Assembly: GCA_965367815.1 (NCBI GenBank)
Contig: CBDUKN010000002.1
Location: forward strand, 64,001 to 128,000
Length of the DNA: 64,000 nucleotides
Reading direction: 5' to 3'
Origin: an uncultured Thermoprotei archaeon
GTDB lineage: Archaea; Thermoproteota; Thermoprotei; Thermofilales; B15-G2
Shown here: piece by piece, positions 1 to 64,000 of the stretch
How the letters are laid out: each line of letters opens with the position of its first letter
Numbering within the stretch: position 1 is the stretch's first letter
Position numbers and translations under genes: made by a program
Notes under the pieces: generated by a model
Told to the model about the DNA's origin: nothing
Seen by the model: only the letters and a program-made list of their open reading frames with translations
Database searches by the model: none

Positions 1-55
1 AAAATCGATTAACTTACCTAGTTATTTAGACTACCTTACTTGAGGTGAATAAAGA

Positions 56-67
56 AAGCTTATATAG
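56..67 (+). promoter_or_regulatory. BRE/TATA promoter (AAGCTTATATAG) for the C/D sRNA at 91-140
   Basis: Purine-rich BRE plus TTATATA about 25 nt upstream of the C box; the identical 12-mer recurs at 167-178. Confidence 0.6.
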
Positions 68-87
68 CTAAAAGAGATGAAGGATGT

Positions 88-142
88 CGAGTGATGAGGC
101 ACGAGCTGGCGGATTGATGACGAGAAGGTCGTCAGCCTGACC
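88..142 (+). ncRNA. Box C/D methylation guide sRNA
   Basis: C box GTGATGA 91-97, D' CGGA 110-113, C' TTGATGA 114-120, D CTGA 137-140. The D' guide GGCACGAGCTGG is complementary to the conserved crenarchaeal 16S sequence CGCCAGCUCGUGCC. Confidence 0.85.
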
Positions 143-166
143 TTGGTTTAGATTCGGCATATGATT

Positions 167-178
167 AAGCTTATATAG
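167..178 (+). promoter_or_regulatory. BRE/TATA promoter (AAGCTTATATAG) for speD
   Basis: TTATATA box upstream of the ORF at 227, identical to 56-67. Confidence 0.55.
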
Positions 179-226
179 TATACTCTTTATTATTCACCGT
201 CCCAAAACACCATCCCTGTTGGAGAA

Positions 227-640
227 ATGACGGGGGAAAAGTTTAAGGTGGGATTACGTCTAGGGCGGCACATCGTCATCGAACTAATGGACTGCCCGCC
301 TGAGCTACTTGACAGTATAGAGTTCTTAAAGAAGACACTGCGAGAAGCAGCTATTGCTTCTAACAGTACAGTGATTTCCGACTACTTCTATAAGTTTAAA
401 CCGCAGGGTGTCAGCGGCTTTGTCTTGATAGCAGAGTCCCATATTTCTATTCATACTTGGCCAGAATACGGCTACGCTGCAGTAGACATCTATACTTGCG
501 GCAACGATACAGACCCCTGGAAAGGGCTAGAAGTTTTAACCAAGAGACTAAAGCCTAAGAGGCTTTTAATTTCCGAGATAGAGAGGGGCGTTGATATGCA
601 GAAAATCAAGGTCTGTGAGCCAGTAACAGTGACAGCTTGA
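227..640 (+). CDS. speD: Pyruvoyl-dependent S-adenosylmethionine decarboxylase proenzyme (crenarchaeal paralogs can be arginine decarboxylases)
   Basis: GxH near the N-terminus, F.PQGVSG, self-cleavage motif AESHISIHTWPE, AAVDIYTCG. Confidence 0.9.
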   Translation: MTGEKFKVGLRLGRHIVIELMDCPPELLDSIEFLKKTLREAAIASNSTVISDYFYKFKPQGVSGFVLIAESHISIHTWPEYGYAAVDIYTCGNDTDPWKGLEVLTKRLKPKRLLISEIERGVDMQKIKVCEPVTVTA

Positions 641-824
641 CTACTAGTTTTAATGAATTCTTTACTTTTAAGCAGCTCAGCTGAGATACTCGCCGCTACG
701 CCAATGGCTCTACTTGTATTAGGGCTAAATTCTTCAATAAATATTGCTTTCGAAAAAGACTTTGCTAATTATGGTCTACTCCAGTCGATATTTTAAGTAT
801 TTGATGAAAAAATTGAGAGTTAAT

Positions 825-855
825 TTTATATATTTTTAAGTAATCACCTTAAACG
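825..855 (+). promoter_or_regulatory. Promoter of the BMP substrate-binding gene (copy 1 of a duplicated promoter)
   Basis: TTTATATATTTTTAAGT...ACCTTAAACG, nearly identical to 2146-2176. Confidence 0.6.
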
Positions 856-860
856 AGACC

Positions 861-2108
861 ATGAGCCGTGTAGGTGCTTTAAGAGGCCACATAAAATGTA
901 TAGTCGCAGTAATAGTAGTAGCTCTTCTCTGTACTGCTGTAACCTGGTTCTACTTAGAGCAGAAGTACTCAGCGCTTTTGGCTGAAGAAAAAGCCCCGTA
1001 TAAAGCCAAGAAAATTAAGGCAGCATGGATTTTCATCGGCCCTGTAGAAGATTATGGCTGGACTTACGGCCATTATAGAGGAATGGTTTACATGAATAAG
1101 ACTTTTGACTGGCTTGAAGTAACTTACGTTGAGGCAGTTAAGGAGGCAGACTGCCTGAAGGTAATAGATAGACTCGTTTCAGAGGGCTATCAAGTAATAT
1201 TTACTACAAGCTTCGGCTACATGGATCCTACACTAGAGGCTGCTAAAAAGTATCCGAACGTGATCTTCTTCCACTGCTCTGGCTACAAGAGATACAAAAA
1301 CATGGGTACATACTTCGCCGACCTATATCAAGTATACTACTTAAACGGCCTGATAGCAGGCGCACTCACTAAGACAAACAAGATAGGCTATGTAGCTGCA
1401 CACTTAATACCGGAGGTCATTAGACACATCAATGCCTTCGCAATAGGAGTACATGAAGTAAACCCCAACGCTACTGTATATGTAATAGAAATAGGAGCTT
1501 GGTACGATCCGCCTAAAGCAAGAGAAGCCGCTAAGACTCTAATAGACGTTATTGGATGCGATGTACTGGCATTTACAGAAGACTCTCCTACAGTAGTTTC
1601 TCTGTGCGAAGAATACTATAAGGCAGGAAAACCAGTATATGTTTTCGGACACTACAGCCCTATGCTCAAGTATGGTCCTGATGTATGTGTCAGCGGCCAG
1701 CTTGTTCACTGGGAAGTAATATACCAGGACATTCTAATGAAGATCTACCTAGGAATTTATAACACAACTAACTTACAGAACGTTGACTACTGGTGGCTTC
1801 TAAAAGAAGGAGCTGTTGAGCTGGGCTGCGACTTCGGCATACCTATTAATCCTAAGTTCAAGAGTATTCTCAAGTCAAAGTATGTTGAAGACCCTATACT
1901 AGGCAAGATAAGCGTATATGACCTTGTATTCAAAAGGCTTGCACAAATGAAGGAAGAAGTGCCTACATTTGATCCATTTACAGGCCCATTGTACGACAAT
2001 CAAGGTAATTTAAGAGTAAAACCTGGCGAGAGGCTAGGCCATGATCCTCTCTGGAACATGAACTGGTTCGTTAAAAATGTAGTCGTCTGGAAGACCAGCG
2101 GCAGCTAA
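861..2108 (+). CDS. BMP-family ABC transporter substrate-binding protein (nucleoside/purine)
   Basis: N-terminal TM anchor; GPVEDYGWT, IFTTSFGYMD, FFHCSG, IPEVIRHINAFAIG and WYDP motifs. Confidence 0.9.
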   Translation: MSRVGALRGHIKCIVAVIVVALLCTAVTWFYLEQKYSALLAEEKAPYKAKKIKAAWIFIGPVEDYGWTYGHYRGMVYMNKTFDWLEVTYVEAVKEADCLKVIDRLVSEGYQVIFTTSFGYMDPTLEAAKKYPNVIFFHCSGYKRYKNMGTYFADLYQVYYLNGLIAGALTKTNKIGYVAAHLIPEVIRHINAFAIGVHEVNPNATVYVIEIGAWYDPPKAREAAKTLIDVIGCDVLAFTEDSPTVVSLCEEYYKAGKPVYVFGHYSPMLKYGPDVCVSGQLVHWEVIYQDILMKIYLGIYNTTNLQNVDYWWLLKEGAVELGCDFGIPINPKFKSILKSKYVEDPILGKISVYDLVFKRLAQMKEEVPTFDPFTGPLYDNQGNLRVKPGERLGHDPLWNMNWFVKNVVVWKTSGS

Positions 2109-2145
2109 CATTTTAAGTAATTACATAAATTTTTTGAGGAATAAG

Positions 2146-2176
2146 TTTATATATTTTTAAGTTTTTACCTAAAACG
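2146..2176 (+). promoter_or_regulatory. Internal promoter of the ABC ATPase/permease genes (copy 2), leading directly to a leaderless GTG
   Basis: TTTATATATTTTTAAGT identical to 825-841. Confidence 0.55.
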
Positions 2177-3684
2177 TGGATAAGTCTTATGCTGTCTTAA
2201 TGAAGGATATTACTAAGAAGTTCTCTACTGTATTGGCTAACTACAAGATAGATTTTGATTTAAAGAAAGGTGAAATTCACGCTCTCTTAGGCGAGAACGG
2301 AGCCGGCAAAACTACGTTGATGCGAATTCTCTACGGCGAACTACAGCCCGACGAGGGAGAGATCTATGTGTGGGGCCAGAAGGTTTCTTTGAGGTCTCCT
2401 AAAGATGCACTGAATCTTGGAATAAGTATGGTTCACCAGCACTTCAAGCTTGTTGACTCACTTACTGTAGCCGAGCACTTAGCGCTGTGTACTAACAGCA
2501 CTATGGTTTTCAGCAAGAGGAAAGTAGAGAGTTTAGCCAGCGAAGTTATTGAAAAGTTTTCTCTTAAAGTAGATTTAGACGCTTATATATGGCAGCTTTC
2601 GGCAGGTGAAAAACAGCGAGTAGAAATCATTAAGGCTTTAGTAAGAGGAGCGAAGATACTTATACTCGATGAGCCTACTTCTTCGCTTTCTCCAATTGAA
2701 GTAAGGGAGCTTTTCTCAATTCTGCGCAAACTTAGGGATAGAGGGTACGCTATAGTCTTTATATCACATAAGTTAAAGGAAGTACTGGAGATAAGTGATA
2801 GAATTACTGTTTTAAGAAAGGGACGAAAAGTAGCTACATTGAGTACCAGAGAAGCCGATGTACATACTTTAGCTAAGCTTATGATCGGAGACTCTTCTGT
2901 TCTGTCTAATGGAAAACGTGTTTTAGAAGAAAACTGCGGCGAAGAGCTACTTAAAGTAGAGAACCTCTATGTGGAGAACGATAGGGGCTGGCTCGCAGTT
3001 AGAGGAGTGAATTTTGCTGTGAAGAGAGGAGAAATCTTCGGAGTAGTAGGTGTAGCGGGTAACGGGCAGAAAGAGCTAGCTGAAAGTATTGCTGGACTCA
3101 GAAAACCTCTGAAAGGCGAAATATTCTTTAAGGGCGTTAGAGTAACTGAGGCTTCGCCGCGTATTTTAGCTAAAATGGGGCTAGCGTATATTCCTGAGGA
3201 AAGCGCTAGATCGGCTGTTGTACCTGAGCTTACTTTAGCCGAGAACTCTATTTTAAGATATTACTGGAGGTTCTCTGAGAAGGGAGTAATAAGGTTCCGT
3301 AAAGTAGAGAAGTGGGCTCGCAACTTGATAGAGGAATACGACATTAAGGCGCCGGGAGTTTTTGTGCCAGCTAAAGTTCTTTCAGGAGGTAACTTACAGA
3401 AACTAGTTATCGCGAGGGAACTTTCAGTGAAACCTGAACTAGTGGTCGCTGTTAACCCAACATCAGGGCTAGATATTTCTGCTTCAAGTAGAGTTAAAGA
3501 AAAGCTTCGTAGAGAGAAGAAGAGAGGGGCCGGAATACTTCTGTTCACAGAGGACCTCGATGAAGCTCTGGAACTATGCGATAGGATAGCTGTGATGTAT
3601 AAGGGGCGTTTTGCAGGCGTATTTACTTCAAGTGAAGCGGACTTCGAGACACTCGGCTTACTCATGGCCGGTGTAAAGCCATGA
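2176..3684 (+). CDS. Nucleoside/sugar (CUT2) ABC transporter ATP-binding protein with two NBDs
   Basis: GENGAGKTT, LSAGEKQRVE, ILILDEPT; second domain GVAGNGQ and LSGGNLQK. Confidence 0.92.
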   Translation: MDKSYAVLMKDITKKFSTVLANYKIDFDLKKGEIHALLGENGAGKTTLMRILYGELQPDEGEIYVWGQKVSLRSPKDALNLGISMVHQHFKLVDSLTVAEHLALCTNSTMVFSKRKVESLASEVIEKFSLKVDLDAYIWQLSAGEKQRVEIIKALVRGAKILILDEPTSSLSPIEVRELFSILRKLRDRGYAIVFISHKLKEVLEISDRITVLRKGRKVATLSTREADVHTLAKLMIGDSSVLSNGKRVLEENCGEELLKVENLYVENDRGWLAVRGVNFAVKRGEIFGVVGVAGNGQKELAESIAGLRKPLKGEIFFKGVRVTEASPRILAKMGLAYIPEESARSAVVPELTLAENSILRYYWRFSEKGVIRFRKVEKWARNLIEEYDIKAPGVFVPAKVLSGGNLQKLVIARELSVKPELVVAVNPTSGLDISASSRVKEKLRREKKRGAGILLFTEDLDEALELCDRIAVMYKGRFAGVFTSSEADFETLGLLMAGVKP

Positions 3685-4754
3685 GGCTTAAAATAGAGAA
3701 GCGCGAAGAAGTAAGCGAACTTGTTTTACTTGAAGCATCCTTCCTGTCTATTCTTTTAGCACTAGGCATAGCTAGCTTAATCATGCCTCTCTTCGGGGTA
3801 AATCCGCTTAAAGCATACCATGAGATTTTCGTGAAAACTTTGACGAGTAAGTACGGAGTAGAACACACAGTACTGAAAGCCATTCCCCTACTTCTATGTA
3901 GCTTAGGGCTTATTGTCTGCTTTAGGGCAAGTATATGGAATATAGGCGCCGAAGGACAGCTGTTACTCGGCGCTGTAGCTGCCACAGGAATAGCTCTCTA
4001 CGCAATGCCTAATGCCCCAGGCTGGATTCTAGTACCAGTAATGTTTATAGCAGGAGCTATCGCGGGAGCTTTCTGGGCCCTTATTCCAGGGCTTCTTAAA
4101 GTAAAAATGAATGTCAATGAAATAATCACAACACTTATGCTAAACTATGTTGCCGCGAAAATAGTTGAGTATCTAGTATATGGTCCCTGGAAGAGCCCTC
4201 AGGAATGGGGATTTCCTTTAACAGACATGATACCTGATCAAGCTAGACTTACGCCTATTCCGGGGACTCCTATACATGCACCAACACTGTTTCTAGCACT
4301 TTCTCTAGTAGCTTTAATGCACTTCATGTTGACTAAAACGAGCATAGGCTTTGAGCTCAAAGTGTATGGTTTTAGCGAGAAAGTAGCATTATATGCGACA
4401 GTCAGCAGAGCTAGAATAGTCTTAGTGGCAATAGCTATCAGCGGAGCTCTCGCAGGGCTGGCTGGAGTAGGAGAAATAGCTGGTGTCCACTATAGACTGA
4501 GGCTTCCCGCATCTATTTCAGGCGGATACGGGTATACTGCAATAATCGTGGCTTGGCTTGCTCGACTCAATCCCGTGGCGTGTATACTCTTCTCTATTCT
4601 GCTGGCAATACTGGCTGTGGGAGGAGACGCTATACAGATATCGCTTAAGCTCCCTGGAGGAACAATAAACTTATTCAACGGCCTTATTTTATTCACTTTA
4701 GTTATCTTAGATTTCTTCATAAAGTACCGAGTAAAGGTGGTTAAAAATGCATGA
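3681..4754 (+). CDS. Nucleoside ABC transporter permease
   Basis: WNIGAEGQ, NEIITTLMLNY, GYGYTAIIVAWLA; ATGA overlap with the ATPase. Confidence 0.9.
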   Translation: MRLKIEKREEVSELVLLEASFLSILLALGIASLIMPLFGVNPLKAYHEIFVKTLTSKYGVEHTVLKAIPLLLCSLGLIVCFRASIWNIGAEGQLLLGAVAATGIALYAMPNAPGWILVPVMFIAGAIAGAFWALIPGLLKVKMNVNEIITTLMLNYVAAKIVEYLVYGPWKSPQEWGFPLTDMIPDQARLTPIPGTPIHAPTLFLALSLVALMHFMLTKTSIGFELKVYGFSEKVALYATVSRARIVLVAIAISGALAGLAGVGEIAGVHYRLRLPASISGGYGYTAIIVAWLARLNPVACILFSILLAILAVGGDAIQISLKLPGGTINLFNGLILFTLVILDFFIKYRVKVVKNA

Positions 4755-5661
4755 ATTCGAGCTCTTTCTACATGAAGCTGTAGCCGCTGGAACAGTTCTC
4801 CTCTACGCTACTTTAGGGGAAATCTTAGCTGAGAGATCTGGTGTAATAAACCTAGGTATAGAAGGCATAATGCTCCTAGGCGCTGTATCTGCTTTCGCCG
4901 TAAGCATAGCTACTGGCTCAGTTCCTTTAAGCGTATTAGTAGCTTTTGCTCTAGGCTGCTTAATAGGAATTATTCACGGAGTAGCCTGTATCAGCCTTAG
5001 AGGAAATCAGATAGTAAGCGGGCTAGCTCTAGCAATGTTCTGTGCAGGCGTCAGCAGCATTATAGGCAAAAACTATGTAGGAATACCTCCTAAAGTAGTT
5101 TTAGCTCCTATTGAAATACCTTTGCTCTCAAAAATACCTATCATAGGTTATAGCTTCTTTAATCAAAATCCGCTAGTCTACGTAGCCTACGTTACTTCAG
5201 TTCTCCTATGGCTTCTCCTCTTTAAAACTAAAGTAGGCATCGCGATAAGAGCTTGCGGAGACAACCCGAGTGCGGCTGAAGCAATGGGAATAAACGTGCA
5301 CCTATACAGGTACTTCTGCACAGTGTTGGGAGCAGGACTTGCAGCAGTAGGCGGAGCATACTTGACCCTAGCATATACTCCCTTCTGGGTTGAAGGAATT
5401 ACTGCTGGAAGAGGATGGATAGCGCTAGCTCTGGTAATACTCTCCACATGGAACCCTATTAGAGCTCTTCTAGCGTGCTACTTCTTCGGCTTCTGTGAAA
5501 TCTCCCAATATTGGCTTCAGACAATAGGACTTAACCCCTACTTGCTCGGCACTATACCATACATAGCTACAATACTGCTGATAACAGTTATTCACGTAGA
5601 AAAGCTTAGAAAAATAATAGGTGCTCCAAGTGCTCTCGGAAAACCTTATCCTGAAGATTAA
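4747..5661 (+). CDS. Nucleoside ABC transporter permease
   Basis: ERSGVINLGIEG, AGRGWIALA, PSALGKPY. Confidence 0.9.
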   Translation: MHEFELFLHEAVAAGTVLLYATLGEILAERSGVINLGIEGIMLLGAVSAFAVSIATGSVPLSVLVAFALGCLIGIIHGVACISLRGNQIVSGLALAMFCAGVSSIIGKNYVGIPPKVVLAPIEIPLLSKIPIIGYSFFNQNPLVYVAYVTSVLLWLLLFKTKVGIAIRACGDNPSAAEAMGINVHLYRYFCTVLGAGLAAVGGAYLTLAYTPFWVEGITAGRGWIALALVILSTWNPIRALLACYFFGFCEISQYWLQTIGLNPYLLGTIPYIATILLITVIHVEKLRKIIGAPSALGKPYPED

Positions 5662-5662
5662 A

Positions 5663-6244
5663 CTAAGCTCTCTCTGCCCAAAGATTCTTTAAAATAAGTT
5701 GCCAAAAAATACTACTCTCAATAACACCTACTCCGAGTTTCTCCGCCCACTTAATGACTCCTTTATCATTACTGACTACTACTCCTCCCAGCTCTTTAGC
5801 CAAAAGTAGTACGTCTAAATCCTCTATAGAGTCTATGATACCCTCTCTTAAAGCCTCGCGGTATTTTTCCCTAAGCTTCCTTATCTTTATCTCTTCGGGC
5901 TCTGTGCTTCTAGCAGCTTCTTCAGCTACTCTTAGCCCCTTGTTTATTCTCGCCCGCATTTCCTCTATATACTCGTAGAAAAGCCGTGCAGGCACAGTAA
6001 GCTCGAATCTACTGGGAGACTTAAATAATACAATAGCTCTGAGCAGAGTGAGCTTACTCTCATCAATGTATTTGAGCAACTCTTTAGCCGTAGACACAGG
6101 CATATAGAACTCTAAGTTTAGGTTGCTCGCCGCCTCAAGGAACATTTTCACTGCATCTGAAGTAGAGTACAGCTTTTCTCCTATAACTGGGTTAACGAAA
6201 AAACTTGTATCAAGTACTACTCTTTTAAGACTTCGCGGAAGCAC
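5663..6244 (-). CDS. HARP, protein-only RNase P (Aquifex aq_880 homolog; PIN_5, 'RNA ligase partner')
   Basis: VLDTS.F.NP, FYMP, KSPSR, R.RINKGLRVAE, LREKYREALREG.IDS.ED.D, SND.G...WA..LG. Confidence 0.9.
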   Translation of the reverse strand: MLPRSLKRVVLDTSFFVNPVIGEKLYSTSDAVKMFLEAASNLNLEFYMPVSTAKELLKYIDESKLTLLRAIVLFKSPSRFELTVPARLFYEYIEEMRARINKGLRVAEEAARSTEPEEIKIRKLREKYREALREGIIDSIEDLDVLLLAKELGGVVVSNDKGVIKWAEKLGVGVIESSIFWQLILKNLWAERA

Positions 6245-6656
6245 TAAAGACTCCCCTAGATGTAACGAACTCCACAGTTAAGCTTTTTTCTTTCTCGATC
6301 TTAGAGCTCTTAATCTCGATTAAGCATTTGCTTTTAGGCGGAATTTCAAGCGATGTTATTTTTTTAGTTAAGAAAATTATCTGCTTATCGTTTATTATAA
6401 CGAGTATACCGTACCTAGTATTCCAGTATCCTCCGCTCTTCCAGACAGTGATTCCGTTGACTTTAATTTCGTTTATAGTTATTTTCATTGAATCTAAGTT
6501 AGCTAAGACAATAGATATTTTTGTGGGGTGCTCTCTGTAAACGGACTCTATCCTTAAGTTTTGGGGTCCCGCCAAAAGTATGTTAGCTACTACAAGATAA
6601 ATAACTATAGAGACCCCAACAGCAGCCAATGCTTTTAGTAAAAGACTTCGCTTCAC
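6225..6656 (-). CDS. Hypothetical membrane-anchored beta-rich protein, pilin-like
   Basis: N-terminal hydrophobic helix; N.D...ITI..I.VNG and C-terminal VEFVTSRG resemble the pilin ORFs at 62.5-64 kb. Confidence 0.55.
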   Translation of the reverse strand: MKRSLLLKALAAVGVSIVIYLVVANILLAGPQNLRIESVYREHPTKISIVLANLDSMKITINEIKVNGITVWKSGGYWNTRYGILVIINDKQIIFLTKKITSLEIPPKSKCLIEIKSSKIEKEKSLTVEFVTSRGVFSASAKS

Positions 6657-6738
6657 ATAGATATAAAGGCTTCAGAAGTTTAAAATTCTTTCCATATTTA
6701 TCGGCAACTTTTAATACTAATTAAGAAGTAAATCACTT

Positions 6739-7794
6739 GTGAAAGAAGCTAGATATTATCGAGTACTCAAGAACAAGCTTGTTCAGTGTACTATTTGCCC
6801 TAGGAAATGTGTAATTAAGCCAAGTGAAGCTGGTTTCTGTAGAACTAGAGTAAATATGGACGGTAAACTCTACTCACTTGTCTATGGTGTAGTCTCCTCC
6901 ATAGCAATAGACCCTGTAGAGAAAAAACCTCTCTTCCACTTTTATCCAGGGAGCCCTACACTCAGCATAAGTACTGTTGGATGCACATTCCGCTGCCCAT
7001 GGTGCCAAAACTGGCATATATCGCAGGCAGATGCAACTAAAGAAGACCTGTCGATATACGACAACTACGGTCCAGAAGACATCATAGAGTATGCGCGCAG
7101 AACACAGTGTCCCTCAATCTCAATAACATACAACGAGCCTATAGTTTGGCTAGAGTACTCCATCGATGTAGCGAAACTAGCCAAAGAAAACAATATCATG
7201 ACAATATTCGTTACAAACGGCTACGCTTCAGACGAAGTCTTAGACGAAATAGCCAGTAACATACACGCAGCAAATGTCGACATAAAGTGCTTTAAAGAAG
7301 AGACCTATAGGAAATACATTAAAGGAGACTTAAAGCCAGTACTTGAGTTCACCGAATATATGAAGAAAAAGGGTGTTCACATAGAAACAACCTACTTGAT
7401 AATTCCTGGACTCAACGACAGCAACGAAGAGATAAGGCAGTACTGCAAATGGCACTACGAGCACCTAGGCCCCGAAACACCATTACACTTCAGCAGATTC
7501 TACCCACAATACAAGTACACTGAAGCACCTCCTACTCCCACAGAAACACTAGAAAGAGCCTGGAAAATAGCTAAAGAAGAAGGACTTTACTACGTCTACT
7601 TAGGCAACGTACCAGGACACAGCTACGAAAACACCTACTGCCCAGAATGCGGAAAAGAAGTAATCGGAAGATACGGCTTCTACATAACTAAATGGAATCT
7701 GGACGAACAAAATAGATGCAAGTTCTGTGGAGCAAAAATACATATTGCAGGAGAAAAGTGGAAAGAAACACCACGATACTGGTGGTTCCTTTAA
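6739..7794 (+). CDS. amrS: AmmeMemoRadiSam system radical SAM enzyme
   Basis: N-terminal CTICPRKC, DPVEKKPLFHF, CxxxCxxC (CTFRCPWC)QN, TYNEP, C-terminal CPECG/CKFCG. Confidence 0.9.
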   Translation: MKEARYYRVLKNKLVQCTICPRKCVIKPSEAGFCRTRVNMDGKLYSLVYGVVSSIAIDPVEKKPLFHFYPGSPTLSISTVGCTFRCPWCQNWHISQADATKEDLSIYDNYGPEDIIEYARRTQCPSISITYNEPIVWLEYSIDVAKLAKENNIMTIFVTNGYASDEVLDEIASNIHAANVDIKCFKEETYRKYIKGDLKPVLEFTEYMKKKGVHIETTYLIIPGLNDSNEEIRQYCKWHYEHLGPETPLHFSRFYPQYKYTEAPPTPTETLERAWKIAKEEGLYYVYLGNVPGHSYENTYCPECGKEVIGRYGFYITKWNLDEQNRCKFCGAKIHIAGEKWKETPRYWWFL

Positions 7795-7917
7795 ATTCGG
7801 CCAATCCTATGCAAAATAAAATAATGTCTCACCATGTCTGCTCTATCACTTTAGTATACCTGACTACTTAACGACCATGAAAATAGAAGTAATTAACTAA
7901 ACATATAGAGTTCGATG

Positions 7918-7972
7918 AGATCAGTTTCCTGGAATCTCTTCATCAATCATAGGCCCATCAGGTCATCATCTA
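7918..7972 (-). ncRNA. Box C/D methylation guide sRNA
   Basis: Minus strand: C ATGATGA (7969-7963), guide CCTGATGGGCCT, D' ATGA, C' TTGATGA, guide AGAGATTCCAGGAAA, D CTGA (7924-7921). The D' guide matches crenarchaeal 16S GGCCCAUCAGG. Confidence 0.8.
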
Positions 7973-8002
7973 AGCAGCTTATTTCCCGCGAGGAAATATA
8001 TT

Positions 8003-9355
8003 TTGCTTTTTGAGTATACTTTAAGAGAAGTGATTAAGCTTGTTGTTAGAGCTAAAAAGGATGCTGATGCTTTGAAGGCGTGTTTGTCTAGGTTTTATGG
8101 AGACTGGAGTATTCCTGTATATACGCTTAAGGGGGTTCGTTCAGCTGACAAAGTTTTAGATCGTCTTAGCGAGATACTTGACGAAGAGTCTTTTATAATA
8201 GTTCTTTTGGGCAGAGAGGAGGAGTACCTTAAGAGTATTGAGGAGAATCTTCCTTTGAATGTAGTGGTTCATGTTTTGCCTAAAGCTAGGGTGAGGAATA
8301 CTAGGATTATTCAGATAGCCCGTGAAATAGAGAGGGCTAAAAGTGTTTTGAGGACATCTGTTTTCTGGGTCAATGCGTATGTTTTCTACCATAGAGTCCG
8401 TGGAGGTGTGAAGCTTAGTATAGAAAATGAGCCTGCTTACGACTTGTTTCTAGGCCTCGGTGAGAGATTTCTCGATAACTTGGAGAAAGTTCTTGGAGAA
8501 AAAATTCCCCCCATTCCTCTTTTAGTTAGGAAATTTGGAGGCGAACACTATGTTTTTTCGGGCCCAAGGCTTGTAGGTTACTTAAAAATACCTGATTTAG
8601 GGGTACCTTCAGGAGAGATTTTGTCTACTGATTTCTACGAAGTAGGTGTCGATGATTTACTGAAATCTAATGATATGTACTTAAAGCTTTTTGAGAAAAT
8701 AGCGCTTGCTCTGCTTAAGAGGCTGTCTGGATTTGATGATATAATTGTTCCGTGGAGCGCCGGGAAAGACTCTACTGCTGCTCTTTTTTTAGCGGTAAAA
8801 GCGTATGGCGTTAAGAGAATTACGGCTGTTTACGTTGATACAGGAGTAGACTTTCCCTGTAATTTAGAGTATGTGGAGAAAATGTCTAAGAGGCTTGGAG
8901 TTAGACTAGAGGTAACTGAAGCGAACATAGACAAGGCTTTGGAAGAAAAGGGGTTGCCCACAAACGAGAATAGGTGGTGTACTAAAATGAAGATAAAGGC
9001 TCTTTATAAAAAAATAAGAGAAATTTCTCGAGGTAAAACACTGATAGTAGTGGGAGATAGAGATGCTGAAAGTGAACTCAGGTCGAAGAGACCTTTTGTT
9101 AGAATTCATAAAGAATTCACGCAGGTGGCTCCTCTTAAGTTGTGGAGCGGAAGCCATGTTCAGCTATATTTGCTGAAGAACAACATTCCCTTAAATCCGC
9201 TTTACTTAGAGGGATTTTATCGCCTTGGATGCTTTATTTGCCCAGCTCTCCGCTCATGGGAAATAATGGTTCTTAAAAATAACTTGAAGCTTATTCCTCA
9301 AAGCCAGCTAGATTTATTTAACTCCTTCTTAAAGCATAGAGAAGAGCCCACATAA
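8003..9355 (+). CDS. PAPS/APS reductase-family (PP-loop) protein with N-terminal extension; true start probably GTG near 8030
   Basis: PWSAGKDS PP-loop, YVDTG, NRWCT, GDRDAES, YRLGCFICP. Confidence 0.8.
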   Translation: MLFEYTLREVIKLVVRAKKDADALKACLSRFYGDWSIPVYTLKGVRSADKVLDRLSEILDEESFIIVLLGREEEYLKSIEENLPLNVVVHVLPKARVRNTRIIQIAREIERAKSVLRTSVFWVNAYVFYHRVRGGVKLSIENEPAYDLFLGLGERFLDNLEKVLGEKIPPIPLLVRKFGGEHYVFSGPRLVGYLKIPDLGVPSGEILSTDFYEVGVDDLLKSNDMYLKLFEKIALALLKRLSGFDDIIVPWSAGKDSTAALFLAVKAYGVKRITAVYVDTGVDFPCNLEYVEKMSKRLGVRLEVTEANIDKALEEKGLPTNENRWCTKMKIKALYKKIREISRGKTLIVVGDRDAESELRSKRPFVRIHKEFTQVAPLKLWSGSHVQLYLLKNNIPLNPLYLEGFYRLGCFICPALRSWEIMVLKNNLKLIPQSQLDLFNSFLKHREEPT

Positions 9356-9366
9356 GGTAGGTCTAT

Positions 9367-10098
9367 ATGCTGTGGTTCGCTGTGCTCATGTCCGCTTTAT
9401 TCGCCTTGGGCATAGCAGCTTCAGCTCTATACTTAGTTCCAGGGCTTTTTAAGAAGCCTTTAAACAGAGTACTTGAAGTAGAGCTAGAGGACCCTGTTGT
9501 CGTAGTCTCTGATATTCATAATGACTGCTCGCTACCGCCTGAGTTTTTGAATAAAATTAAAGAAATTAAGCCGAAGGCAGTAGTTTTCGCAGGAGACCTC
9601 TTTGATGAAGCGCATAAACCCGTTTCTGTAGCCACACTTAAGAAAATGCTTGAACCTAAAGTGATGCTTCTACCCGACTCTGTGGAAAAAGTTGTTTATG
9701 TGCTTAGCTTAGCGTCTCACGATCCTATTGTTCGAGACGAAGTAATTGAATTAGAGTATTTCTCTAGGAAAGTGATTGTTATAAAGCGGTGCTTAAAGCT
9801 TTCAACGAATAGTCTTGAAGTCTACATTACTCACGGCGATATTTCATGCCCTAATGGCGCTTTAGCACATATTATTAACAGACTGGCTTCTCTTATAGGA
9901 GTAAGTCTTTTTCTAGAAAAACTACTTAAGAGGAGACTAGAGGATCGCTGCTGGCTAATTATGGGGCATACGCATATACCGGGTATTTGCCAGAAGTATC
10001 GAGTTGCAAATACTGGCTCCTGGAAAGAATATTATCGGAGAGCTTCGAAAAGCTTCGTATTGATTAACGGAGATAGAGTACAGCTTATTTTCGCGTAA
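9367..10098 (+). CDS. Membrane-anchored metallophosphoesterase (calcineurin-like)
   Basis: SDIH, GDLFD, SHD, HGD, GHTH, NTGSW; N-terminal TM helix. Confidence 0.8.
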   Translation: MLWFAVLMSALFALGIAASALYLVPGLFKKPLNRVLEVELEDPVVVVSDIHNDCSLPPEFLNKIKEIKPKAVVFAGDLFDEAHKPVSVATLKKMLEPKVMLLPDSVEKVVYVLSLASHDPIVRDEVIELEYFSRKVIVIKRCLKLSTNSLEVYITHGDISCPNGALAHIINRLASLIGVSLFLEKLLKRRLEDRCWLIMGHTHIPGICQKYRVANTGSWKEYYRRASKSFVLINGDRVQLIFA

Positions 10099-10693
10099 TT
10101 TTCTTCGAAACATATACGCAGTAGCCTGCTTCACGGGCTATTATTTCACAGTTTCCGAAAACCTCTACCATTTTATCCATTAATCTTTTTCCTCCCTTCC
10201 GATGCCTAGCCACTAATTGAAGCAAACCTCCTTCCACTAAATGCTCGGGGGCTTCTTCTATGATTCTATAGCATATTTTGAGCCCGGCGCTTATAGGCGG
10301 GTTTGATATTATCGTATTGAATACTTCGTTTTTAACTGGCTCGTAGAGATCGCCCCACCTGACTTCAGCGTTTTTAATACTATTTATTTTAATATTCATT
10401 TTTGTCAGTTTTACTGCTCGCTTATTAATATCAGTTAACACTACATAGCCATTAGGTGCCAGTTTGGCCGCTACTAGTCCTAGAACTCCGTATCCGCAGC
10501 CTAAGTCGAGTATTTTCCAGCTATCTTCTATTATCATATATTTTGCTAAAACCTCGGTACCTTTGTCTAGTTTTTTAGCAGAGAATACCCCACTTTCGCT
10601 GACTATAGTTAGCTCTACTCCTCTCAGACATATAGTAAATTTGTATTTCTTTACTTTACTTGAAGGTATTTTAGCAAAATAGTGTTCATTCAC
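10085..10693 (-). CDS. Class I SAM methyltransferase, RsmC/MTS family
   Basis: HYF, SGVFS..KLD.GT, LDLGCGYG, ISNPP. Confidence 0.85.
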   Translation of the reverse strand: MNEHYFAKIPSSKVKKYKFTICLRGVELTIVSESGVFSAKKLDKGTEVLAKYMIIEDSWKILDLGCGYGVLGLVAAKLAPNGYVVLTDINKRAVKLTKMNIKINSIKNAEVRWGDLYEPVKNEVFNTIISNPPISAGLKICYRIIEEAPEHLVEGGLLQLVARHRKGGKRLMDKMVEVFGNCEIIAREAGYCVYVSKKITRK

Positions 10694-10721
10694 TTCAGGC
10701 TAAGTGACTAAATAATACTAC

Positions 10722-11600
10722 TTAAATGTTTATCCAGCTTAGAATAATGTAAGTAGTAATACCCAAGAATACAGGTATAGGCAAGCCAGGGAGGGCTCTA
10801 TGTCCTTTTTCAAGAGTTTTTAACGTAATATATGCTCCGACTACAATACTTAAGGATACTAAGATAAACCTCTCTAAAGAGAATTTAGGCGAAGAAAGAG
10901 CTAGGGACATTAACATAGAATAAAAGACAATGTCTCCTAGACCTATTATAAGACCTTTAAATGAGAGAGCTATTCCGCGCAGAAAACTAGGCTCATAGGT
11001 TTCTTCCTGCACTTTTTCCTTAGACTTTATTTCGTCTACTAGTGCGCGAAGCGGTCCTTTGAAAACAGCGTAAACATCCCAGAGAGCTACAGTAGCTGCA
11101 GCGGCTAGTACCGTCCACGGAGGCAGTGTTACTCCAAACAAAGTCCCTATAGATACTCCTAAGAGCAGTGTAGAAAACGCTGCGAGGAAACCTTTCTTCG
11201 TAAATAAAACAAGGTAGGAAAAAATGACTGTAAGAACTAGTATAGTAATATTGAAGACAAGTAAGTCTACATATTCTAGTCCCAGCAGTATACAAATACT
11301 AGCTACATATATTGTTACAATACTGTAGATTGATGAAGCTACAAGAACTTTGACTATTGCCTCCAATATTTTCACTTTCTTGAATTTTATTAAGATATAC
11401 AACATCAGCGATCCTATTACTATTAATGAAAGAAGAAGCATTGTGTTATAGAGCGTCGCATAATATGTTTCTTCTTTCATAAAAGGCATTTCTACAAGTT
11501 CACTTATGTTAGAAAACACGAGGATATAAGTACATAGATAAGTGAATACACATGTAGCCACTAAAGGAACTAAATGAACTATTGAAATCTTTTTGTCCAC
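10722..11600 (-). CDS. Presenilin-family intramembrane aspartyl protease (A22)
   Basis: About 9 TM helices; WDVYAVFKGPL, GLGDIVFYS, LPGLP (PAL-like). Confidence 0.85.
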   Translation of the reverse strand: MDKKISIVHLVPLVATCVFTYLCTYILVFSNISELVEMPFMKEETYYATLYNTMLLLSLIVIGSLMLYILIKFKKVKILEAIVKVLVASSIYSIVTIYVASICILLGLEYVDLLVFNITILVLTVIFSYLVLFTKKGFLAAFSTLLLGVSIGTLFGVTLPPWTVLAAAATVALWDVYAVFKGPLRALVDEIKSKEKVQEETYEPSFLRGIALSFKGLIIGLGDIVFYSMLMSLALSSPKFSLERFILVSLSIVVGAYITLKTLEKGHRALPGLPIPVFLGITTYIILSWINI

Positions 11601-11755
11601 AGCTCTAGTGAAAGTACCGTAATTAATATGCTTTATTCGAGCTTTGCTGATTCAATACTCCTGTTTACCTAGACCTAGAAAGTATTGTAGTTAATATGTT
11701 CAAATATATTGAGAATAACAAGTGTTAAGAGAACTAAGTGTCTTGTATAAAGTAT

Positions 11756-12136
11756 TTATTCTCCTCCTAGCAAAATGTCTCTTAGTCTTTTAGCATATGA
11801 TTTAGCATCGAAAAGCGCTAAACCTAATTTAGCTCCCGGCCTTAGTACTACCGACAAGAGCACGTCTTCAGTGACATTGGTTATTAGTATGCCTCCCTCA
11901 GTGCCTTCAATATACGTCATGACATTACGTCCTCTACCTAGCTCAGCGGCTACTCTCTCTGCTACGCTTTGAATAGCGGCTGTCATTGCAGCTACTTTAG
12001 CTTCGTCTACTTCGCTTGGAAGAGCACTAGCTATTACTAGTCCGTCTGAGCTTACTAGAGCACTTGCCTCTATGTCGCTATTTCTTCTCTCTAGATCCCT
12101 CAACGTTTTCGTCAATTCCTCAACACGGCTGCTCAA
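11756..12136 (-). CDS. Roadblock/LC7 (MglB-like) protein
   Basis: IEASALVSSDGLVIAS, VAAMTA, ELGRG, LGL..F; TTG start preceded by GGGTGA RBS. Confidence 0.9.
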   Translation of the reverse strand: MSSRVEELTKTLRDLERRNSDIEASALVSSDGLVIASALPSEVDEAKVAAMTAAIQSVAERVAAELGRGRNVMTYIEGTEGGILITNVTEDVLLSVVLRPGAKLGLALFDAKSYAKRLRDILLGGE

Positions 12137-12244
12137 ATATATTCACCCCTATTTCAATTTATGCACACTAAATTTATATGTATCGCGTTAATTAAAAAGT
12201 TTTCTTTTAGAATAAATTTATTTCCTATACTTAAAGTCGTAAAC

Positions 12245-14104
12245 CTATACTTGATTCTTAGAGCGGAAAAATAGAGAAAGCTTTTCTGAGAGTTTCTTCG
12301 GAGAGTTAACAATAAAACAGTCTTCAAGTAACTCCGGTAGAAACTTTCTTATGCTGTCTGTTAGAATCCTTTTGTCTAAAATAACGATTGCCGCTTTGTC
12401 TTTTTCTGAGCGAATAGCTCTTCCTGCAGCCTGCTTTATTTTCATTGCGGCTGGTATCGCAAAAGCATATTCCCAGCCCAAGCTCTTATTAGAGTATTTT
12501 ATTGAAATAAGCTCTTTAAGCTTCGAGTTGAAGATATCGGGTTCAGGGTAAGGTATACCAGCTATAACGACAGTTGATATCATGCTTCCGCTCTTGCTCT
12601 TAATTTCTATACCTTCGACAATTTTTCCTCCAGCTACAGCTAGTACTATTGTTTTGTTTTTTGCCTGAACAGCGTTTACAATATCTTCTATTCTCGTAGA
12701 TTCATCTTCTATTATGAGAGGATTTCCTTTTAGAAGTCTTTTGATGGGTTTAAGGAACTCGTATGAAGGAGTTACTACTAATATAGCTTTATTTTCTGGC
12801 GATACGCTGTATGCCGATAAAATATACTCACACATTCTTTCATACATCGTGTCGCTTCTCTCAGAGTACCTTGAAGTAACATCAGTTGCTACTACCACTA
12901 AACGGTTCTCTCTAGGAAATATCTCTCCTACTCTCTTCTCTCTAACTTTAGCAGAAGGTAAGCCAAGTATATCCGATAAGAATTCTTTTGGCTGAAGCGT
13001 AGCGCTCATTAAGATTCCTGCTCCCAGATTACTAAAGAGCTGCTCTAGTCTTCCTGCAGGACTAATACACCTGTACTCTAGTACTACCTCTCCTTCCTCA
13101 AGTCTCGCAGACAGAACGTATCCTCGCCTAAATTCTAAGAGAGATTTGAGGAACTTTGCTACGTAGCGCACATAGCACCGGCTTTTAGAAACTTTTTCAC
13201 TTTTTCTTTTCTCTATAGTTAAAGCCTCGGCTTCTCTCACAAAAGACTGTACGCTTCTTACTGCTGTCAGAATGTCATCTATGTTTATTGGAACTCCTTT
13301 CTCGTTTATTTTTCTCGAAAGAACTCTATAGAAAGCAAGTAAACGACTACAGTCTCTAGCTAGATCGTAGAAGTGGTATTTAGACGCCTCTTTCTTGGCC
13401 AGCCGCACTAGCCTCATAGGCATTTTGATACTCAACATGTTTGAGAGAGAAGAAGGCAGGTTATGTGCTTCGTCTACAACGAGGACTATTTTATCTAAAG
13501 ATAAACCTGTCATAGAGAAGAAACTTTGCTGTACTTTAGGATCAAATACGTAGGGGTAAGAGCCTATAATTACTTTAGCTCCTAGCTGAACTAGTCTACG
13601 GGCCGCCTCGTAGGGACAAAGATCATCAAAGCGGCACTTCTCTATAAAGTCTACAGGAGTTCGAGCTATTAAACAGTAGTCAAATAAGTCTTCTGGCTTC
13701 AGCTTCAGTACATTTGTCGAGTAGATACATCCTTGCTCTCTTTTCTCTTTACAAAATTCTAGAAATTCTTCGTAGTCCATGTGCTGCGTAGACTCAAGCG
13801 AACACATTTCCTTCTTGCTTCTAAAAAGAGAGTAGAATACATGAACTCCTTTCTTCTGGAGTAGCTTTAATTCTCTGAAGGGAGCCATGGCCTGATTCTT
13901 AGTTCTAGCAGTAAAGAAGACCTTTAGATCACTGTCCTCTATTGCAGACAATACACCGGCTAAAACAGCCGAAGTTTTACCTACACCGGTCGGCGCTTCA
14001 AGTAAAAGTATCTCGCCTTTCTCAACTGCCTTTCTGACAGCTTCAGCTATTTCTCTTTGATACTTTCTCCAAGTAGCGTAAGGAAAGTACTTTTCTAAAG
14101 ACAT
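12245..14104 (-). CDS. xpd: XPD/Rad3 Fe-S DNA helicase
   Basis: FPY...R..Q, EAPTGVGKT, Fe-S cysteines (C..., LCPY), VDEAHNL, MSATL, EGIE, QAAGRAIRS. Confidence 0.9.
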   Translation of the reverse strand: MSLEKYFPYATWRKYQREIAEAVRKAVEKGEILLLEAPTGVGKTSAVLAGVLSAIEDSDLKVFFTARTKNQAMAPFRELKLLQKKGVHVFYSLFRSKKEMCSLESTQHMDYEEFLEFCKEKREQGCIYSTNVLKLKPEDLFDYCLIARTPVDFIEKCRFDDLCPYEAARRLVQLGAKVIIGSYPYVFDPKVQQSFFSMTGLSLDKIVLVVDEAHNLPSSLSNMLSIKMPMRLVRLAKKEASKYHFYDLARDCSRLLAFYRVLSRKINEKGVPINIDDILTAVRSVQSFVREAEALTIEKRKSEKVSKSRCYVRYVAKFLKSLLEFRRGYVLSARLEEGEVVLEYRCISPAGRLEQLFSNLGAGILMSATLQPKEFLSDILGLPSAKVREKRVGEIFPRENRLVVVATDVTSRYSERSDTMYERMCEYILSAYSVSPENKAILVVTPSYEFLKPIKRLLKGNPLIIEDESTRIEDIVNAVQAKNKTIVLAVAGGKIVEGIEIKSKSGSMISTVVIAGIPYPEPDIFNSKLKELISIKYSNKSLGWEYAFAIPAAMKIKQAAGRAIRSEKDKAAIVILDKRILTDSIRKFLPELLEDCFIVNSPKKLSEKLSLFFRSKNQV

Positions 14105-14219
14105 TTTATCGTACCAGCTCTGCAGGGACTCCCTCCTTATTTTGACAGAACATACTGAGTAAAATATCTTATTTAAGGAAATAGATCGCTACTTCAAATC
14201 GAGTAACTAGAACTCGGTG

Positions 14220-15377
14220 TTAAGTAGAAATAAGCGAGTTAAGCCATGCAATAAGCTTTTGGTAAGCAACTATCCTTGGTACAGCTTTTGCTCCAGGAGG
14301 CCCTGGCTTCTTCATGTAAAACGCATTCACCTCGTATACAGTGCCATATAGCCTCCTATCTAGAGCTATTTTAGCTAAACGTACTAAGTCAACAAGCAGC
14401 CCTGCAAGTGCAGGACTATCATTTATCCTCATATTCACTGTAATTTCGTCGACGAGACCATTGAATGTAATGTACTCGAGGTTGAGTGAAACAAATTTTC
14501 TGTCACCTAAAGGCTCTAAGTACCCCGTGGGCTTAATGTACGTAGGCACTTTGTATTCAAGAATATCTTCTACAACACTTGTTTTCGTGGTTTCTTTTGC
14601 TTTATTTCTCCTACTATCAGTTAGAGCTAAAAAGTCCGTATTCCCACCTATATTGTACTGAACAATGTATCTTACTCTCCTGTTCCTTTCCTTCAAGTGC
14701 TCAACTAAATCTGAGGTAAATGGAGTTGCTCCAGTAGCACAGTCGTCGCCAAAAATAATCATTCCGGATTGCCGGCAGAGCTCTAGGAAAGCCTCGTCGT
14801 TTGCTAGCAGCACAGGAATAGCATTAATGAAAGCTATAGGCTTGACTTTCTTTGAGTATAGGTAAGCTATGTAAGCATAGACTTGAGTAGCGGTCAAAGA
14901 CTCTAATTTATTCTCCACTATCGCTTTCTCTAACTCCTCTGGGCTGCCAAATACTTGTCCATGCTCAGTAGTAATCGTATTCACTACGACATCCGGCTCT
15001 AATTCCTTCCACTCAGCTAGAATTCTATCTACTGCTTCGCCAAGCCCCTTCTTCTCCTCGAGTCCATGTGCTTTAACAGGCATGCCACGTAAACTACCTA
15101 AATGTACTCCTCTTCTAATAGTAATTTTCTTAAGAGACTCGGGTACAGGAACACTGCCACCTACTAGCTTCTCCGCGACGTCATACACTGTTTTACCTAC
15201 TTTATTTTCATCAACATCATATGATGCAACAATCTCTATGTCAGAAATCTTGTAACCTAAATCGTACTCTGCTAGCGGAACACCAAAAGGCTCTATTTCT
15301 CCTAACTTTATTCTCTCGACACCCACAGAGAAATGGGAAGCACCCATACCCTGCCCTAAGACAACTACTCTGATCAT
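14220..15377 (-). CDS. ino1: myo-Inositol-1-phosphate synthase
   Basis: Rossmann G.GM.A, GDDCATGAT, QYNIGGNTDF, NDSPALAG, AFYMKKP. Confidence 0.9.
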   Translation of the reverse strand: MIRVVVLGQGMGASHFSVGVERIKLGEIEPFGVPLAEYDLGYKISDIEIVASYDVDENKVGKTVYDVAEKLVGGSVPVPESLKKITIRRGVHLGSLRGMPVKAHGLEEKKGLGEAVDRILAEWKELEPDVVVNTITTEHGQVFGSPEELEKAIVENKLESLTATQVYAYIAYLYSKKVKPIAFINAIPVLLANDEAFLELCRQSGMIIFGDDCATGATPFTSDLVEHLKERNRRVRYIVQYNIGGNTDFLALTDSRRNKAKETTKTSVVEDILEYKVPTYIKPTGYLEPLGDRKFVSLNLEYITFNGLVDEITVNMRINDSPALAGLLVDLVRLAKIALDRRLYGTVYEVNAFYMKKPGPPGAKAVPRIVAYQKLIAWLNSLIST

Positions 15378-15424
15378 GTTACCACCCTATTTTATGAGAA
15401 TAAAATATTTATGAGTATATAAAA

Positions 15425-16138
15425 CTATGCTTTGATGTATCCGCAGTTTCTACACTTATACTTCTTCTCAACTTCATCCCAGTGCAAACGATGAAAACAT
15501 CGAGGACAAGAATACTCGCCTACTTCCAAAACTCCATTAAGTTTAAGAATCTTTTTAACTAAGTACTCAGTCTCGCCTGTAAGCTTAGCAATCTTCTTTA
15601 TACTATAACCTCTATTATAAAGCTCTATTATAAACTGTTTTTTATCTTCATCTATTTTATCGTATTTTCTTCTCCGAGCAATCTTCTCTTTAACATCAGG
15701 TCTCTGCAAAGCAAGCCTAGTTCTCTCACGAATCAAGTATACTTCATACTGAGCAACCCAAGCCAAAATAGCTATAATAAGGTCTCTTATCTGAGGATGC
15801 ATAATATGAGTAAACTCTTCTCTAACACTAATAACCATAATACCTTTTCTCTCGAGAGCACTCATTGTAGAAAAGATATCTCTAAAGCTTCTCCCAAGTC
15901 TATCAAGAGAATAAACCAGGAGAATTTTTATATTCGGGTGTTGCTCAAGAAAAGCTAATGCCTCCTTGAAGCGAGGACGCTCAACAGCAGAAATACTGCC
16001 AGAAATATCTTCCTCGAACTCTTTCACTATACTAAATCCTCTCGATTCAGCAAACTTATGTACAGTAATCTTCTGCTGCTCTACACTCTGCTCCTCAGTA
16101 CTCACACGATAATATGCAATACACAGGCGCTGAGACAT
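15425..16138 (-). CDS. Serine recombinase (resolvase/invertase) with HTH and C-terminal Zn ribbon
   Basis: YYRVST..Q catalytic motif, SG, RP.F, LDRLGRS, ERT; CPRC...CRNC. Confidence 0.88.
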   Translation of the reverse strand: MSQRLCIAYYRVSTEEQSVEQQKITVHKFAESRGFSIVKEFEEDISGSISAVERPRFKEALAFLEQHPNIKILLVYSLDRLGRSFRDIFSTMSALERKGIMVISVREEFTHIMHPQIRDLIIAILAWVAQYEVYLIRERTRLALQRPDVKEKIARRRKYDKIDEDKKQFIIELYNRGYSIKKIAKLTGETEYLVKKILKLNGVLEVGEYSCPRCFHRLHWDEVEKKYKCRNCGYIKA

Positions 16139-16368
16139 TCTCCTTTAACACACGTTAGAGAAATATAGGTCTTTAGCGCCAATACCCCAACTATTACAGA
16201 AGACCATTAGAAAACTGCCTCACCATCGGTACATATGGTCAAAATGTAGCAAAATAAATTATTCTATACAGAAAAACACTACATTCTACTACATACACAA
16301 AAAGAAAACTGTTCTCTAGATAGAACTAAAAAACAAATATTTTAAACAAAGATACAGTAAAACATGAT

Positions 16369-16905
16369 ATGAGCAAAACAGTTTTCACTATAGCTATCAT
16401 TATCTTAGGTGCCGTAGTATTACTAGTCATCGGAGGTATAGCAGTAGCTCTTCTATTCACACAAACATCAACACAGCCCTCGACAAAAACAGTAAACGAA
16501 AAAATATGGACTATAAAAATCTACGATTTAGAAGGAAAAGCTGTAGATCTAAGTAAATACAAAGGCAAAATACTAGTAATAGACTTCTTCGCAACATGGT
16601 GCGGACCATGCGCAAAACAGCTTGAAGAACTCAAAAAACTTCTAGCTAGCCGCAGCGACGTACACATAGTTTCCATAAGCATATCTCCCGGTACAGATAC
16701 TCCAGAAAAACTCAAAAAATATGTAGAAGACCATAAAATAACATGGCCAGTTTACATAGATAAGAATAGAAGCATGACCAAACTATTCAGTATAAGCGCG
16801 GTTCCAACACTAGTAATAATAGGCCCTAGCGGAAAATACATTATACGAGTAGGGCTCACAAATCATAAAACCTTAAATGAACTAATAAACAAGGTTAAAG
16901 ACTAA
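16369..16905 (+). CDS. Membrane-anchored TlpA/ResA-like thioredoxin
   Basis: TM anchor, DFFATWCGPC, cis-Pro VPT. Confidence 0.88.
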   Translation: MSKTVFTIAIIILGAVVLLVIGGIAVALLFTQTSTQPSTKTVNEKIWTIKIYDLEGKAVDLSKYKGKILVIDFFATWCGPCAKQLEELKKLLASRSDVHIVSISISPGTDTPEKLKKYVEDHKITWPVYIDKNRSMTKLFSISAVPTLVIIGPSGKYIIRVGLTNHKTLNELINKVKD

Positions 16906-17131
16906 CTTAACTTTCCAAGAAACCTCTCCTACAAAAGGTATTCAACTATCCTTAATTCAATATCCTAATGAAGAACATGCAAAAGTATCTCAAGAAACTC
17001 CTCCTCCCTATTTTGGACACGAATAATAATTTTCGTCAAAGAATATTCATTAAATAGCTAAAATACTTTATATTTCTTAATAATAAGCCATATAATTAAA
17101 TATTTAAGCTCTAAAACACAAATTTTAATAT

Positions 17132-17585
17132 ATGAATAGAAAGTTTATAGCTATACTCATAGTAGCTCTACTGATAGCAATAGTATTCCTATACACACAT
17201 ACGAACTACTTTTCATTAAAAACATTTTCTTCTAAATCTAAAAAATAAATCATGCAAATATGAATTAAAAGAATTAAAGAAATTATTATCATAATTCAAT
17301 AATATTTACATAGTTTCAATCGATGTAGCACCTGCTGTAGATCCTCCTGAAAGATTAATGAAATACATTAAAGAGAGTAATATAACATGGCCAGTTTACA
17401 TAAATAAAAAAGGAGATTTAGTGATATTGTTCAAAATAGCTGCATTACCGACATTAGTGATTATAGAACCTATAGGAAAATATGTAGTCAAAGTAGGTTA
17501 TGTAGAATATAGTGAATTAATAAAATGTATTAATTATGTTAAGGAATATAATAGAAATAATTATTTTTGGCATTATTTTGAGTGA
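17132..17585 (+). pseudogene. Degenerate tandem paralog of the TlpA gene
   Basis: Signal-anchor ORF 17132-17248 stops early and the CxxC segment is missing. Downstream IVSIDVAPAVDPPERLMKYIKESNITWPVYI...LPTLVII aligns with the C-half of 16369-16905. Confidence 0.7.
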
Positions 17586-17784
17586 GAATATTGTACTCAC
17601 TTAAATAGATGTCCTTCGTTTTTCCTAAAAGAGTGAGTAGGGAGGTCCTCGCTTCGAGGTGCATCGGGCTTATTTAAATTTAATTGAATTATTTTTAAGA
17701 TACTTTTATAGTTTAGAATACTGTTATTTATCTTAGAGCCCTGAGTCGCCAAACATATTATTTGAGCATATTTTCTTTCGCGTA

Positions 17785-18675
17785 GTGAGAATAGCTGCTG
17801 TTAGCGACATTCATCACCCGGCTTCAACTATTCTAGTTAAGCTGGCTCAAGTACTGCGTAAGAGCGAAATCGACTTAATTGTTTTCGCAGGCGATGTAGT
17901 GAACTGGGCCGATGAGAAGTACTTCAAGAAGCTGTTGAAATTTATTAGAAGATTCTTTAAAGGGCCTCTTTTAGCTGTTTCAGGCAATCATGAGCACTGG
18001 CTTAGCGGTAGAGAAAAGAGAAGGGGGTTAACTAGTATCGAGAAGCTGAACAAGCTAGCTAAGCTTTACGAAGAATATAACGGAGTACTACTAGATGTAA
18101 AGGGTCCCTGCAGAATAGGAGACCTGTATGTTGTAGGTGTAGTAGGCTGGTATAACTATAGTTATGCTCAAGGTTTAGGGTTTACTGAGAAAGATTTCGA
18201 GAACTGCAATCCTTGAGGCTATAGTCTCCACAAGCTTGAAATAAAGGAGAAACGGGGGATAGGCTCTTGCCCATCGTGGTTTAGAGACTGTCTGTACGTG
18301 GAACTGAGTATGTCTGCTAGAGAATATGCTGAACTAAATGCGAGAAAGCTTAGAGACCAATTGGTCCGCGCGGGATCTCGTAGAAGTATTGTCATGCTTC
18401 ATCACTGTCCTCGAAGAGACCTCATTAAGTACACGGGTAATCGTTATGAAGACTTTTACTTAGCTTATGCGGGTCACCAGAAATTAGACGATATTATAAG
18501 GAGCTGTGGGAAAGTTTTCCTAGTGATTTATGGTCACTTACATGAAAAAGCTCTTGAGCCTACAGCTCAGAAGAATGGACTTACTTATGTTAATCCCTAT
18601 CCTCTGTACCCCTTGCTGAACAGGAAGATAACTCTGATTGAAGTTGATGAATATAAGGGAAGGTATTGTCTATAG
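17785..18675 (+). pseudogene. Metallophosphoesterase interrupted by one in-frame TGA (18214-18216)
   Basis: SDIH, GD and GNHE before the stop, HH.P and GHLH after it. ORFs 17785 and 18298 share a frame with no other stop between them. Confidence 0.75.
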
Positions 18676-18737
18676 AATTTGTGTAGACTATTTCGTAGGG
18701 ACAGGTTTCGAAGATCTTAAGTAGCGCACTTAAAGTA

Positions 18738-19613
18738 ATGTATTTTGGTGGATTCATGGATTATCTGATTGTAGACACTTATCCCGGTTTCGTGCTCGCT
18801 TTATGTGAGAATCCGGGTAAGTCTCCGCTGGCTACATGGGAGGAGTTTTACAGCAAAAAATTTCCTAAAATTTATGAGCTTCAGATAGGTAATTACGGGG
18901 AAAATTGGAGAATTTTTGCTGAGAAATATGTTTTCTCGAAATTTACTTCATGGTTTCCTAAAACTAGCCGCGTTTGGAGAAATCTACTATCAGTAATACC
19001 TTATGCTTACAGAGAATTCGCTAAGTCCTGGAGGAATAGACTAGGCGTCGTTTTTGTGGTTTATGTGGGGATAGGATGTGGTGCTGGCTGGGCAACGGAG
19101 TACAGGGGGAGAAAAGCTGTTTTACTTGGACTAGAGAACATAGTAGATTTGAATTGGTGTAGTTTAGAGGATTTACGTGGCCTGATAATACATGAGCTAG
19201 CGCACTTAATTCACATGGAGTTGAGAGGCCTATCTGCTAGGGAATTCGAAAAACTTGAATCGGATCCCCTGTTTCTGCTTTATAGTGAAGGATATGCGAC
19301 ATATATTGAAGAAGAGCTGACGGGAAAAGGTCTTGCTAGGATAGCTTCAGATAATAGCTGGCTGAACTGGTGTAAGTGTCATTTAGGTTTTCTTTCAAGA
19401 AAATACTTAAGTCGGATAGAGTCTGGTAAGCCTGTAAATGATTTCTACGGCTCCTGGCTGAGTATAGAGGGGAAGAGCCAGACCGGCTACTATCTTGGAT
19501 ACGAGTTTATCAAGTACTTAGCGCGTAAAACTTCTTTAAGAAGCATAGCGGTGTTGAATGTCAAAAAGATAAAAGAAGAAGCGATGTGTTTCCTAAGAGC
19601 TCTCGCCAATTAA
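18738..19613 (+). CDS. Predicted Zn-dependent protease (DUF2268-like)
   Basis: HELAH zincin motif, SEG.A, GYYLG. Confidence 0.7.
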   Translation: MYFGGFMDYLIVDTYPGFVLALCENPGKSPLATWEEFYSKKFPKIYELQIGNYGENWRIFAEKYVFSKFTSWFPKTSRVWRNLLSVIPYAYREFAKSWRNRLGVVFVVYVGIGCGAGWATEYRGRKAVLLGLENIVDLNWCSLEDLRGLIIHELAHLIHMELRGLSAREFEKLESDPLFLLYSEGYATYIEEELTGKGLARIASDNSWLNWCKCHLGFLSRKYLSRIESGKPVNDFYGSWLSIEGKSQTGYYLGYEFIKYLARKTSLRSIAVLNVKKIKEEAMCFLRALAN

Positions 19614-19644
19614 AGAATAAATAGCCTTAGATAAAATACTAGTT

Positions 19645-19704
19645 GGGGCGATGAGGAAGCGCTGTCCCCATAAGACCGGTGAAGCCCCTCCCCCTTTGCC
19701 GAGC
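19645..19704 (+). ncRNA. Possible degenerate box C/D sRNA
   Basis: GC-rich island; C-like GCGATGA 19648-19654, D-like CCGA 19699-19702, poor internal boxes; guides AAGCGCTGTCCCC and CCCCTCCCCCTTTG. Confidence 0.4.
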
Positions 19705-19745
19705 CGATGTAAGCGGCTGTATGTTCATTGTTTCGCTTAAGTAGC

Positions 19746-19800
19746 TGAGTGATGACCGCACGCGGCACTGAAGAGTGACGAGTACCAAACCGGCTGACTT
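19746..19800 (+). ncRNA. Box C/D methylation guide sRNA
   Basis: C GTGATGA 19749-19755, 12-nt guide CCGCACGCGGCA, D' CTGA 19768-19771, C' GTGACGA 19775-19781, 12-nt guide GTACCAAACCGG, D CTGA 19794-19797. Confidence 0.85.
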
Positions 19801-19852
19801 CTATGCTCACCCATGGAACTAGTATTGTACTTGACTTTACTAGATGGCTTTC

Positions 19853-19969
19853 TCCTTTATAGAGGATTGTGCTGATACATTTTTATTTCCCTGTAAAGGA
19901 TATATTAGCATATGAATATTCTCCTCTATAGGGGTGAATAATTATGGAGTTTAATTCCTCTAGAGAGGG
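19853..19969. repeat. Array of four 14-bp palindromes (consensus TCCTCTATAGAGGA), 34/35/34-bp period
   Basis: TCCTTTATAGAGGA 19853, TTCCCTGTAAAGGA 19887, TCCTCTATAGGGGT 19922, TCCTCTAGAGAGGG 19956. Confidence 0.75.
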
Positions 19970-21404
19970 TATAAGAGTTCGTGTTTTAGATTACATTAGG
20001 CGTCTCCTGGTTACTGCTCCTCATAAGGCGCTCTTGTACACGCGCCGAGGTAGACAAGAGCTTCCTTACAGATGGATTTTCTATAGACTAGTAAGCTACG
20101 CTCGTAGTTTTGCTGAAGGCTTTACTGAGAATAGGCTGATCATGATACCCGGTTTGAGGGGTACTGGGAAGACTACTGTTTTGTGGCAACTGTACAGGTA
20201 TTTAGTTGAGGAGAAAAAAATTAAACTAAAGTATGTTTTATTTCTGCCTGTTGACGAACTTAAGACACTTGTTGGCGGAGATATCTATGAAGCTGTTAAC
20301 TGTTATGAAGAATTACTGGGAAGGCGTCTGGAAGAGCTAGATAGACCTGTATTTCTTTTACTCGACGAGATTACTTATGATCCTAAATGGCCTTCAGCAG
20401 TTAAGGCTATTTACGACAGATCTCCCATGGTATTCATAGTAGTCTCGGGCTCATCTGCTCTTGCTTTGCAAATGACCCCAGATTTGGCCCGCAGAGGGAT
20501 TAGAGAAATTCTTTATCCGATGAGCATGGCCGAGTACTTAATGCTTAAGTACAACAAATATCTGCAGAAAAATTTCATAAAGCGCCTCAAGGCTGCTCTT
20601 TTCGAGACATTTTCGCCCGAAGAAATGCTTGAAAAGCTAGAGATTTTACACCGAATGCTAATGGCTATAGACCTCGACCTACGTACTTTAGTTAGCAGTT
20701 ATCTTAAGTTTGGAGGCTTACCTTTTACTATGCATGGCGACGAAATTACCTACGAACAAGTTTACGATGTAATTGAAAGAGTAATTAACAAGGATTTTGC
20801 AGCAATATATAAAATGAAAAGTGAAACTAGAGAACGAACAGCTGCTCTACTAGCTGGGCTCTCTACACATCCACCAGGACCTCTTTCAATATTAAGTATA
20901 TCGAAAAGCTTAGGAATTAAGTACGATACTGCGAGAAAAATTCTTCAAGCATTAGAGCACTCCCTAATTCTATACTCAATACCTCCTTACGCAAAAGGAC
21001 TAGCTCAAGCTAGAAAACTGCGTAAATACTGCTTCTCTACACCAGTGATACGTGCTGCACTAGCTTTTCGCTTAGGCTGGCCTCCAGAGGATCTTTTAGG
21101 CGCAATGCTAGAAGATGCTGTGCTTTCTACACTTATACGCCTTAAGGCTACATATCCTAAAATAGTGGGCGTTCATTACGACCCGAAAGAAGGAGGTGCA
21201 GACGCAGTAGTAGAGGTACGTACAGGTAAAGGAACGATAAGTGTACCATTAGAAATAGAGTGGGGACTGAAAGATGGACGGCAAGTAAGGAATACTATGA
21301 AGCATACGTCGTCTTCTTACGGAATAATAGTCGATGATGTAATTAAACCTGAATTAGACAAAGACGTCATTCATGTACCTAAATACATATTTCTTCTGCT
21401 GTAA
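19944..21404 (+). CDS. COG1373-type AAA+ ATPase (AAA_14 + HTH + DUF4143)
   Basis: GLRGTGKTT, LLLDEI, SGSS, YLKFGGLP, HTH (ISKSLGIKYDTARKIL..LE), G.MLE, AD.V....PLEIEWG; GGGGTGA RBS. Confidence 0.85.
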   Translation: MEFNSSREGIRVRVLDYIRRLLVTAPHKALLYTRRGRQELPYRWIFYRLVSYARSFAEGFTENRLIMIPGLRGTGKTTVLWQLYRYLVEEKKIKLKYVLFLPVDELKTLVGGDIYEAVNCYEELLGRRLEELDRPVFLLLDEITYDPKWPSAVKAIYDRSPMVFIVVSGSSALALQMTPDLARRGIREILYPMSMAEYLMLKYNKYLQKNFIKRLKAALFETFSPEEMLEKLEILHRMLMAIDLDLRTLVSSYLKFGGLPFTMHGDEITYEQVYDVIERVINKDFAAIYKMKSETRERTAALLAGLSTHPPGPLSILSISKSLGIKYDTARKILQALEHSLILYSIPPYAKGLAQARKLRKYCFSTPVIRAALAFRLGWPPEDLLGAMLEDAVLSTLIRLKATYPKIVGVHYDPKEGGADAVVEVRTGKGTISVPLEIEWGLKDGRQVRNTMKHTSSSYGIIVDDVIKPELDKDVIHVPKYIFLLL

Positions 21405-21440
21405 AGTAATCATTAGAAAAGCATTAGCAGTCAAACTTTC

Positions 21441-22331
21441 TTACTTCAGTAAGTATTTTTGCAAGATCGCTATATCTTCTAGTATGTGCATGTCGCAAGG
21501 TCTCTCTATGATAACGCTGCCTTTATAACCTTCTTCTGCTACTGCTGCAAATACTTTGGCGAAGTCTACTGTCCCTAAGCTTAATGGATTGTGGTCGTCA
21601 CGTTCCCCATAATTGTTGTTTACATGAATATTTACTACAAATTTAGATACTTTTCTGAAGAATTCTTCTGGCCTCTCATAAGATAGATTTGCGTGACCCA
21701 CATCGAACGCTACTTTGAGTGCAGATGAGTTTACTGCTCGAAGTATTTGAAGCAGTTCTTCGCTACTTCTCCCAAAATGCGATGAAACTAGCTTTTGGCC
21801 ATGTTCTATGTGGAAGTAATCCATGTTTTCTAAGGCTAGCAGCACTTTTCGCCTAGCTGCATAAGAAGCTATTTTCTTTAAATTAGCTGTCATAGCCTTG
21901 AAGGCTTCACGGTATTCTAGTAACTTTTCTACATGCCGTGACGGCTCATAGTTTGAGAAGCTGGGCTTGAAGTAAGCAGGGTGAATTGTTATGATATGTA
22001 TATTGTTATTTGAAGCTATCTCAATTATTGAGAATAGTTCTTCGAGAACTTTTTTACGTACTTCAGGGTTTCTGTAGGCTAGTTTTACTGAATTTTCTAC
22101 ATCATGTACTTGTATACAAATATTACTGTAGTTTAGTTTACCTAATACTTTTAGCAGTTTTCTTAAATCGCTGCTGTCTTCTATGCAGAACTCGTAGCAT
22201 CTTATATTAAGATTAAGTAGGCGATCTAATATATGTTTAGTTATTTTGAATAGCTCGTCTATATTGAGATTTTTAAGTTTCTTATGGTATATTTTTTCAT
22301 AGGTTTCTGTAACCATTACTCCTATTATCAT
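21441..22331 (-). CDS. Sugar phosphate isomerase/epimerase (xylose isomerase-like TIM barrel)
   Basis: TIHP, LALENM, FDVGHA, IHVNNN...DDH, GTVDF, IIE. Confidence 0.82.
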   Translation of the reverse strand: MIIGVMVTETYEKIYHKKLKNLNIDELFKITKHILDRLLNLNIRCYEFCIEDSSDLRKLLKVLGKLNYSNICIQVHDVENSVKLAYRNPEVRKKVLEELFSIIEIASNNNIHIITIHPAYFKPSFSNYEPSRHVEKLLEYREAFKAMTANLKKIASYAARRKVLLALENMDYFHIEHGQKLVSSHFGRSSEELLQILRAVNSSALKVAFDVGHANLSYERPEEFFRKVSKFVVNIHVNNNYGERDDHNPLSLGTVDFAKVFAAVAEEGYKGSVIIERPCDMHILEDIAILQKYLLK

Positions 22332-24947
22332 TGTTTCACTTTAAGGCTTACCGTAATTATTTCGAAGGGTTTCGCTTCAATAGAGACAGTATTCTCGTCG
22401 ACTTTAAGTTCCTTTATCTTTTCTTCAAGTAGATTTGTTTCATTTGCTGCCTCGATTTCCTTGAAGAAAGTTATTTTGCCTCTGGTTTTTCTGCCTTCTG
22501 CTTCGTAGAAGCGGAGTACTACTTCATTTCCTTTGAAAGACTTCTTGAGGGCTACTAGTACTAGGTTTTCGGGAAAGAGTTTTAGAAAGCTGTATTCTTT
22601 TAGTAGTTTTCCTTTGTGTTTTGTTGTTTTCAGGGGTATGAGGGGATTGTTGAATTCGAGAGCTACTTTATATGATTTTGCCTCGCGCCATGATTTCTCA
22701 TGTGGGTATAGAGAATACTCGAATACGTGGTATCCTTTTTCTAGTGCCTTTGGACCCATTTCGTAGTAGATATAGTATTTGCCTGATCTTTCTAGGTAGG
22801 CTTTGGCTAGTTTTATTAATCTGAGCTGTCCTATGGGTGCTGAGAGGTACATAGCGTTAATGCTTCTTAATAGAGTTAGTATTAGCGTGTTTTCGACTAC
22901 GCTGTTTCCCGGGATACCTTTATTGATTAAAGTAACTCCGTAGTCGTTGTTCGAGTAGTCTACCCAGTTTACTGCGGGGTATTCTCCTTCGCTTCTTTTT
23001 ATTGCTCCGTAAGGTATTTCATGCCATATTTCACCTTTCTTGATGTTTACTGGAAAAACTACTCTCAGTCTCTTGTTTTCGTCTCCGAACTCTATTTCCG
23101 TTATGAAGTCTATTCCTTTGACTTTGTCGTAGATTATGGTGAGCTGAGTGTATTTGCTGTTTCCGATAACACCTTTTGAAACCATTACTGCTCTTACGGG
23201 GCCTTTTTCGGCTATTATTCCCTGGGGAACACACATGCTCGTGTTAAGTGTTGTTGGGTTCGGCGGGTCTTTAATAGGAGTTACTACCTGGTGAGCATCT
23301 ATGTCGCCGTTTATATTGCAGACTGACCCGTAGTCAGGCTCCATGAAAATGGTGTTCGCAAGATACTTGCTGCAGTCTAGTACCTCTCTTTTCGCTTCCT
23401 TATCGTATATACTGACAATATTCTTTGATAGTGTATCGAAACTTATTTTAAAGTATTGATTTTCTATAATATATTCGCCTTCTTTTTCGGATACTTTAAT
23501 ACTGGTTTCATATATTCTATTCGAGGGCGCCTCTGCTGACTCTATGTAATATGTTTTGTAGCCTAAAGGCGGCACATTTTCCACTATGAAAGCTATTTTT
23601 ACAGTATTTAATGTCCTGTCGGGATTTCTTCTAGCTTCAATTATTTGTGAAGGTATTTCTTTTCCATTGGAGTCTATTACTTTTAATGTTTTTGCTTTAG
23701 GCCCGCATACAGCTATGTTTACGTAAACTACGTCAGTTCGCGTCCAGGCTAAAGGATTGAATACTACTACTGGTATCTCTCCTTTTTCTGACTGTGTGTC
23801 TATTAGCGATACTATTGACTTAAGTGCTTTTGTTAGTACTTCGCGACAGATACTTTCTGCTGTTTTATAGTTTTCCATTATTTTGTCGTAGACTTCGTCT
23901 ACTACTTCACCGTTTATAGCGTCGTGGAACTGGTTCATTAGAATTAGTTTTAGAGCTTTCTCAAGCTGTTCTTCAGGGTAGTTTTCTCCGAGAACCCATG
24001 TTATAGTGGCGCATTTTTCTGCCGTAAGATAAAGGTTTTCTACCTTTCTGTTAGCTTTCTTTATTTCAATTCTAGTGCTATATGTTCCTCTGAAAATAGG
24101 ATTGAATTCTCCTTTAATTACAGGCAGTTTGCTTGAGTCTTTTTCTAGTGATTTAAAGTACTCGCTTGCAGTAGCGATAGATATCTGCCAGTTTCTCCTG
24201 CGTCTTTTCCATTCCCTTACAATCTCGACTATTGAGCGTTGAGGCGGAGAAAAGTCATCTCCATTGAGTAACATAATGTTTTCCGTGGGAGCTACTTTAC
24301 TTATTTCTCTAGCATTGTTTTCTAGGAAAGATATTGCTCTGTCTATATCGAAAGAACTTATGAGGTAAAAGTATCTTAGCTCTCCTTGAGGCACATAGCC
24401 TGAACTATATCCTAGGAGCGCGATACGTAAGTATTCTAGTGCCGTCGATTCCTTCCCAGAAGAAGTCGCTGGGCATGTTTTTGAGAGCTCCTCGCTAGAA
24501 AACAAAGTACTTTACTCCAGCTTTCCTGAATATTTGAGGACGCTGCGCAGACTGACCATAAACATCAATAAACCAGCCGCACTTAGCTTTTGTACTGAAA
24601 TTCTCTTGAATATACTTTTGGAAAATAACGATATTTCTTGCCAGGAATTCTCCTGAAGGAATATTGGAGTCAGGCTGAGTATAGCCGGAGCAAACGAATT
24701 CTATTAGCTTACTTTCTACAGCTTTCTTGAATTTCTCTACAAGCTCAGGATATTCTTCTACAAATTTTTCAATATAAATTGTTTGATCTAAATTAAATTT
24801 ATACTCATGGTTTTTCTCGAGAAACTCTAGCAGATCTACTATATTTTCTACGGTTATCTTAAAATACTCCTCAAAAGACAGCTGCCAGAGAGCGTCAAAG
24901 TGCCAGTGAGGAATAATGAATATTTTCAGTTGCTTGTTTCCCACCAC
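22328..24947 (-). pseudogene. GH38 alpha-mannosidase, disrupted by an in-frame TAG (24497-24495) and a frameshift (about 24415)
   Basis: HWHFDALW and GWFIDVYG in the 5' ORF. Past the TAG the same frame reads RGALKNMPSDFFWEGIDGTRI, then shifts into the frame carrying GDD, GTYSTR, NQFHDAI.G and VFNPL.W.R. Confidence 0.8.
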
Positions 24948-25185
24948 GTTTAAAGAAGTTTACTTGAGAAATATATCATTTAAAAGTCTTCTGCTAGAGT
25001 ATCATAAATAATAACTCCCTCTAGGACTATGACTATAGCCTTTTCGGCCTAGTTATCAAGTAAACCACCTAGTAAGCTTCTACTCTACTCACGTACCGAA
25101 ACGCTCCAATCACTATCGTTAAACTCAAATATAGTAAGTTACGCGGAAGTTCTTCGACAAAAATTTAACTGAAGCAGAAAACTTA

Positions 25186-26103
25186 GTGATAGTGTCCTCT
25201 GTATCAGAGCATGAAATACTTAACGCCGTAGCAAAAGCTAGAGAAATCGCAGCTGGATTGCTCATAACAGAGTTTCATGAGAAGTGCAGAGAACTAGATA
25301 CACTTCTAAGTAAAATATTAATGCTTATTGGTAAAATAAAGTCAAAGTATTCTATAGAAGAAATTGACGCTGGATTTAGTATTAATAAATTGATTGAAAA
25401 AGGATCTATAAAAGAATACGTTTTAGAGCTAGATCCTAAATGCTTTATTAGTCTTAAAAAAGTATTTAAGCTATATAGTTTAGGCAAATTATCGGGATTA
25501 GAGTTTTTTGATAGAGTAAGAGCAGCTATAAGGCTTTCTTTAAATATAAAGGAGAGAGATCTATATCAGATGTTTGTATTTCTTTCTCTGCTGCTGTACT
25601 TGAAGGCCGATATCCTTAAGCCGTCTTCTAAGCTAATTTTAGAGAGAAGAACATTACCTAGGAAAATTCCAGCTACAGTAGTTCTAGCTACTGCCGACGG
25701 GAAGTATATGAGCATTTTTTATGAAGCACTTAGACCTGTTAAAGGAAGCGGCATACCGCGCTATAGACCTGACTTAATGATCTATAGCAGACTAGTCCCT
25801 GAGATAGCTTTTGCTAATAATAGAGTATATCCCTCACCTGATTACATAGTTGAAGTAGAGTCAGGATCTAAATGGTTTGAGAAAGAGAATGCCAGAATAT
25901 GGGGAAAAATTTCTAACATAGAGCTTGTTAGAAACTATATTGAAGTATTCAAGCCTCATAAAATGATACTTGTTTCTCGAGTAAAAGTTCCTTCTAGTAT
26001 CCGTGAAGATTTGGCTGAATACAGTGTTGTGCTGATTGATGGAGTGCAGTACAATTACCGTTTTATAGGAAAGGAATTAGTGCGAATTTTTGAGCAAACT
26101 TAA
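25186..26103 (+). CDS. Hypothetical protein with a C-terminal PD-(D/E)XK nuclease-like fold
   Basis: RPDLMIY...PDYIVEVE. Confidence 0.55.
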   Translation: MIVSSVSEHEILNAVAKAREIAAGLLITEFHEKCRELDTLLSKILMLIGKIKSKYSIEEIDAGFSINKLIEKGSIKEYVLELDPKCFISLKKVFKLYSLGKLSGLEFFDRVRAAIRLSLNIKERDLYQMFVFLSLLLYLKADILKPSSKLILERRTLPRKIPATVVLATADGKYMSIFYEALRPVKGSGIPRYRPDLMIYSRLVPEIAFANNRVYPSPDYIVEVESGSKWFEKENARIWGKISNIELVRNYIEVFKPHKMILVSRVKVPSSIREDLAEYSVVLIDGVQYNYRFIGKELVRIFEQT

Positions 26104-26541
26104 GAGTAGTTTTGCTACATAGCTATCTTTTTCTCTGTAGAGAGTATTTAGCCGACTAGTAAGTACTTTTTTCTTTTCCTCTGGTAGTGCTCTAAGAAGA
26201 GCTTTAATCCACTTTAAGCACTTTTCATCGCAGTTTACAGCATTCTTTAGGGTCGTTTTAGATACCTTTATCCCTACTTCGCGAAGTGCATCGAGCACTT
26301 CTTGGTACTCGTTTTTGTATGCTAAGTACTCGTAGTCCTCAAGGTGCAGTTTATGCCTACATAACTTACGAAAATTTTCTATAGCACAAGTACTTAGAGG
26401 GAATCTATACTCTTTTGAAATATAGACCCACTCATGGTAGCACTCTATGCATAGACTTATAGGAATTTCTTCTCCTTCCTCGCTTCTGAGTAGCATTTTT
26501 CTCGAAGCTCTACGCCGAGAACAACAAAGACATCTATTCAT
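26077..26541 (-). CDS. Hypothetical Cys-rich (Zn finger) protein
   Basis: CLCC...CIEC at the N-terminus; upstream TATA. Confidence 0.6.
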   Translation of the reverse strand: MNRCLCCSRRRASRKMLLRSEEGEEIPISLCIECYHEWVYISKEYRFPLSTCAIENFRKLCRHKLHLEDYEYLAYKNEYQEVLDALREVGIKVSKTTLKNAVNCDEKCLKWIKALLRALPEEKKKVLTSRLNTLYREKDSYVAKLLLSLLKNSH

Positions 26542-26623
26542 TACATTTTTCTTGAGTGCAGTAGTTATATAAAACTAGCTTACAGCTTAAATCACATTAA
26601 TTAACTTCTACTCTAAATAATCT

Positions 26624-27361
26624 ATGAAGATGATTGTAGAGATAATTTCAACAGGAAAAGAGCTTCTAGTAGGAGAAGTAGTAAACACTAATGCCGTGTG
26701 GATTGCTAAAAGACTAACTCTCAAGGGTTTTACTGTAAGAAGAATTATAGTAGTTGGAGATAGCATTGAGGAAATAAGTAGTGCTTTAGAAGAATCTATG
26801 AAACGAGCGAATTTAATAATTTTGACAGGCGGTTTAGGTCCTACTTCCGACGATGTTACGCGCGAGGCTGTAGCGCAAGTGCTCAAACGCAAGCTAGTGT
26901 TAAGCAAAGAAGTTTTTGACTATATTTTACGTGAGAGAAAATGTGGCTTGAAGGCTACCGAAAAAATGTCCTATGTAATTGAAGGATGCTACATAATATT
27001 CAACAAAGTAGGCTCTGCGCCGGGAATGATCATAGAACACGACTCTAAAATAGTAGTCTGCCTACCAGGTCCTCCCCACGAGCTCAAATCTATGTTTCCT
27101 GAAGTAGAAAAATATTTGGAAAAATATTCTGCTGAAAAGTTATATGAAGAAAGAATTAGAGTAAGCGGTCTCCCTGAGATCTCTGTTTTTGAAAAAATAT
27201 ACTCTATTGCTAAAAAATATCCTAAGATATATTTTAAGACTAGAGTACTTAATAGCGGAGAAGTAGAAATATATTTACTTGGAAAAGAAAGCGATATTGC
27301 TAAGGCATCTAATGAGATAAGAGAGCTTCTTAAAGGATATATTAAGTCTTCGCCCTCTTAG
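26624..27361 (+). CDS. cinA: CinA-like molybdopterin-binding domain protein (no PncC domain)
   Basis: G.ELL.G.VVNTN, TGGLGPT.DD.T, N.VGSAPG, LPGPP.E. Confidence 0.85.
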   Translation: MKMIVEIISTGKELLVGEVVNTNAVWIAKRLTLKGFTVRRIIVVGDSIEEISSALEESMKRANLIILTGGLGPTSDDVTREAVAQVLKRKLVLSKEVFDYILRERKCGLKATEKMSYVIEGCYIIFNKVGSAPGMIIEHDSKIVVCLPGPPHELKSMFPEVEKYLEKYSAEKLYEERIRVSGLPEISVFEKIYSIAKKYPKIYFKTRVLNSGEVEIYLLGKESDIAKASNEIRELLKGYIKSSPS

Positions 27362-29486
27362 ATACTTCTCTACGTATTTCCTCTATTTCTTCGAGTATAT
27401 CCGTAATATCTACTTCGATTTTTTCGTGTTTTCTTGCTTTAATAGCAATATACAAAATTGCGATAATAGATAAAGCGGAAACTGTTATTAGAACAATATT
27501 TTTGCCCGTTGCTTCTTCGGTAGTCTCACCTTTATGGTACCCTGTTGGCACGAACTCTTTAACTGAAAATAGACGTGGAAGAACTAGCTCTAAAGAAAAT
27601 GCTGTTGAGTACTCTGCGTCAACGGGAGATTTACAAACATCTAATTCTACGGAGGGGTTAGAGACGTTAAGAAGAATTATTTTTGTGTCAACAGCGTTTC
27701 TGAGGACACTGCCATTGCTTAACGGACATATTAGAACAGATGTTTCCATAGTGTAGATACTGGCTTCTTCTGATACTGTTTTGTTCTCAGATGTAGCAAC
27801 AATAATTTTACTCGAGCTTTTAATCACCAGTCCATAGATAGTGTTCTCTGTTTTCACTACGATACCTTTTACAGTATTATTAATAGCCACTATTTCTATT
27901 TTCGGCTTCTGCTCAGCACTTTCTGAGAGTATTTCAAGAGAGTACTTGTAGTAAAGGTTCCACTCCGCGTAAGCACATTTTCTTATTTTTTCTAGATGAT
28001 CTTTTGTTTCAGTTAAATTATTTAGCTTATTTTCCATAGTTGAGAGTTGTTTTAAGCTTGAATTAACTGTTCTCACTAAAGTTTCTGAAATATTGTAGAG
28101 AACAAGAGACAAATTTATGTTAGTATACCCTATTAAGTTAATAGACGATGATAATTTAACAAAACCCTGCCCGGCTTCTTTAAGCTTATCTGCGGCCTCT
28201 TCTCCTTCTTCAATAGCTCTGTTTATTGAAGACACCATTTTTTTGAGTTTCTCTACCTCTTCAAATAGTTCTTCTTGATTTTGGCTTAGTTGCTCAATTA
28301 AAGTCTTTAAGCCTTCTAAAAGCTGTATTATTGTTTCGTTTTGAGGATATATCTTCTTCAATGTATCGATTGCCTCTTCTAGTGAACTTATTACTTCATT
28401 GTAATCTACTTCACTTGACTCTAGAGCTTTCAGTACTTCACTTATTTTATTTAATGTAGCTGAAGCATATGAGATAGATCCTTTAAATGACTTAATAAGT
28501 GACTTCATCTCTTCTGAAGCTTTTATTAAGTTTTCTCCAGAATCCTTAAGAACACTTGATATTTTAAGAAGCGAGTAACCAGTGTTATTCAACACAGTAG
28601 ATATATTGGCCAATCCTTCGGCAAGCTTAAGAGAAGCATTTATGCCTTCTTTCATCTTACTGACAATTGACGATAATCCTTCGATATACTCGTTCAGTCG
28701 ATTCATTATTTCCTCTACTCTTTCAGCAACTAAATCAGGTCTGTCGATAACTTGTATCGATATGCGTTTGAGGGGTACTTCACCCCAAGGGTTTACTTCT
28801 TCTACTTTTGCTTTAAAACTCAGGCTTATATTGTTATAGAGAGTAATCATCCAGACGTGCATTCTCTCGTCTCCGATCATAATTGTAGAGTTCGGCTGTG
28901 GACTAAGCGATAAAGGCTTAAGGTATGAAGGAAAGTTAAACATTATGATTAAGTTCAGCGGTAACCTCAAGTAGCTGTTTTCGCAAAGCCATCTTTTCTT
29001 CGTATTCACTAAAGTAATATTGAGTGAAACTATTTCTCCTACTTCTACTTTAACATAGTCTACACCATTTCTTTCAATAATTTCTGCTCTGCGTCCATTA
29101 ACTGATATTTCGACAGAGTAGTTTATCGGAGGAGGAGTAAAAAGCCTCGCTGAATATTTTATATTAGTTGGAAGCTTTAAGCGCTCCCAAATAAGCTTCA
29201 AGTAGCGGCCATAATACTTTATTGAAGAAGGCTTAGGTGAGATTTCTAAAATATCTTGAGGAGAAACAAACCATATCCTATCTACAATAGTGCGAAAGCC
29301 TGTTCCCTCAATAGTTATCTCCACATCTACTTTCCACTCCTCTATCTTACCATTAAGTCCGAGTATACAATAGTACTCGACCTTCTTCATTACATGGATT
29401 TCTTGAGAAGAAGTAGCTATAGTCTCGACTTTGAAGAAAATAATAAGAATTAATTCTGTAAGAAATAACGCCAGAACTTTTCTCAC
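27342..29486 (-). CDS. Large secreted, C-terminally anchored protein with a long central coiled coil
   Basis: Signal peptide, beta-rich N-domain, about 250 aa of heptad helix, C-terminal TM, many N-x-S/T sequons. Confidence 0.7.
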   Translation of the reverse strand: MRKVLALFLTELILIIFFKVETIATSSQEIHVMKKVEYYCILGLNGKIEEWKVDVEITIEGTGFRTIVDRIWFVSPQDILEISPKPSSIKYYGRYLKLIWERLKLPTNIKYSARLFTPPPINYSVEISVNGRRAEIIERNGVDYVKVEVGEIVSLNITLVNTKKRWLCENSYLRLPLNLIIMFNFPSYLKPLSLSPQPNSTIMIGDERMHVWMITLYNNISLSFKAKVEEVNPWGEVPLKRISIQVIDRPDLVAERVEEIMNRLNEYIEGLSSIVSKMKEGINASLKLAEGLANISTVLNNTGYSLLKISSVLKDSGENLIKASEEMKSLIKSFKGSISYASATLNKISEVLKALESSEVDYNEVISSLEEAIDTLKKIYPQNETIIQLLEGLKTLIEQLSQNQEELFEEVEKLKKMVSSINRAIEEGEEAADKLKEAGQGFVKLSSSINLIGYTNINLSLVLYNISETLVRTVNSSLKQLSTMENKLNNLTETKDHLEKIRKCAYAEWNLYYKYSLEILSESAEQKPKIEIVAINNTVKGIVVKTENTIYGLVIKSSSKIIVATSENKTVSEEASIYTMETSVLICPLSNGSVLRNAVDTKIILLNVSNPSVELDVCKSPVDAEYSTAFSLELVLPRLFSVKEFVPTGYHKGETTEEATGKNIVLITVSALSIIAILYIAIKARKHEKIEVDITDILEEIEEIRREVSKRAKT

Positions 29487-29574
29487 AGTATAGCAATATT
29501 TATACCTTCTATTAAGTCTTACTTTTCTGTAGTTTTTCCTTTACTAATATAGATTTTAACTGAATATTTTAAGT

Positions 29575-30702
29575 TTATCCATAGAACGGCGCTGGTAGAC
29601 ACAGCACTAGTATAACCAAGTACACTATGATCATTAGTTTCCTCGAAGTGCTCAGCGGAGAAACATTGTCTAGAGGCTCTATAGGTTTGCCTCCCATCAT
29701 CAAGAAAAACAACAGTATGAGAGCCATCATCCAGTACCCTAGAATAAAGAGCACTGCTATACCAGCTATAGAGAGGAGCCTAGCTCTCTTAGGACCTACA
29801 AGCGCTCTTATGACATGGCCTCCGTCGAGTTGCCAAACAGGGAAAAGATTTAGCGCTGTAATAATGAAACCTGCCCAGGCTACGAAAGCTAGTGGATGCA
29901 AGTAGTAGACATAGTTGGGTCCTGGAAGAGGCTTATAGTATGAGAGAATAATATCCATTAACACAGGAGTCGGAATGTAAACAAAGACATAGCCCTGCTC
30001 TGTCCAAGCTTTAAGCTGCTCTAGCGAAACAACGCCTGTAACTCGAGCAGCTACCAGCATGACTACCACAGTCGCTAAAAAGCCGAAAATAGGGCCGCTG
30101 AAGCCAATATCGAATAACTCGTCTTTATTTGTCGGAGGCTCTTCTTGGAAAATAACTGCTCCAAATGTACCTCCTATCCCTATTCCTGGTGGTGCTGGTA
30201 TAAAGTAGGGAAGCGATGTTCTAACGCCGTGTATCATCGAAACTATTTTATGACCCATTTCATGGATTCCTACAATAGCCATTAGGGCTAAAGCATAGGC
30301 TAGCATCGTTAAGAGAACATTGACTTCGTGTCCCAGCACTTCAGGTAGAAGACTATCTGAAGCCCTAAGAAAACCATCTATTAGTACTGTAATGAAAGTC
30401 ACCACAAAGAGAAGTAGAGGTGTCTTAGGGTTCCTTCTCTTAGGTTCGAAAGGAAGTACTCTTATAGTCAAATAACCATTACTCTTCCTCAAGAAAGGCA
30501 GAAGCTTCCTACTTTTAGCTTCAAGAGCAAATTCCTTAAATTTACTCTTCAAGTCGCCGTCAGGCTGAATATAGAAAACAGGTACAAAGCCGTCGAACTC
30601 GTAGTGAAGCACATAAAAATACTTTGAAACTAAGGCCCTCGCTTCCTCAAAGAGCATTAATGGATAGGGCGTATACACAGAGTTCCCATAGTAATAGAAC
30701 AT
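29575..30702 (-). CDS. Site-2 protease (M50) intramembrane metalloprotease
   Basis: HEMGH, PYFIP, GTFGAVI, GP, NLFPVWQLDGGH. Confidence 0.9.
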   Translation of the reverse strand: MFYYYGNSVYTPYPLMLFEEARALVSKYFYVLHYEFDGFVPVFYIQPDGDLKSKFKEFALEAKSRKLLPFLRKSNGYLTIRVLPFEPKRRNPKTPLLLFVVTFITVLIDGFLRASDSLLPEVLGHEVNVLLTMLAYALALMAIVGIHEMGHKIVSMIHGVRTSLPYFIPAPPGIGIGGTFGAVIFQEEPPTNKDELFDIGFSGPIFGFLATVVVMLVAARVTGVVSLEQLKAWTEQGYVFVYIPTPVLMDIILSYYKPLPGPNYVYYLHPLAFVAWAGFIITALNLFPVWQLDGGHVIRALVGPKRARLLSIAGIAVLFILGYWMMALILLFFLMMGGKPIEPLDNVSPLSTSRKLMIIVYLVILVLCLPAPFYG

Positions 30703-30729
30703 AGACTCTTAAAATAGCTTAGCCTAAAA

Positions 30730-30793
30730 GCGGTCATCAAAAGGGGGCGAGAGGTCATCATTCATCAGAGCCGGCCTGGTATCAATCATCCGC
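30730..30793 (-). ncRNA. Box C/D sRNA (variant C box)
   Basis: Minus strand: GCGG-ATGATTGA-TACCAGGCCGGCT-CTGA(D')-TGA-ATGATGA(C')-CCTCTCGCCCCCTT-TTGA/ATGA(D)-CCGC, with a terminal GCGG/CCGC stem. Confidence 0.65.
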
Positions 30794-30916
30794 TATGTGC
30801 ATTCTCCTGTCTTGAGTATATATTCTTTGTTTCAGTCTTGAAACATCACTTCTATAAATACGAGGTAAAGCACTACAGAAACATATTTATTAACTTAGTT
30901 ATTACAATGCCCGGAT

Positions 30917-32065
30917 GTGTCGTCGGGTAGAATACTTATTGTTGATCCTATTCGTAGCGGCGGTATTGTTCCCGAAGGAGTGAAAAAGAACTTAATAGAC
31001 TATCTAGACGGCTATTCTACATGCCTTTACTGTACAGGAGATCTACACAGCATTAGGCGCCCTAATATCAAGAAACTAGTAGAAGAACTCGAGACCTTTA
31101 TCGACTGCAGTAAAGTGAGACTCGTTCACGGAGCTAGAGAAGGAATATTTACAGTAATGTTCGCTCTCTACAAAGAATATGTACTGAAGAATGAAAAAGC
31201 CCCTGTAGTTGTTGCAGACGGAAATGCACACTACACGAGCCTTCTTGCAGCCGAGAGAAGTATGCTTGAAGTAGTTTTAACAAAGACTACAGACTACCCT
31301 GAGTTCAAAGTAGTACCCGAGGACTTTGAAGAAAAAATAGAGCTAGTTAAAAAGAATTACGGAAAACCTCCTCTTTTAGCTTTAATTACATATCCTGACG
31401 GAAACTATGGCAATATACCTGAAGTTAAAAAAATAGTCGATATATGTAAAAGCCACGGCATCCACGTATTAATCAATGCTGCTTACGCCATAGGCAGAAT
31501 GCCTTTCTCTCTAAACAAAATAGGTGCAGACTTCGCCGTAGGCTCAGGCCACAAAAGCATGGCATGTACAGGACCCATAGGAGTCTTAGCCATGACAAAA
31601 GAAGCTTCTCGAATAGTACTTAAGAAAAGCAAGTATAAGGAAAATAAGGAAGTAGAACTCTTAGGGTGCACTGTAAGAGGAGCCCCCGCAGTCTGCTTGC
31701 TACAAGTACTACCCTACTTAAAGGAAAGAATCTCAAAGTGGGAAACTAAAGTAGAAATAGCAAGATATGTTGCTGACCGCCTTGAAAAAGAGCTAGGCTT
31801 CAAGCTCCTTGGAGAAAAGCCTCACAACCACGACCTACTTCACTTTGAGACGCCTCAGCTTTACGAAATTTCACTAAAAGTACGAGATAGGTTCTTCCTC
31901 TATAAAGAGCTCAAGAAGAAAAATATCATCGGAATAAAGCCGGGAATAACGAAAAGAATGAAGATAAGCACCTATCTTTTAGAAAAAGAGACAGCAGACT
32001 ACTTTATCGACTGTTTGAGAGAAATCGTAGAGAGGTTTGAAAACTATGATTTTACCAATAAATGA
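30917..32065 (+). CDS. pscS: Sep-tRNA:Cys-tRNA synthase (SepCysS)
   Basis: DPIRSGG, DGYSTCLYC, GAREG, AHYT, PDGNYGN, SGHKSMA (PLP lysine), EVELLGCT.RG. Confidence 0.92.
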   Translation: MSSGRILIVDPIRSGGIVPEGVKKNLIDYLDGYSTCLYCTGDLHSIRRPNIKKLVEELETFIDCSKVRLVHGAREGIFTVMFALYKEYVLKNEKAPVVVADGNAHYTSLLAAERSMLEVVLTKTTDYPEFKVVPEDFEEKIELVKKNYGKPPLLALITYPDGNYGNIPEVKKIVDICKSHGIHVLINAAYAIGRMPFSLNKIGADFAVGSGHKSMACTGPIGVLAMTKEASRIVLKKSKYKENKEVELLGCTVRGAPAVCLLQVLPYLKERISKWETKVEIARYVADRLEKELGFKLLGEKPHNHDLLHFETPQLYEISLKVRDRFFLYKELKKKNIIGIKPGITKRMKISTYLLEKETADYFIDCLREIVERFENYDFTNK

Positions 32066-33557
32066 AATCAAGAAAAGACTTAAAGAAAACGAGAACTTCG
32101 AGGACCTATGGATAGAATACTCGAATATATATCCAGATAATACTAGAAAAATACCATTAGAAAAATCCATAGGAAAACCTCACCCTGTAATAGACCTAAT
32201 ATATAGAATAAGAGAAGCTCTTCTTTCTCTAGGTTTTACTGAAGTAATAAATCCGATATTCATTCCCGCCGAAGATGTCTATAAACAGTACGGCCCAGAA
32301 GCCCCAGTAATACTCGACAGAATATACTTTCTGGCAGGCCTCCCGAGACCAGACATAGGACTCAGCACAGAGTACATAAATAGGATAAAGAAAGAAGTAG
32401 GTGAAATAGATTTCATTACACTTAAAAACGTTTTAAGAAAATATAGAGAAAGAGAAATAGAGGCAGACGAGCTTCTCGAAGTCTTAAAGAAAGAACTCAA
32501 GATAACAGACAAACAGTGCTTAAGACTAATAAGTATTCTCAAAGACTTCTTCGACCTAAAGCCTACTCCTTTAGCCACTACTTTAAGAAGCCACATGACT
32601 GCATCCTGGTTTATTACACTCAGCCACATACTAGAGTACCTAGATCCACCTCTAAGGCTCTTTTCAATAGACTGGGTTTTTAGAAGAGAACAACGAGTAG
32701 ATAAAAATCATCTACGCTACTATCACTCAGCCTCCATAGTTGTAGTAGACGAAAACTTAAGTGTAAACGCTTCAATAGAATTAACTAAAACTATTCTGAA
32801 CAAAATAGGTTTAAATAAAATAAAAATAGTTAAAAAACAAGATACCTCGAGATACTACGCATATAATAGAGAATTCGAAATATACGTAGAACTCCGCGGA
32901 AAAATGCATGAAATAGGAACCTTCGGCCTATATTCTCCCATAGCACTAGCCAACTACGATATCCCCTACCCTGTCTACAATTTCGGCTTAGGTGTAGAAA
33001 GACTAGCACAAGTAATATACAATACTGAAGACATAAGAGTCCTAGTATTTCCTTACCTGTACTCAGTAATAAGCGACCAAGATATAGCTTCAAGAATAAA
33101 ACCTATTCTAAGTCCGTCTACTGAATACGGAAAACAAATAGAGAAAATACTCTTATCAAATATAGAAAAATATAGAAGCAAAGCAGGTCCATTTAAAGTA
33201 CACATCTACAGTGACGAAAAAATAGATATCTACTTATATGAACCAGATCCTAAGCCATATGCTGGACCAGCAACATTCAATAAAATTTACGTACACAATG
33301 GAAATATCATCAGTAGTGTAGAAGACCATGAAGGAATATACGTTGGACGCTATATAGACTTCATTGTAAAGAAGTTCGCTAAACTAATTGAAGACAGAAA
33401 AACAGGGTGGATGCGCGTAAGATGGGTTGAAGGCCCAGCCGACGCTAATATTAAGATTTCTCCTAAGATAATGAAATATATTCACGAGAAAAACAGAACG
33501 ATTGATATTAAGGGACCAGTTTTCGTAGATATTATTGTAGAGAAAAAGTCATCATAG
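32046..33557 (+). CDS. sepS: O-phosphoseryl-tRNA(Cys) synthetase (SepRS)
   Basis: GKPHP, KQYGPEAPVILDR.Y.LAGLPRPD.G, LRSHMT..WF.TL, FSID.VFRREQ, YHSAS, N.GLGVERLA; ATG at 32046 overlaps the pscS end. Confidence 0.92.
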   Translation: MILPINEIKKRLKENENFEDLWIEYSNIYPDNTRKIPLEKSIGKPHPVIDLIYRIREALLSLGFTEVINPIFIPAEDVYKQYGPEAPVILDRIYFLAGLPRPDIGLSTEYINRIKKEVGEIDFITLKNVLRKYREREIEADELLEVLKKELKITDKQCLRLISILKDFFDLKPTPLATTLRSHMTASWFITLSHILEYLDPPLRLFSIDWVFRREQRVDKNHLRYYHSASIVVVDENLSVNASIELTKTILNKIGLNKIKIVKKQDTSRYYAYNREFEIYVELRGKMHEIGTFGLYSPIALANYDIPYPVYNFGLGVERLAQVIYNTEDIRVLVFPYLYSVISDQDIASRIKPILSPSTEYGKQIEKILLSNIEKYRSKAGPFKVHIYSDEKIDIYLYEPDPKPYAGPATFNKIYVHNGNIISSVEDHEGIYVGRYIDFIVKKFAKLIEDRKTGWMRVRWVEGPADANIKISPKIMKYIHEKNRTIDIKGPVFVDIIVEKKSS

Positions 33558-33558
33558 C

Positions 33559-34209
33559 TCAGCGGCCTGTAGATTCGTCACTGCTCAGCTCCCTAATTGT
33601 ATTTTTGTCTTCTCGATTTATTGTTTTTGATTTAGCTACTTTAATTAAGTACAGTGTTTCGAAGAAAGGGCACTCTTTTTTAGCTACGATTTTTGCTACA
33701 AGTCCATGTTTTTTAATGCTTTTCATTACTTTGTCAATGTTTGTGTAGCTGGAGAAAATGAAATATAGCGGACATTGTCCTTTAAAGAGCTCACTGTACA
33801 TATCTATTAACTTAAGTATTACTTCGCACCCATTTTTTCCACCACACCATGTTATATCTTCCTGTGTTTCTGGTTCGCAGGGAAGATAGGGAGGATTACA
33901 TGCTATTATGTCTACTTTAGCTTCTTTTCTTATTGCTGAGAGGAGGTCTCCGCATACTACATCTATTTTGTCTGCAAGACTGTTTTCTTTGGCGTTTGCT
34001 AGTGTATTGTAACATGCCGTTTTGTTTACATCGATTGCTATAACGTAGGCCTTTTTGGACGCCAATTTAAGTGCTATGAGCCCTGTTCCACAACATACTT
34101 CAATACATATTTTTCCGGCGTCGTCTATGTTATCGTATAGTAAAAAAGTGTCTTCTGAAGGCGAATAAACTCCTTTAAATACTTTTATTTTAAATCCGTT
34201 TATTTCCAT
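33559..34209 (-). CDS. HemK2/N6AMT1-like methyltransferase (probable release-factor Gln methyltransferase)
   Basis: VY.PSEDTFLL, EVCCGTG, NPPYLP, W.GG..G, FFE.L. Confidence 0.85.
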   Translation of the reverse strand: MEINGFKIKVFKGVYSPSEDTFLLYDNIDDAGKICIEVCCGTGLIALKLASKKAYVIAIDVNKTACYNTLANAKENSLADKIDVVCGDLLSAIRKEAKVDIIACNPPYLPCEPETQEDITWCGGKNGCEVILKLIDMYSELFKGQCPLYFIFSSYTNIDKVMKSIKKHGLVAKIVAKKECPFFETLYLIKVAKSKTINREDKNTIRELSSDESTGR

Positions 34210-35303
34210 TAGCCTAGAAGCTTTTCTAGTTTTTCTAATAGTTTTTTCTGGAGGCCTACTTTTTTGCTGAGTCTTTCTTTAAGCATTGAGATTGGTTTTA
34301 TTTGGGCAGGATCTCTTCCGTAGAGAAGTGCTAAATATATGCTTGCTACTCCTCCTAAGTGGCATATGTCGATTATTTTCGCTAGTTTTGTTTCTGCTCT
34401 GCTTTCGAGTTCTATTATTTCTGCGCCGTAGCTTTTCATGATATCTATTGTCGCCTCTATTCTCTCTGTGAGATATTCTTCTTCGTCTCTAAGAACTATT
34501 GCTGTGAATACTTTGGATAGCTCTGTGTCTTCCCATCCGACTATATCGTTGTGGTCTAGTTCTGGGAAGTCTTCGGCTTTAGCTGGTACTTTGCTGTTTT
34601 CATTGAATTCTTTTTTGAGTCTATGTGCTGTTCCTCTGTAGAATGAGTGCCCGTAGATAACAGGTATTTTTTGGTAGAGTCTTTTTGCTAGTTTCATTGC
34701 TTCGTTGTCTTTTTTATCTGGACTAAGGGATTCCTTGTTTTCTTCAAGTATCTTTATTGCTTCACTGTAGTCTATTTTAGGAACTATGTTTAGGCACTCG
34801 AGTATTCTTGTTACTGCGAAAAATAGCTGTGGTAGAGATGCTCTGGGCTGATACCCCGGTCTCAGCAGTATGTGTAGTCCGCCTGTTTTCTCTGCGAATG
34901 TCTTTAGGTATCCTCCTGAAGATATGCTAGCTACCATGCAGTTTTTCTCTATGGCTTGAACGTAGCAAGAAAGTGTTTCCTCGGTATTTCCTGAGTAACT
35001 AATCGCTATGACTAGTGTTTCTTCTCCGCTGTAAGGAGGTAGCGTATAGTCTTTAACTACTTCCATAGGGACTTTTATTTTCTCTCCTAAAGCATCTTTA
35101 ACTAAGTCTCCTGCTATACCTGATCCTCCTAAACCGCATATTACTATGTTCTTTGGAGGAGAGTATTCACGGCAGCCTTGCTTTACGCGGAATTTGCTTG
35201 GACAGGATATATCGAGGCTTAGAATGTAGTTGACTTGATCTACCCAATTTAAATATGTTTTGAGCATTCCTTGTTTATCTACTTTATAGTCGAAGTCTAG
35301 CAC
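34209..35303 (-). CDS. Bifunctional phosphoglucose/phosphomannose isomerase (SIS)
   Basis: GLGGSG, SYSGNTEET, QPRA, NENSK, PELDHN. Confidence 0.9.
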   Translation of the reverse strand: MLDFDYKVDKQGMLKTYLNWVDQVNYILSLDISCPSKFRVKQGCREYSPPKNIVICGLGGSGIAGDLVKDALGEKIKVPMEVVKDYTLPPYSGEETLVIAISYSGNTEETLSCYVQAIEKNCMVASISSGGYLKTFAEKTGGLHILLRPGYQPRASLPQLFFAVTRILECLNIVPKIDYSEAIKILEENKESLSPDKKDNEAMKLAKRLYQKIPVIYGHSFYRGTAHRLKKEFNENSKVPAKAEDFPELDHNDIVGWEDTELSKVFTAIVLRDEEEYLTERIEATIDIMKSYGAEIIELESRAETKLAKIIDICHLGGVASIYLALLYGRDPAQIKPISMLKERLSKKVGLQKKLLEKLEKLLG

Positions 35304-35363
35304 AAGAAGAAGTAGTATAAATAGATATTAAGTTTATTGGATTAGCTAAGACTATGAGCAAAA

Positions 35364-36068
35364 CTAGCGGCGAGCAGGTACTGTGAGCGCTTTTGCTAGT
35401 TTCTTTCTCCTCCATACTGAGTATTCGTGCATTACTAGGAATAATGCTACTATTACTAGTACTATTAGGACTATTAGCCCGATGAATTCTGGTAATGTGA
35501 GACTCCATCCCGCAATTGATATGAATATGTCTAGCTGCAGAGTTATTCTAGAAGTTTCCATGCCTTTTATAGTTACTTCAGCTGACGCCTCTTTTCCTCC
35601 ATATGTTGCTTTAACTTTATATGTTGCTTGGGGCAGTTCTGTGACGTAGAGGCCAGAGGCATCTGTTGCGCCTGTTTCTACTACTTTTTCACCGTAGATT
35701 ATTGTTACTGTAGCGCCTTGAATTTCTTGACCTCTTGCTCCTACTACTTTTACTTCAAGGCAGCCTATTTCTCTACACAGTATTACTGGGTTGTAGTATG
35801 TGACTGTATACGTAACACCTATTGGTACTCCTTTCCACTCGATAATAGTCACATTTGCTTTACCTAGAGGAACGTTTCTCAGTGTTAGTTGGCCGTTTGC
35901 GTCTAGTACTGCTTCAAAGCTTTCTCCCGTTACATAAGTTACTCTTACTTTTGCTCCAGCGAGTGGTTTTTTATGCGGAGTAGATATTGATGGCTGAGCA
36001 TAAGTAGTAGTGCCGAGTATTAAACAACACAGAGCCAATACTATTACAAGTGAGTTAATTCTCATCAA
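35364..36068 (-). CDS. Surface protein with two carboxypeptidase-regulatory-like (transthyretin-like) domains
   Basis: Signal peptide; PL.GA.V / G..I.GATV repeats, TDASG; C-terminal TM followed by RRKK. Confidence 0.7.
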   Translation of the reverse strand: MMRINSLVIVLALCCLILGTTTYAQPSISTPHKKPLAGAKVRVTYVTGESFEAVLDANGQLTLRNVPLGKANVTIIEWKGVPIGVTYTVTYYNPVILCREIGCLEVKVVGARGQEIQGATVTIIYGEKVVETGATDASGLYVTELPQATYKVKATYGGKEASAEVTIKGMETSRITLQLDIFISIAGWSLTLPEFIGLIVLIVLVIVALFLVMHEYSVWRRKKLAKALTVPARR

Positions 36069-36107
36069 GAATAGAAGTCTTCAAAGAAAATAAAAACTTA
36101 TCTATGG

Positions 36108-37403
36108 TTAGAGACTAATTCTACCCTTCTTTACTCCAGCCTTCTCTCTTTCGGGAGCTGTTATCTCGAAGAGTTTCTTGATTAGCTCTTCTTCTTCTGG
36201 TGGTAAAGGCTGTTTTCTTCTAGCCTTCATTCTGCGCTGTGTTTCGACAACCGAGTCTACGTATAATTCCACTAGTACTCCTCCTAGAGACTTCGCGTAG
36301 AATGTGAATGAAGGGACATCTGAAGTAATGTAGCCGTGTACTTGTGATGCTAAGCCTATTCTTTTGCCTGTGTAGATGTATGTTCCTATAGCTGTTTTAG
36401 CCATGTCGCCTATAAAGCAGCCTACTTTCTTCATACCAGTGTCTATTTTCTGTCCTCTTATTGTTAGTCTGACTGTTCCGTAGGTGTTCTTTAAGTCGCT
36501 ATTAGTGGTCATAGCGCCTATGTTGACCCATTCGCAGACGTAAGCGTGGCCTATGAAGCCTGCATGGTACTTGTTTGAGAAACCGTGCATTACAGATTCT
36601 TCGAATTCTCCTCCTACTCTACATATGTCTCCAATGTTGCTTCCTTCTCGTATTTGAGCTCCGCCCACGATTATAGTGTCTTTGCCTATGTATGTTGGTC
36701 CCTCTATTCTGGCTCCTGCTTGGACTTTAGTGCCGTCTCCAATGTATACTGGTCCTGTTCGTGCTTCAATTACTACGTATGGCTCTATTTCAACATCTTT
36801 GCCTATGTAGACATTCTTCCTGTCGCCTGTTATTGTTACATCGACTCCGCTTTCCCATTCTTTGCCTACGAACTCTTTCAGGTCTTTGGCTATCATTTCT
36901 GAGTTTACTTTGATTATGTCCCAGGGGAATCTAGCTAAAGTGATGTCTGGGACTTCTATTTTCTCTACTTTTTCTTTAATTGCTTCGTATACTTCAGATG
37001 AAACTGGCTTCATGAAGTACTGTGAAATTTCTTTCGCTAGACTGGCTGAAGCCTTTATTGCTACTATATCTCTTTCCGACAAAACTATGCAGTCTCCTTT
37101 CCTTTCTTTTAGTTTAGATAAGAGTTCTTCGAATTTCTCGTTGAATACGACTTTTCCGTTAATAAATAGTGTTTCGTCGTCTACCTCCTTGTTAATATAC
37201 ACGTTGCTGTAGCCTTCGTGTTTCATTCTCCATTCAAAGTATTTTGCGAGATAATCTCTCATGTATAAGAAGACTTTATCGGAGATTTTTGTGGCTCTGT
37301 CTATTAAGGTATATACTCCTATTCTCAGTGCATAGGCTGGGCGCATATAGGTTAACGGGTATAGAAGATCGTAGTCTGCGTCTTCAAACAGAGCTATATA
37401 CAT
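36108..37403 (-). CDS. Putative sugar nucleotidyltransferase (NTP_transf_4 + left-handed beta-helix, GlmU-related)
   Basis: LFED....LYPLT..RP...LRIG, hexapeptide repeats, NKYH.GF.GH, NSDLKN.Y. Confidence 0.82.
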   Translation of the reverse strand: MYIALFEDADYDLLYPLTYMRPAYALRIGVYTLIDRATKISDKVFLYMRDYLAKYFEWRMKHEGYSNVYINKEVDDETLFINGKVVFNEKFEELLSKLKERKGDCIVLSERDIVAIKASASLAKEISQYFMKPVSSEVYEAIKEKVEKIEVPDITLARFPWDIIKVNSEMIAKDLKEFVGKEWESGVDVTITGDRKNVYIGKDVEIEPYVVIEARTGPVYIGDGTKVQAGARIEGPTYIGKDTIIVGGAQIREGSNIGDICRVGGEFEESVMHGFSNKYHAGFIGHAYVCEWVNIGAMTTNSDLKNTYGTVRLTIRGQKIDTGMKKVGCFIGDMAKTAIGTYIYTGKRIGLASQVHGYITSDVPSFTFYAKSLGGVLVELYVDSVVETQRRMKARRKQPLPPEEEELIKKLFEITAPEREKAGVKKGRISL

Positions 37404-37521
37404 GTATTACTCACCCTCTTTAGCTTCTTTAATACTCCTTAAAAATCTTTCTTTCTAATATAAAATGGCTTAATGCCTGAAGGTTACCATATTCTTAAAT
37501 AGTGTTAGTTCTTATGGTTAA

Positions 37522-38898
37522 GTGATGGTTATTAAGAATAAAAAAGAGCTTCTGAACCACGGTGAAGTAGAGGCAAGAGAAAAAGTACTTGAAATTCTTG
37601 AAGAAGGCTTAAAGGCGGCTGATCCCGAAATAGCTATTAAAAGGAATGTTGTTTTGAGAAACAGTACTGCTGTTTTCGGCGGAAAAGTAGAGGTTGATCT
37701 GAGTCGATTTGAGAATATTGTGGTTGTCGGTGCAGGTAAAGCTTCTGGAGGAATGGGGCAAGCAATTGAAGAAATTTTCAGAGATAGGCTTACCTGTGGA
37801 GTAGTTATTGTACCGAGGGGGATCGCTTCTAAGTATGTTTGCAAGAAAATAAAATTGATTGAGGCAGATCACCCAGTACCTACTGAGAAGAACATAATGG
37901 CTGCCGAAGAAGTAGTTTCTATTATTGAAAAGTACTCGGGAGAGAATACCTTATTTATTTGCTTGATTTCAGGAGGAGGGTCTGCTTTACTCACTATGCC
38001 TCGCAGAGGGCTCACTATAGAGGATATGCAGGAATTGACTAGACTTCTGCTTAAATGTGGAGCAGATATCACTGAAGTAAATACTGTTAGAAAGCACTTA
38101 TCTGAAGTAAAGGGAGGGCTTTTAGCTAAGAAAGCTTATCCTTCGCGAGTTGTAAGTCTTATAATATCTGATGTAGTAGGAGACCCCGTCGAGTACATAG
38201 CTTCAGGACCTACTGCTCCTGACTCTTCGACATTTAGAGATGCTGTAGAAATACTCAGGAGATACAATGTGTGGGATAAAGTATCTGATAAGGTAAAGTC
38301 TATTTTGCTTAAAGGGTGCAGAAGAGAAATACCTGAAACTCCTAAGCCTGGAGACCCTATTTTTGCTAAAATATCGAACATTATTATAGCTAGCAATAAA
38401 TTATCGCTAGAAGCTATGAAGAAAAAGTGCTTAGATCTCGGATTAAAGCCTGTTATACTCACGTCGTTTTTAGAAGGAGAAGCTAGACACGTAGGCAGAG
38501 TTTTAGCTTCAATAGCTAAAGAAGTAGCGCTTCACAGAAGTTTAGTTAAACCTCCTTGTGCTCTGCTGGCTGGAGGAGAAACAACTGTGACTGTAAAAGG
38601 AAGTGGACGCGGAGGAAGAAATCAAGAACTAGTTTTAGGCTTTGCTTTAGCTATAAGTGGCTTTAGAAAAATGACTTTCGCGTCTATTGGCAGCGACGGT
38701 ATAGATGGGGTAACTGATGCTGCCGGAGCAATATGCGATGGATATACAATAGAGCGAGGGAGAGAATTATGTCTCGACCCCTATGTTTTCCTGGAAGACA
38801 ATAATACTTACGAGTACTTCAAGAAGCTAAATGACTTAATATTTACAGGCCCTACTGGAACAAACGTTAACGACTTATCTGTAGCAGTAATACTCTAG
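37522..38898 (+). CDS. Glycerate 2-kinase (MOFRL family)
   Basis: GAGKA, HPVP, LISGGGSAL, N.VRKHLS.VKGG, SDVVGD, GGETTV, GGRNQE, TGPTGTNVND. Confidence 0.92.
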   Translation: MMVIKNKKELLNHGEVEAREKVLEILEEGLKAADPEIAIKRNVVLRNSTAVFGGKVEVDLSRFENIVVVGAGKASGGMGQAIEEIFRDRLTCGVVIVPRGIASKYVCKKIKLIEADHPVPTEKNIMAAEEVVSIIEKYSGENTLFICLISGGGSALLTMPRRGLTIEDMQELTRLLLKCGADITEVNTVRKHLSEVKGGLLAKKAYPSRVVSLIISDVVGDPVEYIASGPTAPDSSTFRDAVEILRRYNVWDKVSDKVKSILLKGCRREIPETPKPGDPIFAKISNIIIASNKLSLEAMKKKCLDLGLKPVILTSFLEGEARHVGRVLASIAKEVALHRSLVKPPCALLAGGETTVTVKGSGRGGRNQELVLGFALAISGFRKMTFASIGSDGIDGVTDAAGAICDGYTIERGRELCLDPYVFLEDNNTYEYFKKLNDLIFTGPTGTNVNDLSVAVIL

Positions 38899-38899
38899 T

Positions 38900-39205
38900 T
38901 TAACCTTTTTTAAGCCCGAGAATAAGGCCTACTGAGAAGCTTGCTGCAAAAGGTATCTGCGACTTGATGTATTCTTGAAGTCCTGAAGCCTTGCTTGAAG
39001 CAATCTGAATAATACTGTAGATTACTTCAGCTAGTCTGTCGTAGTTTATCGTAATTATTCTGCTATAGTCCAGGTAAAGTAGTATAGCCATAAATATGCC
39101 CAATACTAGCAGTAAGAATTTGACTATTTTCTTGATAGTGTATCCTGTAGAAAATCCTAGTATTCCTCCTACCCCTATCTGAAAAACAAGCTGCTCTACT
39201 ACCAC
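38900..39205 (-). CDS. FUN14-family membrane protein
   Basis: QIG.GG..GF.TGY.IKK, L.YL...I.IN, PF..SF..G...GLK. Confidence 0.85.
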   Translation of the reverse strand: MVVEQLVFQIGVGGILGFSTGYTIKKIVKFLLLVLGIFMAILLYLDYSRIITINYDRLAEVIYSIIQIASSKASGLQEYIKSQIPFAASFSVGLILGLKKG

Positions 39206-39220
39206 AGAAACTTCTAGCCT

Positions 39221-39964
39221 TCAAGTAATATATTGTTGGCGAGACTTTCCTTCAAGAGTATCTCTGAGTGATACTAGAGTATTTACTGCACTATCAATGT
39301 CTGTATAGAAAGTTGTCGCTTTTATAGAAGCTATACCACTTGAAACAAGATCTTTCACTATAGTGAAGCCTAGTTCACTTAATATTTTCTTTACTTTTTC
39401 GGCTTCGGATTCATCCCCTATAATGAACAAGTCTAGTGTTATTGTATTTTTATCTATATTTCCTTCAATTCTTAAAGTAGCTTTAGGTAAGCTGAAAACT
39501 TTTCTAAACTTTAATCTACTTTCGCTTCTATATACTAGGAATCCTTCTTTCATTAAGTTGCTTAAAAAATCAATTACTTCTACTTTAACTTTACTTACTT
39601 CTTTTCTTATTTCATCGAGAACTTCATCTATTCTATCTTCTAGTTCATTTACATCTGAGTATATTTCATCTGCTAGTAACATGACATCTATTCTGTCTTC
39701 ACGTCTAACTACAGCTGCATAGTCGCTAAATATTTCTTTAAGAGCTTTAGCTAGCTTTATTGAAGATGGCCTGAATACAAAGTACCTCAGTGAAATTTCA
39801 GGAGATTTTTCGTTAACTGATACTGCTACGGAGCACTTGTGTCCAAGTAGACTGTATTCTCTCATTAAGTATACTTCGCTTCCGGATTTATGGCTTAGTT
39901 TCCACCCTGATTTTTCTAGAGAGTCGAGTAATTCGTAGAACTTTTCTTCAGACATTTCGATCAC
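39221..39964 (-). CDS. Hypothetical protein, two alpha/beta domains
   Basis: 247-aa ORF coupled to the upstream ATPase by a GTGA overlap. Confidence 0.7.
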   Translation of the reverse strand: MIEMSEEKFYELLDSLEKSGWKLSHKSGSEVYLMREYSLLGHKCSVAVSVNEKSPEISLRYFVFRPSSIKLAKALKEIFSDYAAVVRREDRIDVMLLADEIYSDVNELEDRIDEVLDEIRKEVSKVKVEVIDFLSNLMKEGFLVYRSESRLKFRKVFSLPKATLRIEGNIDKNTITLDLFIIGDESEAEKVKKILSELGFTIVKDLVSSGIASIKATTFYTDIDSAVNTLVSLRDTLEGKSRQQYIT

Positions 39965-41652
39965 TTTCTTCTATATATTCTGCTACCCTTTATGTAAAAG
40001 TATTTTCTATATTTTTCTACTAGTTCCCTGACATACTTTTCATCCTTTTTGAGAAGCTTACAGACACTTCTAATGCTACGCCAGCTTTGTATGAAGTCAA
40101 GTAAAATGCTTAAGTAGTCTTCTTTAGGCACTTTAATAGCTTCTTCTACTTTTCTAGGAACTTCTATTTTTTCTTCTACTGGTTTTTCTTCTAGAGTTAA
40201 TTCAATTACTTCACTCTCCATTAATGAATCTAACTCCGTCACCGATCTAAAGAAGCTGGCGTACTCCCTGAATAGTTTCTCTCTTTCCGAATTGGTTAGC
40301 TGATCACTACATATTATTCCAACTAAAGGATATAGTATTTCTTCAAACTCTATATTTAGTGACGCTATTTTTGGATTATAACTGAAATCTTTTCCAATAA
40401 GGTTTATAACAATTATTTTACTGTATTTGCTTAGTAATTTATTTAATGCCTCAATATCGGTGTCTGAAGCTATAATTTTTACTGGAATTTTTCCCTTACT
40501 TAACTCGATGTAGCCTTCTGCAGAGTCTACCGGAGTACGAATAAATATTATTCCTGGAATTCTGTAAAGAACTTCACTTATAATGCCTTCTGCAGCTATT
40601 TCAAGTCCTTCTCCTGTTTTGAATTTCTCTTCTCCTATTTCAAACAATTTATATTTATTGAAGAGCATTATTTTTTCTAGAAGACTGATTACCATAAGGT
40701 TACATCTCCTAATATCGAGTGTAGTGTCTAGCTTCTTGTATGTTATTACTTTATATACGAGATTGAGTTCCTTCGGCGAAAACTTCGTTTCCTTTACTTT
40801 TTCTATTAATGCAGCTAGTTTCGCTACTGCATAATTCACTTTGTCTAAATACTTACCTGGCGACGCTACTGTAAATGCTCCGCTGAATGTCCTGTTCAAG
40901 AAAGGGTCTATAGCATTCCATTTTCTTAGTTGATAGTAAGCTTCTGTTGTAGTGTAAAATATGTAGAGTACTCTTGTGGCTCTATCGTATATTTCTCGGA
41001 ATAGTTTTCCATATTCCTTATATTTGCTGTAGTTCCCGTACCACAGGTCGCATTCATCTACTTGTATTAGAATAATCCATGATTTTTTATTGACAAGATC
41101 TATTAATGATGAAATGATAGGTAAAATTTCGTCAACTAAGCTTTCTACATGTTCTTTTTCCTCAGATATTTTTCTTTCAGCTAGCCTGTATTCAGCTAGG
41201 ATTTCTAGTAGCTGTTCTTTTTCGGGTTCAATTATTTTATTTGACGAGAGAAGTAGAGCAGATATTGTTAAAACTATTGTTTTTAGTAGCGAGAAGATTC
41301 TTGTTGATGCTGAGAAGGAAAATTCTATTATTCTGTGTGAACTATCTATTTTCTTTACTATCTCTTTAACATACTCAAATGTTTGTGACTTGGATCCTCC
41401 GAATGGCGCTATGTAGAATACTAGGTATTTTCCTTCATCTTTTTTCAAGTCCTCAAATAGTTTAGTTACTAGTTCTCTAAATTCTTTTAAGCCATGTATG
41501 TCTACGAGAATTTTAGATAAGCTTACTGGAGATACTTTAGAGTATTCTATAGGTGTAGAGCTTTTTAATTTCTGATAAATGTATTTACATATATCTAAAG
41601 GTATTGTAGTAAAAGTTTTGCGCTCTTCTTCGAGTAGTTCACTAATATTCAT
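39961..41652 (-). CDS. Divergent P-loop ATPase (BrxD/DUF2791-like) with a degenerate nuclease-like segment and C-terminal HTH
   Basis: Walker A-like APFGGSKS, Walker B ILIQVDE, FREIYD, PFLNR; GAGGTGA RBS before the ATG at 41652. Confidence 0.6.
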   Translation of the reverse strand: MNISELLEEERKTFTTIPLDICKYIYQKLKSSTPIEYSKVSPVSLSKILVDIHGLKEFRELVTKLFEDLKKDEGKYLVFYIAPFGGSKSQTFEYVKEIVKKIDSSHRIIEFSFSASTRIFSLLKTIVLTISALLLSSNKIIEPEKEQLLEILAEYRLAERKISEEKEHVESLVDEILPIISSLIDLVNKKSWIILIQVDECDLWYGNYSKYKEYGKLFREIYDRATRVLYIFYTTTEAYYQLRKWNAIDPFLNRTFSGAFTVASPGKYLDKVNYAVAKLAALIEKVKETKFSPKELNLVYKVITYKKLDTTLDIRRCNLMVISLLEKIMLFNKYKLFEIGEEKFKTGEGLEIAAEGIISEVLYRIPGIIFIRTPVDSAEGYIELSKGKIPVKIIASDTDIEALNKLLSKYSKIIVINLIGKDFSYNPKIASLNIEFEEILYPLVGIICSDQLTNSEREKLFREYASFFRSVTELDSLMESEVIELTLEEKPVEEKIEVPRKVEEAIKVPKEDYLSILLDFIQSWRSIRSVCKLLKKDEKYVRELVEKYRKYFYIKGSRIYRRK

Positions 41653-42269
41653 TGACTCACCTCGCAGGTGATTGCGCAAGAGTGTCTCCAAGGTTTTTTA
41701 ACTATAAGGAAACCTTTATCTAATCCCTTCTCTCTATCAGCTTCTATCCACATAATATTAGGATATTTTTCAGCTATTTCAGATATATTTGTTTTCAAAA
41801 TAGTTTTCGAAACTATTTCCGCTACTCTGTAGTCAAGTACTACTGGAAAACCGCTGCTTTTCACTTGGCTGTAAAAGCATGGCATGAGAGTAGATAGTTC
41901 TATTGGTATGTCGCTGATTTGTATATCGCCTAGCGCTAGCATTACTATTAGTGCTGAATCTACTTTATTTTCCGATAAACCTTTATTTCTTAAGGCTTCG
42001 TAAACTTCACCTAATCTCTTTTTCTTAAGACTTTTAATTACTTGAGCTACATAGAGTTCTTCAGCGAATATTAGCGGATTAGTCCAGTAGACTTTACTTC
42101 TACCTACTTTCTTTACTTTAATTTTATTCTCTTCGATCAGTTTATTTAATATGCTATTCAGAGTTTGCCTTTTAATACTAAAATATTTTTCTATCTCTTT
42201 TTTATTCAATGGCTCCTTTAATAGATATAACAATATTATATTTTCTATTAAATTATTTTCACTTATCAT
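41649..42269 (-). CDS. Winged-helix DNA-binding protein
   Basis: EPLNKKEIEKYFSIKRQTLNSILNKLIEENKIKVKKVGRSKVYW; ATGA overlaps at both ends. Confidence 0.7.
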   Translation of the reverse strand: MISENNLIENIILLYLLKEPLNKKEIEKYFSIKRQTLNSILNKLIEENKIKVKKVGRSKVYWTNPLIFAEELYVAQVIKSLKKKRLGEVYEALRNKGLSENKVDSALIVMLALGDIQISDIPIELSTLMPCFYSQVKSSGFPVVLDYRVAEIVSKTILKTNISEIAEKYPNIMWIEADREKGLDKGFLIVKKPWRHSCAITCEVSQ

Positions 42270-43003
42270 ATTTTTAGGCTATAAAATTTAATTGTATTAT
42301 CTAAAACCTTTTCCGCAACTTCCTCTATACTTATGTTCTTTACTTTAGCTAGTCCTTTTAGCGAGATAAGTGTGTCTGCTGGTTCAGCTATCTTTCCTCT
42401 GTAGTTTACAGGAGAGTCGCTTTCAACAAGAATACGGTCTAGCGGAAATTTTTCTACTGCTGCTATGTGCTTCCGCTGGTATTCTATTGCTGGTGTGACT
42501 GATATATAGTATCCCTTTTTCTCTATTTCAGTGAGTAAGTCTAGGGGTCCACTGTACCAGTGAAAGACTGCCTTTTGAACGCCTTCTTCTACTATGACTT
42601 CGAATGCTTTGCGCCAGGCGTCTCTAGCGTGTATTATCAATGGTTTATCTAGCTCTATAGCTAGTTTTGCTACCTCTCTGAAAGCCTTAATTTGAAGCTC
42701 TTTGCTTGTTTTAATTTTGAAATCTAAGCCTACTTCACCTATAGCGACTATTTTATCGGCTTCACTTCTTATCTGCTCTAAAACCTTTGAATAGTTTTCA
42801 TCGAGTTCCCAGGGATGAAGTCCTAGTGCTGGATAAACATAGTTTTTATACTTCTCCCAGATTTCGAGAACTTGAATATTTGATGAGTAATCTGAACCTA
42901 CTGCGACAACTGCTATTACTCCAGCAGCTTGGGCTCTTTTTAAGACTTCTTCGAGATTATCTATTTCCTCTAAGTGTGCATGCGCATCAATGACTTTTAC
43001 CAC
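42266..43003 (-). CDS. tatD: TatD-family nuclease
   Basis: DAHAH, GLHP, AIGEVGLD, IIHAR, FHWYSG, ESDSP. Confidence 0.92.
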   Translation of the reverse strand: MVKVIDAHAHLEEIDNLEEVLKRAQAAGVIAVVAVGSDYSSNIQVLEIWEKYKNYVYPALGLHPWELDENYSKVLEQIRSEADKIVAIGEVGLDFKIKTSKELQIKAFREVAKLAIELDKPLIIHARDAWRKAFEVIVEEGVQKAVFHWYSGPLDLLTEIEKKGYYISVTPAIEYQRKHIAAVEKFPLDRILVESDSPVNYRGKIAEPADTLISLKGLAKVKNISIEEVAEKVLDNTIKFYSLKI

Positions 43004-43019
43004 AAGTAAGTAGTTTCAT

Positions 43020-43280
43020 TTAAAACATATTACGGTAACTCTTGTTTCGCTTATCTACTACTACGTCGAGGATATCGTATATTTCTCCTCTTCGAACCAT
43101 TTCTTCATAAGTCTTCCATATTCTCTTGATAGTTAGATAGGAGCAGTCAAATCCTTCCTCCATTAATACTTCGTAGACTGCTTGCGGAAAATCATGTGGA
43201 TGAAGAATAACTTTTCCCAAAGCTTTCTTTATAGCGTTCATGAGATCTTTTCTACTGGGGTACTTTTTCTTTCGGGTCAT
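43020..43280 (-). CDS. Small hypothetical protein, divergent from serS
   Basis: 86-aa ORF with HP..F...V...L...GF and RIW..YEEMVR.G.I.D.L.V pattern; upstream TATA. Confidence 0.65.
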   Translation of the reverse strand: MTRKKKYPSRKDLMNAIKKALGKVILHPHDFPQAVYEVLMEEGFDCSYLTIKRIWKTYEEMVRRGEIYDILDVVVDKRNKSYRNMF

Positions 43281-43343
43281 TTCGCGTCAATCTCAGTCAT
43301 ACTATAAATTTATTATCCTTTTCTGTAATGAGTACTAGAAAAC

Positions 43344-44717
43344 ATGCCAACTATGTGGTCGATCCTCTACTATCTCCGTAATGATCCCGAGAAACTGAAG
43401 TGGAATATGAGAATACGTGGCCTAGACGACGGTACTATCGACCGCGCTCTAGAACTAGATACTCTGTGGAGAAAAACTTTAACTGAGCTAAATGAGCTGC
43501 GTAGGGAACATAATAAGATTTCTAGAGAGATAGGTAGACTTAAAGGTGAAGAAAGAGAAAAGAAGCTTGCTGAGGCTAAAAAACTTTTAAAACTTATAGA
43601 AGAAAAAGAAAATAAATTAAAGCAAATCGAATATAAGAGAGAGAAAATCCTCCTCAGTATACCGAATATTGTCCACGAGTCTGTGCCCCAGGGCGAAGAT
43701 GAAGAAGACAATGTTCCAATAAAGTTCTGGGGGAAACCTAAAGTTTGGAAAGGCTACCTTGACCGCTTTAAGGAGCAAACTAAAGGATTTAATGTAGAAT
43801 ACGAGGTTCTCGACTGGAAACCTATTGGCCACGCCGACATGCTTGATGTACTTGGACTAGGCAATACTATGAAAGCAGCCGAAGTAGCTGGTTCAAGGTT
43901 CTACTACATTTTCGATGATTTAGTGTGGCTCGATATCGCTTTACTACTGTACGCGCTAGACTTCTTGACAAAAAACGGTTTTCGCGTAGTGATACCTCCC
44001 TATATGCTTAGAAGAAGACCTTATGAAGGAGTAACCGCACTCTCAGACTTCGAAGACGCTATTTACAAAATTGAAGGAGAAGACCTGTATTTAATAGCTA
44101 CTTCAGAACATCCTCTTGCAGCGTTACACATGAACGAAATACTTGAAGAAAAAGACTTACCTTTACTTTACGCCGGCATAAGCCCCTGCTTTAGAAAAGA
44201 AGCTGGAGCTCACGGTAAAGATACTAAAGGTATCTTTAGAGTACACCAGTTCCATAAAGTCGAACAATTTGTTTTCTGCAAGCCTGAGGAAAGCTGGGAG
44301 TGGCATGAAAAACTCTTAGAGAACGCAGAAAAACTGTGGCAGGGACTTGGAATACCCTATAGAGTAGTAAATATATGTACGGGGGACTTAGGTGTAGTGG
44401 CAGCTAAGAAATATGATCTTGAAGCCTGGATGCCTGCTCAAGGAAAATACCGCGAAATGGTTTCATGTAGCAACTGTACTGACTGGCAGAGCTATAGACT
44501 CAAGATAAGGTTTAGGAGAAGAAAAACAGGCGAAAGAGAATACGTGCACACCCTAAATAGTACAGCTATAGCTTCTACAAGAGCAATAACAGCAATACTC
44601 GAAAACTATCAAGAGCCAGATGGCAGTGTAAAAATACCCAAAGTATTAAGACCCTACTTAGAGCTATTTCCTCAAGCACCTAAAGACATTATTCTACCCC
44701 GAAAGAAAAAGAAATGA
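43344..44717 (+). CDS. serS: Seryl-tRNA synthetase (canonical type)
   Basis: N-terminal coiled coil, [42 protein letters not shown]. Confidence 0.97.
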
Positions 44718-45982
44718 AAATAGAGGACTTAATATCATTTGTATCGAGGCTTATTTACTATATTGAGGAAAAGAATACTTCATTTGATAAAGCATTCATA
44801 TATACTAGAAACTACTTTAAGACAAAGAGACCTCTTAAATTATATTTTTATATATCAAAGGACATTGTATCAAAGTATTATTTTTTAAAAATTATTTCAA
44901 AGGAATTTTTTGGTAGAGAAACTCGAAAAAATATTGTAAAAACATGGCTTATACTCTATGGCGAACAGTACCCGTCTCTTAGAGATGCTTCGTTGAGGCT
45001 TAAACGCAAAATTGCAAGAAGAGGAAAACAGGTAAGTATAGACAATATTATGTGCAGCTTACCTGATGAAGACAAAATAGCTTTTAAGTATTCTGTTCCG
45101 CCGTGGATTGTAAAGACTTTACGAAAATACATGTCTATAGGAGAGATAGAACTATTATTGAAGTCAATGCTCAAAGAGACTTTGTGGATTCGAGTAAATA
45201 CCTTGAAAATTTCTTTAAGTGAAGCTAAAAAGTATTTTGAAGAAAATGAAGTCGTAGCTGAGCAAGATTCTGATTACTGCTTCTTATTTAAAGTACTTAA
45301 AAGCAAAAAACCTATTCATATGCTAGATTACGTTAGAGAAGGCAAGATTATAATACAAGATAAAGCGTCTATTGTGGCTGTAGATGCACTTGAATTGAGT
45401 GAAAATGACGTTATATTAGACTTGTGTGCTGCCCCAGGCTTAAAAACATCTCTTATTTTTCAGTTTTTAGAAAACAAATGTCGTGTTGTGGCTTGCGACA
45501 TTTCATGGCAGCGACTTAAAAACATGAAAAAACTCTTAAAGTTATATGGAGTTGATTTAAGTAAAGTCGATTTAATTAAAATGGATTCAAGAAAAATACC
45601 TTTTAGAAAATTGATTAGAGTAACAAAAGTGCTAATAGACGCCCCCTGCTCTTCGAGCGGCGTTATGCTTAGAGACCCTGCTATTCGAATACAGCTTAAA
45701 GACTCTGACTCTATAGGAAGTTATATCATTGTGCAGAAAGGCCTTGTACAAGAGGCTGTAAAGCATTTTCGAGGAAAAGAAATAGTATATGCTACCTGTT
45801 CACTTTTTCCTCAAGAGGGAGAAGAAATAATTGATGCTGTGTTCAGTGAAGTGAAGCTCTATCCACTAAAAGTACCCGGGAACCCGGGGTATAGGGGATT
45901 TAAGTGCTCAAACTACGTTAAAAGACTATTTCCTCATGTACACGACACTAACGGCTTTTTTATAACAAAATTCGCTGCTTAG
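44714..45982 (+). CDS. RsmB/NOP2-family RNA m5C methyltransferase
   Basis: RVNTLK, QD.AS, DLCAAPG.KT, DAPCS, YATCS. Confidence 0.88.
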
Positions 45983-45985
45983 CAT

Positions 45986-47614
45986 TCAACATACCCCGCA
46001 TTGAGTGCATTTTTCAAAGCATGCCGGAGTTATTTCAGCTGAAAGAAATTTCTCGTACTCTTTTCGCAGATATTCTTCTTTGACACCGGTTTCTACTACA
46101 CTCCAAGGCTTGAGTTCGATCATTTTCTTAAGATATTTCTGAGGATTTATACTGAAGCTCGATAAGGCTTTTCTCCAGCCACTTTTTCCTCCTCCTAGTT
46201 TAGCTGCATAGGTAATTACTTCACTTAAAGACGAATCTCCAAGAGATAAAATCGCTTGAATTTGCGCGTCAAATGGGCTGTAGCCCTCTACTCTTGAAAC
46301 CGGCTTGAGAATTTTTTCTAGAAATGCCCTTTTCTTCTGCAGTATTGATTTATCTTCAATTATTATCCACTGAAGTGGAGTATGTGCTTTGGGTATTAGA
46401 GGATTTATTGAAACTCTTATGTTTTCTCTAGACAACTTTAATCTAGTTTTTATCTCTTTAACTAATTCAGCTATTTCATTGAAGTCTTCTTTTTCTTCTC
46501 CTGGGATACCGTAAAGGAAATAGAGTTTAATATTTCGTATACCTAACTTTACTGCACTTAAACATTTATTTATAATTTCACTATTCTCAATTGGTTTATT
46601 TAATTTTAATCTAATTCTTTCACTACTTTCAGGCGCTATAGTTAGAGTTCTCTGACCGAGCTCCGCCATAAGCTTTAAGACGTCGTCCTCAACGGCATCT
46701 GTTCTGAGTGCAGGTAAAGATACTGAAAGTTCTTTTTCTTTGCAGTACTCTAAAAGCTTTAAAAGATTTTTATAGTCGCTTAGCGAAGAACCTATTAAGA
46801 CTATCTTGTCTACCTGACTATTTTCAATAGTCTTGTCTACAAGCTCTTTAATTTTAGTAAGGGATCTTTCTCTATATGGTCTAAAACAGTATCCTAAGAG
46901 ACAAAATCTGCAGCCTCTTCCACAGCCGCGAGTTACTTCGATTTGCGCTGCTTTTCCAAAAACAGGTTCTAGCTCTCTGTGCTCAGTTATCGGCAAAATT
47001 TGTCGAGTTGGATGAAGGACTTTGTCAAGGTCTTTTACCCATACTCTTTCTGTACGGTCGCTTACTCCTGGCACGTAAGTGCCATCGATTTCAGCTAGTT
47101 TAGGAAGACTCTCTCTATTTTGCTTTACTTCAGCTGCCTCATAGACTAGCTCTATTAAAGAAGGTTCTGCCTCTCCTATGAAACAAGCATCTGCTATGTT
47201 TTCTAGTGGCCGAGGATTTGCTGTAACTGGAGGCCCTCCTACAATTACCATTGGGTCATTCTCCTTTCTTTCATATCTGGAGGGGTTTATTCCGGCTGAA
47301 ATAAGTATTCGTGCAATGTTTACGTAGTCCAGCTCGTAGTGCACTGAGAATAGTACTACATCGAACTCTCGAAGTGGAGCAGACGACTCAATAGACTTAG
47401 GGGGAGGCTCCCTGCCAGAAAGCGTTGAGAGAACTACTCTCTCGCAAGCGATTTCGGGCTCAGAATTGAGTATAAAATATAGGAGCTGATATCCTAGACT
47501 AGAAATCGCTACCTTATAGATTGAAGGATAGCATAAAGCTACCTTTACTTTTATTCTAGAGAGCCTCTTCTTAACTACATTTCTTTCATCAAATTTTATT
47601 AGTTTATAGCTCAT
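45986..47614 (-). CDS. Radical SAM protein with B12-binding-like N-domain (TIGR03960-like)
   Basis: YPS.Y....SSLG, EVTRGCGRGCRFC, TIAPE, KLYF..G.PGE, PK.HTP.QW, C-terminal C...C..CGVC. Confidence 0.85.
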   Translation of the reverse strand: MSYKLIKFDERNVVKKRLSRIKVKVALCYPSIYKVAISSLGYQLLYFILNSEPEIACERVVLSTLSGREPPPKSIESSAPLREFDVVLFSVHYELDYVNIARILISAGINPSRYERKENDPMVIVGGPPVTANPRPLENIADACFIGEAEPSLIELVYEAAEVKQNRESLPKLAEIDGTYVPGVSDRTERVWVKDLDKVLHPTRQILPITEHRELEPVFGKAAQIEVTRGCGRGCRFCLLGYCFRPYRERSLTKIKELVDKTIENSQVDKIVLIGSSLSDYKNLLKLLEYCKEKELSVSLPALRTDAVEDDVLKLMAELGQRTLTIAPESSERIRLKLNKPIENSEIINKCLSAVKLGIRNIKLYFLYGIPGEEKEDFNEIAELVKEIKTRLKLSRENIRVSINPLIPKAHTPLQWIIIEDKSILQKKRAFLEKILKPVSRVEGYSPFDAQIQAILSLGDSSLSEVITYAAKLGGGKSGWRKALSSFSINPQKYLKKMIELKPWSVVETGVKEEYLRKEYEKFLSAEITPACFEKCTQCGVC

Positions 47615-47626
47615 GGAGACTACTTA

Positions 47627-48226
47627 CTATATATCTGATAGCAGCCATATATAGCTCCGAGTCTCAAGACCCCTGAACATAACTTTCTTTAACTCAAATA
47701 AAAGGTCTTTAGTGTAGTCAAGCAGATAGCTTTTCATCGTCTCATCGGGTACATTTAGGAAGTACGGCCAGCTTTTTTCAAACATAGAGAGAGCTTTTAA
47801 GTAGAGAACCATTAGAGGCTTGTCTTTAAATGTTTTCTTTAGCTTCTCTAAATCGTTTACTACTTCGTCAGCTTTTCTAACAAGTACTTTACTTAATCTA
47901 ACATACTTTCCTTTCATTCCCTCAATTAACCTAAAGGCTATTCGCTTACCTCTATCAGTTAGCATATATTTTTTTACAAGCCCTCCTCCAGGACTTCTGA
48001 CAACATGACATTTAATGAGACCATCCATTTCCAGCTTTACTAGAGCTTTAGTTAGCTCGTGACTATAGGGCCCAAAAGTACCAAGACCGTAGTTGAAGTC
48101 TATGTACTTGTATATAAAGAACATTAGCTGAATTCTCGCAAAACCGTGAATAGGAGACGCGTTATCTACTGCGAGCAGTATTAATGGCCATACCTCTTTC
48201 GCAGGCTTAATGATGTCTTTGAGCAC
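47627..48226 (-). CDS. Winged-helix protein (YwgA/SocA-like)
   Basis: G..RIQ...F, FGPYS.EL...L..L...GLI, Y.LT.RG. Confidence 0.6.
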   Translation of the reverse strand: MLKDIIKPAKEVWPLILLAVDNASPIHGFARIQLMFFIYKYIDFNYGLGTFGPYSHELTKALVKLEMDGLIKCHVVRSPGGGLVKKYMLTDRGKRIAFRLIEGMKGKYVRLSKVLVRKADEVVNDLEKLKKTFKDKPLMVLYLKALSMFEKSWPYFLNVPDETMKSYLLDYTKDLLFELKKVMFRGLETRSYIWLLSDI

Positions 48227-48317
48227 AGGAGGAAGGAATCAATAGGGAATTTAAGAATTTCGATAAAGCTCTACTGGTCGTTAAATCATTTATTTTGGAG
48301 AGAGAATAGAGTTAAAT

Positions 48318-49064
48318 GTGATTATAGACGTTCACGCACACATAGGATGCGACCACAGATTCGGTTTTAGGCTTTCAGCCAAAGACCTTGTAGCAGCCAT
48401 GGATAAATACGGCATTACTTGTTCTTTTATTTCATCTGTGAAGAGCCTGATTTACGACTATAGGGAAGGAAATGACGATGTAGAAGAAGCTTGCATAAAA
48501 TACCCCAAAAGGCTACTTGGATTAGCCGCCATCCACCCTTTGTATGGAGAAGAAGCGTTAAAAGAACTTAGAAAACGACTATCTAGAAAAGAATTTATTG
48601 GAATAAAAATACACCCATTTTACTTTAATACTCCGGCTAATAGCCCATTAATGTATCCTATTGTCGAGGAAGCTATCCGCATGAAAGCCCCGCTTTTCAT
48701 CCACTCTTATGATGGAGGAATTGAAGTAAGTGACTTAGCAGACAGGTATCCGGATGCCATAATAGTAATGTACCATATGGGTGGCGGAGACTGGGAAGAA
48801 GGAGTTTTACGTGTCAAAAAATACGAGAATGTTTACGTCGAGATGTCAAGCTCTTTTGTTGATATAGGAATGGTCGAAACAGCAGTAGAGATGTTAGGAG
48901 AACACAGAGTGCTGTATGGAAGCGATATCCCTTTTCAGACTCCCGCTATATCTATTGCCAAAGTGTTGGAGGCAAATATACCTGAATATGTTAAAGAGCT
49001 TATTTTCTACAAAAATGCTTTAAATTTATTTAATTTAAGGGGAGAATATGATAGATGTTTCTAG
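48318..49064 (+). CDS. Amidohydrolase_2 family metallohydrolase
   Basis: DVHAH, GIKIHP, FIH, HMGG, YGSD.P. Confidence 0.85.
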   Translation: MIIDVHAHIGCDHRFGFRLSAKDLVAAMDKYGITCSFISSVKSLIYDYREGNDDVEEACIKYPKRLLGLAAIHPLYGEEALKELRKRLSRKEFIGIKIHPFYFNTPANSPLMYPIVEEAIRMKAPLFIHSYDGGIEVSDLADRYPDAIIVMYHMGGGDWEEGVLRVKKYENVYVEMSSSFVDIGMVETAVEMLGEHRVLYGSDIPFQTPAISIAKVLEANIPEYVKELIFYKNALNLFNLRGEYDRCF

Positions 49065-49773
49065 TTTCATAGGAAGCCTTCCTAAAAGACCCGATAGACT
49101 CTCAGTAAACGGTATACTTAGTTTAGCTAAAAAACACGGAATAAAATACTTAATATTATCTCATACATCCGCTCATCTTAGCAAAAGTACTTTCTACGGG
49201 AACAGACTACTTCAATCAATTATCAAGAAATATACTCAACTGTATATGGCATATGTCTTTAATCCTTTAGCTCCCGAAGAAGAATATGTAGGAGAAAAAG
49301 TCAAGTTAGTTAGAGTAAGTCCACTTTATCACGGCTACTCTCTTACAGAAGACAAATTAGTCCGTAGAATACGTGACTTTGCTGAAAAGCTCTCAGTACC
49401 TATACATATCCCTCTACGTCTACATTTTTCGGAGCCGTATCAAGTAAAAGTGACCGCTGTAAGAGACTTTGTATTTAAGTGTGAAGACATACCCGTTATA
49501 GTCGGTGGATTCAATTATGATATCTTTCTAGAAGTATTGAGATACTTAGGTAAATTTGATAACGTATACTTTGAGATATCTTTGCTTCAAAGCTATAGAG
49601 CAGTAGAAACTCTTGTAAAAGAGGTAAGTGCTGATAGAGTTCTTTTTGGAACTAATATGCCTTTCAGCTATCCGTTGGCATCAATACTTAAAGTATCTAA
49701 AGCTGATCTTTCCGAAAAAGAAAAAAAGTTGATTTTCGAAGAAAATACTAAAAAACTTTTAAAATTTGATTGA
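49048..49773 (+). CDS. Amidohydrolase_2-fold paralog lacking metal ligands
   Basis: DVSSF in place of DxHxH, FGTN in place of FGSD; overlaps the upstream paralog. Confidence 0.75.
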   Translation: MIDVSSFIGSLPKRPDRLSVNGILSLAKKHGIKYLILSHTSAHLSKSTFYGNRLLQSIIKKYTQLYMAYVFNPLAPEEEYVGEKVKLVRVSPLYHGYSLTEDKLVRRIRDFAEKLSVPIHIPLRLHFSEPYQVKVTAVRDFVFKCEDIPVIVGGFNYDIFLEVLRYLGKFDNVYFEISLLQSYRAVETLVKEVSADRVLFGTNMPFSYPLASILKVSKADLSEKEKKLIFEENTKKLLKFD

Positions 49774-49774
49774 G

Positions 49775-52009
49775 CTACTTCTTTCTTTTTCTAAGTATTA
49801 TTATTGCTATTGCTGCAACGACAACTATAACGAAAACTGCTATTACTGCTGGAGTAAAGATTTCTGGTGGCTGTACTACCTCTATTGTTAATGTTTCGCT
49901 TATTTCAGGATAGTTATCTGCATAGGCTTTTACTTTGATTACAGCAGTTCCTGCTTTCACTCCCTCTATTTTTACCTCAATTTGTTTAGATCCTTTAGGA
50001 TCAATATTTCCAAGAATATATTTTGTCGCCTCTACTTCGATGTTTTCAGCTGTTACTAGTTCTACTATTACATTTCTTGCTACTCCATCGCCTACATTGT
50101 TCACTACTATGACTATTTTGTCCATTTTACCTTTCTCGACTTTCTTTGGTGCAGTGACGCTGAGCTTTAATTCTGGCTTTGCTAGGACTATTTCTAGTGT
50201 AGTTTCGTTAGAATTGCCTGCAAAGTCTGTAGCTTTAGCTTTTATGTATAGTACTCCGGCTTTCTCTATGTTTTCTTTTGACTCGGGAATCCAGACTATG
50301 TATACTACTTTACTGAATTCTGGATCTACTAAATCCATTAGTGATGGCTCGTGCCAAGTTTTTCCGTCGAGTGAATACTTTACTTCTACTTCATCGACGC
50401 CCCAGCCATGGTCTTCGGCTTTAACTGTAACTAGTGTCCAGGAGTCCTCGAAATTAAGTTGCTTCGATATAGTCACTTTAGGAGGCTCTTTGTCTTCTAC
50501 CGCGGCTACTGTGAACTTTACAACAGATTCAGGAGGCAGAGTCACATTGTGTAACACTATGTAGTAGCAGTCTTCTGCTTCAATAACCGTGTAATTTGGT
50601 GTGTATGGATACCACCTATACTCGGAAAGAGGCTTGTCTTTAGGCAGTTTAAATACTATTCTTATGTTGTAGAAGGCCTGCTTCAGCTCATTTTTGGCTC
50701 TAAATGATACTGCATAATGTTTGCCGTCATTTGCTGGCGCGTAGTAGTATTCAATTGTACCCACTTTATACGGTTTAATTCCCTCTCCTAAGTCTATTGG
50801 TATTGAGTTGGGGTACTTGAAAAGACCCGATGCAGCGTAATATAGTGTACTCTCATCTACTGTTCCGTTAGCATATATTGTTATGAACTTAAAGCCGCGA
50901 ATGTCTTTTTCTCTGACATCATATGCTACTGCTGCAGGACAGATGAAGTAGTGTCTATGTCCTTGAGCGTCCTCGATAACAACGTTGAGGTCTGTGTGTA
51001 TGTGCTCTGAGAGAATTAACCTTACATCGTATTTTATGACGAGTGTAAAGAGGTATCTTGCTTCTTCAATGTGATCTCTCCACGATGGGTAGAGATACTT
51101 TTTGATATAGTCAAAGTCGCTTTCATTAGTAATTTTCACTACTTGAGTTAAAACATCTTTCCACTCAGGTGAGAATAGTGGATGATGGAAAGCAAGTATT
51201 TTCACTTTACACTTTGTAGTAGCAAGTATTGACTCAGCCCACTGAAGGTACTTTTTGGGAATCCATCCGTCACTACCTGTGGGGAGAGCTATTATCAAGA
51301 AATCGCCTATAGTAACACTGTAGTTTTGTGGACCCATTATGCTCTCGTATGTTTCCGCGACCCAGCCGTAGTCATATTCATGGTTTCCTATTACAACATA
51401 GCATGGACACTCCAGCATTAAAAAGGATCCTAGAAACAGCTTCCATCCGCTTGAGCTAGTAGGTCTTTCAACTAGGTCTCCAATGAATATCGCTAAATCT
51501 GGATTAAGCAGATTTATTGTCTTTATAGCCTCGTAGAAGTATATTGCTCCTCCAGGAGTCTTTGTGTCAGCAAAGGCCAAGAGTCTCAACTTCTTAGGCC
51601 ATGACTCTAAAACCCAGACACTATGCGGCTCTTCAACTTTCTTTTTCTCTCCATCTTTAAACTCGAGTACTAAATCATATAATCCTTTAGGCACTTCATC
51701 TGGCAGCTTAAAGTGTACAGTCCATATTTTTTCATTTTTATTGAACGATGATGAAATATATTCAAGTGTGAATTTACCATAATATTTGCTGACAATATAT
51801 GCTGACCATTCTCCGGCATTTTCACTAGCCTTGACTACTACTTTAAGATTACTACCTTTTAAGACAGGCTCAGGTATTGATGGCAGCGGTCTTTTTACTA
51901 TCTGAGCATAGAGTACGACAGGAGCATAGGGTGGAGGCGCTACAGCGGCATATTGGATGCAAAGTACTGCTATTAGCAGCAGAGTAGCTAAAACTAAGTT
52001 GTGCCTCAC
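49775..52009 (-). CDS. Cell-surface metallophosphoesterase with Ig/CARDB-like domains and C-terminal anchor
   Basis: Signal peptide, AD.K, GDLV, GNHE, FHHP, EHIH; C-terminal TM followed by RKRKK. Confidence 0.8.
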   Translation of the reverse strand: MRHNLVLATLLLIAVLCIQYAAVAPPPYAPVVLYAQIVKRPLPSIPEPVLKGSNLKVVVKASENAGEWSAYIVSKYYGKFTLEYISSSFNKNEKIWTVHFKLPDEVPKGLYDLVLEFKDGEKKKVEEPHSVWVLESWPKKLRLLAFADTKTPGGAIYFYEAIKTINLLNPDLAIFIGDLVERPTSSSGWKLFLGSFLMLECPCYVVIGNHEYDYGWVAETYESIMGPQNYSVTIGDFLIIALPTGSDGWIPKKYLQWAESILATTKCKVKILAFHHPLFSPEWKDVLTQVVKITNESDFDYIKKYLYPSWRDHIEEARYLFTLVIKYDVRLILSEHIHTDLNVVIEDAQGHRHYFICPAAVAYDVREKDIRGFKFITIYANGTVDESTLYYAASGLFKYPNSIPIDLGEGIKPYKVGTIEYYYAPANDGKHYAVSFRAKNELKQAFYNIRIVFKLPKDKPLSEYRWYPYTPNYTVIEAEDCYYIVLHNVTLPPESVVKFTVAAVEDKEPPKVTISKQLNFEDSWTLVTVKAEDHGWGVDEVEVKYSLDGKTWHEPSLMDLVDPEFSKVVYIVWIPESKENIEKAGVLYIKAKATDFAGNSNETTLEIVLAKPELKLSVTAPKKVEKGKMDKIVIVVNNVGDGVARNVIVELVTAENIEVEATKYILGNIDPKGSKQIEVKIEGVKAGTAVIKVKAYADNYPEISETLTIEVVQPPEIFTPAVIAVFVIVVVAAIAIIILRKRKK

Positions 52010-52113
52010 GAGATACCCCCAAGATATTTAACTGCCCTTTATTAATAATCTTCTTCTTGTGTACTAAGAAGACTATTTGAAAGGACCTCGGTAAGAAAAT
52101 ACCTTTAAAAGGC

Positions 52114-53184
52114 TCACTCTTTAGGCAAAATTATGACATACTCATAAGGTATATATACTTTTACTGTACTTTTAAGCGGTGGGTTAAACCACGGCTCTAC
52201 GTTGACAAGCAGACTTATGTTGCCTAGACTTATTCTCATTTGGTTAAACGGTCCTACAAACGATGTCCACTCAACAGTGCCTTCGAACTCGTTGGCTTTG
52301 CTTGGGTCATCTATCTGTAGTGCAAAGTCTTCGGGTTTGAGTACCGCATAGGCAGGCTCTCCCTTTTTTACTTTTATGTCTCTGTCTGGGATAATGCCCT
52401 TGATTTTGATGTTGTCTGTTACTAGTGTAACTAGGCCACCTTCAACTTTCTCTATTTTACCCTCTATTAGAGAACAGCGTCCAAGGAATGTTGCTACAAA
52501 CAAGTTCTTTGGTCTGCGGTAGACTTCATTTGGCTCTCCTACTTGCATTATCTTCCCTTGGTTCATTACGGCTATTCTATCGGATATCACTAAGGCTTCT
52601 TCTTGGTCGTGTGTGACATATATGGTGGTTATCTTGAGCTTTTTCTGCAATTTTTTAAGTTCCTCTCTCATTTCTATTCTCAGTCTGGCATCTAAGTTGC
52701 TAAGAGGCTCGTCTAGTAGCAGTACCTTAGGCTCTATTACGAGAGCTCTAGCTAAAGCAACTCTTTGCTGCTGTCCTCCGCTCAGCTGCGTAGGGTATCT
52801 GTCTTCAAGGCCTTTTAGCTTGACTAATTCTAGTACTTCGAGTACTCTTTTCCTAATTTCACTCTTAGAATACCCCCTTATCTTAAGACCATAGGCCACG
52901 TTCTCGAAAACAGTCATGTGAGGCCATAGAGCATAGTTCTGAAAGACCATTCCTGTGTTTCGCTTATAGGGGGGCAGGTCTGTGACGTCTTCGTCGTCGA
53001 AGAATATTTTACCTTCATCAGGATACTCTAGTCCGGCTATTACTCTAAGAGTAGTCGTCTTACCACATCCACTGGGACCGAGGAATGTGAAGAATTCCCC
53101 CTCTTTTATACTTAAAGTGACATTGTCTACTGCTACTACTTTCCCGAAGCGCTTAGTAACCTTTTGGAGCTTTACTTCAACCAT
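52114..53184 (-). CDS. ABC transporter ATP-binding protein (FbpC/PotA-like, TOBE)
   Basis: GPSGCGKTT, LSGGQQQR, LLLDEPLSNLD, YVTHDQ. Confidence 0.92.
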   Translation of the reverse strand: MVEVKLQKVTKRFGKVVAVDNVTLSIKEGEFFTFLGPSGCGKTTTLRVIAGLEYPDEGKIFFDDEDVTDLPPYKRNTGMVFQNYALWPHMTVFENVAYGLKIRGYSKSEIRKRVLEVLELVKLKGLEDRYPTQLSGGQQQRVALARALVIEPKVLLLDEPLSNLDARLRIEMREELKKLQKKLKITTIYVTHDQEEALVISDRIAVMNQGKIMQVGEPNEVYRRPKNLFVATFLGRCSLIEGKIEKVEGGLVTLVTDNIKIKGIIPDRDIKVKKGEPAYAVLKPEDFALQIDDPSKANEFEGTVEWTSFVGPFNQMRISLGNISLLVNVEPWFNPPLKSTVKVYIPYEYVIILPKE

Positions 53185-53187
53185 ACT

Positions 53188-55029
53188 CTATACACCCAGG
53201 AAGGCTACTCTCTGTTTAAGGATATAGTTGGAGATCGATATAGCTGTTATCTGCGCTATAATCAACAGTACACCGAGAGCGGCTGCCACACTTACTGTTC
53301 CGACTGCCGCGCTTGCGTAGATTACTTGGCTCATATAGAATGTTATTGGGCCTTGGGATGGATTAAGGTTACTCAGTGTTATGCTTGTGCTCACTTCGTT
53401 CATTGAGTAAACGAAGGAAAGTATTCCTCCGCTAATAACGTTTGATACTATGAGCGGGAGAGCTATCGTGAAGAATACTTTAGCTCTACTTGCACCTAAG
53501 TTCATTGCCGCCTCCTCGAGAGACTCGTGGACTTGCTGCAGTCCAGCGAAAACTGTTCTCGCCGAGAAGGGCAGTCTTCTTACGCTATACGAGAATATCA
53601 GGAGGAGTCCGGGATTAAAGAATGGGTCGAAGGGTGTCTGTGAGAAGTATGTAGCGAAGAATAGCAGGTAGCCTACAGCGACGATTATTCCGGGGATAGC
53701 TATAGGCAGTGTCGATAAAGTGTCTATGAGATCTCTTCCAGGGATCTTTTTCCTAGCGACAATATATGCCGCGCTTGTTCCAACTAACAACATTATTGCA
53801 GTCGCTATTGACGAGTAAATCAAGCTATTCGTAATGGCTCTCGCGACCTCTCTGTTAGTCACTAGCGCGGAGATGTACTCGGTAGTGAACTTTGTTGGCA
53901 GAACTCCGCTTATAGCCCAGTTAGTGAAAGCCAGTATGACTACACCTATTTGAGGGAATGATGCTGATATAGCTAAAGTTGTTAGGAAAATGTATACTGG
54001 TATAAGTCCCATGATTCCTAGACGCCTAACTCTAGGCTTCCATCTTCCACCCTTGCTCAGCATAGCGTAACTGCGGAGACTTACATACTTCTTTATCGCT
54101 AAGAAAACTACTATAGCTACCAGCAGCATTATTACTGCCATAGCATAGGTTGATGCATGAACTTGTTCTATCGATCCTATTCCTCTTCTGAATTCATCGT
54201 ATATCTGGAAGCTCAATATTTTCTCGTGAAGTCCTCCCCCGAAAGCTCCACTCAGTCCTATAGGTGCTCCTAAGTCCTCCATACTGAAAATAAATACTAG
54301 CGCTGCTCCAGCTGAAATTCCAGGAAGTGCTAGCGGTAGGGTTATTGTTAGGAATAACTTAAGCCCCCTAGCTCCGAGATTCTCGGCCTGTTCCTCTAGC
54401 GTAGGATCAATGTTAATAAATGAGGAAAAAGCGTTGAGGTATACTATTGGATATAGGCTGAGCGTTTGGATAAGTATTAGTGCAGGTAAACCTGTTATCC
54501 ATATCCTGAAAGGAAGTACATGTAGGACATCACACATTAAGTAGTTGAAGAGGCCATCTACCGAGAGCACTTTACCTAAAACAAATGCATTTACGAAAGG
54601 CGTCGCAAGCATTGGTATAAGCAGTAGTACTTTGAAAACATTCTTCCCTGGGAAGTCATATCTAGCCATAATGAAAGCGGCTGTAGTCCCTATTATTCCT
54701 GCGAAAATCATAACCATAGTAGAAACGAAGAGAGAGTTCAGCAGAATTCCGAAATTAGGTCCTCTTCGACCTATTATCAGTATTTTTCCGTAGGGTGTTT
54801 TTGCTAGCTCAATCCATCTGAGTTCTGGCGGAATTTTAATGAAAGTTCCGCTGGATAATAGACTTTGGAAGTAGTGGAGAGAAAGAGAGCCTTTGTAGAA
54901 GAAAGCCCTGAGTATCATGAAAGATACTGGTAGTACAAGGAATACTCCTAGTATGAGGACAACAATTGAAAGCTGGACTATAGTGAGGCTGTCTAGTTCT
55001 CGCTTAAGTTCTCTTAAGGGCTTAAACAT
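53188..55029 (-). CDS. ABC transporter fused double permease (FbpB/ThiP-like)
   Basis: Two EAA loops (LEEQAENLGA, LEEAAMNLGA). Confidence 0.9.
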   Translation of the reverse strand: MFKPLRELKRELDSLTIVQLSIVVLILGVFLVLPVSFMILRAFFYKGSLSLHYFQSLLSSGTFIKIPPELRWIELAKTPYGKILIIGRRGPNFGILLNSLFVSTMVMIFAGIIGTTAAFIMARYDFPGKNVFKVLLLIPMLATPFVNAFVLGKVLSVDGLFNYLMCDVLHVLPFRIWITGLPALILIQTLSLYPIVYLNAFSSFINIDPTLEEQAENLGARGLKLFLTITLPLALPGISAGAALVFIFSMEDLGAPIGLSGAFGGGLHEKILSFQIYDEFRRGIGSIEQVHASTYAMAVIMLLVAIVVFLAIKKYVSLRSYAMLSKGGRWKPRVRRLGIMGLIPVYIFLTTLAISASFPQIGVVILAFTNWAISGVLPTKFTTEYISALVTNREVARAITNSLIYSSIATAIMLLVGTSAAYIVARKKIPGRDLIDTLSTLPIAIPGIIVAVGYLLFFATYFSQTPFDPFFNPGLLLIFSYSVRRLPFSARTVFAGLQQVHESLEEAAMNLGASRAKVFFTIALPLIVSNVISGGILSFVYSMNEVSTSITLSNLNPSQGPITFYMSQVIYASAAVGTVSVAAALGVLLIIAQITAISISNYILKQRVAFLGV

Positions 55030-55119
55030 TCTGATATCCCATGTAGTAAGTAATGGGGAACTAAAAAAGTTTCTTAATACAAATAGAACAAAAGTATTTT
55101 CTTTCCTTAAGTAGAACTT

Positions 55120-56595
55120 CTATGACCCTGCTAAAGCTTTTACTTCGTTTATTACCTTCTCGTATCTCTTTATAGCAGCCTCTCTCCAGACCTCTATGAG
55201 CTCGTTTCTGTAGTCTACGTTCTGTATAATCTTCATCTCAATGCTCTGAGCAAATTCTTGTGTAAAAGTGACTTTCTTGCCTGTAGCAGGGTCTACGAAT
55301 TCTAGCTTCGTTGGGTCAGCTAATTCTTCTATTAGCTGCATAAACTTCTCTTTACTTATTTTACCTTCAAGTCTCGCTTTGGCCAATAAGCGCCAAGCTT
55401 CCTGTAGTTTATCATGAGGATCTGTTATGGTTGCATAGAAGAACCACCTCATGGCGTTTTCATAGGATAAAGCTAGTTCATCGCTGAAGTTTATTGGTAT
55501 TTTTCCTAAAGTAGACTCATATGCCTGTTTTAAGTCAGAGCGCTGCTTTCCTTCAGGAGTCTCGAATACCTTGGAGTTTGCCGGCAGACGGTTTATGTCT
55601 TTATCTAACCATACTTTTTGTCCTTCAGCGCTGAGAACCCATGCTATAAATGCTTGCGCTGCCTCGGGGTGCTTACTTGTAGTTAAGAGCGCAATGGGGT
55701 CTCCGTTTATTATAGTTCCATCAGTCGGTATGATATATCTACAGTTTTCCGGGTTCTGTATTTGCGCGGTGTAGCCATAGAAGTCTATAGTTATTCCCAC
55801 AGCTATGTCTCCTCTTATTACAGCGTCTCTCACTAGACCAGATTCTCCGTAAACTCTAGCGTTAGCGCCCATTAACGTTATTATAATCCAGCCTTTTCTC
55901 CATCCATAGATCTGGAGTATTATTTCATACATTCTTGTATTGCTTGTGCTTCTTGTAGGACAGGCTACACCTACACTTGGCACAGGTAGTGTTGATGCGA
56001 ATGTTTCGTTAGCTAAGTCGATCCACCTTGAAGGCATAGGGAGATTTAGCTTCTTGAGCACTTGAGTGTTTATAGTGAAGCCGAAAGATGATATAGCTGC
56101 AGCAACCCAAATGATTCTGCCCTCCTTGTCTTTTCTTACTAGAGGAGCTCCGTTTATTTCTTCAGGAATCTCCTTTAATATTTCCTCTATTAATGGACTA
56201 TCAATAGGCTTAAGAAGACCCTCTCTGGCAAGAAAATCGAAAAGAGTAGGACCCCCTCCCCATGCAACGTCTATTTCTTTTCCTGGTTTCTTGGCGCTCG
56301 CCTCAATTATATCGACCCATTGGCCTGGATCTATTGAAAGCCAGACTATGTCCACTATATTGTACTCCTTTGCGAGTTCACTTTGTAGAAACATTTCCTC
56401 TGCTTTATCTAATATGTCGTATCCATGACGAGTAATAACTCTCAGAACTATTTCCTCTTTAGGCTGTTCTTCTTCCGGTCCCGGCCCTGGCTGTGGCTTT
56501 AATACAAAAAAGTAGGCGACAATAGCTATGATAATTACGGCTATTGCAAGAATAGCTAGTACTTTCATCGAAATACTTCCACGAGACCTCATCAT
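55120..56595 (-). CDS. ABC transporter substrate-binding protein (Fe3+/thiamine/phosphoglycerate cluster)
   Basis: TM anchor and linker, TRH, DVAWGGG, P..S.SN, IDFYGY, NGDPIA. Confidence 0.85.
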   Translation of the reverse strand: MMRSRGSISMKVLAILAIAVIIIAIVAYFFVLKPQPGPGPEEEQPKEEIVLRVITRHGYDILDKAEEMFLQSELAKEYNIVDIVWLSIDPGQWVDIIEASAKKPGKEIDVAWGGGPTLFDFLAREGLLKPIDSPLIEEILKEIPEEINGAPLVRKDKEGRIIWVAAAISSFGFTINTQVLKKLNLPMPSRWIDLANETFASTLPVPSVGVACPTRSTSNTRMYEIILQIYGWRKGWIIITLMGANARVYGESGLVRDAVIRGDIAVGITIDFYGYTAQIQNPENCRYIIPTDGTIINGDPIALLTTSKHPEAAQAFIAWVLSAEGQKVWLDKDINRLPANSKVFETPEGKQRSDLKQAYESTLGKIPINFSDELALSYENAMRWFFYATITDPHDKLQEAWRLLAKARLEGKISKEKFMQLIEELADPTKLEFVDPATGKKVTFTQEFAQSIEMKIIQNVDYRNELIEVWREAAIKRYEKVINEVKALAGS

Positions 56596-56728
56596 TGTAT
56601 TCTATCGCATCTCTATGTATTTATTTTTATCTTTCAATAGTTTTTGTATTTCAAGACTTTATAGTAACTAAGCGCGATTTTTGACAATAAACCTTATATA
56701 GCTTCTTAAAATCTAACACTCGGAGACC

Positions 56729-57808
56729 ATGAATAGAAAAATATGTATACTGGTTTTAGCAGTACTAGCAATAACTCTTGGTCTATCAACTGCTTCCGCT
56801 AAGCCTATTGTAGCTGTATTTGCTAAAGGTATGCTTAAACCTGATCTACAGCTCCAGTGGCTCATGGGCAATATCACTAATGTTGAATGGAAACTGTTTT
56901 CAGAAACAATCACCTATGAAGACATTAAAGACTCGAAAATGCTCATAGTGGTCCTAGTAGACGTCGATGCTAACTTTACTCAAGAGGAAATAGACGCTAT
57001 CGTAAAGTGGTTTAATGACGGTGGCAAAACACTATGGCTCTGCGGAGACAGCGACTACAAGGGAGGAGACTTCAAGAGAATACCTGCGATGAACACTATT
57101 GCAGAAGCTGTTGGAACAGTGCTGAGAAATGAGCATACTGAAGCAGTAGACAGAGGCTCCAACTGCGGTGCACCATATAGAGTAGCTGCGCTAATCAGGC
57201 CAGACGATCCATTTGCAGTAGTAGCTTCAGGAATAACTAAGCCAGTACTGTTCCACGGACCAGGAATAATTGTAGCCTATAAAGATGGTAAATGGTATGC
57301 CTTAGAAAAAGAAGTACCGGAAAACGTCTATTGTATTGCCTGGACAAGCGACCAAGGCGCAATACAAGAGTCTGTTAAACCGCTGCCAGAAGTACACGAC
57401 ATAGGCTATGAAGGCAAACTAGTAATAATGGCCGCCGAAGTCTTCCCAGACAAAAAGAACATAGTACTATACTCCGCTGAAGCACCATTCGACCACTACC
57501 GCGGAATGTGGACATCAACATACCATGACGTAGAACTAGACGGCCCACAGTTTGTAGTGAACATTATTCAGCTAGGCGCATACCCAGATACATTCTGGAC
57601 ATACTACTCTAAACTCACAGCAGCAAACAAACAGATCGCCCAGCTAGAGTCACAAGTAGCCCAGCTAAAGTCTCAGGTATCACAGCTAGAATCGCAAGTA
57701 GCTAGCTTACAGAGCCAGCTCATAACATACCTCATCGGAGGCCTCGTAGTAGGACTAATTATAGGCATTGCAATAGGATTCGTAGTAGGAAAGAAGAAGA
57801 AAAGCTAA
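56729..57808 (+). CDS. Secreted GATase-like-fold protein with coiled-coil stalk and C-terminal TM anchor
   Basis: Signal peptide, EI.AI..WF..GGK.LW..GDSDY, LFHGP; heptad repeats; TM followed by KKKKS. Confidence 0.7.
   Translation: MNRKICILVLAVLAITLGLSTASAKPIVAVFAKGMLKPDLQLQWLMGNITNVEWKLFSETITYEDIKDSKMLIVVLVDVDANFTQEEIDAIVKWFNDGGKTLWLCGDSDYKGGDFKRIPAMNTIAEAVGTVLRNEHTEAVDRGSNCGAPYRVAALIRPDDPFAVVASGITKPVLFHGPGIIVAYKDGKWYALEKEVPENVYCIAWTSDQGAIQESVKPLPEVHDIGYEGKLVIMAAEVFPDKKNIVLYSAEAPFDHYRGMWTSTYHDVELDGPQFVVNIIQLGAYPDTFWTYYSKLTAANKQIAQLESQVAQLKSQVSQLESQVASLQSQLITYLIGGLVVGLIIGIAIGFVVGKKKKS
57635..57718 (+). repeat. Four degenerate 21-bp coding repeats (IAQLESQ/VAQLKSQ/VSQLESQ/VASLQSQ)
   Basis: Heptad repeat visible at DNA and protein level. 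Confidence 0.7.
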
Positions 57809-58007
57809 ATTTTCATAAAATATTTTTTACTTATTTGATATTTTAATAAATTCTATAAGCTAGTTCAGCTTACTCTTCTTAAAACTCTCAAACTTATAGC
57901 AGAAAATAAACTAGTTTAACAAGTTTAAACAGAAGCCCTTTTGCACTTAAAGATGTTTCACTCACTAAAAATATAAATCTTTAGCAATAGGAGTTTTATA
58001 GCAGATT

Positions 58008-58958
58008 ATGGGTCAAAATACTTCAACTGAAACTAAATTAACTCAAGAAAACATAAAGTATGTAATCTATTCTCTATTATCTAAAGACATTAAAATACTA
58101 AAACCAGTGGTGTCGATCAAAGAAATATACTACCCCGAACTAGGCGAATACTTCTCAGTAATAGATTTACTAGAAAATCTGGCTTCTGAAGGCTATGTCA
58201 GGAAAGTTAGATTTGAAAAAGTAATACTCTGTCCCAACTGCAACTCACACTTAGTGTTATCAAGATATTACTGTCCCAGCTGCGGGTCTTTCGACGTAGA
58301 AAGAATTAAGCTTATAATGCACACTCCATGCGGGCATATAGACATATTATCAGCATTTAAAGAAAAATGCCCTACCTGTGGTGAACCAATAAAAAGTGAA
58401 GATTTAGAGCTTCTAGGAGAAATAATGGAGTGTAACTCATGTAAAGCCAGATTCGATGAACCTACAGTAAAGCACTATTGTCTAAACTGCGGAATAGAAT
58501 TTACTCATAGAGAAGCAGTCTACGAAAAAATATTCGAGTATGAGATAGTAGAAGAGAAGTTTAGAGAACTAGAAGAGACACTCATAATGGACATAGTCAA
58601 GACCTTCTTCGAAGAAAGAGAATTTAAAGTATCAAGTAATGCTGTAGCACGAGGCGCTAGTGGACTTAATCATGTCTTCTCATTTCTTGCAATTAAAGAC
58701 AATACCGGACTTTACATTGACGTTAAATTAGCAGATGGCGAGAGCTCAGATGTATATGTTAGGACATACGCCAAGTACATAGACATAAGAGACGTCAATA
58801 CAATAAAAGACGTTCTTCTGGTGCTAAAAGGACGAGGTGTTAAAGAAAATTATGAATCTGGCTTTATGTGCATAACTTTCAGTAGCATAGAAGAACTAAA
58901 GGAGAAATTGTCTAGAGTCTACGGCTCTTTAATGGAGACTCCTAAAGAAACAGAGTAA
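58008..58958 (+). CDS. TackOD1-like multi-Zn-ribbon protein with a C-terminal restriction-endonuclease-like domain
   Basis: CPNC, CPSCGS, H.PCG, CPTC, CNSC, CLNC; G.SG..H.F motif. Confidence 0.7.
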   Translation: MGQNTSTETKLTQENIKYVIYSLLSKDIKILKPVVSIKEIYYPELGEYFSVIDLLENLASEGYVRKVRFEKVILCPNCNSHLVLSRYYCPSCGSFDVERIKLIMHTPCGHIDILSAFKEKCPTCGEPIKSEDLELLGEIMECNSCKARFDEPTVKHYCLNCGIEFTHREAVYEKIFEYEIVEEKFRELEETLIMDIVKTFFEEREFKVSSNAVARGASGLNHVFSFLAIKDNTGLYIDVKLADGESSDVYVRTYAKYIDIRDVNTIKDVLLVLKGRGVKENYESGFMCITFSSIEELKEKLSRVYGSLMETPKETE

Positions 58959-59016
58959 CTAAAACTCCTTGTACTGTAGAGCATTTTCGCTTTCAGAAAC
59001 ATTGGTAAATAGATCT

Positions 59017-59955
59017 CTAGGAGGGTAGAGACCCTTTAATTATTGACTCAAAGTATCCTCTCATAGCCAGACTTATTATGCTGAAAAAGAAAGCTACTGC
59101 TATGAGCATTATTATTACATGCTTTACTCCTTTAATCGCAGATCCGTCAACTATTTTTCCTGCAATAATTCCTCCCATTATTGACTGAACAAGCGAGCTT
59201 AAGAAAAACAGTCCCTCGTAAACTCTCTCATCAAGTGTTCCGAAAATAAATGTTCCTCCGACAACTTTTCCTATTTCGGCGGTTGGTCTTATAAACGACT
59301 CCATTATTACCACTGCGATAAAGCTGAAGAGAAAAACACTCATGTATATTATCCAGACATAGTGTTTTAGTCTACCTCTTTTACTGTGTTCGTAGTCTCT
59401 TATCATAGAATATATTCTTGCTGCAGAGTCTAGTACTTCTGTCATTCGTCCTCCGCTACGGTAGGCTTCTACTAGAGTTACATACGCTCTTTGAACAGCC
59501 GTAGTTGGAATTCTTTTAGCAAGACTTTCTGCAGCTTCTTCAAAGTCTGCTCTTAACTTATATCTTACAATAATTCTGTTTACTTCTTTTCCTAAAGCTG
59601 TGTCTTTTTCTCTCCTAGCATATTCTTCTAGTGCTTCGGGTAGGCTTACTCCAGCTCTAGTGCTTTCAGCGAGTTCTTTGAAAAAATCGGGAAGTTTGTC
59701 TTCGATATTTTTTACATATCTGTCTTCGAGGTAATTTATTAGAGCTACTGGTATACATATTATTATTAACCCGAAGACAATTGATGTATTAAAGACGAGA
59801 TCATAGGGCAAGGGTATTCCTATTGATGTAATTACTATACATTCATCGATAGTTTTAACTCCCGTAATTAAGGGAAAGAACATGATAAATATGCCTATTA
59901 CACACGAAGAAGTGTAAACTAGGTACCTTACTTCTTTTGGTACTAGTATACTCAC
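59017..59955 (-). CDS. Type IV pilus/T2SS F-family (TadB/TadC-like) membrane platform protein
   Basis: IE..LPDF...LAE...AG.SL..AL, SGG....VL, G.IAG....G....G.KH. Confidence 0.88.
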   Translation of the reverse strand: MSILVPKEVRYLVYTSSCVIGIFIMFFPLITGVKTIDECIVITSIGIPLPYDLVFNTSIVFGLIIICIPVALINYLEDRYVKNIEDKLPDFFKELAESTRAGVSLPEALEEYARREKDTALGKEVNRIIVRYKLRADFEEAAESLAKRIPTTAVQRAYVTLVEAYRSGGRMTEVLDSAARIYSMIRDYEHSKRGRLKHYVWIIYMSVFLFSFIAVVIMESFIRPTAEIGKVVGGTFIFGTLDERVYEGLFFLSSLVQSIMGGIIAGKIVDGSAIKGVKHVIIMLIAVAFFFSIISLAMRGYFESIIKGSLPS

Positions 59956-60054
59956 GAGTTATTTATACGAGTGAGATTAAAACTTTTAAGTGCATCGAGT
60001 ATAGGAAAATATTCTAGTATTTATTAGTTTTCAAGTAAATTTTTGGTTTATAGG

Positions 60055-60924
60055 TTACGCTTGAGAAATAGTGCTGTCGTAGAGGAGGTACATTATCAGC
60101 GATGCAGATGGCATATAGATTAGTATTACTGCGACAGTAAGTACTATAGGATCTAGCCCAAATACGCCTCCTCCTATCATTGACATGAGAACGAATAAGA
60201 GAATAAATATTACAGGTGCAGCTACCATTGCTGCAATATATATTTCGGAGAGAAAACTAAGAGTGTCTACCAGCGTCTCAAGTTTTGTTTCTTTTTCTCT
60301 AATCATAGTTGATGTGAGGTAGTTTAAGTAGCTTCTTAAATCGCCACTAGTCAATGCTGTCTCTTTTAAACCTGTGAGAATTCTAGCGAAAATGGAAGAT
60401 GGAGACCTGTCAGCAGCTATTGTTAGTGCTGTAGGCAGATCGTATCCGAGAACCTTAACGCTTTTCACAATTCCCTCAAACTCATTTTTAATTTCCTTCT
60501 CAGGCTCTACTTCAGCTACTCTCTCTATGATATGCTCTAAGGACGCTCCTCCTGCCGCTAGAACAGTCATGTAGCTGACTGTGTATAGGAGATTTCTTTC
60601 AATTCGTCTTCTTCTCTCTGATACACGGTAGAGAGGATAAGCTATCATTGCCATTAGGCACGAGAGTGAGAGAACTAGTGAGAGCATTATGCCTAGTAGA
60701 ATTGAGAGAAGTAGAGGAGCTTTAAGGAAAATTACGTGTAGTACTATTAATACAGCAAGAGAAACTGCTAGAACTATGAAAGGTAAAGAGAATGCAAGCC
60801 CTATGTATGCTTTATAGTGCATTTTAATACGAGCCTTTATACAGAGATCTATGAATGACCTTAGTTTCTCTTCGTGTTCTTCTAAAAATGTTTTATAGAA
60901 TCTATACCCATATCCTTCTAACAT
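60055..60924 (-). CDS. Type IV pilus/T2SS F-family membrane platform protein
   Basis: IERNL......M.VLA..G, LG.DL..AL...A.RSPS, SGDL..YL, SEIY. Confidence 0.88.
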   Translation of the reverse strand: MLEGYGYRFYKTFLEEHEEKLRSFIDLCIKARIKMHYKAYIGLAFSLPFIVLAVSLAVLIVLHVIFLKAPLLLSILLGIMLSLVLSLSCLMAMIAYPLYRVSERRRRIERNLLYTVSYMTVLAAGGASLEHIIERVAEVEPEKEIKNEFEGIVKSVKVLGYDLPTALTIAADRSPSSIFARILTGLKETALTSGDLRSYLNYLTSTMIREKETKLETLVDTLSFLSEIYIAAMVAAPVIFILLFVLMSMIGGGVFGLDPIVLTVAVILIYMPSASLIMYLLYDSTISQA

Positions 60925-60928
60925 TGTA

Positions 60929-62437
60929 TCACACTGCCCTTAATTTAAGTGAAGTGTATGTTTCTCTTGGACTCCTATAGTATCTGCTTATAATTTCAGC
61001 TACTTCATCAAAGCTTCTCATTTTCTTTAAAGCGAGTATTCTGAGTATTTCTGCCCGCCTTCTCCACTCTTCCATTATTTCATTGAGAGACATAAAATTT
61101 CTTTCAGCTATGCGTTTAAGCAGCTCGCTTTCGCCGACTTTTATGAATATATCTCTTCTGGCATCCCACCTGAATACTTTCTGCATTTTTATTTCTCCGT
61201 GAACTCTATCGTAGCTGAGTACTTCGTAGACTTCGTAGACTCTTCTAACAGCTCTGTCTCCTAGTTTATGTCTAACCATTTGGACGAAGATATTAGCGAA
61301 CGGTATTAGCTCTGGCGGCACGTTCATAGGTCTGGCCTGCAGCCTCATTATTGCTGCTTCACAGCTTTCAGCGTGTATTGTACACATTCCGGCGTGGCCT
61401 GAGGCTATTGCCTGGAATAGTGTAAATGCCTCTTCTCCTCTAACCTCGCCTATAATAATGTAATCTGGTCTCTGTCTTAGTGCTGACTTCAGTAAGTCGT
61501 ATAATGTAATATTTTCGACTCCAGCTTCAGTCGATGGACGAGTTACAAGCGGAATCCAGTTCTCATGAGGTAGCCTTATTTCAGGTACTTCCTCTATCGT
61601 AACTATCTTTAATTCAGGTCTAATGAATGTGGCTACAGCGTTAAGCATCGTTGTTTTACCTGTTGCTGTAGCTCCGCTGATTATAATTGTCCTCATGTTA
61701 TCTACAGCTAGCCAGAAGTAGGCAGCTAGCTCCGGTGAGACTGTATTCAGTGAAATTAGGTCTATTATTGTGAACGGCACTGCTCTGAACTTTCTTATAG
61801 TAAATGTACCGCCTCTCATAGAGACTTCTTTTAGCGTCAAGTGTATTCTAAAGCCCTCAGGCAGAGATCCCTCGAGAATAGGCTTAGCTATCGATATGTG
61901 CTTTCCCGCTTTATAGGCTAGTCTATGTATCATAGCCTCTAGCTCTTCTTCTGTCTCAAATACTACGTTAGACGGTATTGATTCATAGTATTTGTGCCAA
62001 ACATAGACAGGTATGCCTACTCCGTCGCAGGAAATATCTTCTAGGTTCTCGTCCCTGATCATGGGATCTATCTTTCCGTAACCGAAGAAATCTCGCTCAA
62101 CATAGTAAGTTATTTTATGAATAGCTGGTCTAGGTATCTTTATTCTGAACTTTTCGATTATTTTGGCTACAGTTTCTCTAATAAAGGCTTTAGATTCGAC
62201 TTCGCTAGGCATTTTTTCACTTGTCTCAACAAAGTCCAGAAATATTCTTTTAATTTCTTCAAGAGCTTTCTTCTCTGCTTCATTTAAATATGGCTCTATA
62301 ACTAGGTATTTTAAAAAACCTTTCTTGTCTTTAACTATAGCTACATAGGCAAATGGAGGGTTAACTGCATAAAACTCTTTGAATATATATTCCCTAAACC
62401 TTGCAGCATGCTCTTTAAGCTTAAGTTCAGCTCTCAT
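60929..62437 (-). CDS. Type IV pilus/T2SS E-family secretion ATPase (VirB11/FlaI-like)
   Basis: EDISCDG, FTIRKF, GATATGKTT, TIEE..E, LRQRPDYIIIGEVRG.EA, GH...CTIHA. Confidence 0.93.
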   Translation of the reverse strand: MRAELKLKEHAARFREYIFKEFYAVNPPFAYVAIVKDKKGFLKYLVIEPYLNEAEKKALEEIKRIFLDFVETSEKMPSEVESKAFIRETVAKIIEKFRIKIPRPAIHKITYYVERDFFGYGKIDPMIRDENLEDISCDGVGIPVYVWHKYYESIPSNVVFETEEELEAMIHRLAYKAGKHISIAKPILEGSLPEGFRIHLTLKEVSMRGGTFTIRKFRAVPFTIIDLISLNTVSPELAAYFWLAVDNMRTIIISGATATGKTTMLNAVATFIRPELKIVTIEEVPEIRLPHENWIPLVTRPSTEAGVENITLYDLLKSALRQRPDYIIIGEVRGEEAFTLFQAIASGHAGMCTIHAESCEAAIMRLQARPMNVPPELIPFANIFVQMVRHKLGDRAVRRVYEVYEVLSYDRVHGEIKMQKVFRWDARRDIFIKVGESELLKRIAERNFMSLNEIMEEWRRRAEILRILALKKMRSFDEVAEIISRYYRSPRETYTSLKLRAV

Positions 62438-62541
62438 TTTATGCCTTATGTAATTAGTTTCAGTAATCTATATTGGTTTTTCGTTTGAATAACTCTTTAC
62501 ATAAAGGTTTTAATATACCTCTACACTTATTTTCAGTAGCT

Positions 62542-62994
62542 ATGCTAAAAAAGAGCCTCGGTGTAAGCGAAGTAGTAGCATCTATTTTAATGCTTGTAAT
62601 CACTGTTGTCGTGAGCCTTCTCATTTATCTCTGGTATACGGGTTACCTTTCTACAGTAGAAAGTTCTGTGAATAAATTCTTGTTTGAAGAGGAGCTTTCT
62701 TTAAGAGAAAAAATTGAAATAGTGCATGTTTCTGTCGTAAAAGATTCTTCCTCCTCTTCTCTCAATATAACTGTATACGTTTTCAACTACGGAGATATTA
62801 TGGTTGCTATAGATGATGTAGCTTATGTGGACGGCAATATGGTTATTTTGTCTCGAGAATATACTGTTCTTCCTGGACAGTGTGTTAAAATAGAGTTCCC
62901 CCCGCTACCTTACAATAATTTGCCTTCGTTAGTGAAAATAAAGATAGTTAGTAAGAGGGGTAATTATGCAGAATACTGCGTCAAGAAACCGTAG
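62542..62994 (+). CDS. Archaeal type IV pilin (class III signal peptide)
   Basis: MLKKSLG|VSEVVASILML (Glu at +3), IVSKRGN; ATG 62542 preferred over TTG 62473. Confidence 0.8.
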   Translation: MLKKSLGVSEVVASILMLVITVVVSLLIYLWYTGYLSTVESSVNKFLFEEELSLREKIEIVHVSVVKDSSSSSLNITVYVFNYGDIMVAIDDVAYVDGNMVILSREYTVLPGQCVKIEFPPLPYNNLPSLVKIKIVSKRGNYAEYCVKKP

Positions 62995-64000
62995 AGGTAT
63001 AGCTGTACCTATAGCAACGATGTTTATGATTCTGATAATAATACTGTCAATAGCCTTTATGATTTATTTACTGCACCGCGTCAGCGAGATAAGTAAAACA
63101 GGAGTACAAATAGTAAAAGAAGAAAGAGAAAAAATAGAAGAGAATGCCGAGCTTTTTGTAGCAAGAGTCTCTATAAGGAACCTTTCTTGTAATATCACTT
63201 TGGGTCTTCTCAATACAGGTTCAGTTACTTTAACTGCATCAGCTCTGTACGTATTTCTAGTTCAAGCAGGCAACTATACTGAATTATACTCTAAAACAAT
63301 ATCCCTGTCTTCTTCTCCGGGAGAACTTCTATTCATAAATATTACTGACTTACCTTACGTTACTCCAGCAAACACTACATATTATGTATTTAAAGTAGTA
63401 AGTACTAGGGGAAATGTTTACACAGCCTACTGGAGAATATCGACACCAATGGCATATCTCTTTATAAGTCCTCCTCTAATCTACAGTGGCTGTAGAGGAT
63501 CTGCTTGGCTAATAGTTATAAACAATTCGACAGAACCTCTCTTCGATTTAACTGCATCACTTAACTACTCGCCTTCTACAGCCAATATTACAATAAGCAA
63601 TGCTACCCCAAGTACTATAGAAAGACTACCGCCCGGAGCCACAGCTGTATTCTACTGGAACTTTACAGCGCTGTCGCTTGACACCACTAACGTTACATTC
63701 ACAGCTTCTCTTACTTCACTTAATGTTACCATAACATCTAATAAAACTGTAAGTGTTATAGAGACGCCTAAAATATCATCTATTTCAGTTAAAATATTGT
63801 TAAATGAAACATTGTGCCGCTCAGGTTCCTGGGTAACCATGTACATTAATGTAACGAACTTCGGGCCCAATCTAGTCGAAGACGTTTTACCCAAAATATC
63901 TATGATAGGCGTGTGGCCCAACGGCAGCCTCACAGTAAACTATACACTACTAGACACAAGACCACAAACAATAACTCCCAACAACTACACTCTATTTAGA
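62966..64000 (+). CDS. Large pilin/adhesin-like protein, truncated by the window end (absent from the ORF track)
   Basis: GAGGGG RBS, MQNTASRNRRG|IAVPIATMFMILIII class III-like signal, VVSTRGN motif, Ig-like repeats with many N-glycosylation sequons; frame open to 64000. Confidence 0.78.
   Translation, partial: MQNTASRNRRGIAVPIATMFMILIIILSIAFMIYLLHRVSEISKTGVQIVKEEREKIEENAELFVARVSIRNLSCNITLGLLNTGSVTLTASALYVFLVQAGNYTELYSKTISLSSSPGELLFINITDLPYVTPANTTYYVFKVVSTRGNVYTAYWRISTPMAYLFISPPLIYSGCRGSAWLIVINNSTEPLFDLTASLNYSPSTANITISNATPSTIERLPPGATAVFYWNFTALSLDTTNVTFTASLTSLNVTITSNKTVSVIETPKISSISVKILLNETLCRSGSWVTMYINVTNFGPNLVEDVLPKISMIGVWPNGSLTVNYTLLDTRPQTITPNNYTLFR

Follow-up and report, generated by a model that had tools for sequence, protein, structure and literature searches.

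Palindromic operators that lie on their own promoter, travel with their module and differ among relatives are characteristic of toxin-antitoxin systems and of the C proteins of restriction-modification systems. MalT reads several repeated boxes in a promoter, plasmid iterons repeat directly at an origin with a typical spacing of about 22 bp, and CRISPR repeats are at least 23 nt long with spacers of similar length and cas genes alongside. The PDC-S01 family, which combines the Pfam domains AAA_14 (PF13173) and DUF4143 (PF13635) and corresponds to COG1373, is given in the accessible part of PMC12988326 as a candidate antiviral family without validation, and DUF4143 was entered as 'Unknown' in a table of PMC3424549. 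A literature search on the PDC-S01 family found no DNA target, regulation or function, and no description of arrays like the one reported here on these genes. The main text of preprint 10.1101/2024.01.29.577857 contained no PDC-S01, AAA_14, DUF4143 or COG1373.

The window, which is the whole 64,000-nucleotide stretch of archaeal DNA that was analysed, carries a gene of this family whose start and putative promoter are overlaid by four evenly spaced palindromes (Table 1). The earlier note had assigned the gene to the COG1373 AAA+/HTH/DUF4143 type, and this assignment held: both Pfam domains scored above their cut-offs (AAA_14, 71.9 bits against 27, aa 63-199; DUF4143, 31.0 bits against 28.1, aa 284-429) and the AF2 model of the protein (pLDDT 96.3) contained a canonical winged helix. 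In PADLOC, the PDC-S01 model PDLC04787 matched at an E value of 8e-27 and five more PDC-S01 models also matched. The Walker A and Walker B motifs were intact, with K76, D141 and E142 invariant in 120 sequences, while the exposed positions of the recognition helix (326-328, 331 and 332) were hypervariable in the same 120 sequences of the family. Judging from the model, the gene product thus appears to have a domain suited to sequence-specific reading of DNA. Fold neighbours of the AF2 model were Orc1/Cdc6 bound to origin DNA, MalT, Apaf-1, DnaA and NLR resistosomes. A homodimer prediction with two copies and a 120-row alignment gave a score of 0.00 and a mark of 0.42, and was counted neither for nor against dimerisation. 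The N-terminal 66 aa were kept among relatives, which shows the 420-aa gene call to be too short; gene callers truncate the gene to this length, probably because the array overlaps the true start.

Table 1. Features of the locus in window coordinates (G041 is the close ortholog described in the text; a dot marks features given for no particular strand).
Feature	Position	Strand	Details
Palindrome copy 1	19853-19866	.	TCCTTTATAGAGGA = TCCTTT-AT-AGAGGA; outermost site upstream
Palindrome copy 2	19887-19900		TTCCCTGTAAAGGA; minus strand TCCTTTACAGGGAA = TCCTTT-AC-AGGGAA; 1 mismatch on minus strand
BRE/TATA element, inferred	19895..19907	+	AAAGGATATATTA; between copies 2 and 3; from sequence and G041 conservation
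Palindrome copy 3	19922-19935	.	TCCTCTATAGGGGT = TCCTCT-AT-AGGGGT; overlaps inferred transcription start and Shine-Dalgarno
Shine-Dalgarno-like GGGGTGA	19931..19937	+	6 nt ahead of ATG; GGTGAATAA kept in G041
PDC-S01 / COG1373 gene, 486 aa	19944..21404	+	N-terminal helix, AAA+ ATPase, winged helix, PD-(D/E)xK-like domain
Palindrome copy 4	19956-19969	.	TCCTCTAGAGAGGG = TCCTCT-AG-AGAGGG; within codons 5-9
Walker A, G70-T77 GLRGTGKT	20151..20174	+	G70, G73, G75 and K76 invariant in 120 sequences
Winged-helix domain, aa 293-364	20820..21035	+	AF2-model secondary structure
Recognition helix, aa 327-339	20922-20960		Within winged-helix domain
Nuclease-like core, aa 407-447	21162..21284	+	D420, E437, K443, Q447; column counts, 120 sequences

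The expected ExK motif of the nuclease-like domain had been reported to read EIE in this protein, which is indeed the case (E437-I-E439). The suggestion that the nuclease may for this reason be inactive was not upheld, since glycine is the normal residue at position 439 in the subfamily (100 of 120 members, with K in 3 only and E in the window protein) and K443 is kept in 108/120. The subfamily norm at the motif is E-V-G-x-G-x-K, which places the lysine six residues past position 437, and the other core residues were also conserved (D420 in 117/120, E437 in 120/120 and Q447 in 118/120). Within this subfamily, an annotation of 'ExK lost' should probably not be read as 'inactive'.

Direct reading of the sequence confirmed the four 14-bp near-palindromes, with start-to-start distances of 34, 35 and 34 bp. 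Each copy is a 6-2-6 near-palindrome with the arms TCCTYT and AGRGGA, and the consensus of the four is TCCTYT-NN-AGRGGA. Copy 2 is degenerate, with a single good half-site (AAAGGA) that abuts the inferred BRE/TATA element; in a repeat search, copies 1, 3 and 4 formed a three-copy direct family and copy 2 paired with copy 1 as an inverted repeat. When TCCTYTNNAGRGGA was searched in the window with at most one mismatch, matches were found at the four copies only (6 strand-matches), and window shuffles gave a mean of 1.75 strand-matches with 6 reached in 2 of 100 shuffles. A genome-wide motif search, of the kind proposed in the earlier note, showed the cluster to be unique in the 2.45-Mb genome: 39 places matched (2,447,095 bp, both strands, at most one mismatch), and the sole neighbours among them at most 300 bp apart were the four array copies. 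About 4e-8 clusters would be expected under uniform placement, a figure that is inflated because the motif was derived from these same copies. The motif given in the earlier note, CCTYTATAGRGG, occurred three times in the genome, two of them in the array. Nothing in the window reached the Rfam gathering score, with permissive settings the sole matches were C/D-box sRNA models at 19745-19800 and none fell on the array, and ARAGORN found 0 genes between 19000 and 20200.

Relative to the start codon of the window gene, the four sites stand at -92, -56, -23 and +11. Copy 3 lies over the Shine-Dalgarno-like sequence and copy 4 over the early codons, as described before; overlap of the array with the TATA box and the transcription start depends on the inferred promoter. 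A transcription start about 25 nt downstream of the putative BRE/TATA element, whose A(A/G)(G/A)ATATAT is kept in G041, would fall within copy 3.

Among the genomes of 60 relatives a single close ortholog was found (G041, 72% identity, from another family), and it keeps all four sites in register. Identity between the window and G041 was 41/56 over the sites, 19/41 over spacers 1 and 2 and 22/63 upstream of copy 1, and for the individual copies 1 to 4 it was 9/14, 10/14, 11/14 and 11/14. No flanking ORF was common to the two loci. The sites are inherited with the gene and private to it, and the best explanation is that the array and the ORF form one cassette, inherited and transferred together. 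The similarity sets in at copy 1 and breaks off at the stop codon, so the array could conceivably mark the edge of a minimal transferable unit. The G041 codon aligned to the window ATG is CTG, which makes the exact start there, and hence the relation of copy 4 to translation, uncertain. In G041 the arms were kept while copies 1 and 3 had TGCA at their centres (AT to GC). A concerted change of centres was dropped as evidence, as copies 2 and 4 did not show the change and one comparison only was involved.

The earlier note had proposed that the upstream regions of relatives be checked for gene-specific phased palindromes, and these were present, with the same 34/35-bp phase and register and with unrelated sequences. 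A total of 43 non-redundant upstream regions of subfamily relatives from archaea and CPR bacteria were compared, with repeats called as direct 10-mer matches of at least 9/10. A lag of 34 was found in 19 regions and a lag of 35 in 6, together in 23 of the 43, and 20 representatives had no such repeat at this strict threshold. Lags of 68, 69 and 70 were found in 3, 7 and 3 of the 43 regions respectively, where the per-lag counts may overlap. At lags 34/35 the controls gave 0/43 for gene bodies, about 0.5 per lag for shuffles and 3/107 for regions upstream of the neighbouring genes at these loci; for relatives against neighbouring-gene regions, a Fisher p of 2e-12 is overstated because the representatives are related. 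The repeat sequences themselves were unrelated between relatives despite the same lag. With the start codons of the relatives' loci assigned by a heuristic, the register was also kept, with sites at about -57 to -64 and -23 to -30 and extra ones near -92 and +8. Three relatives at 41-43% identity (L009-L011) each had three palindromes of about 20 bp spaced 35/35 or 35/34, the last of which overlaps the start codon, and their sequences were unrelated to the window array. No ORF family (at least 50 aa, blastp 1e-5) was common to more than 2 of the 43 loci, and therefore the gene is the only conserved candidate binder. In the six distant paralogs of the same genome the best repeat was at lag 34 in 6/6, usually bracketing a TATA-like box; four of the seven PDC-S01 genes of the genome (the window gene and these six), the window gene included, reached a score seen in only 27 of 1474 ORFs.

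Co-variation of the palindromes with the HTH, another check proposed in the earlier note, came out weak. When operators were taken as 6-mers repeated within a locus, their similarity tracked the five exposed helix positions beyond overall relatedness with a partial r of 0.147, reached in 26 of 5000 permutations; this was the clearer result after several tries, and only 4 pairs shared at least three words. With best-window identity, a metric saturated by AT-rich operators, the observed value was reached in 431 of 2000 permutations for 9-mers, 446 for 14-mers, 271 for 16-mers and 75 for 18-mers, the longest word. The association is thus weak and metric-dependent, positive with the 6-mer metric and not significant or marginal in the other versions.

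The relatives share an evenly spaced layout with different sequences, and the palindromes are therefore most likely the sites of the protein's control over its own gene. On the evidence of these comparisons, the four palindromes probably form a private operator array, on which winged-helix dimers of the gene's own product would bind cooperatively. Each 6-2-6 palindrome would be taken by one dimer through the winged-helix domain, and the fixed 34/35-bp centre-to-centre step would bring adjacent dimers into contact, presumably via their AAA+ modules and possibly in dependence on nucleotide state. A stretch of about 115 bp would be coated by two to four dimers, with copy 2 at the flank of the BRE/TATA element, copy 3 at the transcription start and the ribosome-binding site, and copy 4 at the opening codons. 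The gene product would in this way be expected to repress its own gene, keeping the ATPase-nuclease low and buffered. Of the earlier proposal that the protein oligomerises on phased sites of its own, the sites stood, with gene-specific phased palindromes in relatives, a unique cluster and no conserved neighbour, and binding by the protein is what we infer from them.

A possible but doubtful extension of the private operator array is that the phased array and the ORF make up a self-contained nucleoprotein switch, in which the protein would polymerise along its own promoter, 34 bp per step, and rest there in an inactive state. Stripping of the protein from the DNA, by an invading element or through a change of nucleotide state, would then induce the gene and leave an active oligomer to act on DNA. 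If true, one of the commonest unvalidated defence candidates would have the array as its sensor and safety catch.

An unlikely alternative takes the array as more than an operator, namely as the resting platform of an ATP-driven sensor-effector, with autoregulation as a by-product. Phased dimers on the home array would keep the nuclease-like domain idle until a trigger, such as competing foreign DNA, a nucleotide-state change or a viral factor, dissolved the assembly, derepressing the gene and freeing active protein. The listing of the family as a defence candidate (PADLOC; accessible part of PMC12988326) is consistent with such a role, as are the conserved putative active-site residues and the switch-like oligomerising NTPases among the fold neighbours (Apaf-1, MalT, NLR resistosomes, Orc1/Cdc6). 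The strict 34/35-bp phase and the start-codon register are moreover kept from archaea to CPR bacteria despite differing promoter types, which points to a rigid assembly of higher order more than to simple occlusion. However, in the available part of 10.1101/2024.09.26.614923 the one PDC-S01 gene challenged with T7, T5 and T4 in E. coli B fell outside the four protecting candidates. The genes around the array in the window are housekeeping genes and not a defence island, and nothing in the present analysis separates a sensor-effector from plain autorepression.

That the palindromes are operators of another, host-encoded regulator is quite improbable. Archaeal repressors in general usually have their palindromes on either side of a TATA box. 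However, phase and register persist among relatives whose site sequences differ wholly, conservation extends to no neighbouring ORF, and the similarity to the ortholog from another family is limited to the array and the ORF. A host regulator would need to be replaced at each transfer. The cluster is also unique in the genome, and therefore there is no regulon.

It is very improbable that the repeats act in the transcript, as 5'-leader hairpins governing translation or stability. Copies 3 and 4 would be in the mRNA if the inferred transcription start is right, and the palindromes of some relatives, with 7-8-nt arms and 4-6-nt centres, could fold; in the window, however, arms of 6 nt around a centre of 2 nt would allow a 5-bp stem at best, and the inferred TATA box has copies 1 and 2 on its upstream side. 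In CPR bacterial relatives one repeat lies between recognisable TTGACA and TATAAT-like boxes and therefore cannot be transcribed, and a fixed 34-bp lag has no obvious meaning in RNA. The chance that the copies are a random match or merely TATA-like promoter words is next to nil: copies 1 and 3 have TATA at their centres and the region is AT-rich, but the cluster stands alone genome-wide, 2 of 100 window shuffles reached its 6 strand-matches, the arms are kept in G041 where these centres are TGCA, and repeats at this lag are more frequent across the family than in three controls.

The private operator array shares regularly spaced repeats with iterons and CRISPR and differs from both in that four palindromes of 14 bp, with spacers of 20-21 bp between them, lie over a promoter. 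It is not a CRISPR, as the sequence had already been taken to indicate, with repeats and spacers of these lengths in four units and no Cas family named by Pfam in the 17 ORFs scanned (12245-30702). Orc1/Cdc6 is similar in having an AAA+ module followed by a winged helix, in being a fold neighbour (Foldseek 2qby_A E 2.3e-8, 2v1u 4.4e-7, 1fnn) and in being an ATP-binding protein that reads several dyad-containing boxes, the origin recognition boxes. In the window, by contrast, the sites lie on the gene's own promoter with fixed 34/35-bp spacing and the protein has an extra nuclease-like domain; by sequence there was no Cdc6/ORC Pfam match, and a PDB profile search gave nothing significant (best E 0.018, an SRP54 chain). 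The composition profile from 18.5 to 21.5 kb showed no marked skew switch, and the fact that unrelated genomes carry the same array with the gene speaks against an origin of the chromosome. MalT (PDB 8bob, E 1.4e-7) is likewise a fold neighbour and a nucleotide-switched oligomer, but the operons that it activates are other ones, its HTH is of the LuxR type, and it carries sensor repeats and no nuclease domain, whereas the putative target in the window is the gene's own promoter.

The window gene is a member of PDC-S01, a single gene in which an ATPase is fused to a PD-(D/E)xK-like domain, as in the accessible part of PMC12988326; its subfamily differs from PDC-S01 generally in a 66-aa N-terminal extension and in E-V-G-x-G-x-K replacing ExK. 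A short, gene-specific candidate DNA target would be the first concrete biochemical handle on this very common uncharacterised family, and with it comes an apparent assembly step, fixed at 34/35 bp and shared by lineages from Thermoprotei to CPR bacteria. Toxin-antitoxin and C-protein operators are served by a small dedicated repressor, whereas the only conserved candidate in the window is a 55-kDa ATPase-nuclease, and its sites form a phased array, with two to four sites in the family.

Four 14-mers spaced 34, 35 and 34 bp from start to start were found over the putative promoter and the start of the gene at 19944-21404 (+), and both the sequences and the spacing read as the earlier note had claimed. 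All four copies shared the form of a 6-2-6 dyad, TCCTYT-NN-AGRGGA, and the repeat search placed copies 1, 3 and 4 in a direct family and paired copy 2 with copy 1 as an inverted repeat. With ≤1 mismatch, matches to the dyad in the 64-kb window were confined to the four copies (6 strand-matches); shuffled windows produced a mean of 1.75 matches and reached 6 in 2 of 100 shuffles. In the whole assembly (2,447,095 bp, both strands) 39 places matched with ≤1 mismatch, and the array was the sole cluster among them with copies ≤300 bp apart. The stricter motif proposed earlier, CCTYTATAGRGG, had 3 occurrences genome-wide, of which two belong to the array. The formal chance figure for the cluster (~4e-8) is too small because the motif was derived from the copies themselves, but the uniqueness of the four-copy cluster in the genome still holds despite this circular definition.

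Positions of the array, of its natural variants and of related or neighbouring features
Feature	Position	Sequence or element	Remark
Palindrome copy 1	starts 19853	TCCTTTATAGAGGA	direct reading
Palindrome copy 2	starts 19887	TTCCCTGTAAAGGA	best fit on minus strand, TCCTTT-AC-AGGGAA; one good half-site only
Palindrome copy 3	starts 19922	TCCTCTATAGGGGT	direct reading
Palindrome copy 4	starts 19956	TCCTCTAGAGAGGG	direct reading; within codons 5-9
Differences in X1/X3/X5 contig	19822, 19832, 19856, 19936, 19967		19856 in copy 1; 19936 in Shine-Dalgarno-like GGGGTGA; 19967 in copy 4, synonymous
Winged helix (AlphaFold2 model)	residues 293-307, 316-323, 327-339, 343-364	helix, helix, recognition helix, wing	
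PDC-S01 paralogs	C6:51517 (+), C7:75105 (+), C10:75063 (+), C10:21325-21780 (-), C28:13052 (+), C32:4107-4532 (-)		same genome
Candidate C/D-box sRNA	19745-19800 (+)	GUGAUGA, 12-nt guide, CUGA, UGACGA, 12-nt guide, CUGA	directly 5' of the array
GC-rich stretch	19640-19740		GC 0.49-0.55 vs ~0.38 around
GH38 alpha-mannosidase, 725-aa ORF	22328-24505 (-)	rest of Glyco_hydro_38N	
GH38 alpha-mannosidase, 150-aa ORF	24495-24947 (-)	N-terminal part of Glyco_hydro_38N	
Serine recombinase	15425-16138 (-)	Resolvase N-terminal domain, 2.7e-32	amid housekeeping genes

The ORF encodes 486 aa, with both AAA_14 and DUF4143 exceeding the Pfam cut-offs, and matched the PADLOC candidate PDC-S01 at 8e-27; the gene is an ordinary PDC-S01 member. 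In public annotation both this gene and its ortholog are called from M67 (420 aa), which leaves out an N-terminal segment of 66 aa (19944-20141) that is conserved. The 486-aa form is genuine because residues 1-66 align to relatives called full-length and, on reading of the aligned DNA, differ from the ortholog mostly by synonymous changes, and copy 4 therefore lies inside the coding sequence. The nuclease-like motif of the protein is E437-I-E439, which the earlier note had taken as a departure from ExK and a sign of a possibly inactive nuclease. This was not supported by the 120 subfamily members: at the +2 position 100 had G and 3 had K, and D420 (117), E437 (120), K443 (108), Q447 (118) and E390 (118) were conserved. 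Since +2 is G in 100/120 and K443 is kept in 108/120, the norm of the subfamily is E-V-G-x-G-x-K, and EIE gives no indication of inactivity.

Examination of 60 relatives' genomes showed a single close ortholog, in a genome from another family of the same class (G041, 72% identity), so the gene is patchily distributed. Between the window and G041, 41/56 positions were identical in the four sites, 19/41 in spacers 1 and 2, 14/20 in the spacer holding the Shine-Dalgarno-like sequence and start, and 22/63 in the DNA 5' of copy 1. On the 3' side the similarity stopped at the stop codon, and no flanking ORF was common to the two loci. The unit shared by the two genomes is exactly the array plus the ORF. 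The codon at the position of our ATG is CTG in G041, which makes its start codon uncertain. The copy centres were also considered as TATA boxes; this was ruled out because the central dinucleotide changes from AT to GC in copies 1 and 3 of G041, with the arms retained.

The locus was also present on contigs of hydrothermal-vent metagenome runs. In runs X1, X3 and X5 a contig spanned 19600-20083 with five differences and was unlike the window past 20083, so that it kept the array followed by 46 codons. In X4, a 97%-identical strain had no listed difference at 19926-20006, and another contig had 20022 linked to 21046 through 8 other nucleotides. The gene is thus polymorphic in nature, with some forms having the array without the ORF.

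The best Rfam match of the candidate sRNA next to the array was sR7 (25.6 bits, under the gathering score of 37, E 8.4e-4). The GC-rich stretch, between a DUF2268-like ORF and this sRNA, had no Rfam or tRNA match; its segment 19644-19676 recurs with 3 differences in an otherwise unlike 8770-nt contig of X1, and the stretch may be a small conserved RNA. The two GH38 ORFs overlap by 11 nt; the split may reflect a frameshift, pseudogene formation or recoding.

For the wider family, scans with the near-relative alignment gave loci of archaea and CPR bacteria at 30-43% identity, 80 in metagenomes and 80 in genomes. The three nearest relatives (L009-L011) each had three ~20-bp palindromes, spaced 35/35 or 35/34, with the last overlapping the start codon; these were unrelated in sequence to the window copies, e.g. 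ATGTTAAT-NNNN-ATTAACAT and ATGTTTCCTATAGGAAACAT. The 151 usable upstream regions were clustered into 43 groups with one representative each, and 10-mers recurring with ≥9/10 matches within -170..+50 were counted by lag. Lag 34 was found in 19/43 representatives, lag 35 in 6, lags 68, 69 and 70 in 3, 7 and 3, and any other lag in ≤2. Overall, 23 of the 43 had repeats at lag 34/35, or 25 counting lags 68-70, and 18 had neither at the ≥9/10 threshold. No gene-body control had a repeat at lags 34/35, and shuffled controls came to ~0.5 per lag. Upstream regions of neighbour genes at the same loci showed lag 34/35 in 3/107 (Fisher p 2e-12, a significance that the relatedness of the representatives exaggerates). 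Register relative to the start codon was likewise conserved, with sites starting at ~-57..-64 and -23..-30 and extra copies at ~-92 and +8; the window sites stand at -92, -56, -23 and +11. No ORF family (≥50 aa) was common to more than 2/43 loci. In three CPR relatives (L023, L033 and L047) the promoter-operator block lies ~110-140 nt 5' of the start, with two extra hairpin-like palindromes between block and gene, e.g. GAAATAATCAAA...TTTGATTATTTC.

Within the same genome, six distant PDC-S01 paralogs (25-31% identity) all had their best repeat at lag 34. Their boxes were repeated or palindromic sequences of their own, near the start and mostly bracketing a TATA-like box. Four of the seven PDC-S01 genes, the window gene and three paralogs, reached a repeat score attained by only 27/1474 ORFs, and across the whole genome repeats were no more frequent at lag 34/35 than at 29/30 or 40/41. 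In the C10 (+) paralog the boxes fall at -1 and +33 relative to the first TTG, and the gene therefore probably begins 3' of this codon.

Because the sites vary among relatives, accompany the gene, occur nowhere else in the genome as a cluster and lack a conserved neighbouring gene, the parsimonious reader is the winged helix of the encoded protein. Positions 326-328, 331 and 332, which are exposed where the recognition helix begins, were the most variable of the winged-helix domain. Covariation of helix and operator, assessed by partial Mantel tests of operator similarity against helix identity with the rest of the protein controlled, gave mixed results. Best-window operator identity was non-significant or marginal (431, 446, 271 and 75 of 2000 permutations reached the observed value). 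Operators scored as within-locus repeated 6-mers gave a clearer result (partial r 0.147, 26/5000 permutations), after several tries and with 4 pairs sharing ≥3 words. The window gene and G041 had best lag scores under the entry threshold and so were not part of this set. Loci L058, L088 and L143 had a common helix signature S-P-T..R and half-site TATAC(A), and L065 and L142 had S-S-(K/R) and TTTAC..GTAAA; L088 is overall nearer to L119 (0.63) and L131 (0.60), whose operators differ. The earlier proposal that the protein docks on its own phased sites gained comparative support from the family-wide phase and register and the genome-unique cluster; binding by the protein is what we infer, and the gene product quite likely binds its own sites and autoregulates.

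An A(A/G)(G/A)ATATAT element between copies 2 and 3 is conserved in G041, and if it is a TATA box, transcription would start inside copy 3. Copy 2 would then adjoin the putative BRE/TATA, copy 3 would lie over the predicted transcription start and the Shine-Dalgarno-like sequence, copy 4 over the first codons, and copy 1 would be the outer site. Dimers on neighbouring sites, 34-35 bp (~11.7 nm) apart, may be in contact, for which a 110-kDa dimer would be long enough, and a cooperative, possibly nucleotide-dependent coat of ~115 bp could close the promoter.

In published work, the family was entered as 'Unknown' in a table of PMC3424549, one PDC-S01 member challenged with T7, T5 and T4 in E. 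coli B was outside the four protecting candidates (10.1101/2024.09.26.614923), and a DUF4143-related REase was named as an effector domain (10.64898/2026.10.19.760177). Operators or autoregulation of the PDC-S01/COG1373/DUF4143 family were not found in the literature listings and passages searched. The gene is of a known kind, and its phased private operator array is a feature that we did not find in print.

The AlphaFold2 model of the 486-aa protein, built from the 120-sequence alignment, was very confident (pLDDT 96.3, pTM 0.93) and showed, in order, a long N-terminal helix, an AAA+ core, a helical linker, the winged helix and an alpha/beta nuclease-like domain. Its best PDB neighbours by Foldseek were Apaf-1, ORC/Cdc6, MalT, SSO1545, DnaA and NLR resistosomes, the ORC/Cdc6 neighbours including 2qby, the S. 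solfataricus Cdc6/Orc1-origin DNA complex. These neighbours belong to the initiator/STAND branch of AAA+ proteins, whose members often form oligomers that are switched by nucleotide and recognise repeated DNA boxes.
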